A stretch of DNA of 64,000 bases from Eukaryota sp. GEM-RC1. Lineage: Eukaryota. The DNA is taken from assembly GCA_040285855.1 (NCBI GenBank), contig JAUFOQ010000006.1, positions 1,860,001 to 1,924,000 of the forward strand, written 5' to 3'. Below are positions 1 through 64,000 of the stretch, in pieces. The notes beneath the pieces are model-generated. The model searched no databases. It worked only from the letters and a program-made list of their open reading frames with translations, and was not told the DNA's origin. Within the stretch, counting starts at the first letter, position 1. Every line of letters begins with the position of its first letter. A program made the position numbers and the translations under genes.

Positions 1-836
1 GTTAATTGTTTTCCACAACTACATTGAAGATCATTTGGCAAATTATATGGCCATAAATAACAACGAAGTCTCATTGTAGTGGTCCATTGATGATCATTTA
101 ATAACAAACCGTATACTTGTGGAATTTGATTAATTAATGCCACATCAGAACTCTCCTTTAAATCAATTAAAAACTTAGCGAAAGCTGGATTTTTTTCCTT
201 AGCCGAGCTAAGACGGACTGTAAAATCTAAACTTTCAACATATTTTAATAAATGATTTTGTAGCTTTTTTAAAGCAAACTTTAAAGACAAAATGTTTCGA
301 CATGGAATTTCTTTGATATCAACATGAAAGCAAGTTGACCATAGCTCAGGAGAAAGATTTCCTATTTCACCACGGAGGTGATTAAGATAAAAGCTGCTAG
401 TACTTTCAAGAAATTTAGTAAGTTGGGTCTTGATTTAATTAATAATTCTCGTTGAAGTGACTTACATGGTCCTTTTATTGATTCTAGTCAAATAAACGTT
501 GATGCTACAACAGTAGATCCATGTGCTCAAACTTATGTTAATGGCTTAAATTCAAAAGGTTTCAATCACTCAGAAACAACTGAAAAACGTAAAATTGATT
601 AGTATTCCAAAACTGTTGCCAAATTCAACAAAAATTTATATTTGTTCTATTTGCTATTTCTAATTTTGGTAGTATGGGATAAATGGCTTCTCAGTTTTTA
701 ACTGATTTTGGGTCTATGTTTAAGTCTCAGAATAAAAGATTTAACTTATCAATTTGCCATAACCGTTTGATTTTTTCTTTATTCCTAAATTTATTAAATC
801 AATTTTCACAAAGTTGTAGAATAACTGTGATACTGT
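1..836 (+). mobile_element. Degenerate CRE-like non-LTR retrotransposon 3' fragment (family B, restriction-like endonuclease region)
   Basis: Broken translation VDATTVDPC..EKRKID.Y..FAISNFGS parallels the RLE region of family A. Near-identical sequence recurs at 36600-36960 and 56680-57000; this copy continues at 1725-1815 beyond a nested insertion. Confidence 0.6.
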
Positions 837-844
837 GAGAGAAC

Positions 845-1714
845 ATGTTTATTCGGCACCCAATAAGGTAACCTTCCTACAAACTATGAAATTGTAAAAA
901 CAAACAAATAATACTAAGATTAAATCCAAACGACTTCATCACCACCCGGTAAAAGATTACGTTTATCAACATTAACCTTCACACCAAACTTGTACAATTT
1001 GTCAATTAACCTAGAGAAATAGAAAGGCATATTCCGATATAAGGAAAACACTATACGCTTTTTCCATTCAGCCGCTCTAAACTTGCGCTTCTTTTCTTTA
1101 CACAATTCTTCGAAATCCTTGAAAAATTGATCACCAGCAGGACTAATAGATCCAAAAAGAGAAACAGTAAAAGGTTGAAACACAAATTTGGAATATGAGT
1201 TTCTATTTAATTCTTCTACTTGAGAGTTATACTTGGAGTGTTTGAGCTTTTCAGCTGCTGTTAATGGATTAAAAGAAGAATCTAATATCCTACTAACACA
1301 AGATTTGTTACATACATCTACTGTAGTAAAATCCATTAATGATTGACTCGATTTAAGCCTCTTTTTTGATCAGTAAATTCTTTTTCTGAAAGATGATTCA
1401 AAACTGGTTCAACTTTAAAGTGAAAACCATGTGCTTTAAACATGGAATAACAAAAATCACGTACACCATCATGAATTACTGCACGTAGATGAATAAAATA
1501 ACGACAATTAATTAAATGACGAAAAACACCATTAGCTCCACAAGAGCAAGTTGAATAGTTTAATAAATTTGCAGGCCAAAGAGTCAAACGAAGACGCATA
1601 TTGATCATTCAAGCTTCATCGGATAGATGTAATCCATACACCTTTGGAATTTGAGAAATAAATCCAGACGGTCCACTATTACAAAGATCGATTAAAAAAG
1701 CAGCAAACTCGGGA
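845..1714 (-). mobile_element. 5'-truncated CRE-like non-LTR retrotransposon (family A): CCHC zinc finger + restriction-like endonuclease + 3' UTR
   Basis: CSC..HLINC..IHD..E..RG(D)..DFTT..AEKLKHSKY..FQPFTVSLFG motif order typical of RLE-clade elements. Flanked by direct repeat TGATACTGT (828-836, 1725-1733). Several near-identical copies in the window. Confidence 0.75.
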
Positions 1715-1854
1715 AATATATATATGATACTGTTGACCAGGAATTTTCGGTGTCTAGTGTTTCATAGTTGTTATTATGATATGTTCTTTTGTGCCCTCCA
1801 TCAATAAACTGTTTCATTGAACAAATAATATTTGGATTGATTTGTTCTATAGAT

Positions 1855-2056
1855 GAAAAAGTTTCTAAAGACTGTACAAAGATCAGAAGCATTAGTTTAG
1901 AATGTCTGAATGGAAAAACCGTAATGTGTTTTCCACACATCTGAATATGTCTTTCTATTTCTCTTGATTAGTTGAGGAACTTTCCAAGTTTGACGTTAAG
2001 GTTAATGTTGAAAATCGTACACCTTTACCAGATAGAGATGAAGTCGTTTGGATTTA
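1855..2056 (+). mobile_element. Degenerate family A CRE-like 3' fragment
   Basis: Matches the EWKNRIVF..DEVVWI tail of family A with substitutions. Confidence 0.55.
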
Positions 2057-2565
2057 GTTTTAGGACTATTTAATTGTTTTAAATTCTTGAAGGGAATAAA
2101 CTTTTTTAGGCATAGAATAAATAGTTCCTGAAGTGATGGAGAAAAATATTTTTGAAAGGACCTCAAAATAAAAGTAGACGTGACCCGGGACTGAACAAAA
2201 TGGCTGTAAATGTTATACATCAACTCTTATAGAATCTCTTTCATCACATTATGAACTTTTGTTCAATACTTTTGTAAGAACAATCAATCCGGATAAGAAT
2301 TAGACATAAGAACTATTGCATGGGTGTGATTTGTGCATCTGTTCTTATCAGATTTCATTTTACTGAAACAGTTAAAGATGTTAATGGAACACAACTTTGG
2401 TCATTCCTCTTGGGGTTTGACTATTCGTGCAATGATTGGGAAATACTTCTCTAATATATTCCTCTAGTGTACTGGACTTCATTTTTAATGGAATTCAATA
2501 TGGAACAGAATCTCAAATCGAACTGCTAACTGAATTATTAAACTTTTGGCTGCTGTATACATTTA

Positions 2566-3511
2566 TCAAAAGACTAAGGAATCTAAGCAAACTCCAATTG
2601 TTTGATCTACATTTCGCTGAATAACTTCATCACATTGTTGCTCCAACACCTTCTTAGGATCTGCCTTACCAACATTCTGAATCTCCAACTCTTTCAAAGG
2701 TGTAGTAATTTCTAGATCTAATCGTTTAGAATACTCTTTTGCCATTTCTGACATTGTACTAAGTGATTTCTTGTTATCTTTAAGTAGAGAATTAAAATCT
2801 CGAAGACGAAGTGATGACGTTCTTTTGTCTTTCCCATGTTTAACAGCATATCCTGTTCATGTTCACTCTTCCTATAATCAATCACCATGTTATAGTACTG
2901 TCGACCTAAACCTCTAATAAGTGCTGATATGTTAGGTTTCTCTAAACCACCGATATTGGAAGTAGTTTGTCTTGGTTCTTGGTTAGTGAGGAAGGTCTGC
3001 GGCGGTATGGTTCTGAAGGCATCAATCACGACCTTTCCTTTAACTGATTGGATTGGGTCAACAACTACGGCAACAGCACGTTTGTCAAGCTGTTCCATTG
3101 ATTGCTGTGTGTTGACATCCACAGAGGAGAGCCAGCATCCAAAACCAGGATGACTATGATACCTTAAATAAGAAGAAAGAAAGTGTGAACAAACCAGCCA
3201 ACAACAGGTTCCGATCGGCCTGTTCTTTTCAACATTTCGATCATTTGAGACTGAAAAGCAGAATCGATAGCTTCAACAGACATTGCAGTACCAGATTGGG
3301 GCATAGCAAAGACATCAGTGACTCTAACAGTGTATTCGTCAACAAATTCACCAAGCATGAGGCCCATAACTTCCATAGGAACACCAGCCCGGCCATGTTT
3401 AAGCATTTTCAGTAAGGCAAGAGAAGAGATGTATATGGTTTCCGAAGTATCAGGTGCAGAAGTTTGGGGTTCATTACCACCCATTCCTCCAAGTAGAGAA
3501 GCAAGATCCAT
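2566..3511 (-). CDS. RPN11: 26S proteasome lid deubiquitinase Rpn11/PSMD14 (JAMM); 32-nt intron 3163-3194, one homopolymer frameshift near 2825
   Basis: [27 protein letters not shown]; splicing restores [32 protein letters not shown]. Confidence 0.97.
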
Positions 3512-4339
3512 TTAGATGACAAGAAAAATGACTTTTGTCTAAAAGGATTTCCCCTTATACTCGAACAGCAATTTTCTTGCGACACAAGATTTGTAAACTT
3601 GCGACATAAAACTTTCTCTCCATAACTTGCCTATCATGAACATAGTATCATGGCTTCAAACGCTGAATATAACAACAATGGGTTTATTTCATTACACTGA
3701 TCGAGTGTTTGTTGGACAATCTCTACGTAACTGACGAACTTGTTTACATGTTCCACATGGAGCTTGACAGGTCTTTTGAAAATGACCTAGAAGCAGACAG
3801 TTCTTACACACAGCTTTCTTCTTCGGAATTGCCTCTTCCTTTAGAATACCATGAACTTTGGACTCGTTAATAGAAGTACTAATAGCTGGGGTGAAAGAGC
3901 TTCACTTACGCTCTGGTGTGCAATGCTTGTCCAAGATGTTCACTCTCATCTTCCAGATGTGTTAGAACTCCAATTCTTGTCCATCTCTGGTCACATCTTT
4001 TCATCATCTTGTTGTTCACCAATATCAAATTCCAGTAATCAGTGTTGGAGTTTCCTACCTTGATCTCTTATTTACTGGTAAACCATAAACCCTTCGTTAC
4101 ATCCTTGACATACAACTTCCTCTTGCTGAATCTCTTGAAGTTGATATAGGTTTTTTTTCTTCATCTTTTAGTTCAGATCCACGAGAACAGTAAAGACAAG
4201 AAGAATGTATAGTATGAGTTCCTTTATAAATGATGTAGAACTGAAATGCTCCATAATAATCGGAGGTAAAACATCTAATGAAACCTGTATCAAAGGCTTC
4301 CTGGAAGTGTATTAGAGTTACAACAATCTTTCTTGAGAC

Positions 4340-6631
4340 CAGTGAACGCTAACACGTAACAAAATTGAATCTAACACGTGTTAACACGCGTGTTACGTGT
4401 TAGGACGTGTTACGTGTTTGCGCTACAAGAATTTTTCCTGGTTTCTTGTTCAACGATAAATAGCTCATTTCTTCTACACAATCATCCCTACGATACTCTA
4501 CATCCCTAAAGAGGACTTCTAAAACGTCGAGTTTCAATCTTTTAGGAACAAAAGACATTTTCAAGTCATTCAGACCGAAAATTATAACCGTTGTTGAGAC
4601 TTCGCCCAAATCCACCTTCTAGACATTATAAATTTCCATTTCCACATCATCTGTTTTTTGTCTCCCAAAATCACACCGACCGCCATTGCGGTCATTCCAT
4701 TAAATATTATAAAGACAATGATCTAACAAAAACCAACTGTTGCTTCTGAGGACACATATGAGGATAGTTTTGTTGTATCCAAAGCTTCCACACAGACTAC
4801 ACTTTCTTTATTCTATTACCATCGGTGATTGTTGTTGAACTTCACTCGCTCTTCTTTTCAGTGTACTTGGTAGGCTTACAGGTGGCTGTTTGATGGAAAC
4901 AGGACACTATCTTCTGTTTGTCAACCACATCATCAACACCAGAAATTCTTCCCTTGTATACACAAACATATGTCATACCACTGTACAATGTCGACAATCT
5001 ATATGATAATAAAACACTTGGAAAACAAACCTTGTTCAATACCGAGATTTGAGCAGGATGCTGGCATCGCATTTGATAAACGGTCAATGTAGGGGGGCAA
5101 CGCAGCATATGAATACTATACAGCAGCTACTGAGACAACCTGATGGTTCTATCGGCTTTTTTTAGGACAAAGTCATCTCGCAGCAAGAACCGCGGAAGGC
5201 ATTGTTCCCTGTTTGGTACTCTTGCACAACAGCTTTTGTGTTTCTGAAAGCAGGGATCGGAATTTATTGTATTGTATTGCACTTTTGCAAACTGCAACAA
5301 TAAATAATTGTATTGTTAATCAATAATCACAAAATATTGTGAACAATATTGATTCTATTTGTACTGAAAAATATCATTAACTAACATTTGCTAGTATGAT
5401 ACAGTCGATTTTGCAATGGTCATAGTCAGTGTTAATAATGACATTACTAGTTCATGGATGTACAAAAAGTAATTCACGATCGAAACACCACACATCTATT
5501 GGTAAAAGGGATGGCTATACAAAATCGTTGAAGAAAAAATGAAATACCAAGAACAATATACACGTATTTCTACACTCTACTTAGTATATGGTCCAGCAGA
5601 TTGGCGGTAACAAGTGTTTGAAGGTATATCCCATCATTCTCAAAATTCGTGCATTTGTTAGCTACAAAAATTGTCTTAGGGTGTCATTCATTCAGAAGCA
5701 GACCGTCGCCATTGATATAATGTTTGAAGACAATAAATGCTAAAGAAAAACCAGAATTTCACACGAACTGTGAGAGTATACTCACAGTAAGAAGCTGCTC
5801 GGTGGAAAAGACGAATCTCCATGTACCAGCAACATACTTGTCTAAAATAGAATTCATATAGTGTTCACATTGAAAACACAACAACCAATATTTACTATTT
5901 ATGGCGATAGTTTTGGACACATACATGACAATTTTATTCATTGAGTGGATGGATGTGGGATGCAGCGGTTGATAACTGCTGCATTAACAATCGTACTTCA
6001 CATGGTTGTCTCTAGGAGAAGCAGTACGGTCGTCACAATCATCTCTGACCTCAAAAAGTTGTCACTGATCTGTTTGGATGAGTAGATCTTAGGAAAGTAG
6101 ACATGAAAAATAATTTGTATTGTAATCAGTATATTTTATTTATTGTATTGTATTGTGGTACTCGAACAATAAATAATTGGGATATATTGTATTTAAATTA
6201 TTTGTAGTGCAATTATTTAGTTCCGATCACTGTTCTGAAAGCTCTTAACAATCCATGAAGTCTCGGAAGCGAAGAAACGAAAGGAACAGCTGTGTCTCTA
6301 CATCCCCCGTTTCTTGATATATTCTTGTTATCAAAGAGTTATTAGATCAACTTTATTGTTGAAGGCTTCGCCGATATTCATACAACTACAAGTGATCCCT
6401 TACAGGACTTTAAAGGGATTTGTAAAGGGAACGCAAATGTAAGAGCGGAAGCATCAGTATATGTAAGGTTATGTGAAGATTAGCTCCAATGTGGAAATGG
6501 AAATTAGTGTTGTTGAAAGTGTGTTTTTGGTAGATTTCTCACCGTTGTTTGCGTGTTAGAAATCAGTGAAAATTCCTAACACGTGTTAACACGCGTGTTA
6601 GGTGTTAGGTGTTAGGTGTTAGTGTTCACAG
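4340..6631. mobile_element. Non-autonomous hAT-like DNA transposon
   Basis: Imperfect TIRs CAGTGAACGCTAACAC / GTGTTAGTGTTCACAG, subterminal AACACG repeats, 8-bp TSD CTTGAGAC (4332-4339, 6632-6639). Confidence 0.8.
5251..6232. mobile_element. Nested non-autonomous TIR element (hAT-like termini)
   Basis: TIRs CAGGGATCGGAA / TTCCGATCACTG, subterminal TATTG repeats, flanking direct repeat TTCTGAAAG (5242-5250, 6233-6241). Confidence 0.75.
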
Positions 6632-6769
6632 CTTGAGACATGGTGTCACAAGTTGACAAATCTTCTTTGTTGTGTCGCAACTTTACAAATCCCCCTTATA
6701 CTCGATAAAACTTCTCGATAAGTACATCTTTCAGAGCCACTTATCTTTCTACTGTATTCCAGCAACTTT

Positions 6770-7741
6770 ATGTTATTGTTTGTGTTTTTTTGTCTCTTCT
6801 CCATTTGTCAATGTTTTATTACCAATGTTATTATTGTTGATCTTTTTCTAGATCATGATTTACTGTACTTAGATCTTCGTAACGATGACCAATCCACATC
6901 AGTTAGATTCATCCCTTTGTCGATCTGTACCGATCCAAATGACGATTCCTGCTCTCATTATCCTCCTAATTTCTTTCTCGATTCAACCATCCCTAGCAAA
7001 TCGTTTCTTCGATATCATCTACCAGTTCCATCATCATCTACATGGACCTTCTTCAACTTTCTTTTGATATCAGATGAGGATTCCTTTAGTGGTCCTTACC
7101 GTTATGAACTCTCCACCTATCCATCACCTCATCCCATGTCATTCTCCTCTCAAGCTGAGTGCCCTGCTGACTTTCTAAAAGTCCAAGACTTGTGTGTTCC
7201 TCAATGCCCAGGCTCTCTTATCTTACATCCCAATGGCCACTGTCGTAGTAATTGTTCATCTCCGTCTTTTCTCTCTCCTCATTCACTTCAATGTACCCAT
7301 GAACCTGACTGTGATTCTGACGACATCTTTTCTCATTTGTCTTTCACATGCATTACTCTTTCCAATTCCAACTCATCTGAGACTCTCCCAGACAGTGATC
7401 CCATCTCCCCAATCCATCACGTCATTGATTGTGGTATCTTTGGTTATCTCTCTGACGATGGAGTTTGCCAATGTTTTCCTGGTTTTGTATCAGATACTTC
7501 GCATCCAGATCTTTGTATAGAGGAGGAGCTGAAGGAAGAAGTGGAGGAAATTGTTGAAATGTGGTATGTTCACCTTTCAATTGTTGTTCTGATCTTATTG
7601 ATGGTTAGAGTTGCTCTTAGGAAGTATAAGAGCTACGTTCAAGACAAGCCTAAATCTGCACTGGTGAGGTCTTCTTGGACTAGTATTTCAACAGTGGAAG
7701 AAAATTTTGTTGATTTAAGTAATTATATTGGTGATAATTGA
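6770..7741 (+). CDS. Type I membrane protein with cysteine-rich/EGF-like extracellular region
   Basis: N-terminal signal-like segment, Cys-rich repeats, CQCFPGF EGF-like motif, C-terminal hydrophobic helix followed by RKYK. Confidence 0.75.
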   Translation: MLLFVFFCLFSICQCFITNVIIVDLFLDHDLLYLDLRNDDQSTSVRFIPLSICTDPNDDSCSHYPPNFFLDSTIPSKSFLRYHLPVPSSSTWTFFNFLLISDEDSFSGPYRYELSTYPSPHPMSFSSQAECPADFLKVQDLCVPQCPGSLILHPNGHCRSNCSSPSFLSPHSLQCTHEPDCDSDDIFSHLSFTCITLSNSNSSETLPDSDPISPIHHVIDCGIFGYLSDDGVCQCFPGFVSDTSHPDLCIEEELKEEVEEIVEMWYVHLSIVVLILLMVRVALRKYKSYVQDKPKSALVRSSWTSISTVEENFVDLSNYIGDN

Positions 7742-8393
7742 TGTCTTCATTTGGTTTTAAATTCTAGCAAGATTTCAGTGGGTTTACGGAATTTCCATCT
7801 CAAAACTCCTTGTTTTGTCTCGAATCCTTGTTGGTAATCTTGACTACCTATCTTTTCATAACCTTTGCTCATGTCGTTTTTGGTTTTGTTTGTTCGGATC
7901 TTGTTTCTTTTTTATCTCAATAACTAGTCTGAATGTTCTGATAGACTAACCTTTTGTCATTGTTTTCATATTAAGCCATATTTTCAATTATCTGTATCAG
8001 TAGTATCGAATATTTTTGAAATGTGATTGAGAGCGGATGTTTTCATTTATAATTTAAGTAGCAGTTTCTTGAATGCTTCCAGTTCTAATTCTACATGATA
8101 TATTTGTAATTTTACCTATCTTTTGAATCCTGGTAATATTGACAGTCAATGGTTGGTGATACAGATCGTGCTAAATTGTTTACATTTTGTTATTATAGAC
8201 GTAATGTACATGTACACTGTTATTAGAATTTCAATTCATTTCAATTATCACTATATCTTACAATACTAGCACTTTTGATTTGATCTCATGTATTCATAAT
8301 CCATTAATTTTCTTTAAACAAAATTTGAGAAACATTCTTTAAAGAAAACATATGGATCATCATCTCCTCTACATGTTTAAAAGTAGTAATTAA

Positions 8394-9444
8394 CTACAGT
8401 TGAACTCGTTGATCTTCGAGAAGGAGTTGTTTGGTTTTAAAAGCAATAATGTTGCCCAAAAGATTCATCATAGTAACAGTAGTATTCACACTCAACGCTT
8501 CAGCCAATGCAAGAACACCTTCATCTCCAATAGAATTACTAGCTAAATTAATCTCAGTAATGGAATGATTAACTTTCAAAAGGTCAGCCAATGCAATGGC
8601 ACCTTCATCGCAAATAAAGTTGTGGCGCAGATTAATTTTAGAAATTACACTATTAACTTTCAACGCTTCCGATAACAATAAAGCACCTTCAGCACGGACA
8701 AGATTTCCTACCAAATTAATTTCTGTGAGTGTAGTGTTTACAAGAAAAGCTTCTGCCAATGCTGCAGCTCCTCTTGATCCAATTGAAGAATTACCCTCCA
8801 AATTTAAAATTTTAATTGTTGAATTAATTTTTAATGCGTCAGACAAGAAAATTGCATTTTCACCATCAATAGAGTTATACGCGAGATTAATCTTTGTAAT
8901 TGTGGTATTCCCTTTTAACAATTCAACAAAAGACTTGAAAAGAAAAGATTCAACATCTACATCAAGCTGTTGAAGACGCGGAAAGAAAAAAAGGTGAGCT
9001 GGCGTTGAGAAAGTTCAATTCAGAAGGTTCCATTAATGAAACTTCAACTCCTGTAATTAAATCCAAGTAGGAGAGGAATTCTTGATAATTAAAGGAACCA
9101 CTGATATGGAGGAAAACAGATTGTAACTTAGCTCTTAAGAAGGAAGTGATAGAAGACAGTTTGGAAAGGTCTTCGTGAACTACAGAGAATGTGTTGGTTT
9201 CTAAAACCAATCTAATTGAGGCGAAAACACATTCAAAGAAACGTTGGCTCAGGTAGCCATATCTCTCAACAATGGTAGGAAGTTCGTGAGTCAATTGACG
9301 CAGAGGACGACGAGGATTATTGTGATCAATATTTAATGATGACTTTAAGAGAAGTTTAAGTAAGTGGTCAATGATTAAAGACAGAAGAGATTGCTGAAGA
9401 TGAATGTGAACAGTAGAAGGTCCAGGACAAGGAACGATTGTCAT
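8394..9444 (-). CDS. RNI-like leucine-rich-repeat protein (frameshift near 8985)
   Basis: 28-aa repeats of the type INLxxNxIGDEGAxALAEALKVNxTI; the upstream ORF abuts at a poly-T run. Confidence 0.8.
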
Positions 9445-10035
9445 TACACAAGGAAATGACAAAACTGTCTACTACTGTGGTTGAAGTATTAGAGTTGTAC
9501 AATTATAAGCAATTTTCGGAATTCTGAGTTGTCTGTTTTTATGTCATAAGGCGTTCAGCACAAATATTCTTTCAAATGGTGTACTACTAGTAACTGAACT
9601 CACTTTCATTGACCCTTCTTGATCTCTACGATTTCCTTCAATTTTTACTATTTGAACAACTAGTTACAATAAACTGCATCGCCTATTGTAACACAAAATC
9701 GTCAAGAGGGATTAACCTGCTGAATATCCTGTACTGAGTAACAATAATTGTTTTTATATTGGAGCAAAGATTTAGTGATAATGAGTTTGCTGTAGTTCCC
9801 CATGCCAATTGATCTCAACAGACTTTCCACTCAAATCAAGTGAAAAATGAAAATATCTGTATACCATCTGTCATCGAAAAAACCAAGAAAACCCTCTTAA
9901 AAGAAGTCCAGAAAGGGGGAAAATCAAACTAGAGATGAAATTCCTGCATGAACATCAAAGATCATCCACTGAAATCAAGAAACGTACAAAGATCAACATT
10001 CTCGAAGAAGAAAACTAAAACAATAAACTACTTAC

Positions 10036-11076
10036 TTACTGCTTACGATGTCTAAAACGACTCTTAACTTTCCTTAGCAATTCCCCTTTCTTCTGCTGTC
10101 TTGTTTCAACAACTTCATCTAATCCAGACGATCGAACAAAAGAAGAAGCCAAAGAAAACAAAGGATCATCATCACTAGCACGTGTTGATTGACCGTCATC
10201 TGATTGACGATCCTTTTTCTTCAGCCTTGATGGATGAATTTGATGTTGAGGAACTTCGAATGAGCCAGACGATTCAGAGGATTCCTGGTGATCACCAACT
10301 AACATATTAGAATGTTGAAGCCAAGCCAAAGCACCAGTAACGTCTACAGATCCACTCACATTCGAGCTTGCTTCCTTGTCAACGTCATCATCCTCATCAG
10401 AGTCTCTTGTTGCAGTCCCATCATACTGCACGTGTTCCTCTGTAACACTATCAGAAGGAACATGGTCTTGTTGCAGTGTGTTAGCCAGAACAGCAGACAT
10501 GATATTTCTCATGTTGTCATGCTCACCTTCTTGGATTTCAAAGCTTTTATTAGGACCAGTCTCGTGTTCTCCTTCTTGAACAGCAACACGTTGTTCTGCT
10601 TGGAATCTGGACATATCATTAGGGAATCTCTTCACTGGCAAATCATGTACAACTTCAACTATATCACCATTGGGAGCCCGAATCTTCCACCTCTTGTTCC
10701 TAAAGTACTCTCGTAGACGATAATGTTCCTTCCTGACTAAACGAGGAGTCAATTCCTTAGGGATATGAATGGGGAGAGTTTCAGTGTTAGGGGTTTGATA
10801 GAGACGTTGGAGGTAGTTCTCGTAGAGACGCTTCTCTACTCGGATTTTACTACCACGCCATCGGGTGTTGTTTAGGGCTGTGAGCTGGTAGAATTGATCA
10901 TCATCGAGGTTGCTGAAATCGAGAAATGCGGACACGGAGGGATGTGAATAAGTTCCAGAACAAGGATTGTTTTTCTGAACGATGCGAATGGAAGAGATGT
11001 CACCAAAGCGAGAAAAAAGACGTTCTAGATCATCAGAAGTGGTTTCATGAGAAATGTTGCCTATATAAAAGTGCAT
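10036..11076 (-). CDS. RRM-domain protein (NOL8-like N-terminus)
   Basis: FYIGNIS..DLERLFSRFGDI..AFLDF..LNNTRWRGSKIRVE. Confidence 0.8.
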   Translation of the reverse strand: MHFYIGNISHETTSDDLERLFSRFGDISSIRIVQKNNPCSGTYSHPSVSAFLDFSNLDDDQFYQLTALNNTRWRGSKIRVEKRLYENYLQRLYQTPNTETLPIHIPKELTPRLVRKEHYRLREYFRNKRWKIRAPNGDIVEVVHDLPVKRFPNDMSRFQAEQRVAVQEGEHETGPNKSFEIQEGEHDNMRNIMSAVLANTLQQDHVPSDSVTEEHVQYDGTATRDSDEDDDVDKEASSNVSGSVDVTGALAWLQHSNMLVGDHQESSESSGSFEVPQHQIHPSRLKKKDRQSDDGQSTRASDDDPLFSLASSFVRSSGLDEVVETRQQKKGELLRKVKSRFRHRKQ

Positions 11077-11470
11077 GAAAGATATTGATTGGGAATTGTG
11101 CTACTAGTACTAGTCCAGGTAGTGGTATCAAGATTTGGTTTTTCCAAATTACTGGTACAATGTACAACGTACTGGTACTATACTACACTCTACTCTACCA
11201 TTAGTGAAACCCTTTGGAGAGACCTGATGGTAGGAGGGTAGACGGTACTTCGCTCTTATCACTTTGGAAACAAATTGATTTGCTAGATTTCAAAATTAAT
11301 TAAACACCTGTAGATAATGTAGCAGGTAATAGAAATGCTAATGATATTACAAATGCTTGTTCACTCTTTCATTCTACAGAATGTTTATGTTCTAATAATT
11401 CAAATGGTGTTGAAGAAATCAATTATAAATCAAAGTAATAACATTTTTAATACAATTTTACAAGAATCAA

Positions 11471-12691
11471 TTAACCATCGGAACTAAAAATTTGATCAGC
11501 TTTTACTTTCATATACGGCCGCAAGCTAGATTCAAAACGTTTAGTTAACTGCTTGAGCGTCCGTTTATTTTCCGAAACTCTGGTAGCCACCACACGAGTT
11601 TTAAGTTGCGCGGTGTTTTGATCATGACGATTGATGACGTGACAAATAACGTCATCAAGTATTTCATCAACGCCAGCATACCTAGATCGTTGTTTTAGCA
11701 ATACTGAATGTCCTAAATCACAAAACCTTGAACAAACCAGATCCACTCCAGAATCACAATATGGACTTTCAAATACATGAGTTGTGGATAGATGAGCGGT
11801 GTTAACACGTGGAGAAGCAGAATTTGAACGACTTTTCTGACTATGTTTAGGAAAAGACGGGGATAAAGGTATAGATGAATCATAACTAACTGAAGAGGTG
11901 GTTCTGAGAGAAGGTGGTGTTGTAAGAGTAGAAGAAGTGTTGGACTTAGATTTGGGTCGTCGTGGAGCTCTTTCTGAAGACTTCTCGAGACTGCTGAGTA
12001 GGGATATGTATTCGATACGTTGCTTCTCCATCAGATCGGTGACCTCAATCAGTTGCCGGTCCTTTACGTCTTCAATCATTCTTTCTGATTCCACAACTTG
12101 TAGTTTCTTCACTTCTTCTCTTAGCTCATATGCTTTTGCTACATTGCCGGACTTCATATACACTCGAGCCTTGTTCCATAGGTCTTTTAAGTGATCGTTG
12201 ACTACTTGAGAAGGGTCAAAATCAGCTAGTTTTGAGAGCTCAGAATGATGACGTGCTTTAAGTGAAACCAGCTGACTTTGATGCTGGTCCGAGAGTTTCT
12301 CTTTCTCCTTGTCTTTGATAGAGTCTGTTAGTTTCCGAACTTTGTGAAGTTGTTGTAGTTGGGCTTTGGTTAAGGCCTCGGAGACAGATTTCCCGAACTC
12401 ATTGATCTGTTTGTTCTCATCGTATTGCTTAGAGCTGTTGTGTCGTAGTACAAAGAACTGGAGCTCCGTGATGGAGTTTGCAATCTTGGATGCGAGAGAA
12501 AAGTTGGCATTGTTGAGTTCATTAGTACGCATATTGGATAGATGATCAATGACAGAATTGATCTGCGGAATGTCAGAGAAGAACCGACGGGTGTTTTCAT
12601 TTGACGAGAGGTCGACAGGAAGATTGATTTCGTGAATAAGATTAAGGAAGTTTACTACATCGTGAGGAGCATCAGCTTGATGCCGATGCAT
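11471..12691 (-). CDS. Hypothetical coiled-coil protein
   Basis: 406-aa uninterrupted ORF, helical and Ser-rich. Confidence 0.7.
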   Translation of the reverse strand: MHRHQADAPHDVVNFLNLIHEINLPVDLSSNENTRRFFSDIPQINSVIDHLSNMRTNELNNANFSLASKIANSITELQFFVLRHNSSKQYDENKQINEFGKSVSEALTKAQLQQLHKVRKLTDSIKDKEKEKLSDQHQSQLVSLKARHHSELSKLADFDPSQVVNDHLKDLWNKARVYMKSGNVAKAYELREEVKKLQVVESERMIEDVKDRQLIEVTDLMEKQRIEYISLLSSLEKSSERAPRRPKSKSNTSSTLTTPPSLRTTSSVSYDSSIPLSPSFPKHSQKSRSNSASPRVNTAHLSTTHVFESPYCDSGVDLVCSRFCDLGHSVLLKQRSRYAGVDEILDDVICHVINRHDQNTAQLKTRVVATRVSENKRTLKQLTKRFESSLRPYMKVKADQIFSSDG

Positions 12692-12763
12692 ATGTATTGG
12701 AGGTCAAGTTGGTTGGAATATTAGTGCGAATTTTGTTCTCTCAATACCAATATCTATACTTCC

Positions 12764-13162
12764 ATGCGAATCCTTGACAAAACTGAAGAAATTGATGCTG
12801 ACGTTACCTGGGAAGATCAGCAAAACATCTGTGAGTACAGTCGTCTCAATCATCATCGTGTAGATCTCAAGGATGAAGTTGCTTCTCTTACGAAGGAACT
12901 AGAAACTTTGAAGTCAGCTGAAGACGAGATCGAACTTCTAATACTGGAGGATGATCAACAGCTGATGCTCCAGTTCGGTACTTCCTTTGTAAATACTGAT
13001 GAAGAAGGAGCGACAGAGCATATCCAACACCTTCAACGTAAACTACAGTCTAAGCTAGACGCAAAACAAGCTGCTTATGATAGTGTTGTGGATCAAATGA
13101 AACTTATTCGTGAAAGTCTTTATTCAAAGTTTAGGACAACTATTAACCTGGAAATTGAGTAG
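12764..13162 (+). CDS. PFDN4: Prefoldin subunit 4
   Basis: VTWEDQQNICEYSRLN...LYSKFRTTINLE. Confidence 0.92.
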   Translation: MRILDKTEEIDADVTWEDQQNICEYSRLNHHRVDLKDEVASLTKELETLKSAEDEIELLILEDDQQLMLQFGTSFVNTDEEGATEHIQHLQRKLQSKLDAKQAAYDSVVDQMKLIRESLYSKFRTTINLEIE

Positions 13163-14674
13163 TGTAGGATATATAAAATCTATAGGTTGTAAAATGCAAT
13201 TGAACTGAAATCGACAGTACTTGGTATAAGAAGATTGGTATCCAATCTCTTACGGAATTACGGAACTTGTACAAATGCCATATTTGAGTTTTAAGAGTCG
13301 GATAATTAGTAAACAATCACTTACTGTACTAGGAAGTTGTTGGCTGGGTTATTGCATCAGTCTTCAAAGGTATGTAATTAAAAAACCTTCTCGAAAGAGT
13401 CTGTATTTCTTCTTCTGGTATGTTTATTACAGGTCATCACATTATGTCGACTTCTCAGATGGCTTATTAGTAATTCTGACAGTCTGTGTAGAGAGTTTAT
13501 ATCGTATTATGTCAACTAAGTTATATTCTCAAATCAATTTGTCATAATTACTTCAATCATTCTTCTTGATATATTGGCGGATGCCAACCGCAAAATAAGT
13601 CTTGTCGTAGTTGGAGTTTCTTTGAGAAAAAGAACTACTCTGCAAACATACTCTAGAAAGAGTAGCAGCCGCCCTTTATTACTTGCTGCAGTGAAAATTA
13701 GGCTATTAAGCATGAAGGTGTTTAATCATTAGGAAATACTCTCAAAGTCAACAAAGCAGTCAAAATTATGAATAAGAACTTACTAGTAATTTAAAGTATT
13801 GGTGATTAGTGTCGTTTCCTGAATGGAAAGTGAATGCAACATTTATAGGGAGCTGTAAGTCAAATACGTGTACAGTATATATTTCTTAATTGATTTTAGA
13901 TATAAAAGGTGTTTTCAAATTTTTGTCTTAATATTCTAATTGTGATGCAAATGTAGTATATCCAAATGTATAGATTTGAACAAAAAATCTGGATAAAACA
14001 TGTCTGATCTTATGAACAACACTGAATAAAAGTGCAGGGATACGACAAATCTTCAGTAAGACCAGCTTCATGAATCCGCCAACACTACATAAACACTATC
14101 TCACCTTTGAGATCAACTTTCTGCCCGCTTCTGACAATCGTGAATCTAACGGACGGAGAATCTTTAAAGCTGAACTACTAAGCGTACATACTGGATGGAG
14201 AAAAGTGTTACTACGTATAGTGACGTGTCTTTAGTGTTATCAGACGTGTATCTAAAAAATAAACATTCTTGTCTCTCCTTGTTCCAAGTGCCTTCTGGAA
14301 ACAAAAGGTATACCAATCTTCACTCAATCACGATCACGTGTTTAAGGATATGCCAAGAGAACATACTTTCTCGAGGCGTTCCGTTGTTCTACCTTTTTCC
14401 ATGGTTTGTTTACTAACTTTTCACCAACCAAACAGGACCACGTGTTGAAGGTATGCTGAAAGAACATACTTTCTTGGAGCGTACCATGTTCTTCCATGGT
14501 TCTTTGACCTTTTTCAATTCTTTTGTTTTACACAATCAATAGTTGTATAGTCGTTAGTCGGATTAATCTCCATCATCACAATTTGTTAATGATTTGACTG
14601 TCGATAGAGACATTGAATCTACTCCAGGACCCAAGGAATTGAGAGAAGACAAAGTTTTGTATTTGGTACAGATT

Positions 14675-14900
14675 GGTACCACCAAATGTTAAATCACACA
14701 TCTTGTAAAACCCATCTTGAATCACACATCTTGTGTTACACCTGCACTTGTGGGCCACTTTACCCACAGGAGAGCCGTCGGGCTTAGTGCGGGTGGATTC
14801 ATCCTTTAAAGTAGAAGAATGCAAACCCATTGGTCTCATAGAAAAACGGAATTTTTTATATTCCCCTTCCGAAAAATGAATACTGCAGTTTGTCCGCTGT
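14675..14900 (+). repeat. Diverged copy of the putative element left-end repeat (13-nt CACATCTTGT array + AAAATGAAwACTGCA box)
   Basis: Same array and downstream boxes as 27560-28178. Confidence 0.45.
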
Positions 14901-15820
14901 CGAAAAGAATTACTTACACTGCACTTATTTCAAATATTTAAATACAACTAGTTTTTACTGGACCCTAGTTATGGAAAATCTGAAGTGAAGAGGGCAAAGC
15001 AATAAAACATTAATGGAATTACTCCAAAAATAGAAGATATTGCTACTTAAATTCAATCCGTAATGAATATTTAAAAATATTGCAAGAACCAAAAAGAAGA
15101 TTTTTGAAAAAATGATGACGTTAAAGAAAAGAAGGCTGTCACGAACGAATAGAAAGTCAATGGTGTTTCCTAATCAAATATTACTGATTGGTTGTGGAGA
15201 TCAGACTTTCGGCTCACCTTCCAAATCTAGCAGATGAGAACGATCACAGTCAAGTCAAATGATCACAGGAACAAGGATAGCTTGGGGCCAAGTTATACTT
15301 GTCACCACTCCAAACCAATAGACACATGATGACGTGATCGGATCACCAGAAAAGAGAGAGAAAGAGAGTGCTGAGGGAGGATTGATTTGAAGAATGATCG
15401 GCAAAGATAAAGGAAAAGCGGTTGTACTGCAACGGAGAGTTGAAAGTGGAGAACAAAATTGCAGCAGAAACGTCATCAGTTTAGCGCTGCTAAACTCGAC
15501 TTGAGTTCACAAGCCAAGTCTGTTCCTAAATCACTCTAATTGAGTTCTCCTTTGTGTGTTGGTTTCAGTGTGCATGATACTGTGGTGGTTGATGATCGTA
15601 AGATATGCCGTTAGCTAAGATTTCCAAGATTGTGCCCATAAACAATCAATATTTGGAACATTAATTATGGACTTTTCGGATAATTATTGTGGTAGATAAA
15701 CGAAGACAACAGAAACAGCAAATATATATATATGTGGAAAGCCAATCACTGAGTTGATCTACTACAGACTACTTATATTTAAAACATTAAACGAAAATAA
15801 ATACTTAATACGAAACAACG

Positions 15821-16429
15821 TTACTTTGTCTTAGCCTTCTTTGAAACATTTGTCCTGAAGGAATCTATAACATGACACAGGGCTAGCAGTGGATGTTTTA
15901 AAAGAATTCTAGGACCAGAGTATTTCATTACATCCCTGATACGTTCTCTCATTACAGAACGGGATCTATAACATTGAACTCTACATTGCCCACAGTTGGG
16001 CTTATTGTTACCAAACCGACACTTGTCCAACCTTAGAAATGCAAAATCCAATAAGTCTGAACAGTCTGTACAGAGAGTAGCATTAAGGAGAGACTGATGG
16101 TGTCCAAGACAGTAAATTTGGATCATTTTGGTTATAGTGAGCTTTTCCCTTAGCAGACGGTTTGACTTCCGAAACAAGGAAGGAAACGAAGTAAAATGAG
16201 CTTCTAGTGGTATCTGAACAGGATCTGTGATACCCTGATGCTCTTCAATGTCATTGTTTCGAGAAGTTTTCAAGGAAGAGGGACCTAAGGTGGTCTTGTG
16301 AGTCTTGAGGGTGTTGTATAGCACTACAACCACAACGCAGATCACAATTGGTATCAAACAGATAGCAATTAGCATCAAAGCGAAAAATGGAAGTTGCAGT
16401 TTGAGTGAATTTTGTAGATTGCTTCTCAT
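15821..16429 (-). CDS. YgbA-like (nitrous oxide-stimulated promoter family) Cys-rich protein with N-terminal TM segment
   Basis: REKLTITKMIQIYC..HH..LCTDC..L..RLDKC..KPNCGQC..CY..MRERIRDVMKYSGPRILLKHP. Confidence 0.85.
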   Translation of the reverse strand: MRSNLQNSLKLQLPFFALMLIAICLIPIVICVVVVVLYNTLKTHKTTLGPSSLKTSRNNDIEEHQGITDPVQIPLEAHFTSFPSLFRKSNRLLREKLTITKMIQIYCLGHHQSLLNATLCTDCSDLLDFAFLRLDKCRFGNNKPNCGQCRVQCYRSRSVMRERIRDVMKYSGPRILLKHPLLALCHVIDSFRTNVSKKAKTK

Positions 16430-16500
16430 TGGTTTCCTAGCCTTTTCGGTGTAGTGTTAATTATTTGGTATAATTTTATTCTGGGTCATCAAACTATCTA

Positions 16501-16867
16501 CTCTAATTTACCTAATACTAGACCCAAAAAACCCATACTAGCCTACCTCTTCGTGGCTAGTAATAGGTAAGGGCTAGTAACGGAGGGGCTTGTATTATGT
16601 AAGGGCTAGTAATTAACTTGAGGTCAACAATCAACAATAAACAAGAGAACTTTATACTATACTTGTAGCTTCATTACTTTATAGCCTTAAATTAACAGCA
16701 TACTCATATTTTATTCTACACTACGTGTAGTGGTCTGGTACTGACATTAGCAAAAAACTATCAGATCAAGGTGGGCTAGTATTAGGTATCTTACTAGCCT
16801 ACACCTTCGTGGCTAGTATTAGGGAAGGGCTAGTAATAGGGCAGGGCCAGTATTAGGTTAATTAGAG
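16501..16867. mobile_element. Tc1/mariner-type MITE
   Basis: TIRs CTCTAATTTACCTAATACT / AGTATTAGGTTAATTAGAG, flanked by TA; internal GGCTAGTA repeats. Confidence 0.75.
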
Positions 16868-17085
16868 TATCTTTAAAATAGTTTCGGTATTTTTCAAGTG
16901 TATCAGTTTTCTACAGAGAATCAGACAACCACTGGTTAGTACTTCCGATTGACATGAAAGAGGGAAATTACGATACAGCAGCTGTTGTTTGTTCGCAGAA
17001 ACTGCTTTCACTAGAATATCAGTGTTTAAATCTTTCCTTTTTTTGCTTCTTTTATTGTCTTCACAATTTACTCTTAAGCGTCTTA

Positions 17086-18285
17086 ATGCGCGTAGAGAAA
17101 CGCCTCTCATCATCCACTTTTCATCCAAGAGCTCACAAACGATCCAATGTCAATAAAATCGATTTGTTTTCCTTTCACTACGATCAAGAGGTTGTATCAT
17201 CTCCTTTGGTCTTAACTCCTGCACTAACCCACTCCATTTCTTCAATCCAACGACTTGTACTTCGGCAGAAGCACGATGTCGCTTCCGTAGAATCTGTAAT
17301 TAAATCACTACAACGGTCCCTCTCAAAGTACAATTCCCAGATCAAACTCACTACCTATGGATCTTATGCTTCTAATCTATGGACCTGTGTATCAGATATT
17401 GATCTCTCAATCTCTTTGTCATCCAACTCTCAAAAACCAGTCAACCGTGGTCTATTCTTCCTAGAACGTCTCTCCTACTTCCTACGCCCTCTCTTCCATG
17501 ACGTTACTCTCATCCCCAGTAGAGTCTGTCCAATAATCAAACTGTCAGACCCCGCCTCTCACATCAACATTGATCTCTCTGTGGACTCTACTTCGGGAAT
17601 CACTGCTGCTCAATTCATTAAGACTTTCCTCTCAATATCATCTGATGCCATCATCTTCATCAAATTGATTAAGTACTGGGGGAAGGTGCGCCAATTGATT
17701 GATTCTGTTAATGGAGGTTTTACTTCTTTTGCTATGGTTCTAATCTGCATCAAATACCTACAATCTCTTATTCCTGCAGTGTTGCCATCACTTGATGAAG
17801 TGTTTTCTGGAAGAAATATAGCAAAGGAGATCAAATCACCAAGGTTTCAAGCTCAATGTAAGCAGCTGAGGAAGGAAAACAGAAGTCACTATTCAATTAG
17901 TGAGCTAGTTGGTCAGTTTTTCCTGTATTTGAAACATTTTAATTTTTCAAAGAGAAGTGTGTGTCTTTTTAACAACACGTCATTTTCTCAATCTTTAAAA
18001 ATTTTAAAGTTAAATCAGTCCAAATTCAAACCACTTGTTATTGTTCACGATCCGCTAGATCTCAAGAACAATGCTGCAAGAGCTTTGTCTAAGCAAGGTT
18101 TTTCTTTGTTTAAGTCTGAAGTGGAGCGAAGTGTGGCAATATGTTCCGGAATTAGAGACGAAGATTTGTTCTGTTTGTCGGATAAACCTTTGACAAGCAG
18201 TAGGTTTAGTGACTCAATTGGGTTTTTAGAAGAATTCTCTGATTCAGATAGTGATTGTGACATTCGTTTTAATATAAGGAAATAG
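17086..18285 (+). CDS. Non-canonical poly(A)/terminal uridylyl transferase (Cid1/Trf4 family)
   Basis: YGSYASNLWTCVSDIDL (GS..DxD), CPIIKL..IDLS, GGFTSFA, VHDPLDLKNNAA. Confidence 0.9.
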   Translation: MRVEKRLSSSTFHPRAHKRSNVNKIDLFSFHYDQEVVSSPLVLTPALTHSISSIQRLVLRQKHDVASVESVIKSLQRSLSKYNSQIKLTTYGSYASNLWTCVSDIDLSISLSSNSQKPVNRGLFFLERLSYFLRPLFHDVTLIPSRVCPIIKLSDPASHINIDLSVDSTSGITAAQFIKTFLSISSDAIIFIKLIKYWGKVRQLIDSVNGGFTSFAMVLICIKYLQSLIPAVLPSLDEVFSGRNIAKEIKSPRFQAQCKQLRKENRSHYSISELVGQFFLYLKHFNFSKRSVCLFNNTSFSQSLKILKLNQSKFKPLVIVHDPLDLKNNAARALSKQGFSLFKSEVERSVAICSGIRDEDLFCLSDKPLTSSRFSDSIGFLEEFSDSDSDCDIRFNIRK

Positions 18286-18454
18286 ATTTGTCATTATCTT
18301 AGATTAGTTATTTTAGTTTGTTTTTCTATAATTTGTTGTACTTTGTGCCAAATTACATTGATTGGTGACGTTTCCATTTTTTTAGAGAAGAAATGCAAAC
18401 AATTCAACATACAAATACACACAAAAAATCTTTTTATTTACACAAACTCTAGAA

Positions 18455-19310
18455 TCAGCAACTACCAGTCAATAACACGTGCAGAGCCTTTGATTGGTCC
18501 CCACCAGAGACAGCTAATGCCGTGTCCACCTTATCCACAGGGAAACCCATCTCCAACAGCCTATCCTTCACAGGATTACCTGTAGACTGTGGTTGAACTG
18601 GTTGTTGAACAGGGGTGTGACTGTAACCCCCATGTTCGCTTCTGGCGATTTGTCTAGCTATTCTAGCGTTCTTAAGGTTGTCTTTACGTTGATACATTGA
18701 GTCAATTAGATGTTGTTCAACTGAAAAGTCATGGGAGAAGTTAATGTGGGGGATATCGGTTTGAACTCTGAAGGAAGTTCTACTAGTTCCAGAGCTCTGG
18801 GATCAGTGGGTTGAACTTCGAGAGCTATGTAGTCAAAGGAGTGAGGCTTGGAGATGTTAAGGTTGCCTACATTGCTGGTAACTGAAGTGTGTGCGTTGTG
18901 TTGTTGGAATGAAGGTTGCTGCTGGGCTGCAGGCATGGCTTTAGCTAAGTTTTGGGCTTGGTTGATGAAGGAAAAGATTGTCTTGTCTTGTGAGGGATCA
19001 GGAAAACGTACCCATATTCTCTTTTGTTTAGTGGGATCACGTAGAACTAGATTAGCAGGAGATTGTAGATATGCCAGCTGACAGGGAGCTGAAAGCAGGA
19101 CTTGTTCAGGGGCAGATGGTGGAGCAAACTCGAAGAGGAACTGAGAAGGATACTTGACTATTCGAAGGTTGCATGCACCTGATACACCAGGAAATTGAAC
19201 CCAAGAATCTTAGGTTAACAAGTAAGCGACAAACCTTTGCCTGAAGTAGATTGTTGGTCAAAAACTTGGGGAAATTGTTGAGAAAAGAAGACTATTTGTT
19301 TAGAAGCCAT
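18455..19310 (-). CDS. C-terminal UBA-domain protein (several frameshifts; 5' structure uncertain)
   Basis: LLEMGFPVDKVDTALAVSGGDQSKALHVLL UBA motif; adjacent ORF pieces upstream. Confidence 0.6.
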
Positions 19311-19732
19311 TGGGTTGGAGATTGAGTCAGATGTTCAGAATTTTTGGTTTTTCGGAAAAACTTTTTCCTTATCAATTCATCATTGATCGATCACTAATAT
19401 ATCCATGAATCTTTTTCCCTCAACATTATCTGTATTCTCACGCTAAAAAGTCGTATAAAATGGACAGTACTTCTTTTTTTGTAATCGATATCCATCAAGA
19501 ACATCTCTTCTTGCAAGTACTTGCAGGTTGGGCTTCTATCTCAATCATCTCCGTTGTAAAATAAGAAATCTTTCTCCGGAGTTCTGGTCATCTTGCTTTC
19601 CTGTTGATATCAAAGAAATTCAATGTTGAAACGTTGTGTCTTTAAAGGAACTCCAAAATCGTTTATTTAAATATTTTGAAAGTTTGCATTTTGCAGTAAG
19701 AAGTTTAAAGAATAAAGGAATATTTATTTGAT

Positions 19733-21012
19733 CTATTCCTTCAAAGACAAATGAATCACTCCAGGTAATTCCTTGCCCTCCAAAAGTTCTAAAGAGGCAC
19801 CACCTCCAGTACTAACATGAGAGACCTTATCAGCGAAGCCAAACATCTGACAAGCAGATCCTGAATCACCTCCACCAATAACGGAGAAAGCACCTTGTTC
19901 AGTGGCTTCAACAACAGCTGTCATCAGAGCACGAGTTCCTTCAGCAAAAGTGGGGAACTCAAAAACACCAGCTGGACCATTGAAAACAATAGACTTGCAC
20001 TTCAAGATTTCTTCCTTGAACATTTGTCTTGAATCAGGACCAATATCTAAACCTTCCCATCCATCGGGGATTCCCTCAGCTGTGGAACCAATCTTGGTGT
20101 TAGCATCGTTGGAGAAGTCGTCAGCAGCGACAAAATCAGTAGGAAGGATGATTTCAACACCAAGAGCTTTGGCTTTTTCCATAATTTCTGGGACAATCTT
20201 GGCTCCTTCAGCATCATAAAGACTTTTTCCAATGGCCATGTTGTTCAGAACTTTCTGGAAGGTCCAGTTCATTCCACCAATAATAAACATCTTGTCTACC
20301 TTGTCTAAAAGATTCATAATCAACTGAATTTTGTCAGCGACTTTAGCACCACCCATAATGGCAAGCATGGGTCGTTCAGGATTGACAAGTAGCTTGCTGA
20401 AACATTCGAGTTCCTTTTTAAGAAGGAAACCAGCAACACGTGTTTGGAAGGGGAGAACCATAGAACTGTGTGCTCTATGTGCGGTTCCAAAAGCGTCGTT
20501 GACGTATACATCAGCTAAAGAGGTTAAAGACTCACGGAAGCGGGTAACAGCTTCAGGATCGGCCTTTTCCTTCTTTCCATCAACCTTACGTGATCCTTCT
20601 TCCTCAATGTGGAATCGGAGGTTTTCTAAGAGGAAAACGGTTCCAGGGGCGGGATCTCTGCATTGAGCTTCAACTTCGGATCCAACGCAGTCTTCAAGGA
20701 AAACAACGGGATGAGAGAGAAGCTTTTCGAATTCGGCAGCTATAGGACGTAAAGAGTATTTTTCGACACATTCACCGTTAGGTCTTCCTAACTGATATGA
20801 GAACAGTTTAAAGACATACATGAGAAGCACAGACGATGGATTTGGCCCCATGATCCAAAAAGATAACGGATTGTGGGAAGAGCAGCTGCTATTCTAGAGT
20901 TGCTGGTAATTTCTCCAGTCTTCTTGTTCTGAGGAACATTGAAGTCGACTCGAAGGAAGACACGTTGGTCTTTGATCTCAATATCTTCGATTGAAAGTCT
21001 TGGTTTGTCCAT
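19733..21012 (-). CDS. PGK: Phosphoglycerate kinase; 28-nt intron 20792-20819, homopolymer frameshift near 20858
   Basis: [11 protein letters not shown], spliced [48 protein letters not shown]. Confidence 0.98.
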
Positions 21013-21494
21013 TTGAAGAAGCAAATTGATTGGAAATTTCTTTTTGTTTCTTATGCAAGACATTTCCAAGAGTTGTTTGAAAATCAGCCCAGCCTTACGA
21101 TTTATACCATTTCTGTACCTCGGGGAGACTAAAAATGTAAATCATCAGCTGTGATATCCGATTTCGATTCAAAATCGTATTGTAACATCATAATAATTAA
21201 ATTGAATTAAACAGATTTAGAAAATAACAGATTAAATCATGAGTAATGGTTTATCGAAAACAAATTCTTACCAAATGAATAACCACTACTCAAACAACAT
21301 CTTCAACTACAGCAAACTCTAACACACTAAAGAAACAATCAGAGTGAAGTCACTATGACTTTGCATAAGAAACATTCATTAACAATAAACAATTCAGCTA
21401 GAAAAAGAACTTCACAAAAGCCTTCCGAAAGTAAATCAACGAGCAGTGTTTACAAACACCGTAAAATCTGAAAAAACAGAACTTTTTTAAAAAA

Positions 21495-22118
21495 TTACAG
21501 ATAACCCCCAACTAAGGATTTGTTCAGCTTCATCTCCATCTTCTTAACATCTCTCCTACTTCTTTCAATTAGCTTCTCAGTCCTCCTCTTCAATCTCTCA
21601 CTCTTAGTCAATTCACTTTCCTCCTTCTTACCCCACTGGGATGGATGCATATACCACTTGGATCCATAGACAGGGCCCTGGGGTCGCTTCCAGCTGTTCG
21701 TTGGTAGCTGTTCTTTCATAGAATGACGCGAGATGATAGTTGGATCGGAGCAGATTTGTTGAACGACGGATCGGGGGAGTAACGCATCGGAAATGACTTG
21801 AGACACAGGAATAGGTAGAGCAGGGCAGATATCAATGGTAGGAGAGGCGGGTTTGGGAAGGTAGAGAGACGAGGAGGATTGAGATTTGGTGAGGAAGGTT
21901 GGGGCAGGAGTTGCTGGAGATACTGGTGGTGAAAAGCAGTAAGTGGAAAAAGAGGATTGTGATCTGGGAATAACTAAAGGAGTTGGGCCAGTGGGTGGTG
22001 ATGAATGAACATCAAGTGATGAAGGAGTACGTTTCGGATATGTTTCGTCACAAACTAACCATCGGCGATAAAGAGGAGTTGAGAGGGATTTAGAAGAATG
22101 AAGGCGAGACCCAGACAT
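21495..22118 (-). CDS. Hypothetical Ser/Pro-rich protein
   Basis: 207-aa ORF; its ATG lies about 32 bp from the Fanzor element end. Confidence 0.65.
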   Translation of the reverse strand: MSGSRLHSSKSLSTPLYRRWLVCDETYPKRTPSSLDVHSSPPTGPTPLVIPRSQSSFSTYCFSPPVSPATPAPTFLTKSQSSSSLYLPKPASPTIDICPALPIPVSQVISDALLPRSVVQQICSDPTIISRHSMKEQLPTNSWKRPQGPVYGSKWYMHPSQWGKKEESELTKSERLKRRTEKLIERSRRDVKKMEMKLNKSLVGGYL

Positions 22119-22129
22119 CAACTAAGAGC

Positions 22130-22270
22130 TTGCACTACTGTGGTTCTCAACTCAAATGGATATTCCCAAAGTACACAACTTTGTTAATTTTCATTTTGAT
22201 TAGAGTATCGAAACCACAGACACTCAGTGAGCTAAACCCACTTCGCTGTGTACTGTTAAAAGTACACTAA
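22130..22270 (-). ncRNA. Candidate Fanzor omegaRNA, copy 1 (scaffold ends at 22151; putative guide starts TTGAGAACCACAGTAGT)
   Basis: Lies directly after the Fanzor stop. Four hairpins. Identity with 32330-32449 ends abruptly at ...GGGAATATCCATTTGAG. Confidence 0.75.
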
Positions 22271-24839
22271 AGTTCTTTACGAGAGACCTTCTTCTGCTTG
22301 ACTGACTTTACGCTTCTTCTTTTAGGCGAACTCATTTCTTTTGGTGGATTCTTGCATGACGTTTTGTTATGACCTTCTTGGCCACAATTTCCACATGTTG
22401 GTTTCTTACGAGTCTTTCCTGTTGAAGTTTTCAACTTTCTGGTCGCAGTCTTCTTCTTCTTCTGGTCTCTCGCCAAAGTATCCTTACCACTCTCGAGATC
22501 TGTTGTTTGAGTTTTAGATCTCTCGAGAGCGGATGGCCTACCTTGACCATTGATCGTTGCTTCAATGATGGAATAGATATTAATGGCAGAATTTAGGTCT
22601 CTATTCCAATAAGTCCCACACTCAGTATCTGAGCACTTTACCAGTCCCCAGGGTGTGGATTTAGCTTCTTCTTCCAATGACTTCTGCTTCACCTCCCACT
22701 CTGCTTCCAAAATCCCGTTGGTTTAGAGGATCTTGTTTGTTTTTGAGCAAAATTTCTCTTCTTAACTTTCTCTTCTTCCTTCTTAGCTGTCTCTTACCTT
22801 TGGGACCAAGAACCTTTAGTTCTGAAACATTTTCACATTCTACGAAAGTTGATTTTTCCTTAGCACATTTGGAACAACACTTGCTTGTTCTGTATTCATC
22901 AACAAGAAATATTTGGTATCCATATCTTCTTAACATTTTACGGATTTCCACTCCTCTAACAGTAGAGGTTTTACCCTTTCTTGTTTTACCTTTTGAGCTC
23001 CAATCCCCATAGCCAATGACAACGTCTTCTGGAGGTCCATATGTTAAATTGAAGCGTTCCAGCATGTTTTTCTCTGATTGTTGGTTATTTGAATAAATCT
23101 GGAATTTCCTTTTTCTAAACCAGTCATCTTCGTAAAAAGAACTCAAATATACGTTATATCGTTCAGCTTCTTTAATATATGTTTCAAATGTGTCGCTGAA
23201 ACACGACTTTCTTTCCCCGTTTGATACAGCATTGGAGAATTGGTTAACGACATCTCTTCCTGTTACAAGAATATTATCAGGACGAAGAACCAAAAAATCT
23301 TTAAGTTGTCTTTCAGTGACAGTTTCGTCTGGTGATTCGATAGAAAATTCTTTCAGTTTTCTATTTTCAGATTTACGATATTTTTTAGATTTCCTATCAT
23401 AAGCTCTTTCTCCCGCTGTGTAATTAAACTTCTTCCATTTGTGCTTAGCCTTTTTCTTTGATTTTTTTATCATTATTGGAATTTTTCCAATCTTGTAATT
23501 GTTTCTTTCTTTTCTTAATTCCTCCTCTTTTCTTACTTCTGATTTTTGAGGGTAATCGTTTTTTGAGTGGATTATTTTCAGAAATATCTTCTTCTTTAAG
23601 CTCATCGACTGTCTTTTCTGAAACACAATACATTAAATCATATTCATTGGGATCGACACCGACAATTCTTTTTTTCTTTCAATTGTAATTCGTGAATATT
23701 CTCATTTGATAAAGAGTGAATGTATCTTTCCGAAGTTCCGAGAGATTTAGCAGTAAAATCTTTGAAAGTATTTCCATCTTCATCAACCAAATCTTTCCTC
23801 ATTAAAACCAAACAACAAGAAATTCCATCTGTCAGAATTGAAGAATATCTGAAGACAAATGATTTTGTTGGTGCCACAGCTTTGTCAGTAAGGACCTGAT
23901 CAAAGACCTTTTTTCTTATTTCATCTGCATTTTTGCCACGTATATGAACAAATCTATCATTCATCCAACCTGTGTCCAAACGAATATGCTGAGGAATCAA
24001 TGTCTTCGTCATTGGAAAAGGGTTGTTTACACTGATTGGTTTTCCATCAACCAAACACAAAGATTGTATTGTTCGGTTGATGTACAGAGCATGAGAAATT
24101 AACTCTGTCGGCTTTGCTTTCTGTAAATAGTAAATGTTCTTTTTTGAAAACATTGGAAACAAAGAAAATTTTAAATACGCAAAAAACCTCAACGTTAGTT
24201 CTTCACGTTGATTAGGGAAAATCTCGTGATCTTCAATTGGAATGTCATCAAAATTTCCATTGATAATCGAATCTCTGACTGAATTCAATTTCGAAATCAA
24301 TTTTTTCTTACTAACTTGATCATTGATTTGTTCAAGTCTGACCGTCTTTCTTGTTACCAGATTAAAGAATCTGAAAACATAATCATGAAAATTTTTGACC
24401 ATATTGTTGGCATAATTTGTAGAAATTTGTTTGGCAGTGTAATGAAATATGGAAGACATTGACGTTGAGTCAGGAAAAGATATTTGATTGGATCCAATTT
24501 CAGTAGATAACTGCTGTAGCAGTGGAGAAAAGTTGTTCAAGTAGGGAAATGCAATTTTTTCTTTTCGTTCATTTCTAGGCTTGAAGATTTTTGGAAATCG
24601 TCAATCACTTTTTGAGCCTCTGCTCTTGACATTTCTAGTTCTGACTCTGTAATTGAAGAACCAGTTGATTTCTTCACATACATCCGTCTCAATACTTGTC
24701 TAATAGAATCGTGTTTAAGCAGTTTTTTCAAATCTGGTAAGACTACGGAAAACTTAGTGTAGAGGGGTAAATCAGAAGGTTCTAACGGATCAGAAACAGA
24801 TGCATCATCAGAATCAGGCATTGTATCATGGCTCTTCAT
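22267..24839 (-). CDS. Fanzor1 (eukaryotic TnpB-like RuvC RNA-guided endonuclease), about 855 aa from ATG 24839, four homopolymer frameshifts, C-terminal CCHC knuckle
   Basis: FPMTKTLIPQHIRLDT; ILTDGISCCLV; RuvC-I RIVGVDPNEYDLMYC (D at 23652-23654, across a frameshift); VVIGYGDWS; RuvC-II LVDEYRTSKCCSKC; WGLVKC..C..WNRDLNSAINI RuvC-III; GRPSALER. Confidence 0.92.
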
Positions 24840-24891
24840 TAATTTACGTTCATTTAATGCCAACAAATCAGAAAGTTCAGATGGATACGAA

Positions 24892-25639
24892 CAGGAGTTG
24901 GAAAAATTGCATTGCCAATTAATTGTTCTCAGTTTTTCAGAGGCAATGAATTATTGCAATTATCACATGTGCTACAATTAATTGTTTTGTGATAAAGTGA
25001 CCATTTGCACTTAAAAGAAAGTTCAAAAGTTTGTTCTTTATGATAACAAAACTAGTCTTCAGTGTACAATCAGTGTTGACCAACGTCTTGCAGGATATTG
25101 TGCGCTTAATACAGGAAAATTACCTATTGAGTTCGTTTTCCACAAAGTTGAACGGTCTGAGGCCTTTAATAACCCACTTCATCCATTTAAAGTATTCTGA
25201 GTATTTGTCTTCAATTACAAATGTGTCAAGGGTGCTCATTTGCCTTTCATCAAGTCATTGTGCTCCGGTTGAAGGTTAACATGCTTTGTTCTCAGATGGT
25301 TGGAAAGGTTTGTTCACACGTTACCTTTCAATATCATTGCTTTGCACTTACAAGTGTAGTGTTGCCCTTTGACATGAGCACTTTTTCCAGAATCGGACGG
25401 AGAAAAAAAAGTCAAGCACAGAGTACGATTGTCTGTAGGTAAAGGAAGCAAAGTGTTTTATTGTATATCTGCATTCCGTTATCTGTTTGTAATTTCGATT
25501 CATTTCGTGCATTTGAAACCCCCGTGATAATTGCAATTAATTGCCCAATTAATTGTCGTCCTATTTTGGGGGCCAATTACTTATTGCAATTAATTAATTG
25601 GCAATAATTTAATTGGCAATGCAATTTTTCCAACTCCTG
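24892..25639. mobile_element. hAT-type MITE (748 bp) inserted in the exonuclease-Fanzor linker
   Basis: 30-bp perfect TIRs CAGGAGTTGGAAAAATTGCATTGCCAATTA; 8-bp TSD GATACGAA (24884-24891, 25640-25647); CAATTAATTG subterminal repeats. Confidence 0.92.
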
Positions 25640-26950
25640 GATACGAATCAAAATCATATTCATTCACTAACTCCATTTCACGTAGTCGTTCCTCAAAAAA
25701 ATCATGTTCATTCATTAACTCCATTTCACGAAGTCGTTTCTCAAAAAAATCATGTTCATACATTAAATCTCGTTCTTTTGATTCCGAAACAGAAGATTCT
25801 AGGAGATATGGACGAAAGTAATGAGGATTCATCAAATTTAATTCACATCCACGTGTTTCAAACTCACACATAAGGAGATGTTTCAAAAATTTGAACCCCT
25901 TACTGTTGCTCTTTGATTTCGGATAACACAGTCTTTAATTAAGACAATATTATCCTGATCTTTAATAACTTTCTCCAGTCCCTTTTTCACCACTTTAATT
26001 GGATGGCGCTCTAGAACATGTTGAGTTTCTTCATCAAAGAAATATTCATGTAATTCAGATAAACAGTCAATTCGTTGAAGTAAATCTTCAACCAGAGTAA
26101 TTACTTTTGCATTATCAGTCCACAATTTGAAGGTTTGCTTGTTGTGTGCGAGTAGGTTAAACTCTTTCTCTATTTCCTTGTTAACGGTTATGCCTGGTAC
26201 TTTTCGAAATTCTGTGAAGTACGTAGTTAATTCTAATGACGACAAAATTAAATTCGGTACGTGTCTACGAAACAACTTTGAACAAACATTTTCCAAACTT
26301 CTACCACCTTTGAAGACATAAGTAGACTTTGTAACATTTGCCAAGTCCAGAGAAACAAAAGGTCCAAAATTGCAAAGCTTACACCATCTATGAAACCAGT
26401 TGGGTACGTAGGGTCTGTATGGATTATCTAAATGAAAATTGGTCTGAATCTTGAACATTTCACACCGTTTAATCAAAAAGGAAACAACAGTTCATCAGTG
26501 TTATAACCAATCAAGAATCTGGGTTTTGTTTGATATAAAACTTGGATAAGTTCCCCAATCATGGCCTCTTTTGAAGCACAAACAATTATTTCGACATTTT
26601 CAAATGTATTGTTTATGTTCTTTTACTAAAAATAACAGTTGAAGTGAAATTAGCATAGATAAATTTGAGACTGATAAAGATTATTTTGTCTTCTTTATCC
26701 AAAGGATTTGCAAACAGTTCTGCTCTCGATGCTTCAACTTCTTCTTTGATTTTAGGTATATCAGCATCCTCTGGTTCCTCAGAGTCATCTTCAATATCAT
26801 CAGAGTCGACACTTTTTTTAGGCAATACAGTTTTAGGTGATTTGAGAATTCTTGGATTAAGTCGTTTTGCATCAGTAATCATGGTTTTAAAATCAATTAA
26901 ACAAAATGTTGGGATTTCTTCTGTTTCTGTTAATTCTGATAGATTCGATT
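25640..26950 (-). CDS. Degenerate family-B DNA polymerase 3'-5' exonuclease-like domain; N-terminal part of the Fanzor reading frame (three homopolymer frameshifts)
   Basis: ExoI-like IPTFCLIDFKT; FANPLDKEDKIIFISL; EIIVCASKEAMIGELIQVLYQTKPRFLIGYNTDELLFPFLIKRC (ExoII-like); FVSLDL..RSLENVCSKLF. Joins SYP-SELSDLLALNERKLM in frame once the MITE is removed. Confidence 0.65.
25655..25760 (-). repeat. 48-bp tandem duplication encoding EHDFFE(K/E)RLREMEL(M/V)N linker
   Basis: Two-plus copies visible in the DNA and in the translation. Confidence 0.8.
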
Positions 26951-27559
26951 TCTTGAGAAAAAAACAACAGTTACTACTTTGCCTAAATTGAGACCAAATC
27001 TATTGTCTCGAAATACTCTCAAACCAAATTCGAATTTACCTAGTTTGAAATTATCAAAAAAAGTTACAGATCATGTGGACACTGAATCTGTCAACAGATT
27101 ACCAAATTCTCTTGGTATTCAGACAGATTTTGAAAAAACTTGAACAATACTCATAATATTGCAATGGAGACAGAAACAAAGGTTCTCACAATTGTCCACG
27201 ATATTGTACCACTGTACTGGAACCAAAATGATACAACATCAGACTGTCAATTACATATGAGTTTGAAACTTGAGTTGTTAAAAGATTTAAATTTATTGAT
27301 GGCCAAAATTTTGAATTTTCATTTAAATGATAGGGACAAGTACTTTAATGAGTATTGTTGTGGGATTGGTTTTAAGGAGTCGTTTTCGTTGGCTGTGATG
27401 TTTGCGAGAGTGATGGGGGGATATAGTAGTGATAGTTAAGTTTGATAAACTGAGGTTGTATATTTTATTGGTTGTGTTTAACGACATTATATATAGAAGA
27501 CAAAATTATGAGCAACCACAATTCAATACACATACGACACGTTGATTGAGATTGATTCT

Positions 27560-27722
27560 CACCAAATGTTGTATCACCAAATGTTGTCATTACAAATGTT
27601 GTATCACCAAATGTTGTCATTACAAATGTTGTAGTTACAAATGTTGTCATTACAAATGTTGTAGTTACAAATGTTGTAGTTACAAATGTTGTAAAACACA
27701 TCTTGTATTACACATCTTGTGA
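27560..27722. repeat. Tandem array of 13-15 nt units (ACAAATGTTGTAGTT / CACATCTTGTATTA)
   Basis: Directly visible; an inverted counterpart lies at 28718-28797. Confidence 0.9.
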
Positions 27723-28178
27723 CAACTAAAAGACAATAGATAGTGATAATAGACTGGCATATATGGCTTAACTTTATGAACAAAAGAAAAACATAATGAA
27801 TCAAGATTTCCAAGTCAACATATGCTTTCAGCTTGTGACGGTCAGAGTGAGAAGAAGAAAGATTATCATAAGAAGGAGAATATGCGCTGTTTATCCAGCG
27901 AGAGATCGTACTTTGCGAGACAATGAAGAAAGAAAGATGGGTCGTCCCCATCCAGAGAGATATGACCAAAGAGCCCTCACTTTGGTGTCTTCCGAAGCGT
28001 GGACAGACATGCTCGTTAAGTCGAGTCTTGAGTCCCAGAGCATCTCAAAAGTGTATCCCATAAGTAAAAAGAGTTTGTGGGAATTGGGTGTGTGGGGGAA
28101 TTGGTAAAATGGGGATATTCACCCAAAATGAAAACTGCACTAGCACTAAACAAAGATTTGCCTTAGGGAATTTCATTT

Positions 28179-28515
28179 TTTTTGTGTTTCAACCTTTTGC
28201 TGTTTCTCTTTTTGGATTTATTAGTCCTGCTGGAGATCAATTTTTCAAGGATTTCGAAGAATTGTGTAAAGAAAAGAAGCGCAAGTTTAGAATGGCTGAA
28301 TGGAAAAACCGTATAGTGTTTTCCAATATCGGAATATGCCTTTCTATTTCTCTAGATTAATTGAGAAATTGTACAAGTTTGGTGTGAAGGTTAATGTTGA
28401 TAAACGTAATCTTTTACCGGGTGGTGATGAAGTCGTTTGGATTTAATCTTACAGTAGTATTATTTGTTTGTTTTTACAATTTCATAGTTTTGTAGACCTT
28501 ATTGGGTGCCGAATA
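28179..28515 (+). mobile_element. Family A CRE-like 3' fragment
   Basis: FVFQPFAVSLFG...GDEVVWI* and 3' UTR ending GGGTGCCGAATA. Confidence 0.8.
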
Positions 28516-28798
28516 CTGTTTTCTCTCTTTTTGGATGGATCTCTAGATATCCACATTTTCTCAAATTCACCATACACCCTCTTTCCCCAAACTTTTTCTC
28601 TCAATGGGTTACAGCTTTGAGATGCTTTGAAATACAAATTTGGATCTTTCTAGCATGTCAGTACATGCTTCAGAGGATACAAATGTCAGCAGTATGGTCG
28701 TACCGGAGAGAAGTGTCAGAATACAACATTAGTAATACAAGATTTGTAACACAACATTTGTAATACAAGATGTGTAATACATGGTGTGTAATACAAGG

Positions 28799-29700
28799 TT
28801 ACCTATATTTTCCTATATTTTTCAAAATTAAATACAATTCAAATAAAACACACATACCAGTTTTTTCATCATTTTTCAAATACTCTTTCAAAACATGAAA
28901 CAATTCCACAGGTCTTTCGATTTCGTTCAAGTGTTCGATAGCGAACTTTGACTGACTGATTCTTTTTGGTTCTGCTTCAGTGTTGAACCGAACATCAACA
29001 TATGTATCTGAAAAATTAACAATAACTCTAACTCCTTTTGAACCACTAACTAGTCCAAGTTCAGGCTTGTTTTGAGTGTACATCACTTGTCCACCAACAA
29101 CACAGTCAAGTTTTTTTTCAGCAAAGTCATCTAAACGTTTGGTCAGCACAGAAGTTTCAATGTCATAATATTTCTATAAATTAGATTCTACAACTGGAAA
29201 TCTAAAACTTCTTTTGCTAATTTGAGATTTTAATTCAGATTCATTGAATTTGTTAACAGCTACAAATTCAATTGAATCTGAATTTTTAAGCAAGAATTTT
29301 GAATTGTTTTAAATTATCTTTAGCAACATCAATACTGTATTCCTTCCGTACAAAATAGTTGGGTTTTCAACAGAGGGTGCTGCTGTACCAAAATGATTAT
29401 TCAGAATTGATTTCATAAAATTATCTAACAGATCCAATCTCAATTGATTTAGAAAATTAAAAAATTGCGAATCTGATTGCTGCCGAATACTTCCAGCCAG
29501 TTCACAATAATTGAATTTTAAATTGTTCCAAGCACTTGATGAAAAAGTGAAATCAGAAATTACCACTTTTCGATTTCCTTTACCATCAAGACTTTTAAAA
29601 ACAGGGGCTAATTGAAGAAAGTCTCCGAAACAAATTACCTGTATTCCTCCAAATGGTTTCTTCGGAGAGTGGCATTTTGGCGTGTCATTCGTGAGATTGA
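28799..29700 (-). pseudogene. PIF1-family helicase remnant
   Basis: KPFGGIQVICFGDFLQLAPV; FSSSAW..ELAGSIRQQSD..FLNQLR; VNKFNE; VGGQVMYTQN..LGLVSGSKG. Walker A/B and C-terminal motifs not seen. Confidence 0.8.
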
Positions 29701-30543
29701 TGTTGTGTATAGTGGTTGGTGCCATTGAGTTGATGGATTGTTTGAGCGCAGGGAAACTTGGTCTTCATCAAATTTCTCTTTCACTTCACACCATGACTTT
29801 ATCCAGTGGTATTTCAATCGATCAGACAATTTCATTTCAAATGGATAATCTCACATATCTACACTTGATCCACATCGAACTGTTTTCTGCTTAATTCACA
29901 CCCATCCCTTGATATCCTACATCTGCAGTTCACGACTTCAAATTCTTTCTTATTGACTACGTCAACATAAGTCCGCTATTTCGTACGATTCATTTTCTAT
30001 ATCACACCAGTATGATGGAGGATGTGTTTGTATGTGTATTTGTATCATATCTGACTTCTTTCTTGAATCGTAAATCTCGTTTTAGCATCACTGACTTTTT
30101 GTTTATATATCAAATCTCAATTTAAAACAAGTAAGATAATCACACGGATTACTCAGCGACATTACTCAGAGAATGAAGAAGAAGAATCAAGTAACTCAAG
30201 CAATGAGTTAGAGTCAGATTCTACTGGAACAACTGAGATTACTTCGACTCCACTCCCTCCTCTTAAGTCTCTTGTCAAAAAATCCAATTTTACGAAGAAT
30301 CCTTTTGGACTTTAGATTCCTATAAAGCATAGTAATAAACAAGACTGACCTGTAATATTTGTCATTGATCACAGTTTGAAGGAGTCAGGAGAGTCAAGGA
30401 TTATGAGTTTGGGCACATAACTACATAGACACTAGAACGAACAGACAGTCAGAAGCCATTTTGTTGTGAAAAGTCTGTCGGAAAGAACAATCAGGAAGAA
30501 ATGTTGTGAGATATCTACATGAAGATACAATTCTTTCGTTTAC

Positions 30544-32327
30544 ATGGATCCTTTCATCGTAACAACCGCGGACTCTGCTCCTCAAGACCAAGGCAGTGTT
30601 GTCCAAAGTTCTTTATACTCTGTTTCCTCCGCTGTCGTCGCTACTGCGGACTCTGCTCCTCAAGACCAAGGCAGTGTTGTCCAAAGTTTTTTATACTCTG
30701 TTTCCTCCGCTGTCGTCGCTACTGCGGACTCTGCTCCTCAAGACCAAGGCAGTGTTGTCCAAAGTGGTTTACGTTATGTTTCCTCCGCTGTCGTCTCTGC
30801 TATAACAATCCATCAGAAGAATCGTTGGTGTCATGATCTTACTAATGACGGTGATGTTGAAGCCAACCCTGGGCCACCAGATGAGTTTGTCCATATCCAC
30901 AAACTGTATCATGGGTCATGTGCTACAATCCCACATGACACGATCCTTCATCCCGTTAAAAAGATCAAAGGATTTTTTGTCTGTACTTGTTTAGAACATC
31001 ATCGACAACATCCAAGCAACCGCACTTCATCTGGATTAAATTCATTGAAAGATATACCCGCTTATACGACGTTAAAAGCTGAATCATATCTGTATCAAAT
31101 TCAACGTTATTTCGGTGCTCATCTGGGACAAATGAGCTTTGACAAACATTTCATACCCTATTTTATTGCTACAGAATCAGCCCTGGATCCTCTACAGAAG
31201 GACAAATTCTTTGCTGATTTTATCCAATATCACCAAGCTATTCTAGATAGTCAAGACACAATTTCTCTCCCTATCATGCCCGCTCCTAGTTTGTCTACAC
31301 CTGCGTCAGATTGTCAAAGTTATGAAATATGTAACTACTGCATGCTTCCCGGCCACAAAAGTACTATCAAAGGTGAACCCCTATGTTGTCTTCGTAGTCG
31401 ACCCCTTTCATACCAAAATTTCACTCGAGTTGTTAATTATTTCTCTTGTTATATACCGTCTACAATGTTGGCATACGCCTTAACTGTCTGTCATAAATAC
31501 ATTTTGACGGAACCACATTTGAAAGAAGTAAAAATGTTTCCTGTTCCAGGTAATACTGGAAAAAATGTACAATAACAGAAATAACTAATTTCACCTTCGA
31601 CTTAGTTTCCCATGTCAGCACTGTTGCAGAAACTCTCGATGACTTGTATTTTTCAGCTCTACTGAACGAAATTCGTCACTATGCTAGGTGCAACGGTTTA
31701 GTTTCCGAACAGACTTCCATTGAATCTGAAAATGGTGATGACTTTAATAGCGATTACTTAGATATGGACAAAAGAATTGATAATTTTGCTTTTAGTTTGG
31801 AAAGTGTCGATCAAAATCTTCATTCAACATGGATTTTTCGTTCCCTGTACCGCTTTGTTGTCTTTGCCAAAATCTATGTTGAGTCAGATTCGGATGTCCA
31901 AACAGAATATAGAAAAAGTCATTTGGATTCTCTGTATTTGTTCATTTTTATGCTAGGATATCAAAGTTATATTATCTCTCAAGATTCATCTGAAATTTAT
32001 GAGTTTTCAAATTTAATTAAATTCCCCTTTGACTTCTTTAAGTCTATGTTCAATGAAAAAGACGACGAATTCACTATTTTAGAGGCTATCGATAATGCTT
32101 TAAGATACAAGAGAAAAACAAAACCACAAAGTGTTGTTCAATTGGACCAAGTGATAGTACCACAAGTTTCATCTCTTATGGAAGAAGATCTTATGGAAGA
32201 AGTATGTATGTCATGTGGCCAAGAAGGTCATAACAAAACGTCATGCAAGAATCCACCCAAAAAAATGAGTTCGCCTAAAAGAAGAAGCGTAATGTCAGTC
32301 AAGCAGCAGAAGGTCTCTCGTGAATAA
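30544..32327 (+). CDS. About 595-aa polyprotein-like ORF: 26-aa repeats, 2A-like peptide, unknown domain, CCHC knuckle shared with the Fanzor (one A-run frameshift at about 31563)
   Basis: Adding one A to GGAAAAAAT joins the two ORFs (GKKCTITEITNFTFDL..DDLYFSALL). Contains DLTNDGDVEANPGP and terminal CMSCGQEGHNKTSC. Confidence 0.7.
30565..30795 (+). repeat. Three tandem 78-bp coding repeats (TADSAPQDQGSVVQS..VSSAVV)
   Basis: GCGGACTCTGCTCC recurs at 30568, 30646, 30724. Confidence 0.95.
30826..30876 (+). other. 2A-like ribosomal skipping (StopGo) peptide
   Basis: WCHDLTNDGDVEANPG|P matches the GD(V/I)ExNPGP consensus. Confidence 0.85.
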
Positions 32328-32329
32328 CT

Positions 32330-32470
32330 ATAGTGTACTCTTAACGGTACACAGCGCAGTGGGCTTAGCTCACTGGGTGTCTGTGGTTACGATACTCTAA
32401 GCAAAATGAAAATTAATAAAGTTGTGTACTTTGGGAATATCCATTTGAGCATTAGAAATGTGTTACAATA
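32330..32470 (+). ncRNA. Candidate omegaRNA, copy 2 (scaffold ends at 32449; putative guide starts CATTAGAAATGTGTTAC)
   Basis: Same hairpins as copy 1, with stem substitutions that preserve pairing. Confidence 0.7.
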
Positions 32471-33147
32471 AAACGAATTGCTGGAATTGACTACATACAC
32501 CGCACACAACTGACTCCTCATATCTTTTTCCCCTCCCCGTTTTCCAAATATAACGACAGCAACCGATGTGTCATTTTAGACTGTTGCTGCTTCTGATCAC
32601 TCTTCTTCTATAATTAGATCTTCAGATGATCACTTCTTCGTGGCTTCTATTCTTGATGATTGCAGTGATACTGATGATATTTACCCCAGTAAGCCTTTTT
32701 GTGGCCAATCCATGTGATATATCCGACCGCAATGCTGAAGAAATCGTTACTGTTCCTGCTGAGAATTCTACTATTGACCATCCACAATGTAATGCTTAAT
32801 ATTTCCAAACAGATTCCGACTAAATGCACTACTGAATGCATTATAAATATACTGTAAATTGCTTTGTGGTTCAAGAATAGATGTAAAGCATTGAATATCT
32901 TTAAGTACTAGTAGTTTGTATTTCGTCAATCTATGACACACAGATACTTTCATGTAATAGTTAGAAAAAATGAACTGAGGATCATAATTGTTCTTTTACA
33001 ATCTTCACAAATTTAGCAAGTTAGGATGTTGCCGATTGACTTACACATCAAATGAAATTGAACCTTACTGAGTCATAAACATTGCTTCTTAAAAGAAAAT
33101 AATTGTTACTGAATCAAACAGGAAATATTGAGGCCTTTACTTTTTAG

Positions 33148-33780
33148 ATGATTCGATTCCTTTTCATCCGTCATGCACAGAGCGAAGGGAACACTCACCC
33201 TGAACTTATAGCAGGGAGACAAGCTGAAACACCACTGTCAGAACTTGGACTGCATCAGTCGCAACTTCTTGGCGATCGTCTACGTGAACTTTCGAATTTC
33301 CATGTCTATTGTTCTCCTTTACTGCGAGCCAGAGAAACAGCACGAATTTCACTCGGAGATGATCTATACAAGAATGCCACTATTGTTTCAGAGTTGCAGG
33401 AATTCACCAATGGAGACTGGGATGGAAGGAGACGGTCAGAAGTGTATACCCCTGAACAACTGGCTAAAATCAACAGCGCAGGCTACTTATTTACACCTCC
33501 CGGCGGAGAATCACAGAGAATGGTTCAACGTCGAGCTTCTAACTGGCTTGAAGATGAGATTCTGTACAACACTGAGTTTCAGACCGGTGACCATACGGTT
33601 CTAGTCTTCTCCCACAACATCGTCATTAAATCTCTTCTACATTATATTCTGGGGTTTTCTGATAGGTTTATTTATCGATTCAGCCTTGATAACACTGGTA
33701 TTTGTGAGTTTCACTTTAAAGAGGATGGTTGGTATCCGATTGCTATTAATGATCGGTCACATTTGAGTAAGTTTGATTAA
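33148..33780 (+). CDS. Histidine phosphatase (phosphoglycerate mutase-like) family protein
   Basis: FIRHAQSEGN, YCSPLLRARETA, LQE..GDWDG, PPGGES, VFSH. Confidence 0.9.
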   Translation: MIRFLFIRHAQSEGNTHPELIAGRQAETPLSELGLHQSQLLGDRLRELSNFHVYCSPLLRARETARISLGDDLYKNATIVSELQEFTNGDWDGRRRSEVYTPEQLAKINSAGYLFTPPGGESQRMVQRRASNWLEDEILYNTEFQTGDHTVLVFSHNIVIKSLLHYILGFSDRFIYRFSLDNTGICEFHFKEDGWYPIAINDRSHLSKFD

Positions 33781-34514
33781 ACACATTTACAGATTTTTGC
33801 TCTGACCTCGAAGGTGAACGTATAGGTTTAACTACATTTTAGTAAATTCAAAGCTAGAACACTGTTTGATTTCCTAGAAGAATCCATTGTAGTGTTATTA
33901 AAGGTTCCCCACTAATAATTAAGAGATTCAGCTTTTGTTTAAGTGACCATTTGTTGCAATCATAAGGTGGAATTGGTGAAATAGTTTTTGATTTTCACTC
34001 CTATTTGAATGCAAAAAGAATTGGCAGTATGAAGTCTAATCAACTTTGGGACAAATGAAGAACATATGTTGTCCCTTCCTCTTAACGAGAAATTCTTTGT
34101 CATTGATTTTAAGCAAATCAGCTTTTGACTAAACTTCTCTACGTCGTATTACGTGTATCAATAAATACGAAATCAAAAATTGTCAAAAATCAAAAATTTA
34201 TTGTTTCTAGGATGACATTAATTCTTTAGTTAATGATAATCATCCAGAAAACATCAAAATAGAGGAGGGCAAAGAAATGAAACATCCACAGTACATTGTA
34301 TTTGAAATCAAATACCCTTTAATGTCCGAATATGAAAGTACTCAATACTTAGCATAACTGAAGAACATAACCCATTATAATAAGAATAATAAACCAAGGT
34401 CAAAAGTAATGGAATCACAACAAAATGACTTGTGTCTTGTATAATCGTATGTGAAACTCTGAAGATATCTGGAGAATAAGACCAAACAGTGGATCAACAA
34501 CCACATGAACCTCC

Positions 34515-35780
34515 TTAATAATTTAAAAAATCTTCAAACTTTGGAATTTCGATGGGAAACGTTTGCTTCCAATCATCTTGATCTCCCATCTCCCAATCCT
34601 GTAAATCATACACAAACTCCTTCCGACCCTCAATCTGATCAGCAGTTTCCACCGCCATTTCTTCCAACTTTTGATTGTGAATCTTAAACAACGACAAATG
34701 TTCTACACTCTCAAAAGGACCTGCTGACGGTTGATGACGTGAGCAGTTCTTGACTTTCCTAAATCGATAAAGAATATAGAAATGCGCCAGCTCCCATGCA
34801 TCTTGAGATAGATGAGTCTCATGCATATCAAACACTTTCATACGCTTCATTTCATTCTGCCCATACTTTGTTGACAGGTTATTCTCTAAAATCTCGGCAA
34901 AAGACATTTTACTGTCAAGTTCCAGGCCATAGCTCCTAGCTATATCACACATAACTTGTGGATGTATCAGATACTCTTCACAAACAGCAATGGCATCAGC
35001 TAACCAAAAGGTGTAAGGCGTACCAAACTTCTTGAGAGTAACTGACGGGGGAAAAACAACACCATAGAGACTTGAACCGAATCCAGGTGAAAGGACATCA
35101 GGATGACCGTCATCAATCATTCCTTGAGGGGGTTTAAAACCCTCAGAATGAGCTTTGAGTGATTCTCTGGTTTTCTTAACAATATAGTCAGAATTGGGTA
35201 CGGTGAGGACCGCGACCCCCCCTTGTCTCAATCTAGATGATACATTTTCAAAGAACTGGTGGGCTCTCTTCTCAAAATCAAACATGTAATGAGCAGCGAA
35301 CTGGCAAGAAACAACGTCAAACCACATGTCTGAAGGCAGTATTTTATCCAGGGAGTCACCGCCAACGTCAGAAACAATGAAAGAAGCAGGGAAGACAGAT
35401 TTGCTGTGGGAAGAACGTCTGTAGAGGTCTGCACGAGTCTGCATTACTTTGAGACGGTTATGAGCTTCACGGATTGAAGGCTCAACAACATCCACACAGA
35501 CATAGGAACGTGTACGTCCTTTTTCCCACTTACGAAGATCACCTCCACGACCACCACAAATGTCAAGAACATCTGGGTGAAGAGATTTTCGGTTACCCTT
35601 TATAAGTTGGATGGCCTCTGATATAATTGTGGATTTGATGTAGTTATTGAAGTAACGAACTTTAATTGACCGAAGATTACGGCGGTTTTCGCCTTCAGTT
35701 TTGGGAATGGAAGAGTAATGAGCTATAACATTGGATACAGAAGAGGAAGGCTTGTCAAAATCATCTTCAATATCAGACAT
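34515..35780 (-). CDS. RNMT: mRNA cap guanine-N7 methyltransferase
   Basis: FNNYIKS, VLDICGGRGGDLRKW, FDVVSCQFAAHY, YTFWLADAI..EEYLI. Confidence 0.95.
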   Translation of the reverse strand: MSDIEDDFDKPSSSVSNVIAHYSSIPKTEGENRRNLRSIKVRYFNNYIKSTIISEAIQLIKGNRKSLHPDVLDICGGRGGDLRKWEKGRTRSYVCVDVVEPSIREAHNRLKVMQTRADLYRRSSHSKSVFPASFIVSDVGGDSLDKILPSDMWFDVVSCQFAAHYMFDFEKRAHQFFENVSSRLRQGGVAVLTVPNSDYIVKKTRESLKAHSEGFKPPQGMIDDGHPDVLSPGFGSSLYGVVFPPSVTLKKFGTPYTFWLADAIAVCEEYLIHPQVMCDIARSYGLELDSKMSFAEILENNLSTKYGQNEMKRMKVFDMHETHLSQDAWELAHFYILYRFRKVKNCSRHQPSAGPFESVEHLSLFKIHNQKLEEMAVETADQIEGRKEFVYDLQDWEMGDQDDWKQTFPIEIPKFEDFLNY

Positions 35781-35823
35781 TAACTAAGGAGTTGGCTTGA
35801 AGGGAAAAATTTTGACTCTGAAG

Positions 35824-36451
35824 CAGTGTTGCGCCATAACCGAAAATAAATTTGCCATACGCGTATGGGCGTATGGACGTATGGCAGAATGGCTGACAAT
35901 GGCCATCAAGCCATATCTAGCACAATCTTTCCAACATCACTTAACTTCATAATGTTTAAATACCATCTCCTACACTGCAATTTGTCATCAAATTAGTAGA
36001 ACAAGTATGCTCTGTAGAATCGAGAGATAGAGTTTGAGTACGTATTCTTTCATTCACAACAAACGATGAAACAGACTTTTTTCACTTTGTAGAACTATTT
36101 TTTAAAAGAAGTGAGATAAGAACAAAAACAGACTTATAAAGGAACGCACAAAAACTGGTTTCTATACAAACCAATGGAACTCAGGTCAAAGACATCCAGC
36201 AATGGAAGCAGAGATGGTATCCTGATGGTGAAAATTTTCCAAGGAAATGGAAGATGTGGAGGTTTGGTTTTCATTAAAGTATACTTATCTACACAATTAT
36301 AAACATGTCATAGAGTCTCTGTGTCGAAGAAGTTCAAATAAAGATACATGTAGTCAAAATGTGTATGGCAAAAACAGAAAATGTAATATGCGTATGGGCG
36401 TACGCACGTATGGGAGTCCATACGTGTATGGCAAACAATGGCGCAACACTG
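35824..36451. mobile_element. hAT-type MITE
   Basis: TIRs CAGTGTTGCGCCAT / ATGGCGCAACACTG; 8-bp TSD CTCTGAAG; CGTATGG subterminal repeats. Confidence 0.9.
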
Positions 36452-36579
36452 CTCTGAAGTTCTGAGCATTCACTGTGTTTTGATTTACGTTTATTGGTGA
36501 GAGGCATGTACAAAAGAATTCTGCACCGTCTTTTAGTAGTACAAAATACAATTAAGTAAAAAAATGATTTTTTTAATGG

Positions 36580-36962
36580 CTGAAATTCAAAAGGTTTCAA
36601 TCACCGAGAAACAGCTGAAAAACGTAAAACTTATTTGGCTTCCAAAGATGTTGCCAAACTCAATCAAAATTTGTATTTGTTCCATTTGCTATTTCTATTT
36701 TTGGTTGTATTGATGAAATGGCTTCTCAGTTTTTAACTGATTTTGGATCTATGTCTAAGTCTCAGAATTAGAGATTTAAGTTATCAATTTGGCATAACCG
36801 TTTGATTTTTTCTTTTTCCGTTCGATGCCTGAGTCTTTTAAATCAACTTTCACAAAGTTGTATAAAAACTGTGGTACTGTTGACCAGGAATTTTCTGTGT
36901 CTAGTGTTTTGTAGTTTTTATTATGATATGTATTGTTGTACCCTCCATCATTAAACTGTTTC
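36580..36962 (+). mobile_element. Family B CRE-like 3' fragment
   Basis: Homologous to 555-836 plus 1725-1815. Confidence 0.65.
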
Positions 36963-37505
36963 AGCCAAGTACAACAACTATTATATTAAGAACATCTCCC
37001 ATAACCATCATCAATTGATCAGTATTTTCCTCGGAACTTTGCTTGAAAGCTATTAACTGGGATTCAGAGATACCAACAACTAAAAAAATATCAAAGTAGT
37101 TATCAAACTATAATTTCGGATTAACTGGACAACTCCACTCTTGATGTAAGATTACATCAAAATTTAAGTCCACCATTCATTGTTTGTTGCAAAAAGAATA
37201 CGTCGAAAATTGTAAAAACTTACAGTGTTCAACACCTTGCAATCAGTGGACAGTATACTTGGGTGGAATAATTGAAAACCGCGTAATCAATGATTCAATT
37301 CTGTTTCTTCAACATTCTATACACCTGACACAGTTGTACATGACAGACTTTTTATCAAAGCTGTGATAGCCACTGATCATAAATGTCTGAACTTGCTTGA
37401 TTACAATTCGTTAAAGTTCGTTTTAGTCTTCACTTTTTGACAAGGTATGACGTCATCAATGTTCCAAAGAAAGAATTTGCTAAACGTAACACTTTCTTCC
37501 TCAAA

Positions 37506-38096
37506 ATGACTTTCGTTGGATCTCAAACAGAAAAGAACTTAATCACCTCTTTTGTTCACGAATGCTGTGCAGCACAAAGATATGAAATGTTTGCTAAGAC
37601 AGCAACAAAAGAAGGTCATGCCTATATTGGTAAGATCTTTGATGAAACTGCTGCCATGGAACGTGTTCACGCAAACCAGTTTTATACCAAACTTCAAGGT
37701 GGAGAAGTAGAAGTGCAATCTGCTTTCCCTGCTGGAATCGCCGGAAGCAAACGTGTTGGTAACACAGCCACAAATCTTCAAATGTCTATTGATGGTGAGA
37801 ACCATGAACATCAAGTGGTCTACAAAGAGGCTGCTGAGGTCGCCGAAAAGGAAGGTTTCTCTGACATCGCCACTCTCTTCTCCAACGTTGCCAAAGCTGA
37901 GGAGTTCCATGCTAAACGCTTTGCTTACTTGCTTTTGAACCTTACAAACAAAACTCTCTATCATTCAAACGATGTTGTTTATTGGATCTGTTCGAATTGT
38001 GGATTTGTTGAATGTAGTACCGATGCTCCTGCTGTTTGTCCTGCATGCGCACACCCTAAGGGATATTTTTACAGAGAAGGAGTTTCCCTTAATTAG
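37506..38096 (+). CDS. rbr: Rubrerythrin (ferritin-like di-iron domain + rubredoxin-like domain)
   Basis: SQTEKNL..E..A..RY..A..EG..F..TA..E..HA; GENHE..Y; AEEFH; WICSNCG..APAVCPACAHPKGYF. Confidence 0.93.
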   Translation: MTFVGSQTEKNLITSFVHECCAAQRYEMFAKTATKEGHAYIGKIFDETAAMERVHANQFYTKLQGGEVEVQSAFPAGIAGSKRVGNTATNLQMSIDGENHEHQVVYKEAAEVAEKEGFSDIATLFSNVAKAEEFHAKRFAYLLLNLTNKTLYHSNDVVYWICSNCGFVECSTDAPAVCPACAHPKGYFYREGVSLN

Positions 38097-39090
38097 TTAA
38101 ATTGTGAATAAAAAACATTTATTTACTTCGATTTGAGAATTGTTTGTAATCGGGCATTATAACTGATCCAATTACATCCTTGAAATGTTTGTTGTGTGAG
38201 TGAAGCATGCAAAAGCCTTAGAAACCGAACTAATGTCTTGCGATTATTACAAGTCTATGTTGCTTGCTGGATAAGTACCAAGCAGAACATGTTGGTAGCA
38301 TGATTTTTATGGTAGACTGTTTGGAAGTATTTAATTTAGGTTATTATGAAGGATTTTTTAATGGATTAATACATTTATGAATGTAAAATATATTAACGAA
38401 TTGTCAAATGATAAGAGATGGACATTCTTGTAGGTTCACCAATTGACAAACATTTTTATAAAATACAGATCAGAATCATCACCATCACACTATCTATCCA
38501 CCAAAGAATCCCGAAACAATGCCCAAAGAACAGAATATTTCCTAGTTGTTGTTGAAAGAAAACAGAACCATTAACAAACCATAGCAATTACGGAAGCACA
38601 GGGAGGATCATGAAGCAGTATCACTATCTCTTTTAATTTGAATTGTTCGAGACACTAATATCTTACTTGCAACTATACCAACAAACAAAGTAGAAGCAAA
38701 TGACACTAATTGGATAAAGGTAAAAACCAGTGAGAATGATACATAGGAAATGAGACAAATTGAGATGTGCAGAACGTAGAAGGTTAGAACAAAATCCCAA
38801 ATTTTCGGTGGTTCTACAACAACATAAGCGACAATTAAACCAACAATGATGGAAAAAACAGATTATAAACAATTTGAACCGATGATTCGTAAGCAAGAGG
38901 ATGAAACATCGACACAAGAGATATTGGTCGACCAAAAGGCAAAAAGAACAAAGAAAAGACTAACTGCAGAGCATACGAAGACACTTGAATGCATAGTATC
39001 TGAAAGAATGTAAGACCAAGCCGTATTTGAGCTTTCTTGGATATGGGACGAAATCGCATTTGGTTGAACAAATTCTGACATACTCAAAAG

Positions 39091-40636
39091 ATGCCATCTA
39101 CCCCTCTTCTTCCCGGGTTTTCTGTCCGAGACTACAGCTTTGAGAAGTCTTATAATAAGAAGCATGTTTTTGATTACAGCTGCAACATTCCTGTCGTTCA
39201 AGGAGGTTTCAGCATCCCCCATGAAAATATTGAGGTACCAGAGAATGTTGACACATCCCTACTGAATTGTTCCATCAACACCTCCACTTACGGCTCTTTT
39301 TTCAGTCATTCCTCCAAAGATTTTGTTCCCGCTTTCGTTGAAAAGGACAAAGTTCTACGTTTCTTTGGCTACTTCCTCGAAACAGTTCGTGACTCACCTC
39401 ACGAAACATATCGCATCCGTTTTTGCAAAATTGACTACTTTTTGGTCGACGACACTCTACAAGTCTTGGAACCAGCTGAAGAGAACTCTGGTCTCCCCTC
39501 AAGGCGTCTTCCTCAAGCGTTCAACCGTAGTCAACCCAAAGATCAGCTCCCCATTCACTCCTAGTGACTTTCAGATTGGTCACGTCATATCTATTTATAA
39601 CCGCAACATCAAACTCTACGACTGTAACGAGTCAACCCGTCACTACTACGATGAAATTGACTCTCCTCTAGAACCCTCCCTACCAAAACCTTCAAACGAC
39701 TCTAAACCTCAAACTTCCTTTAACAGAACTTCTTTAGTCTCACATCAGGGTAATCCGGGCTGCGAGGGCTTGAAGTACCTCGATTCCTTCTTGAAAAATG
39801 ACCGAAAAATCCTCCGTTTCTTTTGTCACTATTTTGACTCTTTCCAACAGGCCTACGTCTCTCTTGTTCTTCTCTACTATCTAGCTGACAACTCTGTTGA
39901 GATCATCCAACCTTTCTCTAATGACGACGGCAAGGGAGGAGATGAAGAAGTTCTTGAAGAGGGGTAAACTTCCAGTTGATAGTGATTTGAATCTCTCTCT
40001 TACACCTTCAATGCTTGCTGAGGAAGTCCAGTTCTTGGTTGCATCTGATCTTTATGTCGGTAAAGAGCTCACAGTCTTTAAACACTTGATTGTGATTGTT
40101 GGCTGTGATAAGTTTACCAGTGATTGGTTACGTGATGAGGGAATCCAGGATGACGCGACAGTTATGACTATGAAGGACTTGTCACGTGATAAGTCTGAGA
40201 AAAGAAGGTTGCTGAAATTGAGATTCCTCCGAGAGAGATTTTGATTGGTGATGACGAGGATTCAATGGGCTCAGTTAAATCGTTGATTCCAAAACCACCT
40301 TCCAAAAACGTTTCCAAAATATTAAATAATGTTAAAATTAAGTACAGATTCAGAGCCAAACTAGTTGCAGACTCAATCATTGACTGTGATCGTCGTTTCG
40401 TAATCACTTGGTTCGACTCTGATGATACTCTTTCCATTTTCGAAGAATCTCTACCAAACTCTGGAATCGTTGGCGGTCAGTTTCTAGGTCGTAGCCGTCC
40501 TAAGAAAGCAGATGGAAAGATTGTAACATTGGAGGACTTAGGTATTGGAAAGGAAGTGGCCATATACTCTCGTGTTTTTAGAATTGTTGATGCAGACCAA
40601 TTTACACGGGATCGATTGAACTTGACAGTCGAATAA
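39091..40636 (+). CDS. EFHC1/Rib72-like axonemal protein with three DM10 domains (three frameshifts)
   Basis: TPLLPGFS; DKVLRFFGYF..YFLVDDTLQVLEP..NSGL; DRKILRFF..YYLADNSVEI; RRFVITWF.SDDTLSIFE..PNSGIVGGQFL. Confidence 0.88.
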
Positions 40637-40719
40637 TTAAATTAAAGTAGTTTTAATAAATTTTGTATTTTACACTATATCAACAATTATACACCAGTTA
40701 GTTAATTACACTTTCCTTA

Positions 40720-42725
40720 TCACCGCAACATCCTCTTTTTTTCCATTTCAATTCTTCTCTTCCTCAACTCCATTAGCTGTAATCTTCTCTCTTCCAACTT
40801 CTCTGCTAAGTTCTCTCGGTCATTATCCTTCTTTTGGCTAATTGGAGTCTCGAGATTCCCTTGAGCAGAAGGTATAGACTCTATTGGGGAAGGCGATTGT
40901 TCTAAAGGAGATGGGATTTGCAAGAATTCTTCAGGTGTTAATGATTCCTCAGCTGATAAACTTCCCTCTGTAAGGTCATCAGCTTCACTGTCCTCATCGA
41001 GCGGACTATCAATGTCGTGAGTGAGCTCTTCGACTGGGAGCTGTTCTGATAGAGAGAGATTGTTGATTGCTTCTGACTGGACATCGACTTCTTCTGATGG
41101 ACCGTCATCATGTTCTGATTGACCGTCACTAAGAGAATCGTCATCGGAAGCAGAGAAATCATCAACCTCAGCAAACTGGAAGGTTTCCGATGGACTTTCC
41201 TTAACCGGAGCAGAATCAATGATGACGTGATCGTTATGAAGAATAACGTCAACATTTTGACCTGATTGTTTACAAAGAAACCCATAGTCTGAACGTAATC
41301 GATTGAGAGATTCAATTGTTTCGTTTTTATCTTTTGAAACATCTTCTAAAGCATAAGTGACTTTTTCAAGTTGAATTTGGAACTTTCTCTTGGACTCGTC
41401 AGTTTGCAAGGAAACGGAAAGTTCCATTAATCGATCAGAAAAAGAGATCAGAGACGTTTCCTTTTCCTGTAGGTCAAGCAATTTTTCTTCAAACGATTGG
41501 ATTCTCGACTGAATAGCGTTCATTTGATTCTGAATTAAGGGAACATCACTCACTTTTGATTGATCACGTGGAGTTTGATTAGACTCCTTCTTAGTTGGTG
41601 ATTGAAACTTCATTGGAGATTTAATAAGTCCAGCACCACGGGAAAAGAGATCTTCGGTCGTGAGAATTCCAAAGACTTTTTGGGAGTTCTCACGGATTTA
41701 AAACTTTTAATTTTTTCATTAGATTTAGAAACAGTACAAATGCCTAAATTTACAGATACACTGACCTCAATTGATTTTAACATGGTTTTAATCTCGGAAA
41801 TCAACGACTCTTTGATTGGGATCATCGGCAACAACTCAATCGAAATGATTGAAGGCTTTGTAATCAACGACTGTAGACATTCGAGTACTGACGAATCTTT
41901 GATTGGAACATTTGAAAGAGAAAAGATTTCTAAAAATTCTAATTGACTGATAGCTGATACTAAGAGGGAAATAAAAGAGGAAGGTATCAGATTATGATTG
42001 GGTGATTCCGAAGTGACAGTTACTGCAGAGAACTGAGAAACCGAGAGACAAGTTTGCAGAAGCTTCCTAATTACTCCGTATGAAGTACGTTGTTCAATGC
42101 TAGTGCCTAAGTGTTTATGTTGGAGAGGATGTGGTGAAAGGTTGCCAAGTTTAAGTACACGGAGAAGAGAGAATTTGGGGAGTGATTGGGAAAGAGTAGT
42201 AAAGTAAGATGACGTGAGTTTGGCTGATTCTAGACAGAGAGTGGTGATCTTGCATCCAGATAGGAGGTGGAGAAAGGTGGAGAAATGGGAGAGGGGAATT
42301 GAAGTATCCGAGAGAGAGAATGAAGAGAATCCACCTCGTTCTTGGAGAAGCTCTAGTAGTGTTTGCAGAGAGGTTAAAGTAGTCTCTTCCAGTGGTACAC
42401 TAGAGAAAGAAAGGGAATAGAGGTAAGGACGAGGGTAAGAGGCTGGTAGACCAGCGAAGTATGTGGTTAGACTCAGTATTGCACTGACGAGATGATCTTC
42501 ATTAAGTGATGGATGGTCGAAATGCAATGAATCGGAAAAGTTGGCAAATAGATCAAAGATAAAGGTGGAAGATGGCAGAGAGTTATCAGAGCAATATGAA
42601 GTATAAGTATCTGAAAGCAGCATGAATCCGGAGTAATTGAGATTTAAACAATACACAGCACAGAGTAAACAAAAGTACATTAAAAGAAACTTTTCACTGT
42701 TCATGAGGATTACCCATGAATTCAC
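40720..42725 (-). CDS. Hypothetical protein: LRR-like N-terminal half + acidic/coiled-coil C-terminal half (probably one frameshifted gene)
   Basis: Two overlapping same-strand ORFs (41610-42725, 40720-41613). Confidence 0.55.
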
Positions 42726-43685
42726 TCACTGATCATTCCATCTGTTTGATTGATAAAGTAGTTTAAAGGACAACAAAATGCTTTGGGTAAGAAGAAATCT
42801 ATTTGTCGTTTTCAGCTTCATTTGTTGATGTTCCAAAAAGATTGTTGATTACAAACTGATATACGATTCAAGTCAATCAGTGACGTGTCTACCTGTACTT
42901 TCAATTAGATTTAAAACATGTTGAAGTTTTATTTTAGCTCACATTGCTGGAACATTCGAACGTTTCTCTGTAATCATTGATTGCACGATGAAAGGTGTTT
43001 TGCACCTAAATTAACAATTGTGTGACACGTTTGAGGGCTTTTCTAGAAAATCAAAGTTAAAAAAAAATGGATAATTGATCCGCTGAAAGAAGCTGAGAAC
43101 GATAAAGTGTCTAAGTACGTACATCAAGTTGCTGCATTGAATTCACGAAGACACAATAATATCGTCTTTCAGCCTTTTGCAGTTTCTTTGTACGGATATT
43201 TAGGTTCTTCGAGGGTTTACTGTACAAGCAACCATAAACACCATATATACTATGCACTACCTAATAGACCACCCATAAAACAAAGGAAAAGGGATGTTCT
43301 CCCATAATATGGTGTTCTATTAGGGGAAGTATAGAAAATTTGTTTAAAAAATGTGCTATCGTTTTGACCAAGCAATTATAAAGGATATAAATATGAACGC
43401 AGTTTCGAGTATTCCAATATGAGCAACTTTTAGAACACATATACTTGCGTGCATTAGGACACATAGAATCGATAGAATTTGTATTATTTGTTACAAAAAG
43501 TTAGAAAAAAATATATCAGAATATGAAATCAAGTAATCAAGAATGGGTCAAATTTAATTTAAAATAATACAGAAAAACGAACAAACGTTTCCAAACAAAC
43601 TAAAAAGTATTACATATACTTCTCTAAAAACAAAACAATATACATCAAGTGCAAAAAATCATCAAGAAAAAGACAACAATCACTC

Positions 43686-46600
43686 TCAAGATTTAAACAA
43701 CTCATCGATTTTCTTACTCAAATCATTAACTTTATGATCGTTGAAATCGCCAAAACCTTTCAAAATCCTGGTCTGCTTGTGTTTAAATGGCTTTGAAAGC
43801 TCATTCATTCTGACCTTGTTTACTATTTTCTTGGGCTTTTGAATCACACTAGATTTTGATTGTGATTGCAGACTTCTTAAAGAAACTCTGTTTTTGGCAA
43901 GTGACGGATTGGTCAGGGAAAGAGCGACCTTATCATCATACTCAGAATGGTAATCATCTGGATTAATAGAGCTCATCGCTTCCAGAGTGGAAACTAGCAG
44001 CTCTCGTTGACTTGTCAGGAAATATTCGTAATCAATATCAAAATTCCAAAACTCAGATGTATGACCAACCACTTTACCTGTATAGTCAACAATGTAAACG
44101 TCAGCAGAACAATCAGTACCTAAACAAATCACTCTAGGATGATCAAACAACGATACAGACGTCACCATTCCCTTAACTAACTTGTCGAGAGCAAAGCTGG
44201 CTAGAATGAAGTAGTTTACATCAAGTAAAGAAACCAGCCGATTATTAATAAATAAAGACTTGTGTTCTAATGGAGGTAGTTCAAAGTAACACGACGTATA
44301 GTCTTCAACAGTCTCTCCAGTCACGTGACAATGAAACAGATTTTTAAAATCAATAATATACGATATTCCGTTGGTCATTGTTACTAAAAATAGTCCATAC
44401 TCTTTACTTACTGTTGCTGACGATATACTCCGAGCCAACGAAGCACACCTAAGATAAATAGACTGCATAGAAGGTTCAATTGAAGGCTCATGAGGACTTG
44501 CTGAATCATTTGAAAGAACTTCTGGCCATGTACATTGACAAGACAGCAACTTCAAAAAGGAGCAATGGGTGTAGCATCGCGAGCACCACGTACATGAGAA
44601 ATCAAAAGATTACCATGGGTATCACCAGTAAGTAGAAGTCCAGTTTCTACGTATTCCATTACAGTCAGGCCACCAGGATGTTGGAGAAGAGGCAGTCCCT
44701 TGTTGAGGATTTTAAAAGATAATGAATCAAATCCATATACTTTACCACAAGTAGTACCAACGACAAAGAAAGGGAGTGACGAAACATGAGAGTCGTAAAC
44801 GTGATCCAATGACGTGCACGAGAAGGGCTCAAAGGGTAATCGAGTGACTGACAGAGGGTAAAGCATGCCATCAACAGCGTTCTCGTTAAAGAAAAGCACG
44901 TTTCCATCAGTGTACAAGGCACAAACGTAACGTAACTCAGGAGCAAAGGCCATAGAGACTATATCAACACAGTAAACCTGGCCAGTGTCCTCATCAACTG
45001 GGCAAAGAGTCTTTAGAATAGCCCCATTGGCTACATTGAGAACTTTAACAAAACCATCTGAATATCCCACAATCAACTTACGTTCCCTATCATCAAAGAT
45101 CATAGCCACACCTTCCTTTTCTGAGTACCACTCAAACAACTTAGATCCAGTACTCCCATCCCAAGTAAAGATAGCCTTGGGGGAGAGAGAAATGAAGTTG
45201 AGGAGGGAGTCAGCAAAGAGAATTGAAATGACTCTGTGGTGGGCGGTGTGATCTTCTAGTAGGGGAGGTTTCTTAATTAATACTTGGAAGTTACATAAGG
45301 GCCCAGAAGCGCTTGTGATGACGAATCTGGGTAGAGCAACTGATGAATCGACCTTGATCCCCATGTTGATTACTTGAATGCATTCTAAAGTGATTAATGA
45401 CCATATGCAGACAAATCGGTCTTGATCAAACGTAGCCAGATAACTCTCGTCATCTAACAAACATTGTGATAGAATTGGAGTTCCGTGGAAATGGCCACCT
45501 CCTAGTTTAAAAACAAAGTCACTAGAAGTACAGTTGTATCCTAAAGCGTATCTGGAAAGGAAAGAGTGACCGCCACACGAGCCCTATCACTCCAAACAAT
45601 ACTAATCACTGCTTGATTGGTCACGTGACCAGAGCTCTCAGGAGACACTGTCTTATTTGTTCCCCCTCGAAACTCCCCCTGACAACAAATCAAACCAAAG
45701 AACAGATCCATCCTGGAATCCAACAATGACTAACTTTAAGAAGGGAGCGTTGGCTAGAGAAGTGGCAGGAACCCCTTGTTTCTCAGATAAGTACTTTTGA
45801 GGGAAAACCCAAGACTGTTGTCGCAGTGGTGGTAGGACGTTGAGTTTAGACATAGAGGGGATACCAGAAATGTCCTTATCTTTGCTGGTATCGTGGTCCA
45901 GATCTTTTGTTTCGTGGAATGCCCAGTAAACTGAAGCGACTGGCCAAGGGGAAGCATTCTCAAGAACTCCGAGTCTAGATAGAGGTGCTAGAGCTGGAAC
46001 AGAGTAAACGAAAACATCACCAGAAGCTAGTCCTATAGCGACAGAGCAACATTCGTTCTCATCGTCAATTACTGGAGCTAGAGAGAGTACGGGGGGAAGG
46101 GCAAAGGATCTTAGTCTTTTGAACAAGGGTGACAGCATCCCAGACTGACACGTGGCAGTCTGTTGAGCCTGATACTAGCCATGGCCAAGAGAGGTACGCG
46201 TTACGAGAGAAGGGGCAGAGACAGGTGCAAGGAGCTAAGTGAGCAGCAAAGACAGTGGTCCGGGAGGAGAGATAGCGTGACACGTCATCAGAGAATGGAT
46301 CCATTTGAGTCATTGGGGCATTCTCCCAAGCAACAATGTTAGGGGAGTTGTCAAGACAGGCAAAGAGACGAGAGGCTGGGGCATCAATGAAGACAACAGA
46401 GTGAATGGAAGCACGTGAGACACTGATACCAGTAGCTCTAATGACTGGGGAGAGGATGTACTGAGAGGAGAGTTTTGTTTGGAGGTTGGTCGTGATGCAG
46501 GATGCTACGTAGGCAGAGAACTCGTCACTTTCTAGGGTACCATCTCCGTTAACATCAATTTCACAGAAAAGTTGGGTTAATGCAAGATCGAGTTCTAAAG

Positions 46601-46871
46601 GTAAGAAGCAATCTTTGAATGAGGGTGAGAGGTACTTCTTCATGACGACAACAAAGATAGGAAGGACTACTTCGTTGTTGAGAAGAATGTCACGAATTGC
46701 AGCAAGAGCTTCAGGAGAGACGTCAAGCATAATGGAGCGAACAAAAGAGGCTTCATTGCCTCTTCGAAAAGCCTTGATATTGAGAGAATGAGGTGTAACT
46801 TGGGTTCGAGAACGGGAGCGTTTTACGGAAGCAGATGAAGCATTGATAGAGTGACTGTACAGTGAAGCCAT
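43686..46871 (-). CDS. EF-hand + WD40-repeat protein (several frameshifts)
   Basis: LFCEIDVNGDGTLESDEF; LVSGSTDCHVSVWD; LIVGYSDGFVKVLN; consecutive same-strand ORFs. Confidence 0.75.
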
Positions 46872-47184
46872 CGTGGGGATACTATTTTTGTCTTGACATG
46901 TATGAAGTAAGCGATTGGCAAAACTATATAAAAAACTGTGCAACTTTCCTTCTGAAAAATATATTCAGACACTTGATTATTGGGTTGGGAGTTCGTCGTG
47001 ATGACTCTTGGTCTTGGAAACAATTGATTTAACAAAATCAGCGAAAACAATGGATGTGACACAATCCAAAAGTTAACCAAAGACCTTCACTATTAAGGGT
47101 CCTGTTTGAAACGTTTGCGTAAAAAATTTAAAAATTTTTCTAATAGTGCATTGATACAGGAAGTTAACGATGAAATAGAGAGAT

Positions 47185-47488
47185 GTTTATTCGGCACCCA
47201 ATAAGGTAACCTTTCTACAAACTATGAAATTGTAAAAACAAACAAATAATACTAAGATTAAATCCAAACGACTTCATCACCACCCGGTAAAAGATTACGT
47301 TTATCTACATGAACCTTCACACCAAACTTGTACAATTTCTCAATTAATCTAGAGAAATAGAAAGGCATATTCCGATATATGGAAAACACTATACGGTTTT
47401 TCCATTCAGCCATTCTAAACTTACGCTTCTTTTCTTTACACAATTCTTCGAAATCCTTGAAAAATTGATCACCAGCAGGACTAATAGA
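47185..47488 (-). mobile_element. Family A CRE-like 3' fragment
   Basis: Near-identical to 848-1150. Confidence 0.85.
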
Positions 47489-48255
47489 AATATATCAAAA
47501 GTCTATTTGGTACCTAATCTTAGTATTATTTGTTTGTTTTTGCAATTTCAAAGTTTTGTAGGAAGGTAACCTTATTTATTGGGTATTGAATAAAGTTTAG
47601 TATTTTTAAAATATATAAACATATTTGTAAAAGTATAAGCCCAATCCGTTGAAAGATGTCGTTTTTCAACATTAACATTCACCAACCTTGAAGAATTTCT
47701 CAGCTAAACTTATTACACTACAACTACTATATTTAAGAGTGATTGTACAATAGGTTATCCAAATCAGTTTCAATTATATATGTTTCCCAAAATATTTGAA
47801 TGATATGCTAAACAAATTTTTTCGTGGTAGCTCAAGGGTAGATGTAGATCATTTAATATCTTTTAAGTTCTACTATTAGTAGTTTGTATTTGGATAATTT
47901 ACAACATAAAACAGTTTCAATTCAGTGTACAATCATTTGTCTGTGTATTCAGGTATCAGGCTGAGGTATTCGTTTTGGGGATTATAGGTATACTCTACTT
48001 TCTGACGTGCTGTAATGGAAGGTTTGAAAAATTCAGTAGAAAATTAAATGTTTTGCAAGTTTTTAAACTAATACATTGCCCAATGATGCCAAACATTGAT
48101 TTAATCAAACAGACAAAATACGATGTCGACCGTTTCTCTCATATATGTCATATATATCAGTTAAAGGAATTTTAGAGCTCATAAAAAAATACAAATACTC
48201 TTTTCCAACAAAAAACAATACATAATATTATTTTTGAAAGTAATACTGTACTGTA

Positions 48256-48378
48256 CAGTCTTTTTCCCGGTTTATGTCCACCTCTTGGACTGGAGATAAA
48301 CCGACTTGGACATAAACCGACTTGGACATAAACCGAATTGGACATAAACCGAATTGGACATAAACCGGGGGAAGACTG
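48256..48378. mobile_element. Small mariner-type MITE with 16-bp internal tandem repeats
   Basis: TIRs CAGTCTT..CCCGGTTTATGTCCA / TGGACATAAACCGGG.GAAGACTG, TA flanks. Confidence 0.75.
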
Positions 48379-48669
48379 TATTTCGTTCTATGCCTAAATT
48401 TCTTAAATCAATCATCACAAAGTTTTGTAAGAACTGTTGTACTGTTAATCGGGAATTTTCGGTGTGTACTAGACTGAAAGCTATGAAACAGCTTTGATTA
48501 TTATATGTATTTGTGTATCCTTCATCGATTAACTTTTTTTTTGTATTTTGAGTTTTACAATGATGATTTAAGGCACAATTTTGCAATTTTACAAAAGATG
48601 AATGAAGAACCTCGATTAACCTATCAGGGCATTTAGTAGTTCATTTCAAGTGTTTAGAACCGAAAAAGC

Positions 48670-48838
48670 TTTATTCGGCACCCAATAAGGTAACATTCCT
48701 ACAAAACTATGAAATTGTAAAAACAAACAAATAAAACTAGGACTAAATCCAAACGACTTCATCACCACCCGCTAAAAGATTACGTTTATCAACATTAACC
48801 TTCAGACCAAACTTGTACAATTTCTCAATTAATCGAGA
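48670..48838 (-). mobile_element. Family A CRE-like 3' fragment
   Basis: Same 3' UTR and DEVVWI tail. Confidence 0.8.
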
Positions 48839-49195
48839 GTGTTTTATTTAGACTTACTAGTATGTTTCAAAAATAAGCAACTAACCCAATTCTGAAGCAA
48901 TTATTGTCTGTGATACTCATATTTTTTGAAAAATGTAAAAGTTTAATTGTAAAATAATACACATACTACAGTATATTTAATGATGACATCATCAAACAGA
49001 CTCAAAGAACGCTTTGCCCAAGTGTAGCGGAGAAGTTCTCAATCAAAATAAAATACAAACATACATATATAAGTGCTACATTGTTCTCCTTCAAAAACTC
49101 ACGTTTACAAGCTAAAAAGACATAAATAATAAACTTAGAAATTATGAGTATATACTTCCCACCTGACAAAAAGAAAATCATCGTTCAAAAGAAGT

Positions 49196-51408
49196 TTACC
49201 CAAATAATCGCTTAAATTCATTAGTAAAACTGTCTTCCTCAACAACACTTGTCACATCATCAGCACAAATAGAAAACAAGCAAGTCCCCGCATTAATCCT
49301 CGCCTGTAGCACCTCCAAGGCCTTGGACTGAGGTAACAAAAGAGAAAGAGCAACCAAACAAGTATACATTGGCTTCCGATCAGTCTGAGAAATCAGTCGT
49401 AGCCTAACACAAGCAAAAGAAGGAGATTCAAATAGCTGAACGAACCGGTCAAAATGCACGTGATCAGTATCAGAGAATCCTTTCTTACCATAGTACTCAA
49501 TGACAGCAAGGCAAGACGAGTAACTGCGGGAATACATTGACAATGAAAAGAAACAAAAGGGACTATGTACAAACGATGTAATTAAGCTTTGATAATCAGA
49601 AGATCCTCTGTTTTGAACTCGCAGTCGTAAATCGTGGAATCTAGAGCACGTGAATAGAGACAACAATAGACAAGGAAGTGTTTTAGTAGTGAGGTCTTTT
49701 GATTCTCGGGAAGAAACACTTGTGATCTTACCAACAATGGATAACACAATCTCACAGAAATACTGATCAGATTTGATCCCTTTGATACGTGATAAAAGGT
49801 CAAAAAGAATGAACAAACGCTTGGAGTCATGCAAGAATCCGTTAGACCTCTGGAAGCTTCTGTTACGACTACTGACTTGAATATGACTTCATCATGTTCT
49901 TGCGCTTGAGAGAAAATCAAGCAGAAAACTTCAATCACAATTGATTGAAGGTCAGAATTAGACTCAAATCGGCTACATAGAATTAAACAGCGTACAATTC
50001 TACACAGGACATTGGGTGATAGGTCGTTTTTACACGTGAACCAATGTTTTGAAATAATAAATTTCAAAATATTACAAACCAGCGAATATTTACTAAACAC
50101 AACGCTATCAACTGTTGATGACGACGACGATTGAGGTAAGAACGAGGAAAGCGTCGAGACCAAGAGCTTAAACTGAATCTTATGTGAAGGTGCATAAGTT
50201 AGAACATCGATAATATCATTGACGAGTGGCTGAACAAAATCAGATAAATCAGAAAAGATATTGGTAGAAAACAAATTAAAAACAAATGATATTATTGAGG
50301 ATAACTTGTGTAGAATAGGAGTGGTTGCGGGAGACGATCCAAACTTAACATAAACCTGAGCACAAACTGAGAACCACAGTAGACATTCATGTAAAATAGG
50401 TGTGGAAGTGGCATGAAGAGCAGAAAGTTTGGTTAGAGTGTGAATCAAATCCTCCCAATGAATGTTGTCGATTTCGCAGGAGGTGTAGGCAACAATGGAA
50501 AACTTGTCCTTTTCTACTATTCTGGATAGTGGATCCAGATCAGAAGCTACGGCGTCATCAAACTCCAAAGGGACGTCTTCATCTAAAGGGATAGAGTTGT
50601 TAACAAAAGAGCGAAGTTTGGAAAGAAAGTCTTCTGATTGGAGAGTGATTTCCTCATTGGAAAGCACGTGATCAGCGAAAGTGTAGGCAAAGACTTGGGC
50701 ATCTCTTGGGGAAGCAGGACTACCAGAAGTGTAAGGGAGAGGTTGAGAGACAAGAAGGGGGATGACTACAGAAAGCAAGATGTGGGTATATGGGAGGAGA
50801 TCAACTGAGAGACAGTCTAGAAGGAAAGATAGTAGTCGGATGGCAAGGGACTTGGGAGGTAACACGGAGAGAGACAGAGCATTGCAGATACATGGGATTA
50901 GAGGATCTAGGACTAGCATATGACCATGTGAGAGAAGGATGTCTTGGAGTAGACGTTCTAGAGACAAACAAGATGCAACGATTTCAGTACTTGGATCAGA
51001 GAATCCAGCGACTAGACTTTTAAATATGAGATGGAAAAAGGAAAGGATATGGTGAGTAAGAGCCTTACATAAGGAGTAGAGAGCTTCGAAAGACAGAAGA
51101 CGAACATGGGAATCTAGATCTAACACTCGAGAAAAAAGGGGTATAAGAATGAGTTCCAAAATGCTGGAGATGTTGACTTTGTCATCTAAGGGAAGTTTGG
51201 ACGCTACGTAACCGAGAGCAACAACAGAAGAACGACGATGAGACAGATCAGTACTCGAGGAAAACACAGAAATACTGTTAATCAAGGCAACGAAATCATT
51301 CTCTGTGAAACAAGAGGAAAGAAGATTATCCAGATATGTGACTGAGGGAGATCTCTTATCATTAGTTTTAAGAACAAGATGAGAGAGTTTTGTAATTGAC
51401 ACCTGCAT
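49196..51408 (-). CDS. VAC14: VAC14 homolog (HEAT repeats; frameshift near 49850)
   Basis: DLDSHVRLLSFEALYSLCK N-terminal motif; C-terminal FDRFVQLFESPSFACVRLRL..LLLPQSKA..LQARI. Confidence 0.85.
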
Positions 51409-51667
51409 TGGTGCGTGATGATTCCTAACAAAATTGGATGGAAATTTACTGAAATATGTTTAAGTCATCCAGTCGAAATAGTGAATCAAGGGAATAATGA
51501 TCGTCTTAATAGAAGTCTGTTTATGCAGATACTGAGTATATGAACAAAAAGTCACAGATTGAAGGTTATTTTTAGTGAATCAAAACAATTCAACACCCAA
51601 ACAGACATGAACAACAGCCAGTTGATGAAATCAGAGCCGATCAAAATAAGTGCTAAAGAGACTAAGC

Positions 51668-52024
51668 TTACTCAACGATGGTTTGGTTTGTGAGACCTTT
51701 GAAAGTGTTAACCTCAACTAGGACGACACGGGTATAAAGCTTTCCGGGCTCCTCTTCAGACTCTCTACGGGTACAGCGAACACGGACTCTGTTGGGGGCA
51801 TACGGACACCCTTAGCCCAGCAGAACTTGTTAACAGCGGGATCGATACGGACATCTTCGGTGTGCATTTCACGGGAAACGAACTTCCTGATAACTTTAAG
51901 GGCTTTGGGAGCACGTTTCTTAAACTGACTGAGGTAAGTTGTGCAAACACACAACATACGTTCCAAAAACTCGCTTATGGAGATTGACAGTGTATTCCCG
52001 GGTGACGTTCGTAGGAAGAGGCAT
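51668..52024 (-). CDS. RPL31: 60S ribosomal protein L31; 31-nt intron 51929-51959, C-run frameshift near 51796
   Basis: [41 protein letters not shown]. Confidence 0.95.
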
Positions 52025-52192
52025 TAGAAAAGGAAAAGAACTCGCAGTGCCACTTTACATCATTCCATTTTCCTATAATCATCACTTTTCATATTAAAAC
52101 ACCGCTGTTTTGCTGTTGTGGATGTCTGTAAATTAGGACGAACCAAAGCATTAATAATATTAAACAGTTTATTGAACATAAAATACAGATGT

Positions 52193-52798
52193 CTAATTGC
52201 TTGATTCAAATTCAGCCAAGCGTGCTGTTAGTGCAGAGATTCGTGAATCCTTCAATCGTACTAATTGACTCAGCTTTGTTAATTTGGATTCCAGAATGTC
52301 CACCGTGTTTTGGAGATGCTTGATCTGAGCATCTTTTTCATCAAGGACCTCGGGCGAAATCTGGGTAGAAGTCTTCGGAGTCTTATCTTTAGGGAGAGGC
52401 GATGGATGTGAAAGTTTAGTTCGCTGGATTGGTGTTCCGCCAACCGAACTACTCGGAGATTTTTGAGATTTATAGTTATCTACAAAATGTTTGAACGCCT
52501 TAAGAACACGTTCAATGGCACCAGGAACAGAATTTGCTGCTAGCTCCACATCTCTGGCATCTAAAGACACTTTGAGTTTCTTTAAAACTTTAAACTGCAT
52601 AAGGTCCCAGTTAGAAATCTTGGCAGCAACAGCATGGCAAGGAACAAAATTATGAAGATCCACAAGATGGGGAAAGAAGTGGTTAACAACCTCAGAAAAC
52701 AGAACACAATCAGAAAAGTCCCGTGCAATATTTTTCTTTGGTCGACTTAAGGGGATAGCATCAACCCAGGCATAAAGTGACTGTAGGTCGTCTTGCAT
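52193..52798 (-). CDS. SPEF1: Sperm flagellar protein 1-like (CH domain + coiled coil)
   Basis: LYAWVDAIPLSRPKKNIARDFSD..LVDLHN..; LESKLTKLSQLVRLKDSRI. Confidence 0.92.
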   Translation of the reverse strand: MQDDLQSLYAWVDAIPLSRPKKNIARDFSDCVLFSEVVNHFFPHLVDLHNFVPCHAVAAKISNWDLMQFKVLKKLKVSLDARDVELAANSVPGAIERVLKAFKHFVDNYKSQKSPSSSVGGTPIQRTKLSHPSPLPKDKTPKTSTQISPEVLDEKDAQIKHLQNTVDILESKLTKLSQLVRLKDSRISALTARLAEFESSN

Positions 52799-52899
52799 TT
52801 AAAGAAGCGAAATTTGTGTTCAGAAATACTGAACATTGTTCATAGCTCCTCTCATTTAGGATCTTCAAATACAGGATGAACTAATTTATCTATTAGAGA

Positions 52900-53757
52900 A
52901 TGACTAAACGATCTAAAAAACCTCCTTCACTCGTGCGATTAATACAAGACTCCGCGGCATGTTTGCCATTTGTTGACATCTCGTATTCACCAACAGACTC
53001 TCTAGAACTTCCTTATCTCACTCTCTTCTTTGATTTTTTGACATCAACCAACCTAAATTACAGTCAAAAACCCAACTTTTTCTATCCTTGTCTTCACTTC
53101 TCTATTAATTCTGATAAATTAGAGTCACTCAATGTAGAACCTCCATCTACTTTAACATTGGTGTTCATCCCTTTTTCTAATCTCGAAACTCTTATCTCAT
53201 CCCCAAATGATGCGTCTGTTGACCTGCTATCATTCATTCGCTCCTCATTTCCAGACTCCTCTATACGATTCATTAGCTATGGAAAGCCCTCCAGGTCTTT
53301 TCTCTTGTCTTCCCTCAGTGCGTTTTCATCTTCACTTCTTCTACAAAATTCCTTTCTCAACTTCTTCACGAAAAACCCGGATACTGTTTCTAATTTCATC
53401 ATCTCTGCTCTTACTTCCTACTCCCATCAATTTTTCCGCTCATTTGGAACTTTTCCCTTTGCTGAGTCTGTTGAGGGTAGTAATGTAAGAGAAATTTGTG
53501 ACAAGTATTCTGATTCCAGTGCTACGAGTATACTAGCAAGAATGCTAGCTCGAGTGCCTAGAATAACTGTTGCAGGAGTTGAAGCGATATTAGCACAGTT
53601 TCCGACTATTGCTGACGTTTTCTTAGCTTTTTCTCTCTATGACACTAACGATGAAAAGATCGAAGTAATAGCAAACATTCCAATGGGACAACGAACTATA
53701 GGACCTTCGCTCAGTACTAAGATAGGTAATTTGTTTGCCACTCTCTCTGATTCATGA
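52900..53757 (+). CDS. EME1/MUS81-like protein (C-terminal HhH pair)
   Basis: RMLARVPRITVAGVEAILAQFPT...RTIGPSLSTKI. Confidence 0.6.
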   Translation: MTKRSKKPPSLVRLIQDSAACLPFVDISYSPTDSLELPYLTLFFDFLTSTNLNYSQKPNFFYPCLHFSINSDKLESLNVEPPSTLTLVFIPFSNLETLISSPNDASVDLLSFIRSSFPDSSIRFISYGKPSRSFLLSSLSAFSSSLLLQNSFLNFFTKNPDTVSNFIISALTSYSHQFFRSFGTFPFAESVEGSNVREICDKYSDSSATSILARMLARVPRITVAGVEAILAQFPTIADVFLAFSLYDTNDEKIEVIANIPMGQRTIGPSLSTKIGNLFATLSDS

Positions 53758-54031
53758 TTCATTAATGATTGATTCATGATTGATTGTTTCCTTTTTTAGA
53801 AAGCAAATTGAGCCAGTCGTATTGGGAGTTGAAAAGAATATTACATTCAATTTATTTATTTGATTGGAAATGATTGCTTCAAATATTTCAAATGATTGTT
53901 TTTTTACATCTGGATGAACCCACTGTATAGGTTGGTACAATTACTGCAGCTTAAAACATTTCACATTTATTTTCAGATTGACGATCTGTTTCTCAGTAGT
54001 AATACATGACTGTAAAAACGTTTTAAATATT

Positions 54032-54692
54032 TCACAATAAATTTACATTGCACCACACCTTCTTATGAACATTAAACAGAACTTTCCCAAAAGGTGCCTT
54101 TTGCATTTTAAAACCCAACTTCGAAACTCCCAAATGAAAACAAGCTCTCCTGGCACTACTTTGAAAAGACAAAGACTCCGCTTTCCTGTTATTGAACTCA
54201 TGGCCTTTCAATCGTCTTGAGGTCATGGGCAAAAAGCTTTTCTTCTCAGCTTGTTCTGTCTTGTTTGAAGGAAGAAGTAAGTCTGGTGATAGATCAATGA
54301 CTTTGACTGTGTCTAGATAGGTTTGCGAAGGCTGATATTGAGGGGGAAGGTGTGTTAATGCGACACTTAGCTGCATTAGGGATATTCAGTTCATCAAAAA
54401 CAATCCTTGAAGAAGCAGATCTTGGTGTGGGTAATGGATTGGAATGTGTAACATTAGTGGAAGTTAACTTGACAACAAACGGAGATGTGGTTGGAGGAGC
54501 GTATTTGTACTGTCGGCTGGTTAGTAGTTCCTGATTAACTTCAGACACTGAAGGACGTTGTAGATGACGAGAATGAGGCGCTCTACGGAAGAATCGAGCT
54601 GATTGACTAGAACAGGACCGATCTACAGAAAGTGCAGGAAGAGTCAATGTAGGAACCTCTGGTCTATTGAGGGATGTGTAATAGACATTCAT
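54032..54692 (-). CDS. Hypothetical protein (probably one frameshifted gene)
   Basis: Two overlapping same-strand ORFs. Confidence 0.45.
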
Positions 54693-54835
54693 ATAAAGTA
54701 AACAATTTCTGGACTGGTGGGGGTTGTAGATGAGCAGTGCGACTGAAGAAGTTTTTGAGTTTTCAATTTCAACTACCCTCTAGTTCAGTAGTAGTAACAG
54801 CTTACTCATCTCTTTTTGATTCATCTCTCTAAGAT

Positions 54836-56185
54836 ATGAAGTCCTTAGTTGATCTTCTCAACACTTCTGAGGACCTACAAATCCCAATACCAGGAACGCG
54901 TCTTCCAGAAGGTCCTAAACTTACTGACCTACAACGTCGCTGTTGTGAGCTATGTGGGTGGACCAGAGATTCTTTTCCTGGCTCCCAACCTGTCTCAATG
55001 TCTAAAAGTGACTTATCTCTACTAAGCTCTCAAGATTTCCTCGTGGCTGAAAAAACCGACGGTATTCGTTACCTTCTATATATCCATCAAAACGAACAAT
55101 TCCTCATTGACCGTAACTTTCATTTCAACAAATTATCAATGTTTTTTACTTCAACCCCCTTTCCTGACACTCAGCCCTTAGAAGAAACGCTGTTTGACGG
55201 GGAGTTAGTTCGAGACAAAATTGATAAGAACGATCCGGACAAGGGGTATGTACTTCGGTTTATGGTATTTGATACAATTGCTTTCCACCGCAAGCCTATC
55301 ATTCAAAGGAACTTAATAGAACGTTTGAGTAAGGCTGCGGACATGGCTGGTCTAAGGGAAAGTCATAGAAAAGGAGGTCGTTCATTTGAGGGAGAACCCT
55401 TTGAGATTTATCCCAAGCAAATGTTTGCTACTAAACACACAGCCCATATCCTTACAGATGTGATTCCCAATCTAACCCATGGGAATGATGGATTGATCTT
55501 TACTCCAGTCAGAGATCCTTACGTTCCAGGCACTTTCTCAAAGCTTCTCAAGTGGAAGTTTTCCTATCAGACTACAGTTGATTTCAAGATTGCAAAGGAT
55601 TGTCGGGGGGATGAGACCATGTTTCAGTTATACGTCATGGATAGATTAATGCTGACGTTCTATTGTTATGTGGATCTTCCCCGAGAACAACACGATGTTC
55701 TAGCCCATGATTACAGTGTTTCTAACTACGTTGTTGAGTGTTTGTACGATCCCACCCACCGAACTTACATTCCACCACCTCTCTCCAAAAGCCCTGATAC
55801 CTTTATGGGAGGACAATTCATACAGGGAGGGTGGAAGTTGGAGAGGGTGAGGACAGATAGAGAGAAGCCGAATGACATTAGAGTTGTTAAAAAGATTATG
55901 AAGGCAATGGAGGAAGCGGTGACGTTAAAAGAGCTCATGGAGTTCACAGCTAGGATACCTAAGGATATTGATAAGAACATGACTGGAGTGGCTGCGAGTC
56001 AGAAGGTTTCTGTTGACCAATCACGTGACGTGTTTTACAAGTTTGAATTTGTTAAGACACCACCACCTGTTGCTTCGAATACGGAATTAGAGCCCGAGAT
56101 GTGGTCCCAGGGGGTCCTGCCTATTCCTCCAGGGCTTCATAGTGGAATTGATGCAGGAAATAAGAGAAGAGCTCCAAGCAATTGA
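54836..56185 (+). CDS. mRNA capping enzyme, guanylyltransferase
   Basis: FPGSQPVS, EKTDGIRY (KxDG), LFDGEL, FDTI, DGLIFTP, LLKWK, RVRTDREKPN. Confidence 0.95.
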   Translation: MKSLVDLLNTSEDLQIPIPGTRLPEGPKLTDLQRRCCELCGWTRDSFPGSQPVSMSKSDLSLLSSQDFLVAEKTDGIRYLLYIHQNEQFLIDRNFHFNKLSMFFTSTPFPDTQPLEETLFDGELVRDKIDKNDPDKGYVLRFMVFDTIAFHRKPIIQRNLIERLSKAADMAGLRESHRKGGRSFEGEPFEIYPKQMFATKHTAHILTDVIPNLTHGNDGLIFTPVRDPYVPGTFSKLLKWKFSYQTTVDFKIAKDCRGDETMFQLYVMDRLMLTFYCYVDLPREQHDVLAHDYSVSNYVVECLYDPTHRTYIPPPLSKSPDTFMGGQFIQGGWKLERVRTDREKPNDIRVVKKIMKAMEEAVTLKELMEFTARIPKDIDKNMTGVAASQKVSVDQSRDVFYKFEFVKTPPPVASNTELEPEMWSQGVLPIPPGLHSGIDAGNKRRAPSN

Positions 56186-56679
56186 TTGATTGACAGATTG
56201 TTGATTGATTTCGATTTTTTTGATCACAGTTATATTTGATGTTTTGGTCATTTTATTGGTGATATTTGGTTTTCATGAAAACCAGATTGATTGAAGAAGG
56301 CAGACCGATTTAATTATCATCATGCATTTTCTGTTTGTAACATCTAGGGTTTTTTTTATTTAAGAGGGGTTTAGTCTAGGTGGTAGTACTCGGAATACAT
56401 AAATGAAACGTGACTATATGAGCAAACCTTACTTTGGATTTACATGACGTGCATTGATTGAAGTTCCACAGTAGTTGTACTGTGAGTGGTGACGATGCAT
56501 GTTGTTCGTTAAGAAAATATAGTTTCTAGCAATTTCGTTAAAGCAAACTACACTTGAACACAATTAAAAAATACCTCGAAAGGAGGTTGCTTTTCAAGAG
56601 GTTTGAAAGGAAAGATACTGAATCTAGAGTGGTACTTTAAGTTCGTGTACATACGTTGTTTGGTTACATACATTATAAA

Positions 56680-57000
56680 CTGAATCAAATTTTTTATTCA
56701 AAATTAGTATTTTTTCCATTTGCTATTTCTATTTTTGGTAGTATTGGTGGACAGGCTTCTCAGTTTTTAACTGATTTTGGATCTATGTGTAAGTCTCAGA
56801 ATAACGGATTTAACTTATCAATTTGGCACAGCCGTTTGATTTTTTCTTTGTTTCCTTCGATGCCTAAGTTGTTTAAATCATTTTTCACAAAGTTGTATAA
56901 AAAAGTGGTACGGTACTGTTGACCAGGAATTTTCGGTGTCTAGTGTCTCATAGCTTTTTTTATGATATGTATTTTTGTACCCTCCATCAATAAACTGTTT
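56680..57000 (+). mobile_element. Family B CRE-like 3' fragment
   Basis: FFPFAISIFGSIG..FLTDF; same 3' UTR as the other family B copies. Confidence 0.7.
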
Positions 57001-57299
57001 TTTATTCTTATTATAAGATTCCATAAAAACTATCTAACTCGATAAAGGAGTCTGAACATGTTCTTCAACCTTTCTGAGAGTTCTTAGAGAACATTGGCTT
57101 TGAAGAGGGAAAATGACAACCTTCCTCTCCAAACACTTTCATTAAGAACCAGATAAGTTGATAACTTATAGACATTACATGGATTCAATGAAGAACATCA
57201 GATGAATATCAGTGTCAGAATGACGTGGACATCTTGCGGGATTTCTGGTACATGTACTGAATTTAGCAACGCCAACTTTTATCTTTTCACCATACTATA

Positions 57300-57984
57300 A
57301 TGCCTGAATATTCCGATCCTCACTACTGGGTTGAACGTTATAAGAAGGAGCCCAACACCAACTTCGACTGGTATCTGACCTTCGTTAATCTGAAAGATAT
57401 ATTGGAGCCTTATCTTCGTGATGATGCCAAGATACTTGTTGTTGGATGTGGTAACTCACGTATGTCCGCTACTCTTACTAATTTAAGGTTTATCCTATCA
57501 GCTTTATGAGGCTGGTTATCAATCTATTGTATCAATTGACATAGCCGAAAATGTTGTTGAACAGATGGTTGAAAAGTACAAAGAAAGCGCCCCCGAACTT
57601 GAGTGGCAAAAGATGGACGTCAGAAAGCTTGATTTCCCATCTGAAACCTTCGATCTTATTGTCGACAAGGGTACTATGGATGCTCTTCTCTGTGGGAAGG
57701 ACAGTTTTGAAAATGTTCTGTGTGCTCACAAAGAAATTAACCGCTGTTTGAAACCACAAGGTATCTACGTCAACATCACCTACGGACAACCCGAATCGAG
57801 GCTAGACCACTTCAAGCGCCAGGATTTGAACTGGAACGTTGAAACCAAAACCGTCCCTAAGTCCATGTTAGGTTTAGAAGAGAACCAAGATAATCCCAGT
57901 AATTATTTCTATGTGTACATTTGCAGTCATCCTCAAGAAAGCCCTAAGGAAGAACAAGAGCCAGTTACCGAATCTATCGAATAG
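57300..57984 (+). CDS. Class I SAM methyltransferase (EEF1AKMT4/METTL13-like); 28-nt intron 57460-57487
   Basis: YWVERY..FDWY..ILVVGCGNS|RLS..; MDVRKL..FDLIVDKGTMDAL. Confidence 0.92.
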
Positions 57985-58476
57985 GTAATTTAATTAATTA
58001 TCAACTGTATCATTATTATAAACTTCGCCTTTGAGTTGATTGGTCATAAATTTCATGGTATTGGTCATGTATTGTGGCCATATTCTGAACTTCAGAATTA
58101 GTTTGTGTCTATTAGGCACAATTATTTTTGATGAGAACAACAAATGAGTACACACGTATCTTGTTCTCCGCCAAAGACGATTGGTTATTATTGGTTTAGA
58201 CGATTACTTTGTGACAGCTTTGGAAAAGTATCAGGCTTCGAACTTAACAGATTTGACTAGAACATGTAGTTTGTTAAATCTGAATGAAGCTAGAAATATT
58301 GTATTTAAGAAACACCTAATCAACACCCAATTAAATAACATAGTTCTACTTCGATTTGTTGAAAAAAGTCCTTTTTCTGGTAAATTGAGTCCATCAACAC
58401 ATAAAAGCGTCAAATTTACATAACTATGAGATTATCGAAATACACACGTCGTACCAAACGACAGGAAAAGATCCTT

Positions 58477-58956
58477 CTAAGATATAAGCATATCAATGCT
58501 CTCTTTAAGATTGGGATTTTCAATTGCAGCAGCAACACGTTCCTTATCAGCCAATTGCTTGTTAATAGCATCAGCAGAATCATGAGTCCCTTCAGTTATC
58601 CGAACGAGAATTTTGAACTTAAGGGGTAGACAATGAAGTAGTTTAACTCGAATAGCAAGTCCAATGAAGGTTGCCATCGAACAATGAGGAACAGTAGGGG
58701 TAAAGTTGACCGTAACTGTGTTGTCTTGTTCGATAATGATACGCTCCTCACGAACAACATCAAGCTCTCCTAAAGTTTGAGGGAGTTCTGGATCCTGTAT
58801 GTCTTTAATGAGATCAAAAATCTCGTGAGAAGTCCATGAAACATTTTCTGATTGATAGATGGAGGTATTGGAAACTTGAAATCTGGGTATCCCAGGACCA
58901 GACACAAAGAGAGGCAGAGCGGGGTTGTTTCTGTGGAGGAGAAGGGATTGGCTCAT
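58477..58956 (-). CDS. CIAO2: Cytosolic Fe-S assembly component CIA2/FAM96 (MIP18 family)
   Basis: EIFDLIKDIQDPE.PQTL..FTPTVPHCSMATFIGL..GTH..INKQLADKERVAAA.EN. Confidence 0.95.
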   Translation of the reverse strand: MSQSLLLHRNNPALPLFVSGPGIPRFQVSNTSIYQSENVSWTSHEIFDLIKDIQDPELPQTLGELDVVREERIIIEQDNTVTVNFTPTVPHCSMATFIGLAIRVKLLHCLPLKFKILVRITEGTHDSADAINKQLADKERVAAAIENPNLKESIDMLIS

Positions 58957-58971
58957 TATTAAATCTACAAT

Positions 58972-59827
58972 TAGGGTTGTTAAAATGAGCCGAGTCAAGT
59001 CGAGTCAAGCCTACAATTTGAAGCTTGACTTGACTCATGAGTCAACCAAGCCTGACTCGTGCTGACTCATCTTGACTACCTTTGACTTGACTTGACTCAT
59101 GAGTCAACCGAGGCTGACTCGAGCTGACTCATTTTGATTACCTTTGACTTGACTTGACTTGACTCATGAGTCAACCGAGCCTGACTCGAGCTGACTCATT
59201 TTCAATGCTCTTTTCTATTGTACTTTATAACATAACACAAATCTCTACTGTTTTCTACTGATCTGAATTTAATACACCTATTCCCTACCACGAGTGTAAA
59301 CACAATAAACACCTTGCAGTATTGCAGATAGTCTAGCCCTTTCCTTTGTTACAATTTGGTTTGCAGCAGAGAACAAACGTTCAATTGCTGCTGAACTTGG
59401 CTGAATGCTTAAGTAGTCGCGAGCTGAGCAAGCTGAGCTAGGATAATCTGATTGGTAGCGTTTCCACCAATCTAGGGGATCCACCGCAGCATCGACTATG
59501 CCTGTTGATAAGTAAGCTGTCAGCTCATCCCGCACATCAACATGCAAATGAATTTATACAGAGAACTGCTACTAATTCCATGTACACGTGATTGTAATAG
59601 AATATGTTTAAATTGTATTAAATTATATTCATTAGAGTAAACTTGAGTAGAGCTGACTCACAGACAGAAACATAGGCTTGACTCGACTCATGAGTCAAAT
59701 GAGCCTGACTCGAGCTGACTTACGGACAAAGATACAGGCTTGACTCGACTCATGAGTCAAATGAGCCTGACTCGAGCTGACTGACTCAAAGCTCAGTGAG
59801 TCAGCTTGACTCAAAATTACAATCCTA
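58972..59827 (-). mobile_element. Internally deleted hAT transposon retaining the C-terminal dimerisation domain (59278-59547)
   Basis: TIRs TAGG(G/A)TTGT; 8-bp TSD TCTACAAT; GACTC/GAGTC subterminal repeats; DPLDWWK..YP..ARDYLSIQPSSAAIERLFS. Confidence 0.92.
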
Positions 59828-60386
59828 TCTACAATAATGTTCAACTAGATTCAAAAACTATCAAGAATCTTGACCTAGACATATCCTTTCACCTTTTTTC
59901 TAGAGTTGCCCACTGACTTGACTCCAAGTCACATGTTGATCGGTTTTCGGGGTTTTATGGGTGCTCTACTAGGCAGGGTATACCCGTAGTATTTTGGCAG
60001 TCTTTCCTTCTGTATATTTGATACCCCTAATTTAGTGGAATGCCAAAAAACTCAATACATCGATTAAGACCGAGTGTATTGAATTTGTTCAAGTGATTTT
60101 GAATCGTTAAGAGAATGAACAGATCAATAGTCACTGTTCAATCGTATAGTTATTTTTTGCAACAATTTTCCTTTTCGTCTCCAAAGCTTTACTAACAGTG
60201 GTCAATCTTTATGAGGACAAAAATGTGACAGTGATGGATGATTATTTAATTATAATTAATATGATATCAAATTCTAGTTTTTTACTGCATATTTAAACTA
60301 AATCTTGTTTTTAAAAAGTATGACCGACAGTATTTCAGTAGGTTTAGGAAATGATACTGTAAAATTGAATTTTGTCAACTTCTTGC

Positions 60387-62009
60387 ATGACTGGTGCTTG
60401 TCCATATTGTTCAGGACCTGAGGCGGATGCTAGTCATTTGGCTAGTTGTCCTGGATGGAGAGAACAATCTCCACTTGCCCACGCGACTCAATTCCTCCTG
60501 GACCGAAATGTACATCCCGAATTGATACAGGTTGAAGTTCTTGCTGCTCTCAATTTCCTGGAATCATTGACTTCTTTTGTTCCACCTCCTGAATCCTCAC
60601 TCTTCACTTGTCAACTATGTGGGGCTCAACAGCACGATTTTGAATCCGTGGTCTTTCTCAACTGTGATCATCTCCTCTGCCGAGCTCATCTTGTGGAATA
60701 CATCACAGCTAAACATCCCGATCCATTGTTTTGTCTAGTTAAGGACTGTCACCATCCTCTCAGTTACGCTGAAATAGCCGATATCATCCCTGCCACCACT
60801 CTCCAAGAACTAGACAGCAGAGCCCTCACTTCTTTTCTCTCGGACACTTCCAATATCATCCAGTGTTCGAAGTGTAATACATCTGTCTTTTTTGAAGAGG
60901 GAAAAGTTGAAAACATGAGGACTGATAATCTTGGAAGAGTGCTCAGTCAGGAGGCCGCACAACATTTCGCAAAAAATCGCTTTCGTTGTATTTGTAATCA
61001 CGAGTGTTGCATTGAATGCAACACCTCCCCATACCATTTAGGTTTCACTTGCCAACAGTACACGGAGTACATTGACTCTCGTAAGTGTCGTTATTGTATG
61101 ACCTCCTTGAATAGCTCTACCCCTCATTGTCAAAAAGTTGACTGTGTTTCTAAGTTGGAGAATAGTTGTACTAATATCCTAGAGTGTAATCATCAGTGTA
61201 GCTCAGTGCAAGGAGCTACGTGTTTCTGTTTAGAGTGTTGCCCAAGTGTTGATGGTAGTGACTTCTGCCCAATGTGTTTCGTCGATCCTTTGGACTCTGC
61301 TGATAACATCATTCTGCTCTCTTGTGGTCATGCTGTTCATTTCGAATGTATTAAGTCTCAATTTGAAAGGAAATGGTATGATGTTTCAGCTCAGATTACG
61401 TTTTCCTTTGCTCATTGCCCGCTGTGTAAAACTCTAATCAACGTGGACCACCCAGAATTGGCTAATCACGTCAGCAACACAAAGGCTTTAATGGACGATG
61501 TACAGGACAAGGCTCATCGTCGATTGAATTTCGAGAACCGTCAGCTTGACGATGACGTGACAAACCCCGCTTCAGAGTTCTACCAAAAACCTCTAGAATA
61601 TTCCCTTAGTTTGTATATGTATTTCGAGTGTTTTAAGTGCAAATCTCCTTATTTTGGAGGTCTTAAGGAGTGCAATGTTGATCTTCCTGGTGAATTGAGC
61701 AGAGAAGACTTAGTCTGTCCCCCCTGTTCAGGAGTTGTTCATTCTAGTGATAATTGTCCGACTCATGGGTCGGAGTATATATCCTTTAAATGCCGATTCT
61801 GTTGTAAGGTTGCTGCGTTCTTCTGTCATGGGGATACTCATTATTGTTGGGAATGTCATAAGAAACCTGGAGATGTTCAGAAGCTTGCTAAGAAGAATTC
61901 TCTACCACCATGTCCAGGTGCTCAGTGTTCTCTTAAGACTCCTCATCCACAGCCTGGGAATGAGTTTTGTTTAGGTTGCGGAGTTTGTAGAGAGCAGGTT
62001 GACTTTTGA
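60387..62009 (+). CDS. E3 ubiquitin ligase: RING/IBR-like region + MYCBP2-type RING-H2 and tandem-cysteine (RCR) domain
   Basis: CPMCF..L.CGHAVHFEC..ITFSFAHCPLCK; YFECFKCKSPYFGGLKEC; CPTHG..FKCRFCCKVAAFFCHGDTHYCWECH; EFCLGCGVCR. Confidence 0.88.
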   Translation: MTGACPYCSGPEADASHLASCPGWREQSPLAHATQFLLDRNVHPELIQVEVLAALNFLESLTSFVPPPESSLFTCQLCGAQQHDFESVVFLNCDHLLCRAHLVEYITAKHPDPLFCLVKDCHHPLSYAEIADIIPATTLQELDSRALTSFLSDTSNIIQCSKCNTSVFFEEGKVENMRTDNLGRVLSQEAAQHFAKNRFRCICNHECCIECNTSPYHLGFTCQQYTEYIDSRKCRYCMTSLNSSTPHCQKVDCVSKLENSCTNILECNHQCSSVQGATCFCLECCPSVDGSDFCPMCFVDPLDSADNIILLSCGHAVHFECIKSQFERKWYDVSAQITFSFAHCPLCKTLINVDHPELANHVSNTKALMDDVQDKAHRRLNFENRQLDDDVTNPASEFYQKPLEYSLSLYMYFECFKCKSPYFGGLKECNVDLPGELSREDLVCPPCSGVVHSSDNCPTHGSEYISFKCRFCCKVAAFFCHGDTHYCWECHKKPGDVQKLAKKNSLPPCPGAQCSLKTPHPQPGNEFCLGCGVCREQVDF

Positions 62010-62463
62010 GTATTGTGTTTACTTGTGTTTCTCAGTTTGATTACTGCTAGCTCTATTCACTTTCTATGTGTGATCTTTTTCTATGCATGATGTGTTTTTT
62101 TGGCATTGTAGTAGTGTTGATGTTATTCGTCATTGAATAAATTGTAACAAGACTCAATGTATTACAAATCTAACAATATATGCTAACCTTATTTGCATGA
62201 CTTAATCGTTCTGTGCAATAAGTTCTGGAAATAATTGCTTCTTGAATTAGTTACACACACTTTCGATTTTGAATAGACATAATTTCAGCGTTGTCAACAA
62301 CTTCATTTGTTGACCTGTGCTAATCTACCGGGATTTAGCAAAATTAAACAAACAAACGGGAACGATATGACGATATTTTCAGGTTCAATTCTATTCCTTT
62401 GATGTTGAGAACAGATCTGTCTTCTTTAGGCGACTATTGCGTAGCGAACATGAGAGCTTTCTA

Positions 62464-64000
62464 TATTGTAGGCAAAACCGATTTGGAGGATACAGTAAGT
62501 ACTTGTATTGCTTTTTTGAAAGAGAGGCTCTTATTTTGTAAATTATCATTATCCTGAACCACAAGATATTAACCAAAGTATACGTCTTTACAAATTTGTT
62601 AATAAATTGACAAGGAGTTTGAACTCTTGGACTTTAATAATCGTATTAGCTTGGCTAAAACTAATAGTCCCGAGTTCGCTGCTTTTTAATCGATCTTTGT
62701 AATAGTGGACCTTCTGGATTTATTTCTCAAATTCCAAAGGTGTATGGATTACATCTATCTGATGAAGCTTGGATGATCAATATGCGTCTTCGTATTGTAG
62801 GCAAAACCGATTTGGAGCATACAGTAAGTACTTGTATTGCTTTTTTGAAAGAGAGGCTCTTATTTTGTAAATTATCATTATCCTGAACCACAAGATATTA
62901 ACCAAAGTATACGTCTTTACAAATTTGTTAATAAATTGACAAGGAGTTTGAACTCTTGGACTTTAATAATCGTATTAGCTTGGCTAAAACTAATAGTCCC
63001 GAGTTCGCTGCTTTTTTAATCGATCTTTGTAATAGTGGACCTTCTGGATTTATTTCTCAAATTCCAAAGGTGTATGGATTACATCTATCTGATGAAGCTT
63101 GGATGATCAATATGCGTCTTCGTATTGTAGGCAAAACCGATTTGGAGGATACAGTAAGTACTTGTATTGCTTTTTTGAAAGAGAGGCTCTTATTTTGTAA
63201 ATTATCATTATCCTGAACCACAAGATATTAACCAAAGTATACGTCTTTACAAGTTTGTTAATAAATTGACAAGGAGTTTGAACTCTTGGACTTTAATAAT
63301 CGTATTAGCTTGGCTAAAACTAATAGTCCCGAGTTCGCTGCTTTTTTAATCGATCTTTGTAATAGTGGACCTTCTGGATTTATTTCTCAAATTCCAAAGG
63401 TGTATGGATTACATCTATCTGATGAAGCTTGGATGATCAATATGCGTCTTCGTTTGGCTATTTGGCCTGCAAATTTATTAAACTATTCAACGTGCTCTTG
63501 TGGAGCTAATGGTGTTTTTCGTCATTTAATTAATTGTCGTTATTTTATTCATCTCCGTGCAGTAATTCATGATGGTGTACGTGATTCTTGTTATTCCATG
63601 TTTAAAGCACATGGTTTTCACTCTAAAGTTGAACCAGTTTTGAATCATCTTTCAGAAAATGAATTTACTGATCAAAAACGAGGGGATCTACATACTCCGT
63701 GGCTTAAATCGAGTCAAGCATTAATGGATTTTACTACAGTAGATGTATGTAACAAATCTTGTGTTAGTAGGATATTAGATTCTTCTTTTAATCCATTAAC
63801 AGCAGCTGAAAAGCTCAAACACACCAAGTATGACTCTCAAGTAGAAGAATTAAATAGAAACTCATATTCCAAATTTGTGTTTCAACCTTTTGCTGTTTCT
63901 CTTTTTGGATCTATTAGTCCTGCTGGTGATCAATTTTTCAAGGATTTCGAAGAATTGTGTAAAGAAAAGAAGCGTAAGTTTAGAATGGCTGAATGGAAAA
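62464..64000 (+). mobile_element. Family A CRE-like element with a 329-330 bp segment triplicated at its 5' end; runs off the window
   Basis: Units start at 62464, 62793, 63123; the third continues into the CCHC-RLE region matching 920-1700. Confidence 0.85.

Follow-up and report, generated by a model that had tools for sequence, protein, structure and literature searches.

An RNA-guided nuclease of the Fanzor1 type is fused in frame to the exonuclease domain of family-B DNA polymerases (PolB) within the 64,000-nucleotide stretch of Eukaryota sp. GEM-RC1 DNA analysed here (the window). The fusion had been put forward in the original prediction, and domain matches in related proteins bear it out; the architecture is almost certainly real. 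To our knowledge, described Fanzors are single-function nucleases, and no natural fusion of a Fanzor with an exonuclease or another enzyme was found in the literature searched. The window copy itself is dead, and its relatives supply most of the evidence below.

The exonuclease domain and its joint with Fanzor1

The PolB-type exonuclease part lies at 26003–26957 on the minus strand. It is 55% identical to the same part of P0010, the closest full relative, and its motifs align with those of the relatives. The motifs on which the original prediction was built are all present in place, namely CLIDFKT (26903), FANP (26714), EDKIIFISL (26693), GYNTDELLF (26508), VSLDL (26356), RSLENVC (26302) and RGSNF (25900). 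A Pfam comparison of the region had been proposed as a check. The window's separate, unjoined pieces gave no match, their best sequence match being an archaeal PolB at E 0.38, so the domain call rests on the relatives, where the check succeeded: P0010 matches PF03104 with 39.3 bits and P0020 with 58.6 bits (cut-off 23). Nine of the 12 relatives scanned exceeded the PF03104 cut-off, as did P0038 (the one match in a scan of 56). The best PDB sequence matches of the exonuclease part are all family-B polymerases, with Pol delta first (E 1.5e-5 and 8.9e-9) and archaeal PolB nearly tied with it.

In the order and spacing of ExoI, ExoII and ExoIII, the domain resembles the proofreading domain of family-B polymerases (PF03104; Pol delta, archaeal PolB, T4/RB69 gp43). 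Unlike those enzymes, the fusion carries no palm, fingers, thumb or PolB N-terminal domain and is joined to an RNA-guided nuclease. No polymerase-domain Pfam family matched any of the relatives scanned, and the exonuclease appears cleanly excised, with the palm and the N-terminal part both missing. Two candidate remnants were rejected. EYDFDSYPSEL, considered as PolB motif A, falls inside the Fanzor, with a 48-nt repeat beside it, and P0010, P0020 and P0026 do not retain it; for a PolB N-terminal domain at 26930–27070, no relative matches there.

The Fanzor starts at 26002, about 25 residues past ExoIII and within the unbroken ORF 25886–26491, so the fusion joint requires no correction. In a profile built on 32 plain Fanzor1s, the alignment begins at profile position 11–14, opposite PIKVVK (window 26002); against the Fanzor start (25648–26002, minus strand) the profile scored 7.0 bits, the best of 500 shuffles reaching 5.1. 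In the structural model of the relative P0002, SpuFz1 residue 18–19 superposes on the equivalent spot. The start consists of this first strand and the first helix, followed by a variable loop that holds the 48-nt tandem repeat (25650–25766), with a frameshift near 25886. RGSNFLKHLL had been interpreted as the PolB post-exonuclease linker; profile and structure boundary both reassign it to the first Fanzor1 helix.

The Fanzor1 body, with REC/WED, RuvC and a C4 zinc finger, follows at 22591–24891 (minus strand). Its best PDB sequence match is GtFz1 (E 4e-4), and the Pfam family Cas12f1-like_TNB stays below cut-off. The predicted RuvC D/E/D triad is retained in VGVDP (23663), VDEYRTS (22903) and NRDLN (22605). 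Bao and Jurka define Fanzor1 by D-X(125-275)-[TS][TS]-X-X-C4 zinc finger-X(5-50)-RD (PMC3627910); in the read-through of the window gene, 253 residues separate D from TS and RD lies 5 residues past the finger. The RuvC-II glutamate is placed six residues before the zinc finger in Fanzor1 (PMC13565253), which agrees with E1093 and finger residue C1100 of the same read-through. The Foldseek check suggested for the joined protein, carried out on P0002, recovered the Fanzor1 fold with matches to SpuFz, PpFz and GtFz (E 3e-19). Against SpuFz, the model gave Z 26.7 over 515 aligned residues at rmsd 4.4, from model residue 465.

The family shares with SpuFz1, PpFz1 and GtFz1 (PDB 8gkh, 9cf0, 9cer) a WED-REC-RuvC-zinc-finger body that superposes from SpuFz residue 18 on, the Bao and Jurka motif with the RuvC triad, structured conserved sequence past the stop codon and many copies per genome. 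It differs from them by about 300 residues of PolB exonuclease placed directly before the first WED strand, by a 2A-like motif upstream in some subfamilies and, in the window copy, by a zinc-knuckle-like tail. This basic C-terminal tail with the stop codon (22267–22590, minus strand) is 89% identical to the C-terminal part of P0028; the knuckle-like motif occupies 22369–22395, where the zf-CCHC match is weak (E 0.18).

Interruption of the window copy and the family of fused proteins

The window copy is broken by a 748-bp non-autonomous insertion at 24892–25639 (no strand assigned). It has perfect 31-bp terminal inverted repeats (TIRs) starting with CAG and an 8-bp target-site duplication (TSD; copies at 24884–24891 and 25640–25647), which we take to be a hAT signature. 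By these features it resembles non-autonomous hAT elements and is probably hAT-like. Neither of two short internal pieces matched Pfam; BED-finger-like text was seen by eye inside it. Excising the insertion and one TSD copy in silico leaves, as predicted, a seamless frame of 213 open codons from 25934 to 24539, across EYDFDSYPSEL. The insertion sits within the Fanzor, not in a linker, and hence disrupts the Fanzor itself. Among the relatives, P0026 (88% identity over the matched stretch) joins MELMSEHDFDS, upstream of the insertion in the window, to FSVVLPD, downstream of it, without interruption.

Seven frameshifts also interrupt the gene. Three one-base shifts had been proposed (about 26620, 26477 and 25886) and all are real; four more within the Fanzor part had been missed (about 24552, 23670, 23452 and 22709). 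Read through with X at the eight breaks, seven shifts plus the insertion, the gene encodes 1301 residues with no stop, which matches the anticipated protein of roughly 1300 residues. Host genes of the same assembly carry similar one-base shifts.

Single-ORF relatives of 1181–1479 residues, from two named metamonad genome records, bear both the Pfam PolB exonuclease domain and Fanzor1. In these relatives no stop separates the two parts, which would have spoken against the fusion. The pieces in the window are colinear with the single 1182-aa ORF P0010 from its residue 36 on, at 41–72% identity per piece. The possibility that the window merely holds a one-off chimera, or an artefact of assembly, draws on the eight breaks to be bridged and on the one-base shifts in host genes; with the joint inside an unbroken ORF and the fusion recurring in single ORFs of both genome records and in at least four subfamilies, it has next to no chance of being correct, barring a systematic error common to those records.

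The family is multi-copy in the relatives. Plain Fanzor1 matches are mostly 600–750 aa long, against 1180–1480 aa for the fused proteins. The fused subfamilies form one clade, its 10 rows splitting from the plain Fanzor1s with SH-aLRT 100 and all 34 of the latter falling outside, a topology that indicates a single origin of the fusion. None of these 34 matched the exonuclease profile. Across all six pairs compared, the identities of exonuclease and Fanzor parts run in parallel (55/60, 35/36, 32/33, 31/34, 33/32 and 38/40%), so that the two parts diverge at the same rate. Of 270 ungapped exonuclease columns, 42 do not vary among four subfamilies; they concentrate in the motifs GPF..D and FKGGR.L.NV..KLF. 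In a third subfamily from GEM-RC1 (P0114 with its kin), at least 110 residues precede the Fanzor, and none of the six members tested matched the exonuclease profile; the domain is accordingly not shown in every member of the clade. When the unbroken 202-aa ORF was used by itself, neither a word search (528 candidates) nor the PDB nor the ESM Atlas (best score 0.78) yielded a match. An insensitive search with the P0020 exonuclease region returned its own cluster only (1 of 4575 candidates), and metagenome and viral scans gave no related locus.

Catalytic state of the exonuclease and its possible role

Five complete ORFs (P0020, P0023, P0038, P0111 and P0025) have intact exonuclease motifs (D-x-E, with ExoI reading DIE or DVE; N...FD; YC..D), and all five keep the RuvC triad. 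The window copy reads DFK, N..LL and DL..R, which confirms the predicted erosion of its acidic residues, and P0010 reads DFK, NSEKLL and DL..K. Unlike the proofreading domain of family-B polymerases, the window's branch has lost three of the four catalytic acids; in its sister branch, all four are intact. Because erosion is common to another subfamily, it does not reflect decay of the window copy, and conservation of the eroded domain equals that of the Fanzor. At least two subfamilies have lost catalytic residues, which makes trimming dispensable there. In the P0002 model, the exonuclease part lies mostly under pLDDT 50. Within this low-confidence region, residues 207–297 match only RNase H-like integrase cores in fold (Z 7–8), a common RNase H-like arrangement.

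The reading that we favour, with a probability of roughly 0.45, is as follows: the exonuclease domain would trim the 3' end left by the Fanzor cut, after which the element would be copied back, and the eroded branch would only bind DNA ends. OMEGA systems operate by restorative homing (PMC13565253). By prediction, the Fanzor uses an omega-RNA guide to cut insertion sites that are empty. Going by known Fanzor biology, this cut would fall 14–21 bases past the target-adjacent motif (TAM), inside right-flank sequence; SpuFz1 cuts the non-target strand after base 16–17 (PMC10432273). The TAM-side broken end would then bear a short 3' tail, unpaired on the filled donor, that would have to go before synthesis or annealing could finish, and a tethered proofreading domain would remove it on the spot. 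In the eroded branch, the domain may have been retained because it binds ends or helps folding, with trimming left to host Pol delta, an enzyme that removes non-homologous 3' tails during gene conversion (PMC9477423). A precedent is T4 td intron homing, where the cut lies 23–25 nt from the insertion site and both DexA and 43Exo, a PolB proofreading domain, are used (PMC2988022, PMC12153337). The likeness to the I-TevI, 43Exo and DexA system would consist in an off-centre cut, close to the insertion site, on which a PolB-type 3'-5' exonuclease then acts. In T4, by contrast, each exonuclease is a phage protein of its own, and the nuclease recognises DNA through protein contacts; no homology of I-TevI to the fused family is claimed.

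Several points speak against a trimming role. All 34 plain Fanzor1s do without the domain, and host Pol delta could trim instead. Homologous repair depends on a 3' end, and a 3'-5' exonuclease acting unchecked could therefore impair homing. Engineered fusions of exonucleases such as T5E and TREX2 with OMEGA or Cas effectors likewise tether an exonuclease to an RNA-guided nuclease, and one of these artificial fusions, with the 5' exonuclease T5E, lowered SpuFz1 editing (PMC13434818). The present family differs from these constructs in being natural, 3'-5' and N-terminal.

With intact DEDDy motifs linked to a nuclease, the fusion could also be a cut-and-degrade effector, in which the exonuclease chews the cut ends, blocks re-ligation and destroys empty alleles, rival elements or viruses. 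Engineered exonuclease fusions are reported to raise editing by some CRISPR and OMEGA effectors (PMC13434818). Deletion of the flanks would nevertheless strip the homology that the element needs, and catalysis is lost in the window's branch; a guide match to a foreign target is not established, with only short near-matches lacking a chance control. This alternative is unlikely. We regard as rather improbable that the domain is left over from a polymerase gene of the host (Pol delta-like) or of a virus, into which a Fanzor recombined, and that it now serves folding or localisation only. Motif erosion in two subfamilies would fit such a relic, as would a broken PIF1 helicase 2 kb upstream on the same strand, an arrangement known from larger replicative elements. 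Yet the catalytic residues are kept across two subfamilies only 38–40% identical to each other, which neutral drift would not preserve, and the domain is cleanly bounded. Action on RNA, by trimming or holding the omega-RNA 3' end and setting guide length, seems distinctly improbable. Nucleases of the DEDD fold commonly trim the 3' ends of RNA, and the element also encodes the weakly matching knuckle-like tail. Fanzor guides extend 14–15 nt into the flank (PMC13565253). All significant matches, however, are to DNA polymerase proofreading domains, which act on DNA, and plain Fanzors mature their RNA without the domain.

Whichever role applies, the family ties a second nuclease to a guide-directed cut. 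The five complete ORFs and the natural pair of intact and eroded exonucleases can be used in tests, which brings within experimental reach what becomes of DNA ends once a Fanzor has cut in a eukaryote, as well as the question whether Fanzors really home. The family could also guide the design of editors able to trim their own ends, a field in which the artificial exonuclease-SpuFz1 fusion failed.

Element 3' end, second copy and neighbourhood

The 116 nt past the stop codon (22151–22266, minus strand) form a candidate omega-RNA scaffold and the 3' end of the element. They share 94% identity with a second copy, both ending sharply at the same point, and are conserved and structured, with a fold z of -2.7 in both copies (two copies only). 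Between these two copies, four one-sided changes keep pairing and none is two-sided; Rfam gave no match to the candidate omega-RNA. The second, inverted copy spans 236 bp at 32214–32449 (plus strand) and comprises knuckle, stop and candidate omega-RNA. No left end, TIR, TSD, TAM or transposase of the exonuclease-Fanzor element was found in the window, nor a TSD for a single 22151–32449 element or for a nested insert.

Two overlapping ORFs end in the second 3' end (30523–32327, plus strand). The first holds DVEANPGP (30853–30876), an instance of D-x-E-x-N-P-G-P, which we take to be the 2A-like ribosome-skipping consensus. The same motif precedes the exonuclease domain in P0002, P0023, P0038 and P0111 and was not seen before that of the window copy. 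The two ORFs possibly represent a non-autonomous relative of the fused element. They show no homology to the exonuclease-Fanzor N-terminus; homology of the 2A-bearing ORF to the P0010 N-terminus was rejected as very improbable, since 323 of 2000 shuffles did as well. It is doubtful, if conceivable, that the whole is a self-contained homing element: a single 2A-recoded, RNA-guided protein that would locate empty sites, cut them and trim the end for gene conversion, and so spread in the genome without a transposase, drawing guides from nuclease-less partners such as 30523–32449. A further ORF at 31554–32195 pointed only weakly to a Dymeclin/Hid1-like protein, at low recognition.

Distribution and novelty of the exonuclease-Fanzor1 architecture

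The gene between 26957 and 22267 on the minus strand belongs to a family of PolB-type exonuclease (exo)-Fanzor1 fusions whose architecture is considered real with a probability of about 0.97. When its RuvC piece served as query, two proteins emerged from 1305 candidates, one of them a 1181-aa ORF that carries Pfam PF03104. The clusters to which these two belong contain 13 and 12 proteins from Eukaryota sp. GEM-RC1 and TZLM3-RCL. The REC piece, run in a full HMMER search, returned 73 matches; 14 of the 20 looked up derive from GEM-RC1, TZLM3-RCL, and TZLM1-RC, and six are metagenome proteins. The exo assignment, originally made from motifs, was borne out in relatives by the Pfam PolB exonuclease model (PF03104), which scored above cut-off in nine of the 12 first scanned and in P0038, one of 56 further matches. 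The closest full relative, P0010 (1182 aa), is colinear with the window gene over both domains.

A tree built on the Fanzor portion sets 10 rows belonging to the exo-Fanzor clade apart from 34 plain Fanzor1s, which lack the exo domain, with an SH-aLRT of 100. An earlier tree, after removal of short fragments (6 of 53), recovered the same clade. The exo profile matched none of the 34 plain Fanzor1s, nor any of six tested fragments from other GEM-RC1 subfamilies, which are represented just by fragments.

Titles and abstracts surveyed on Fanzors in connection with exonucleases, family-B polymerases, domain architecture, fusions, or homing contain no description of this arrangement; supplementary tables, subscription papers, or Repbase could list such proteins. 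The word "exonuclease" is absent from the main text of PMC10530073, PMC10432273, PMC10711439, PMC3627910, and a 2026 review (PMC13565253), and "Fanzor" from the available portion of a preprint on Skoliomonas metamonads (bioRxiv 10.1101/2023.05.03.539051). In the excerpts available, PMC10288648 and PMC6338049 mention Fanzors solely as transposon cargo. The family thus represents a new form of Fanzor1, real and testable, of which the window holds a broken, exo-eroded copy.

Integrity of the window copy and position of the joint

The window gene is interrupted at 24892-25639 by a 748-bp insertion whose ends form a perfect 31-bp terminal inverted repeat and which is flanked by an 8-bp target duplication. 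As anticipated for this putative MITE, in silico excision with one duplication leaves a 213-codon open frame across the site, and in the relative P0026 the sequences flanking the insertion are directly joined. The insertion is a real lesion, and the window copy is therefore dead as it stands. Seven one-base shifts lie at about 26620, 26477, 25886, 24552, 23670, 23452, and 22709, each at or adjoining a short base run; the original prediction had located the first three and overlooked the other four. Read through with X at the breaks, the product has 1301 residues and no stop, in keeping with the roughly 1300 expected.

Comparable shifts split conserved host genes, namely a DM10-domain protein (39079-40636, plus strand), PGK (19733-21141, minus), a long repeat-like gene (43686-46964, minus), and Vac14 (49196-51459, minus). 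The break between frames falls at profile positions 55-58 in two DM10 domains and near the start in PGK; other long host ORFs are whole. These split genes suggest that the assembly still contains indel errors, and the seven shifts of the window gene may hence be of the same kind.

The exo/Fanzor joint requires no frame correction. A profile built from 32 plain Fanzor1s aligns, from its own position 11-14, at a PIKVVK-type motif in the relatives P0020, P0038, and P0010 and in the window ORF 25886-26491, which scored 7.0 bits, against at most 5.1 bits for 500 shuffles. The AlphaFold model of another relative, P0002, has high confidence over most residues from about 460 on and matches the Fanzor1 structures SpuFz, PpFz, and GtFz; SpuFz residue 18-19 falls at model residue 464-465. 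Because profile and predicted structure agree, the start of the Fanzor part is placed at 26002, about 25 residues past ExoIII. RGSNFLKHLL, formerly read as a post-exo linker, is instead the first Fanzor helix; the polymerase palm is missing, as proposed.

Catalytic states and a tentative role for the exonuclease domain

D-x-E, N...FD, and YC..D are all retained in two TZLM3-RCL subfamilies whose mutual identity is 38-40%, and five complete ORFs (P0020, P0023, P0025, P0038, and P0111) keep both the exo motifs and the RuvC triad. The window gene and P0010 preserve only the first aspartate of the exo catalytic acids, an erosion already suspected. The eroded domain is nonetheless, by sequence comparison, under constraint, since exo and Fanzor identities move together in six of six pairs (55% exo and 60% Fanzor for the window gene against P0010) and 42 of 270 exo columns are invariant over four subfamilies. 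The closest solved relatives of the exo domain are Pol delta and archaeal PolB, almost tied.

Fanzor1 reportedly cuts 14-21 bases beyond the TAM (PMC10432273), and OMEGA systems are described as restoring excised elements through homing (PMC13565253). A cut at an empty site would leave a short right-flank stretch on the TAM-side 3' strand; unpaired on the filled donor, it would have to be removed. PolB proofreading domains are described as removing such 3' ends in T4 intron homing (PMC2988022, PMC12153337) and in yeast gene conversion (PMC9477423). The family may thus have captured an exo domain to trim its own cut, with the window copy's branch keeping the domain for DNA-end binding or a structural purpose. 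We hold this scheme, as a whole, at slightly below even odds. Plain Fanzors function without the domain, part of the family has lost the catalytic residues, and T5 exonuclease fusion is reported to have reduced SpuFz1 editing (PMC13434818), all of which argue against the scheme, as does a P0002 model that is uninformative on exo geometry.

The 3' end and neighboring elements

A second, inverted copy of the terminal 236 bp, a segment that spans the zinc-knuckle-like tail, the stop, and the following 116 bp, lies at 32214-32449, with 94% identity and a sharp common end. Folding beats shuffles in both copies (z -2.7), and their differences include four pair-keeping one-sided changes and zero two-sided ones. 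The region has no Rfam match; judged from these two copies, it fits a candidate omega-RNA scaffold. A search for a left end, target duplication, and transposase of the exo-Fanzor element in the window found none. In the unit at 30523-32449 (plus strand), one ORF carries a 78-bp tandem repeat together with 2A-like and CCHC-like motifs; the ORF overlapping it is helical and closes in the Fanzor's 236-bp 3' end. The unit could represent either a partner that bears guides but no nuclease or, in a 10-kb inverted-repeat element, the far arm. A 2A-like DxExNPGP motif also precedes the exo domain in four of 113 collected proteins (P0023, P0002, P0038, and P0111), all fused relatives spanning two subfamilies just 38-40% alike, a pattern suggesting that a Fanzor gene is translationally recoded.

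Two kilobases upstream of the exo-Fanzor, on the same strand, lies a broken PIF1-like helicase (28799-29764, minus; PF05970, E 7.5e-10) with in-frame stops and no Rep domain seen. A nested insert at 27560-28800 is bounded by inverted 14-15-bp tandem arrays (27563-27720 and 28720-28797) and holds a repeat piece recurring at 850-1186, 47188-47486, 48672-48839, and 63874-64000. Inverted copies of 330-bp tandem units plus a decayed repeat bearing restriction-endonuclease-like text occupy the two window ends (850-2080 and 62354-63453). A hAT dimerization-domain fragment (59278-59553, minus; PF05699, E 3.6e-15) sits within a 62-67-bp repeat array (repeats 58986-59782). The ORF at 37401-38096 (plus) looks bacterial and, by eye, rubrerythrin-type, in agreement with an anaerobic protist.

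Follow-up and report, generated by a model that had tools for sequence, protein, structure and literature searches.

That omegaRNAs lie at the right ends of Fanzor elements, and that copies of these ends occur without a protein gene, is already established. Solved Fanzor1 (Fz1) RNAs span 75–150 nt, contain an SL1 of 7 bp and vary widely past SL1 (PMC11423790). They include a terminal double-stranded stem (PMC10711439), and they are described without a pseudoknot (PMC10432273, PMC10711439). Ghost loci have been established for Fanzor (PMC10432273), and 5'-truncated, 3'-intact Fanzor1 copies have been reported (PMC3627910).

The locus presented here resembles SpuFz1/Spu-1 of Spizellomyces punctatus (PMC10432273) in having a Fanzor1 core with the RNA placed after the stop codon and before the right end, and in the occurrence of protein-less copies of the RNA end, as in the Spu-1 ghost loci. 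SpuFz1 is, however, a 638-aa-class protein (633 aa in PMC3627910) with a 75-nt scaffold and 30-nt inverted repeats at both ends, whereas a fusion of about 1,200 aa and a predicted scaffold of about 116 nt were observed here, and no TIR or TSD was found; the Spu-1 ghosts also run end to end, whereas the second copy at this locus, copy B, is a 5'-truncated piece. By description, GtFz1 of Guillardia theta (PMC11423790) resembles the RNA predicted here in its greater length (150 nt), its four stem-loops and its 7-bp SL1, and its locus was likewise reported without inverted repeats. An overlap of the RNA with 17 codons and SL2–SL4 tertiary contacts are described for GtFz1. Copy B further resembles the 5'-truncated or 5'-variable, 3'-intact copies of CRe-1/2/3 and MCi-2, although these carry target duplications of 7–19 bp or 11–12 bp, with Helitron2 ends in CRe, against a CAT duplication of at most 3 nt here (PMC3627910). 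Finally, Fanzor1 loci from giant viruses and metagenomes (L002–L128) are about 30% identical in RuvC/TNB and share the DPN variant described below and, with the fold predicted here, a first hairpin about 105 nt before the end, for which double changes were observed in 6/6 predicted pairs across 29 of their distinct right ends. They differ in that their complete frames reach at most 673 aa with neither exonuclease nor knuckle, in a conserved ...CAAGGGTGTA end, and in that an RNA model of their right ends has no match at A or B.

A Fanzor1 gene fused to an exonuclease-like domain

The window, that is, the whole stretch of 64,000 nucleotides that was analysed, is eukaryotic DNA of 37% GC in which genes for PGK, mRNA capping, Vac14, rubrerythrin and DM10 are present. 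The named proteins nearest to those of the window belong to Eukaryota sp. GEM-RC1 and to TZLM3-RCL (RCL), which are free-living skoliomonad metamonads according to PMC11316075. A scan of the window for bacterial promoters and terminators, which is ill-suited to a eukaryote, found none. The features of the gene are as follows.

22267..26999, minus: broken exonuclease-Fanzor1 gene (tblastn of relatives and ORF lists; 5' start not fixed)
26060..26910 (approximate), minus: DNA-polymerase-B-type 3'-5' exonuclease-like domain, 48–63% identity to P0015/P0009
24892..25639: hAT-like non-autonomous insertion in the Fanzor gene, with perfect 31-bp TIRs starting CAG
22597..23835, minus: span of the Fanzor1 signatures (ORF translations)
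within 23835–23824, minus: TDG motif (ILTDGIS), WED
23654, minus: RuvC-I D in VGVDPN
22897, minus: alternative catalytic E in VDEYRTS (VDEYRTSKCC, just before the C4 zinc finger)
22599, minus: RuvC-III D in WNRD
22354..22395, minus: C-terminal CCHC zinc knuckle, CxxCxxxxHxxxxC, also in P0031–P0037

Relatives align along 26957–22509 on the minus strand, and the frame runs on to the stop at 22267. As assembled the gene is a pseudogene, since it is interrupted by about 7 frame switches and one 748-bp insertion. The insertion is flanked by an 8-bp target duplication, GATACGAA, and is presumably a hAT element by the rules for TIRs and TSDs. That the frameshifts are all assembly errors was rejected because homopolymer-type contexts were few, with runs of at least 6 in the central 30 nt at only 2/7 contexts (background 8.9%), and because the insertion has its own TSD.

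All elements of the Fanzor1 motif D-X(125-275)-[TS][TS]-XX-C4 zinc finger-X(5-50)-RD occur in order across the frame breaks, and the same string is contiguous in the RCL protein P0030; the zinc finger contains a long insertion (signature definitions from the available parts of PMC10711439 and PMC3627910). The RuvC-I DPG motif reads DPN here and in four of five unrelated Fz1-type matches (P0003–P0007), with D and P kept. In the PDB, a profile combining the family with its relatives matched only SpuFz1, PpFz1 and GtFz1, at E values of 6e-74 to 7e-50 and with SpuFz1 as the best match, and P0030 alone matched SpuFz1 at 2e-12. The gene upstream of the predicted scaffold is a Fanzor1 by these matches, and the three RuvC residues are all present in it. 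A single-sequence structure model of P0015 had a pLDDT of 32.5, too low for reading a REC2 helix or a bilobed fold.

The exonuclease domain had not been part of the original prediction. The PF03104 cut-off was passed by P0002, P0030, P0015 and P0009, four of the six relatives scanned, the other two being without the region; the two window pieces scanned gave no PF03104 match. The residues that we take to be the Exo I, II and III acidic motifs look intact in P0030 and are decayed in P0015 and in the window. Whole frames of the family span 1,215–1,303 aa, and those with intact-looking motifs in the cultured relative are P0025, P0028 and P0030. The RCL cluster has 12 members, two of which start with a 2A-type DIEKNPGP, and 13 proteins of about 60% identity make up the sister cluster. 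In a quick tree the skoliomonad proteins fell on long branches, and their placement is therefore not drawn.

The knuckle tail was found on Fanzor sequence in at least seven annotated GEM-RC1 proteins. All 7 close tail-bearers found are Fanzor-attached, six of them at 89–93% identity to the last gene piece, and the K-rich linker before the knuckle varies among copies. No knuckle or exonuclease match was obtained in any of the 99 RuvC frames from 128 giant-virus and metagenomic Fanzor1 loci. As read from sequence, then, a skoliomonad-related family fuses a Pol B-type 3'-5' exonuclease domain ahead of Fanzor1, and the subfamily of copy A adds a C-terminal CCHC knuckle.

A 3'-5' exonuclease on a mobile element recalls the DnaQ-like accessory exonucleases of LTR elements (PMC6338049) and the DEDDh exonucleases of P and piggyBac (cited in PMC3627910, in the part available). 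Those are not described as fusions to an RNA-guided nuclease, whereas the family matched here is PF03104, the Pol B exonucleases. No description of a natural exonuclease-Fanzor or exonuclease-TnpB fusion, or of the knuckle, was found in a literature search, most subscription papers and the protein tables of three 2023 surveys aside, and none appeared by title or start of abstract among the papers found on Fanzor with exonuclease or 2A or on TnpB fusions. The word exonuclease is absent from the available text of PMC10530073 and PMC13565253, and that of PMC13434818 has nothing on architecture. Papers found in the literature search did not combine Fanzor with a metamonad.

The 236-bp repeat

22151..22386, minus: copy A, which takes in the greater part of the knuckle and, after it, the basic tail, stop codon and structured 3' region (alignment)
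22269–22267, minus: stop codon of copy A
32214..32449, plus: copy B, a 5'-truncated orphan of the same end (alignment)
32325–32327, plus: copy B's own, earlier stop, followed by scaffold B at 32333–32449

The alignment of copies A and B is gap-free, spans 236 nt and shows 15 differences (93.6% identity); both copies terminate at CCATTTGAG (the shared end also given as GGGAATATCCATTTGAG). The 26-nt terminal sequence occurs twice in the window and in none of 100 shuffles. Beyond the end, similarity of the flanks was at random level in an anchored alignment (p 0.16–0.43), in agreement with the earlier observation that the copies share one end and then diverge; a second common boundary at +8 was rejected on the same values. 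The part past the copy A stop was no more conserved than the coding half (8 differences in 116 nt against 7 in 120, p 0.79), and the 32 invariant terminal bases are within chance (p 0.12). A conserved block 3' of the Fanzor1 gene, with a single end position and a variable flank, was thus present in 2/2 copies available. Searches for the exact end or the stem patterns returned nothing in metagenome contigs or in viral contigs, and a 17-mer from the repeat had one chance match inside an unrelated coding region.

Two coding variants of copy B recur in family proteins, namely its Met in P0031/32/34 and, going by where the proteins end, a stop at the identical codon in P0033/35, so that copy B derives from another family member. 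The differences between A and B appear to be largely standing family variation. The 236-bp repeat forms the 3' terminus of a Fanzor1 element that exists in multiple copies.

Predicted scaffold fold and strand

22151..22267, minus: predicted omegaRNA scaffold A (fold prediction)
22267–22248, minus: SL1, 7 bp, predicted
22242–22226, minus: SL2, predicted
22225–22203, minus: SL3, predicted
22196–22154, minus: terminal stem, long and interrupted, predicted; ends 3 nt short of the boundary
22254–22245 with 22179–22170, minus: rival long-range stem, predicted; excludes stems 1 and 4

The four stems that had been named past the stop codon were recovered in the two-copy consensus fold. An outer extension of the last stem, overlooked earlier, turns it into the long interrupted hairpin at 22196–22154, and the consensus fold consists of three 7-bp hairpins followed by this terminal stem. 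In length, in the 7 bp of its first stem and in its double-stranded terminal stem, the consensus prediction agrees with the solved Fz1 RNAs, although copy B favours a rival fold described below. Stability in both copies is seen for stems 2 and 3 only (pair probabilities 0.83–1.0). Compared with shuffles, the 116 nt past the stop folded with z scores of −2.97 (A) and −2.57 (B), the shared coding half with +0.25 and +0.08, and the minimum of a sliding-window folding scan was the position ending at the A/B boundary. A z score of −2.5 or lower was reached by 7/150 random 120-nt segments of the window (4.7%).

Taken singly, the antisense strands of the two copies reach comparable significance (z −3.78 and −2.63). 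The Fanzor-sense strand was chosen on account of the A/B differences, which favour the sense consensus (energy −31.8, against −15.0 antisense). When the same 8 changes, five transitions and three transversions, were placed randomly in 1000 trials, an equally good sense consensus was obtained in 0.3% of trials with A as the base and in 4.9% with B. In order to avoid circularity, the fold was also taken from one copy alone and the other copy was scored on it. On the sense strand this gave 4 tolerated and 1 broken (p 0.018) and 4 tolerated and 2 broken (p 0.08), against 0/5 and 0/4 tolerated/broken on the antisense strand, which is consistent with the claim that G-U tolerance operates on the Fanzor-sense strand only. 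The other differences are not all neutral, as one pair of A is broken in B and two pairs of B are broken in A on the single-copy folds. A simple count, with 4/4 stem changes in the expected direction, has a p of 1/16 (about 0.06). Fold and strand statistics together give modest, consistent support, not proof, for the predicted structure.

Four of the 8 differences past the stop do lie in stems of the consensus fold as one-sided Watson–Crick/G-U swaps, as originally stated. None of the 35 consensus pairs is altered on both sides, and the term covariation used for these changes is hence not borne out. The absence of compensatory double changes counts against that term, not against the RNA, because two copies that are 94% identical have almost no power. 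A rival long-range fold had also been overlooked, in which the 3' arm of stem 1 is paired to stem 4 instead, both to its loop and to its arms, plus a 6-bp extension. It absorbs four A/B differences as G-U swaps, the same number as the four-hairpin fold, and is the best fold of copy B, which favours it by 2.7 kcal/mol; copy A favours the four-hairpin fold by 3.3 kcal/mol. Two copies therefore cannot define the scaffold, as had been claimed together with its 3' boundary and strand, given that the changes are one-sided and that, for stems 1 and 4, a rival fold is just as compatible. What stands of that claim is the strand asymmetry and the omegaRNA as the best reading. Two copies are too few for proving the fold or the exact end of the scaffold; on the predicted structures, the last ~116 nt of the repeat probably encode an omegaRNA scaffold on the Fanzor-sense strand.

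Comparisons with other RNAs were without a positive result. Rfam gave 3 weak matches, all below the gathering score. An RNA model of the 29 viral and metagenomic Fz1 right ends gave 14 matches at E 2–9, none at A or B, and is low in power because it has only 6 pairs. An A+B model, which included unrelated flanks, was run on 70 of the 128 loci, and no match there came close to significance.

It is unlikely that the structured end is instead a mobility or mRNA 3' signal, either a DNA hairpin that serves a rolling-circle-type enzyme or an RNA stem-loop used in copying in trans, and that the true omegaRNA starts at a second hairpin, in the coding region, or has been lost.

22487..22532, minus: strong hairpin in the coding region, just past RuvC-III (z −3.1 and −3.4); missing from copy B

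Such a signal would fit the distance from WNRD to the end, which measures 458 nt here and has a median of 214 (208–332) among the 67/97 loci with a callable end, the excess being roughly the size of the shared module. It would fit the coding hairpin as well, although this is possibly a 5' extension or remnant of the RNA if the prediction holds. The extra length consists, however, of the copy-variable K-rich linker and the knuckle. The terminal hairpin folds as DNA on both strands too, but the changes tolerated as G-U pairs on one strand lie in stems 1–3, distant from the terminus. A PIF1-like remnant is located 1.8 kb upstream on the same strand as the Fanzor gene, and there is no similarity to other Fz1 ends; yet neither a CTRR end nor an A-tail was found in the window search, and a left end of the Fanzor element, a TIR, TSD, transposase, Rep or RT domain were not found among 59 and 30 window frames. 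Signal and omegaRNA roles are moreover not exclusive in OMEGA elements. The sole transposase trace in the frames was a hAT dimerisation remnant at 59 kb. As the left end was not found, the TAM was not found either.

Boundary and putative guides

22136..22150, minus: putative guide A, the first 15 nt of the flank (divergence point and SpuFz1 guide length)
32450..32464, plus: putative guide B, placed as guide A

With the omegaRNA reading, the guides had been proposed to start where the copies diverge. The divergence is seen in 2/2 copies and the length adopted is that of the 14–15-nt SpuFz1 guides (PMC10432273), but the start could shift. It is the less certain because a target-site duplication can be part of Fanzor1 scaffolds (PMC10711439, available part) and because the copy A flank pairs with the stem-3 loop. 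The flank holds an 8-nt perfect complement to that loop region, predicted to invade stem 3, with p 0.04 for a complement anywhere in the scaffold and p 0.001 for the stem-3 loop, chosen post hoc.

Both observations would be accommodated by an omegaRNA with a different boundary, in which the scaffold of A is ~13 nt longer, its flank from +6 to +13 forming a pseudoknot by pairing with the stem-3 loop, while copy B is 3'-clipped, or in which a TSD forms part of the scaffold. This is improbable, marginally more so than a signal: Fz1 RNAs are described without pseudoknots, copy B has no such complement (5 nt), and the observation was made post hoc.

Copy B and a probable mode of copying

32174..32213, plus: copy B junction, a 15-bp tandem duplication followed by short ATGT repeats
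31554..32327, plus: unrelated open frame of 257 codons, its last ~38 codons being the Fanzor tail

Copy B starts at the second cysteine of the knuckle and holds only the tail and the RNA region, and across its junction the frame from upstream continues in register into the knuckle. The body of this frame had no relative among 73 candidates, and a search of 1.84 billion representatives gave 3 matches, all to the tail and none to the body. That the tail is native to the frame was rejected, the body being carried by 0/7 tail-bearing proteins. Target-site duplications were likewise rejected for copy A, copy B and one large element, with at most the 3-nt CAT duplication present. On this analysis copy B is likely an aborted one-ended copying event from the right end.

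A and B could alternatively be the two long TIRs of a single element of 10.3 kb (22151–32449) with divergent genes running out into its ends, which we hold to be very unlikely. The copies lie in inverted orientation at a distance of 9.8 kb, and the interior between them is mobile-element-like, with the PIF1 remnant and a 2A-bearing frame (no match in Atlas); the B frame, too, runs in register into the knuckle, and it is because this in-frame cysteine lacks explanation that the reading is kept at low odds. At offsets 0–3, however, a search for target duplications of at least 3 nt found none, the tandem duplication at the B junction is repair-like, and the B-frame body is both absent from the tail-bearing proteins and without a relative among the representatives searched. 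A neutral duplication with a G-U pattern arising by chance, for which the four changes at a one-sided p of 1/16 and the random segments folding as well might be cited, is scarcely credible given the site directly behind the Fanzor1 stop, a fold whose end coincides with the boundary and p values of 0.003–0.08 by permutation.

Proposed mechanism and meaning

Under the omegaRNA reading, and following Fz1 biology as given in the available parts of PMC10432273, PMC11423790 and PMC13565253, the RNA would be transcribed through the element end in the Fanzor sense and run ~15 nt into the flank as the guide. Protein from an intact copy elsewhere would bind the RNA and cut the empty allele, where DNA that matches the guide lies next to a TAM, and repair templated by a filled copy would then bring the element back. 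Copy B, if transcribed, could act in trans as a ghost guide cassette. An active exonuclease might trim the cut ends and the knuckle might bind the RNA; these two roles are our own inference.

As a joint picture, which we consider doubtful in its entirety, skoliomonad Fanzor1 proteins would be natural nuclease-exonuclease fusions, with the exonuclease active in RCL, decayed here and preceded by 2A in some, and with an RNA-binding knuckle here. They would move by a transposase-free cut-and-copy from the right end that often aborts and leaves orphan retargeting cassettes, and the scaffold would switch between two folds.

Read as proposed, the RNA is one more Fanzor1 guide scaffold, and its value would lie mainly in its use as a handle, being a candidate scaffold for a family that the papers searched do not describe in metamonads. 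The larger point concerns the protein, in that an exonuclease fusion has apparently evolved naturally in a multi-copy family; exonucleases have reportedly been fused to compact editors by engineering, TREX2-Cas9 being an example. With the intact-looking relatives it becomes possible to study the influence of end processing on repair once a Fanzor has cut, which bears on the function that eukaryotic Fanzors have for the elements carrying them.

Surroundings and interior of the Fanzor gene

The left end of the exonuclease-Fanzor1 gene (22267..26999, minus strand) is obscured by a large inverted structure that encloses a fragment from another repeat family. A PIF1-like helicase remnant lies 5' of the gene on the same strand, and a tandem repeat within the gene itself adjoins the hAT-like insertion (24892..25639). 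These features, and others in the window, are as follows.

Features around and within the Fanzor gene and elsewhere in the window
15821-16429 (-) and 37437-38096 (+), YgbA-like and rubrerythrin genes of bacterial type, set amid eukaryotic genes
25650-25766, 48-bp in-frame tandem repeat within the Fanzor REC region
27570-28796, large imperfect inverted structure whose two ends carry 14-15-bp satellite arrays
28799-29764 (-), broken PIF1-like helicase remnant (PF05970, E 7.5e-10)
30544-31575 (+), 343-aa frame just 5' of the frame of copy B
533-2080, 28181-28495, 36568-36961, 47183-48967, 56602-57000 and 62354-64000, dispersed repeat family, both orientations
58986-59782, short repeats of subterminal type flanking a hAT dimerisation-domain remnant
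59281-59553, the hAT dimerisation-domain remnant (E 3.6e-15)

The dispersed repeat family includes a 330-bp tandem array (62354-63453), and a Pfam scan returned no match among the frames scanned in it. The two bacterial-type genes are in keeping with an anaerobic protist.

Match to the flank of copy A

Bases 2-16 of the flank (22135-22149, minus strand) of copy A, the 3' end of the Fanzor gene, match 50368-50382 (+) exactly over 15 nt. The matching site is antisense within a Vac14-like gene, and no wider homology was found around the match. With two flanks counted, the empirical chance of such a match was ~0.9%; it may be a self-target, or it may be chance.

Frame upstream of copy B and related Fanzor1 proteins

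The 343-aa frame upstream of copy B, the orphan end, carries a CxxC-GH motif, a 2A-type DVEANPGP motif at 30853-30876, and a repeat of 78 bp present three times over. A search for relatives of this frame detected none, and the 2A motif is all that it has in common with P0028, a Fanzor protein of the skoliomonad relative TZLM3-RCL. In P0028 and three further Fanzor1 proteins of that relative (P0002, P0025 and P0030) the Pol B-type exonuclease domain appears intact. Whole frames are found for P0025, P0028 and P0030, which are the strongest of these exonuclease-Fanzor1 proteins for bench testing.

Right ends of other Fanzor1 loci

A widespread giant-virus and metagenomic Fanzor1 family (loci L002-L128, for example L014:3388-3519) has a conserved end, ...CAAGGGTGTA, situated about 214 nt past the RD motif, the RuvC-III signature of Fanzor1. 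The end motif is absent from the Fanzor1 loci L004 and L006, which have in common a different structured region 3' of the Fanzor stop that terminates in a long-range stem. The first hairpin covaries in the right ends of the L002-L128 family, and the family is well suited to a proper omegaRNA model.

What the first reader, a model, noticed from the sequence alone, without database searches (positions are those of the whole stretch)
30826..30876. 2A StopGo peptide in a Fanzor-associated element
Seen: RWCHDLTNDGDVEANPGP, in frame after three 26-aa repeats. Known: GD(V/I)ExNPGP causes ribosomal skipping in RNA viruses and some non-LTR retrotransposons; W..DLT..G also occurs upstream in viral 2As. 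Inference: skipping would release a 110-aa repeat peptide and a roughly 485-aa protein starting with Pro that has one knuckle-like motif (CNYC...GH) and the terminal CCHC. This points to a viral or retroelement origin of the cargo.
Basis: partly seen in the sequence, partly recalled or inferred. Interest (0 to 1): 0.7.

Follow-up and report, generated by a model that had tools for sequence, protein, structure and literature searches.

The report
2A peptide heads protist helicase element
A virus-style ribosome-skipping (2A) signal is conserved in an uncharacterised multicopy gene family of an anaerobic protist, where it likely cuts a variable repeat-encoded leader off the working protein; this copy ends in the tail of a Fanzor transposon where its relatives carry a helicase.

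Summary
The motif is real. Window 30826-30876 encodes W-x-x-DLT-x-DG-DVEANPGP, an exact match to StopGo 'motif 4' of Li et al. 2026; about 2e-13 such matches are expected per window. It is conserved. Three near-identical relatives from the same organism keep 12 of 17 residues at the same place, behind an unrelated repeat leader (2, 3 or 4 units). They share the orphan Cys/His-rich domain (32-46% identity) and continue into a DEAH/RHA helicase domain. The window copy instead joins, in frame, the last 236 bp of a neighbouring Fanzor1 element: zinc knuckle, stop and a hairpin-rich 3' end, 94% identical. No shared 5' end or target duplication was found, so the 2A belongs to the helicase family and the Fanzor link is shown for this copy only. 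The '485-aa' product needs a -1 break at an A6 run read through. Essential genes nearby carry the same kind of single-base break, so assembly error is likeliest. No relative outside this genome, no reverse transcriptase and no viral gene was found. Skipping is untested. Verdict: new variant of a known kind (2A at the head of a eukaryotic mobile ORF).

The parts
30544..30825 (+). ATG-started leader, mostly 2.9 tandem 78-nt (26-aa) units at 30568-30795; predicted to be released with the 2A as a 110-aa peptide
   Evidence: unrelated to the 39-aa repeat leader of P0002/P0003/P0005 (local score 19)
30826..30876 (+). 2A/StopGo peptide, motif 4 (hybrid class A/B); predicted skip between Gly (30871-30873) and Pro (30874-30876)
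   Evidence: motif definition in PMC12846837; 12/17 identical in P0002
30874..31575 (+). Orphan domain, first half: conserved H..HPVK.I.G..C[TS]CLEH and CN.CMLP...CCL (31330-31392), possibly metal-binding (inferred)
   Evidence: 32% identity to P0002, 32% to P0006 and 35% to P0008; alignment; no Pfam/NCBIfam family at a meaningful E-value
31550..31605 (+). Frame break (-1) at the A6 run 31560-31565; alternatives are a 29-nt GT-AG intron (31550-31578), the 56-nt intron implied by the database gene model P0001, or slippage on A_AAA_AAT
31554..32150 (+). Orphan domain, second half: helical bundle with WIFRSLYRF.VFAK.Y and FMLGYQSYIIS
   Evidence: 46% identity to P0002; AF2 mean pLDDT 61, core 70-85; no fold match
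32174..32213 (+). Junction: in-frame 15-nt tandem duplication, then the first Cys of the knuckle (32205), which lies outside the shared segment
32214..32449 (+). Fanzor-type 3' end: rest of the CCHC knuckle (to 32246), basic tail, stop (32325-32327) and a hairpin-rich 3' region, candidate guide-RNA scaffold (inferred)
   Evidence: 221/236 identical to 22151-22386 (-); fold z -2.5; no Rfam match
22151..24600 (-). Neighbouring Fanzor1 element: nuclease ORF in three frames (two one-base breaks at A runs), RuvC D-E-D motifs present, C-terminal knuckle, same 3' end
   Evidence: PDB hits to three Fanzor1 structures, best E 1.3e-8; Pfam PF07282 E 1.5e-4, below its curated cut-off; motifs; 3' fold z -3.2
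14582..14632 (+). Second, decayed 2A of the same type (W>F, G>R, N>T) in a short dead frame
   Evidence: 31.1 bits against a shuffled-window maximum of 6.1 in 15 shuffles

Best explanation
The 17-residue peptide is a complete, conserved StopGo motif that likely makes the ribosome release a 110-residue repeat leader and carry on with a proline-started protein; it belongs to a multicopy, probably mobile family of this genome (repeat leader - 2A - orphan Cys/His domain - DEAH helicase), and this copy has a Fanzor1 3' end where its relatives have the helicase. The likely job of the 2A is trimming: the leader is made of tandem repeats that differ in unit and number between copies (95, 110, 134, 173 aa), while the product after the skip would always start at the same place. 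Shown: motif, position, conservation, variable leaders, shared domain, helicase in the relatives, 236-bp shared end. Inferred: skipping in this organism, the trimming role, mobility of the family, that the chimaera arose by insertion or recombination of a Fanzor end, and that the break at 31560 is an assembly error.
For: Exact match to motif 4, whose tested representative skipped at almost 100% in reticulocyte lysate (PMC12846837). The related W(V/I)RDL...GDVESNPGP peptides gave 89-95% in HEK293T (bioRxiv 2026.09.24.754024). Chance expectation 1.7e-13 per window. 12/17 identity with P0002 against 2/17 in the 17 residues just upstream and 38% in the aligned post-2A stretch (binomial P 0.006). 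P0002, P0003 and P0005 differ at only 0-2 residues over about 600 aligned post-2A residues, P0005's broken end aside, yet carry 3, 4 and 2 repeat starts. With fragment P0004 they lie on three contigs by length, which suggests recent copying. Decayed motifs occur in a fragment (P0008) and at 14582, as expected of dead copies. Helicase: all but the last of 59 PDB sequences at E<=1 are DEAH/RHA helicases, best 2.7e-6; NCBIfam HrpA 7.6e-7. Homology to P0002 ends at 32150 and identity to the Fanzor end begins at 32214. RPN11 in this window changes frame between consecutive residues (about 224 and 228 of the PDB chain) at an A run; PGK and an EFHC1-like gene show similar breaks by eye. The spacer across the break is 30 aa in P0002, 33 if read through, 23 or 14 with the two intron options (hand count). 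Three host introns start GT[A/T]TGT (read by eye); the candidates start GTAATA.
Against: No skipping assay. Motifs are necessary but not sufficient: 14/17 class A and 8/17 class B peptides were active in Rao et al., and single upstream changes can abolish activity. Positions 2-3 here are C-H, not the V-(R/K) of the published signature. One 17-residue window in the post-2A domain is as conserved as the 2A (12/17), so the motif is not uniquely conserved. No transposase, RT or element ends are known for the family, because only protein records were seen; a tandemly variable host gene family is not excluded. P0002 and P0003 both stop just after helicase motif III, so the helicase may be a half domain. 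In the shared tail 5 of 6 changed codons are non-synonymous, one of them the stop, which does not suggest selection on the fused tail. Yet the first knuckle Cys lies outside the shared segment and is in register, about 1% by chance on my rough estimate, which a casual fusion explains poorly.
Confidence: 0.6

Rival explanations
1. 22151-32449 is one 10.3-kb composite DNA transposon with 236-bp terminal inverted repeats. The Fanzor and the 2A ORF both point outward and end inside the repeats, which is why they share a knuckle; the 2A gene is its cargo.
For: The two arms are inverted, 94% identical and end at the same base. Both ORFs run in frame into the arm with a full CCHC. A Pif1 fragment (PF05970, E 7.5e-10) and BED/hAT-like remnants (by eye, recalled motifs; no Pfam hit) lie between. 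Fanzor1 is known in hAT, Helitron and other elements (PMC10530073, PMC3627910; passages).
Against: No target-site duplication for end shifts -6 to +12 (one 3-mer at +9 only). The interior is a patchwork with other repeats inserted. The arm is the natural 3' end of a Fanzor gene, so two independent insertions explain it. The closest relatives of the 2A ORF lack the knuckle at that place.
Confidence: 0.15
2. The family is the 5' part of a retrotransposon, or of a helicase-bearing DNA transposon, whose catalytic ORF lies downstream of a frame break and was split off in the gene models; the 2A is then the familiar N-terminal LINE-type signal.
For: 2A in the N-terminal region of LINE ORFs is established (PMC3708506; PMC13405545). 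P0005 is cut by a frame change, so the models are truncated. 5' tandem repeats are typical of several LINEs (recalled).
Against: No APE, PHD, RT or ORF1-type family in 846-885 aa. In the passages of Odon et al. the 2A precedes APE, PHD or a 90-115-aa tract, not about 550 aa of orphan sequence and a DEAH helicase. I found no paper on DEAH/RHA-bearing transposons (listings only).
Confidence: 0.15
3. The family is an endogenised RNA-virus polyprotein (2A plus SF2 helicase) amplified in the genome.
For: Motif 4 is common in RNA-virus polyproteins: 24 stretches in viral contigs. 8 of 10 hits of the representative search match only around the 2A; the two of them with a taxon name are viral.
Against: No similarity beyond the motif to any of 47 fetched loci or to viral contigs. 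No flavivirus, potyvirus or poxvirus helicase among 59 PDB rows. No viral fold match. Near-identical dispersed copies with variable tandem repeats are not typical of virus relics (own knowledge).
Confidence: 0.07
4. The motif is real by descent but inactive here: a dead, frameshifted pseudogene in a transposon graveyard.
For: The frame is broken; the surroundings hold decayed Pif1 and other remnants; the tail shows 5 non-synonymous to 1 synonymous change.
Against: Only one break in 1.78 kb, at a homopolymer, like those in essential genes. The motif has none of the disabling changes seen at 14582 or in P0008. This rival is partly compatible with the best explanation, which concerns the family.
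Confidence: 0.2

Closest known systems
StopGo upstream motif 4 (DLTxDG + DVExNPGP; Li et al. 2026, PMC12846837), the hybrid class A/B peptides of bioRxiv 10.64898/2026.09.24.754024
   Same: Identical core, G at p11, DLTxDG hexapeptide and W in the same register.
   Different: Described from RNA-virus data sets; here in a protist nuclear repeat. Positions 2-3 are C-H instead of V-(R/K); p15 is A, where S is preferred.
2A-bearing APE-type non-LTR retrotransposons (L1Tc, ingi, CR1, L2, Crack; Odon et al. 2013, PMC3708506)
   Same: 2A near the N terminus of a long ORF in a multicopy eukaryotic sequence, separating a short leader from the body.
   Different: No APE, PHD or RT seen; the body is an orphan Cys/His plus helical domain and a DEAH/RHA helicase; the leader is a variable tandem repeat; the upstream motif is DLTxDG ('DLT' has 0 occurrences in that paper's main text).
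Fanzor1 elements and their non-autonomous derivatives (Bao and Jurka 2013, PMC3627910; Jiang et al. 2023, PMC10530073)
   Same: The neighbour is a Fanzor1 with a structured 3' end; extra copies of such 3' RNA loci without nuclease are reported in Chlamydomonas.
   Different: The 2A ORF has no nuclease domain and shares only the last 236 bp; no paper held both 'Fanzor' and 'NPGP'.
Cellular DEAH/RHA helicases (Prp43, DHX15, HrpA)
   Same: The relatives' C terminus has motifs I, II (DEVH) and III and matches these at E about 1e-6.
   Different: Only the first RecA domain is present in the records; it sits behind a 2A and an orphan domain in near-identical dispersed copies; absent from the window copy.

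Membership tests
2A/StopGo, motif 4 (hybrid A/B) | Core D(V/I)ExNPGP | tested here: met
2A/StopGo, motif 4 (hybrid A/B) | Upstream DLTxDG with W three residues before the D | tested here: met
   against the definition; the V(R/K) after W is not matched
2A/StopGo, motif 4 (hybrid A/B) | In frame inside an ORF and conserved in homologues | tested here: met
2A/StopGo, motif 4 (hybrid A/B) | Peptide-bond skipping at G|P | not testable with these tools
   needs a reporter or N-terminal proteomics
Class B 2A (Rao et al. 2025) | WxxxL/VxxEG(I/V)Ex(N/H)PGP, W at -16 | tested here: not met
   core is GDVE and W is one residue further upstream; pattern
2A-bearing non-LTR retrotransposon | 2A in the N-terminal region of a long ORF | tested here: met
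   residue 95-111 of about 594 here; 119-135 of 846 in P0002
2A-bearing non-LTR retrotransposon | APE and reverse transcriptase downstream | tested here: inconclusive
   none in the window copy or in P0002-P0005, but DNA beyond the relatives' gene models could not be read
Fanzor1 element (neighbour, 22151-24600) | Fanzor1 homology with RuvC D-E-D and zinc ribbon | tested here: met
Fanzor1 element (the 2A ORF itself) | Encodes the nuclease | tested here: not met
   only the knuckle and tail match
Fanzor1 element (the 2A ORF itself) | Carries the structured 3' end | tested here: met
   221/236 identity; three hairpins in both copies; that it is a guide RNA is not tested
Fanzor1 element (the 2A ORF itself) | Shares the 5' end, or is flanked by a target duplication | tested here: not met
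   (28801-30560 against 22101-28800; end shifts -6 to +12)
Endogenous RNA virus | RdRp, capsid or NS3/CI-type helicase | tested here: inconclusive
   none found; helicase is DEAH/RHA-like; downstream DNA of relatives unseen
Helitron | Rep plus Pif1 in the same element as the 2A ORF | tested here: inconclusive
   a decayed Pif1 fragment lies upstream on the other strand; no Rep seen; linkage unknown

The most novel reading that the evidence does not exclude
An undescribed class of eukaryotic mobile element whose single polyprotein is repeat leader - 2A - orphan metal-binding domain - DEAH RNA helicase, using StopGo to keep a fixed N terminus behind an expanding 5' repeat array; one lineage has swapped the helicase for a Fanzor guide-RNA end and spreads with the Fanzor nuclease in trans.
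Probability: 0.2. Interest if true: 0.75.

Novelty: new variant of a known kind. Interest (0 to 1): 0.5.

Why it matters
It extends StopGo to a metamonad genome and to a multicopy family with no RT or APE in sight, using the W..DLT.DG type that one 2026 survey calls rare among eukaryotic 2A-like peptides (-15W in 27 of 2,499; PMC13405545). The natural series of leaders (95, 110, 134, 173 aa, two unrelated repeat units, same cut site) makes the old question of why mobile ORFs carry an N-terminal 2A directly testable: trimming versus down-regulation. The orphan domain plus DEAH helicase may mark a new element type. The Fanzor link is a side story unless more chimaeric copies are found.

Tried and rejected
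Genetic code 6 does not open the ORF and host genes read in the standard code. No whole genome is held. No sequencing run was listed (no evidence either way), so reads could not settle the break or expression. Word-index search with ORF1 at 188-601 aa: 0 of 173 candidates; this missed the relatives because they are longer. The typed helicase part against 435-2000-aa proteins returned only P0002, 1 of 1549 candidates; the known cellular DEAH helicases were not returned, so that search is insensitive. Viral contigs with ORF1 and with P0002: none confirmed. Exact 32-nt 3' end in metagenome contigs: 0. Motif scans gave 24 viral and 23 metagenome stretches; none matched the post-2A domains at tblastn E<=0.5. 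ESM Atlas: nothing for ORF1, only DEAD/DEAH clusters below 0.9 for P0002. AF2 of P0002 failed (pLDDT 29.8) and was not searched. The helical domain (pLDDT 61) gave no Foldseek hit at E<=0.001 and a best VIA Z of 8.1, within the range of common helical bundles; no fold is excluded. Alignment A3 misplaced the fragments and was not used. Rfam: 0 matches in 21500-33200. Pfam PPIase_AIP hits on the P0002 repeats are treated as repeat artefacts. A would-be guide target for either Fanzor end: only chance-level 14-mers. Programmed -1 frameshifting on A_AAA_AAT was considered; the P0002 family is open across this region, so it is unlikely to be a family trait. The PSSM was built from hits to a pattern partly taken from this motif, so the 52.7 bits for 30826 are circular; one search is the independent estimate. 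No complex prediction was run.

Full report
Observation. Window 30826-30876 (+) encodes the stated peptide inside an ORF from ATG 30544 to a stop at 31575. It follows 2.9 copies of a 78-nt unit. It is the only D(V/I)ExNPGP in the window's six frames. From the window's own residue frequencies the core is expected 3.4e-5 times and core plus W..DLT.[DE]G 1.7e-13 times. The leader to the glycine is 110 aa.

What kind of 2A. Li et al. 2026 (PMC12846837; passages and parts 1, 3, 4 of 7 read) define motif 4 as DLTxDG before DVExNPGP, with a WV(R/K)DLTx[acidic]G signature; their representative skipped at almost 100% in lysate. The window peptide matches all but the V(R/K). It is not class B of Rao et al. 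2025 (PMC12338488; parts 1-3 of 8 read), whose W lies one residue nearer and whose core is EG(I/V)E. A 2026 preprint calls this form a hybrid of classes A and B and measured 89-95% for two such peptides (10.64898/2026.09.24.754024; passages and section 29). Pattern scans found the motif in 24 stretches of viral contigs and 23 of metagenome contigs; similarity stops at the motif. The four Rao supplements held as text contain neither this peptide, the P0002 peptide, nor the words Metamonada, Fornicata, Parabasalia or Preaxostyla.

The family. Searching longer proteins with the second frame gave 2 hits among 717 candidates: P0001, the database model of this gene, fused by prediction to the next phosphatase gene, and P0002 (846 aa). 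Both are NCBI records labelled Eukaryota sp. GEM-RC1; passages of PMC11316075 describe that organism as a free-living metamonad with a nanopore-based, 48% repetitive assembly. P0002 clusters with P0003, P0005 and the fragment P0004, on three contigs by length. The HMMER search of 1.84 billion representatives gave 10 hits: P0006 and P0008 from the same organism, and 8 that match only around the 2A. P0002 aligns to both frames of the window gene in order, at 32% and 46%. Its 2A sits at the same place and shares 12 of 17 residues, against 2 of 17 just upstream. Its leader is an unrelated 39-aa repeat; P0005, P0002 and P0003 have 2, 3 and 4 repeat starts and leaders of 95, 134 and 173 aa, while their post-2A parts differ at 0-2 residues, P0005's broken end aside. 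After the shared domain P0002 runs into a helicase domain with motifs I, II and III; 58 of 59 PDB sequences at E<=1 are DEAH/RHA helicases and none is viral. P0002 and P0003 stop just after motif III. P0008 has a decayed 2A, and a second decayed 2A lies at window 14582 (31.1 bits, shuffled maximum 6.1). Against: one post-2A window is as conserved as the 2A itself (12/17), and no ends, RT or transposase are known for the family.

The orphan domain. No Pfam or NCBIfam family at a meaningful E-value. Conserved are H..HPVK.I.G..C[TS]CLEH, CN.CMLP...CCL and a helical stretch. AF2 failed on the whole protein and gave a helical bundle without a clear match for the second half.

The frame break. It lies at an A6 run, 31560-31565. 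RPN11 in the same window changes frame between residues about 224 and 228 of the PDB chain at an A run. PGK, an EFHC1-like gene (twice) and the Fanzor (twice) show one-base breaks by eye. An assembly error is therefore the simplest reading. A 29-nt GT-AG intron (31550-31578) would also restore the frame and fits the host intron size (28, 28 and 32 nt, by eye), but it starts GTAATA and is purine-rich, whereas the three host introns start GT[A/T]TGT; the spacer would be 23 aa against 30 in P0002 and 33 on read-through. No reads were available.

The Fanzor link. A Fanzor1 lies on the minus strand at 24600-22270 with its three RuvC acidic motifs and a C-terminal knuckle. Its last 236 bp are 94% identical to 32214-32449, inverted. 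The segment starts at the second Cys of the knuckle and ends at the same base in both copies. Its 3' part folds better than shuffles (z -2.5 and -3.2) with the same three hairpins in both copies; Fanzor guide RNAs come from such 3' ends (PMC10530073, passages; PMC3627910, passages). Of six changed codons in the shared coding part one is synonymous. No shared 5' end and no target duplication were found. Homology to P0002 ends at 32150, so this copy is a chimaera: family head, Fanzor tail. One oddity remains: the first Cys of the knuckle lies outside the shared segment yet in register.

Mechanism. Most likely the ribosome starts at 30544, translates the repeats, stalls on the motif, releases the 110-aa leader and continues from the proline (inferred from tested homologous motifs). 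Because leaders vary in unit and number while the cut site is fixed, the 2A would let a 5' repeat array expand without altering the working protein (inferred). Down-regulation of the downstream product, proposed for LINE 2As (PMC3708506, passages; PMC13405545, passages), is an alternative role. Whether this copy is expressed or makes a guide RNA is unknown.

Novelty. 2A at the head of eukaryotic mobile ORFs is known from LINEs. Unchecked notes of this scan report it in Penelope-like, CRE-like and Helitron elements; I treat them as leads only. New here are the host group, the motif-4 type, the repeat leaders and the orphan-plus-DEAH body. No held paper contains both 'Fanzor' and 'NPGP'; listings for DEAH or helicase with transposon and 2A, and for 2A with metamonads, showed nothing relevant (listings only). 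Supplements of the two 2026 preprints and the PNAS data sets were not seen and may hold these peptides.

Verdict. Observation partly confirmed, interpretation partly supported. Interest 0.5; new variant of a known kind.

Noticed in passing
window 14582-14632 (+): A second, decayed motif-4 2A with unrelated flanks, followed by 14-nt repeats also seen at 27563-27720 and 28720-28796; suggests more 2A-bearing elements in this genome.
   Followed up: partly
window 22151-24600 (-): A Fanzor1 with all three RuvC motifs, broken only at A runs, with a C-terminal CCHC knuckle and basic tail after the usual end; possibly intact, and from a metamonad. An upstream frame (24552-24950) may be its N terminus.
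   Followed up: partly
window 2569-3510 (-), 19733-21063 (-), 39091-40244 (+): Essential or conserved host genes (RPN11, PGK, EFHC1-like) carry one-base frame breaks at homopolymers; frameshift-based findings in this assembly need caution.
   Followed up: yes
window 28800-29764 (-): Decayed Pif1 helicase fragment (PF05970, E 7.5e-10) lacking its Walker A region, head to head with the 2A ORF.
   Followed up: partly
window 24940-25520 (-): BED-finger and hAT-like remnants upstream of the Fanzor by eye (recalled motifs); Pfam gave no hit on the short frames.
   Followed up: partly
window 27560-28800: Element with inverted arms (27976-28118 / 28547-28689, 70%) and 14-15-nt subterminal repeats, holding a copy of another repeat (28181-28515) found at several places in the window.
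   Followed up: no
P0002 residues about 376-381: A WLRDLT stretch, like the front half of a 2A without its core, lies at the spot that corresponds to the window's frame break; may be chance.
   Followed up: no
L040, L042 (metagenome contigs): Motif-4 2As followed by sequence that looks like a tyrosine-recombinase (L040) or an APE endonuclease (L042), by eye and from recall; motif 4 may be used by other eukaryotic retroelements.
   Followed up: no
window 30103-30543 (+): The frame upstream of the ATG reads like decayed coding sequence (acidic, Ser-rich) with several stops; the original ORF may have been longer.
   Followed up: no
window 37506-38096 (+): Rubrerythrin gene, typical of anaerobes and probably of prokaryotic origin (own knowledge).
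   Followed up: no
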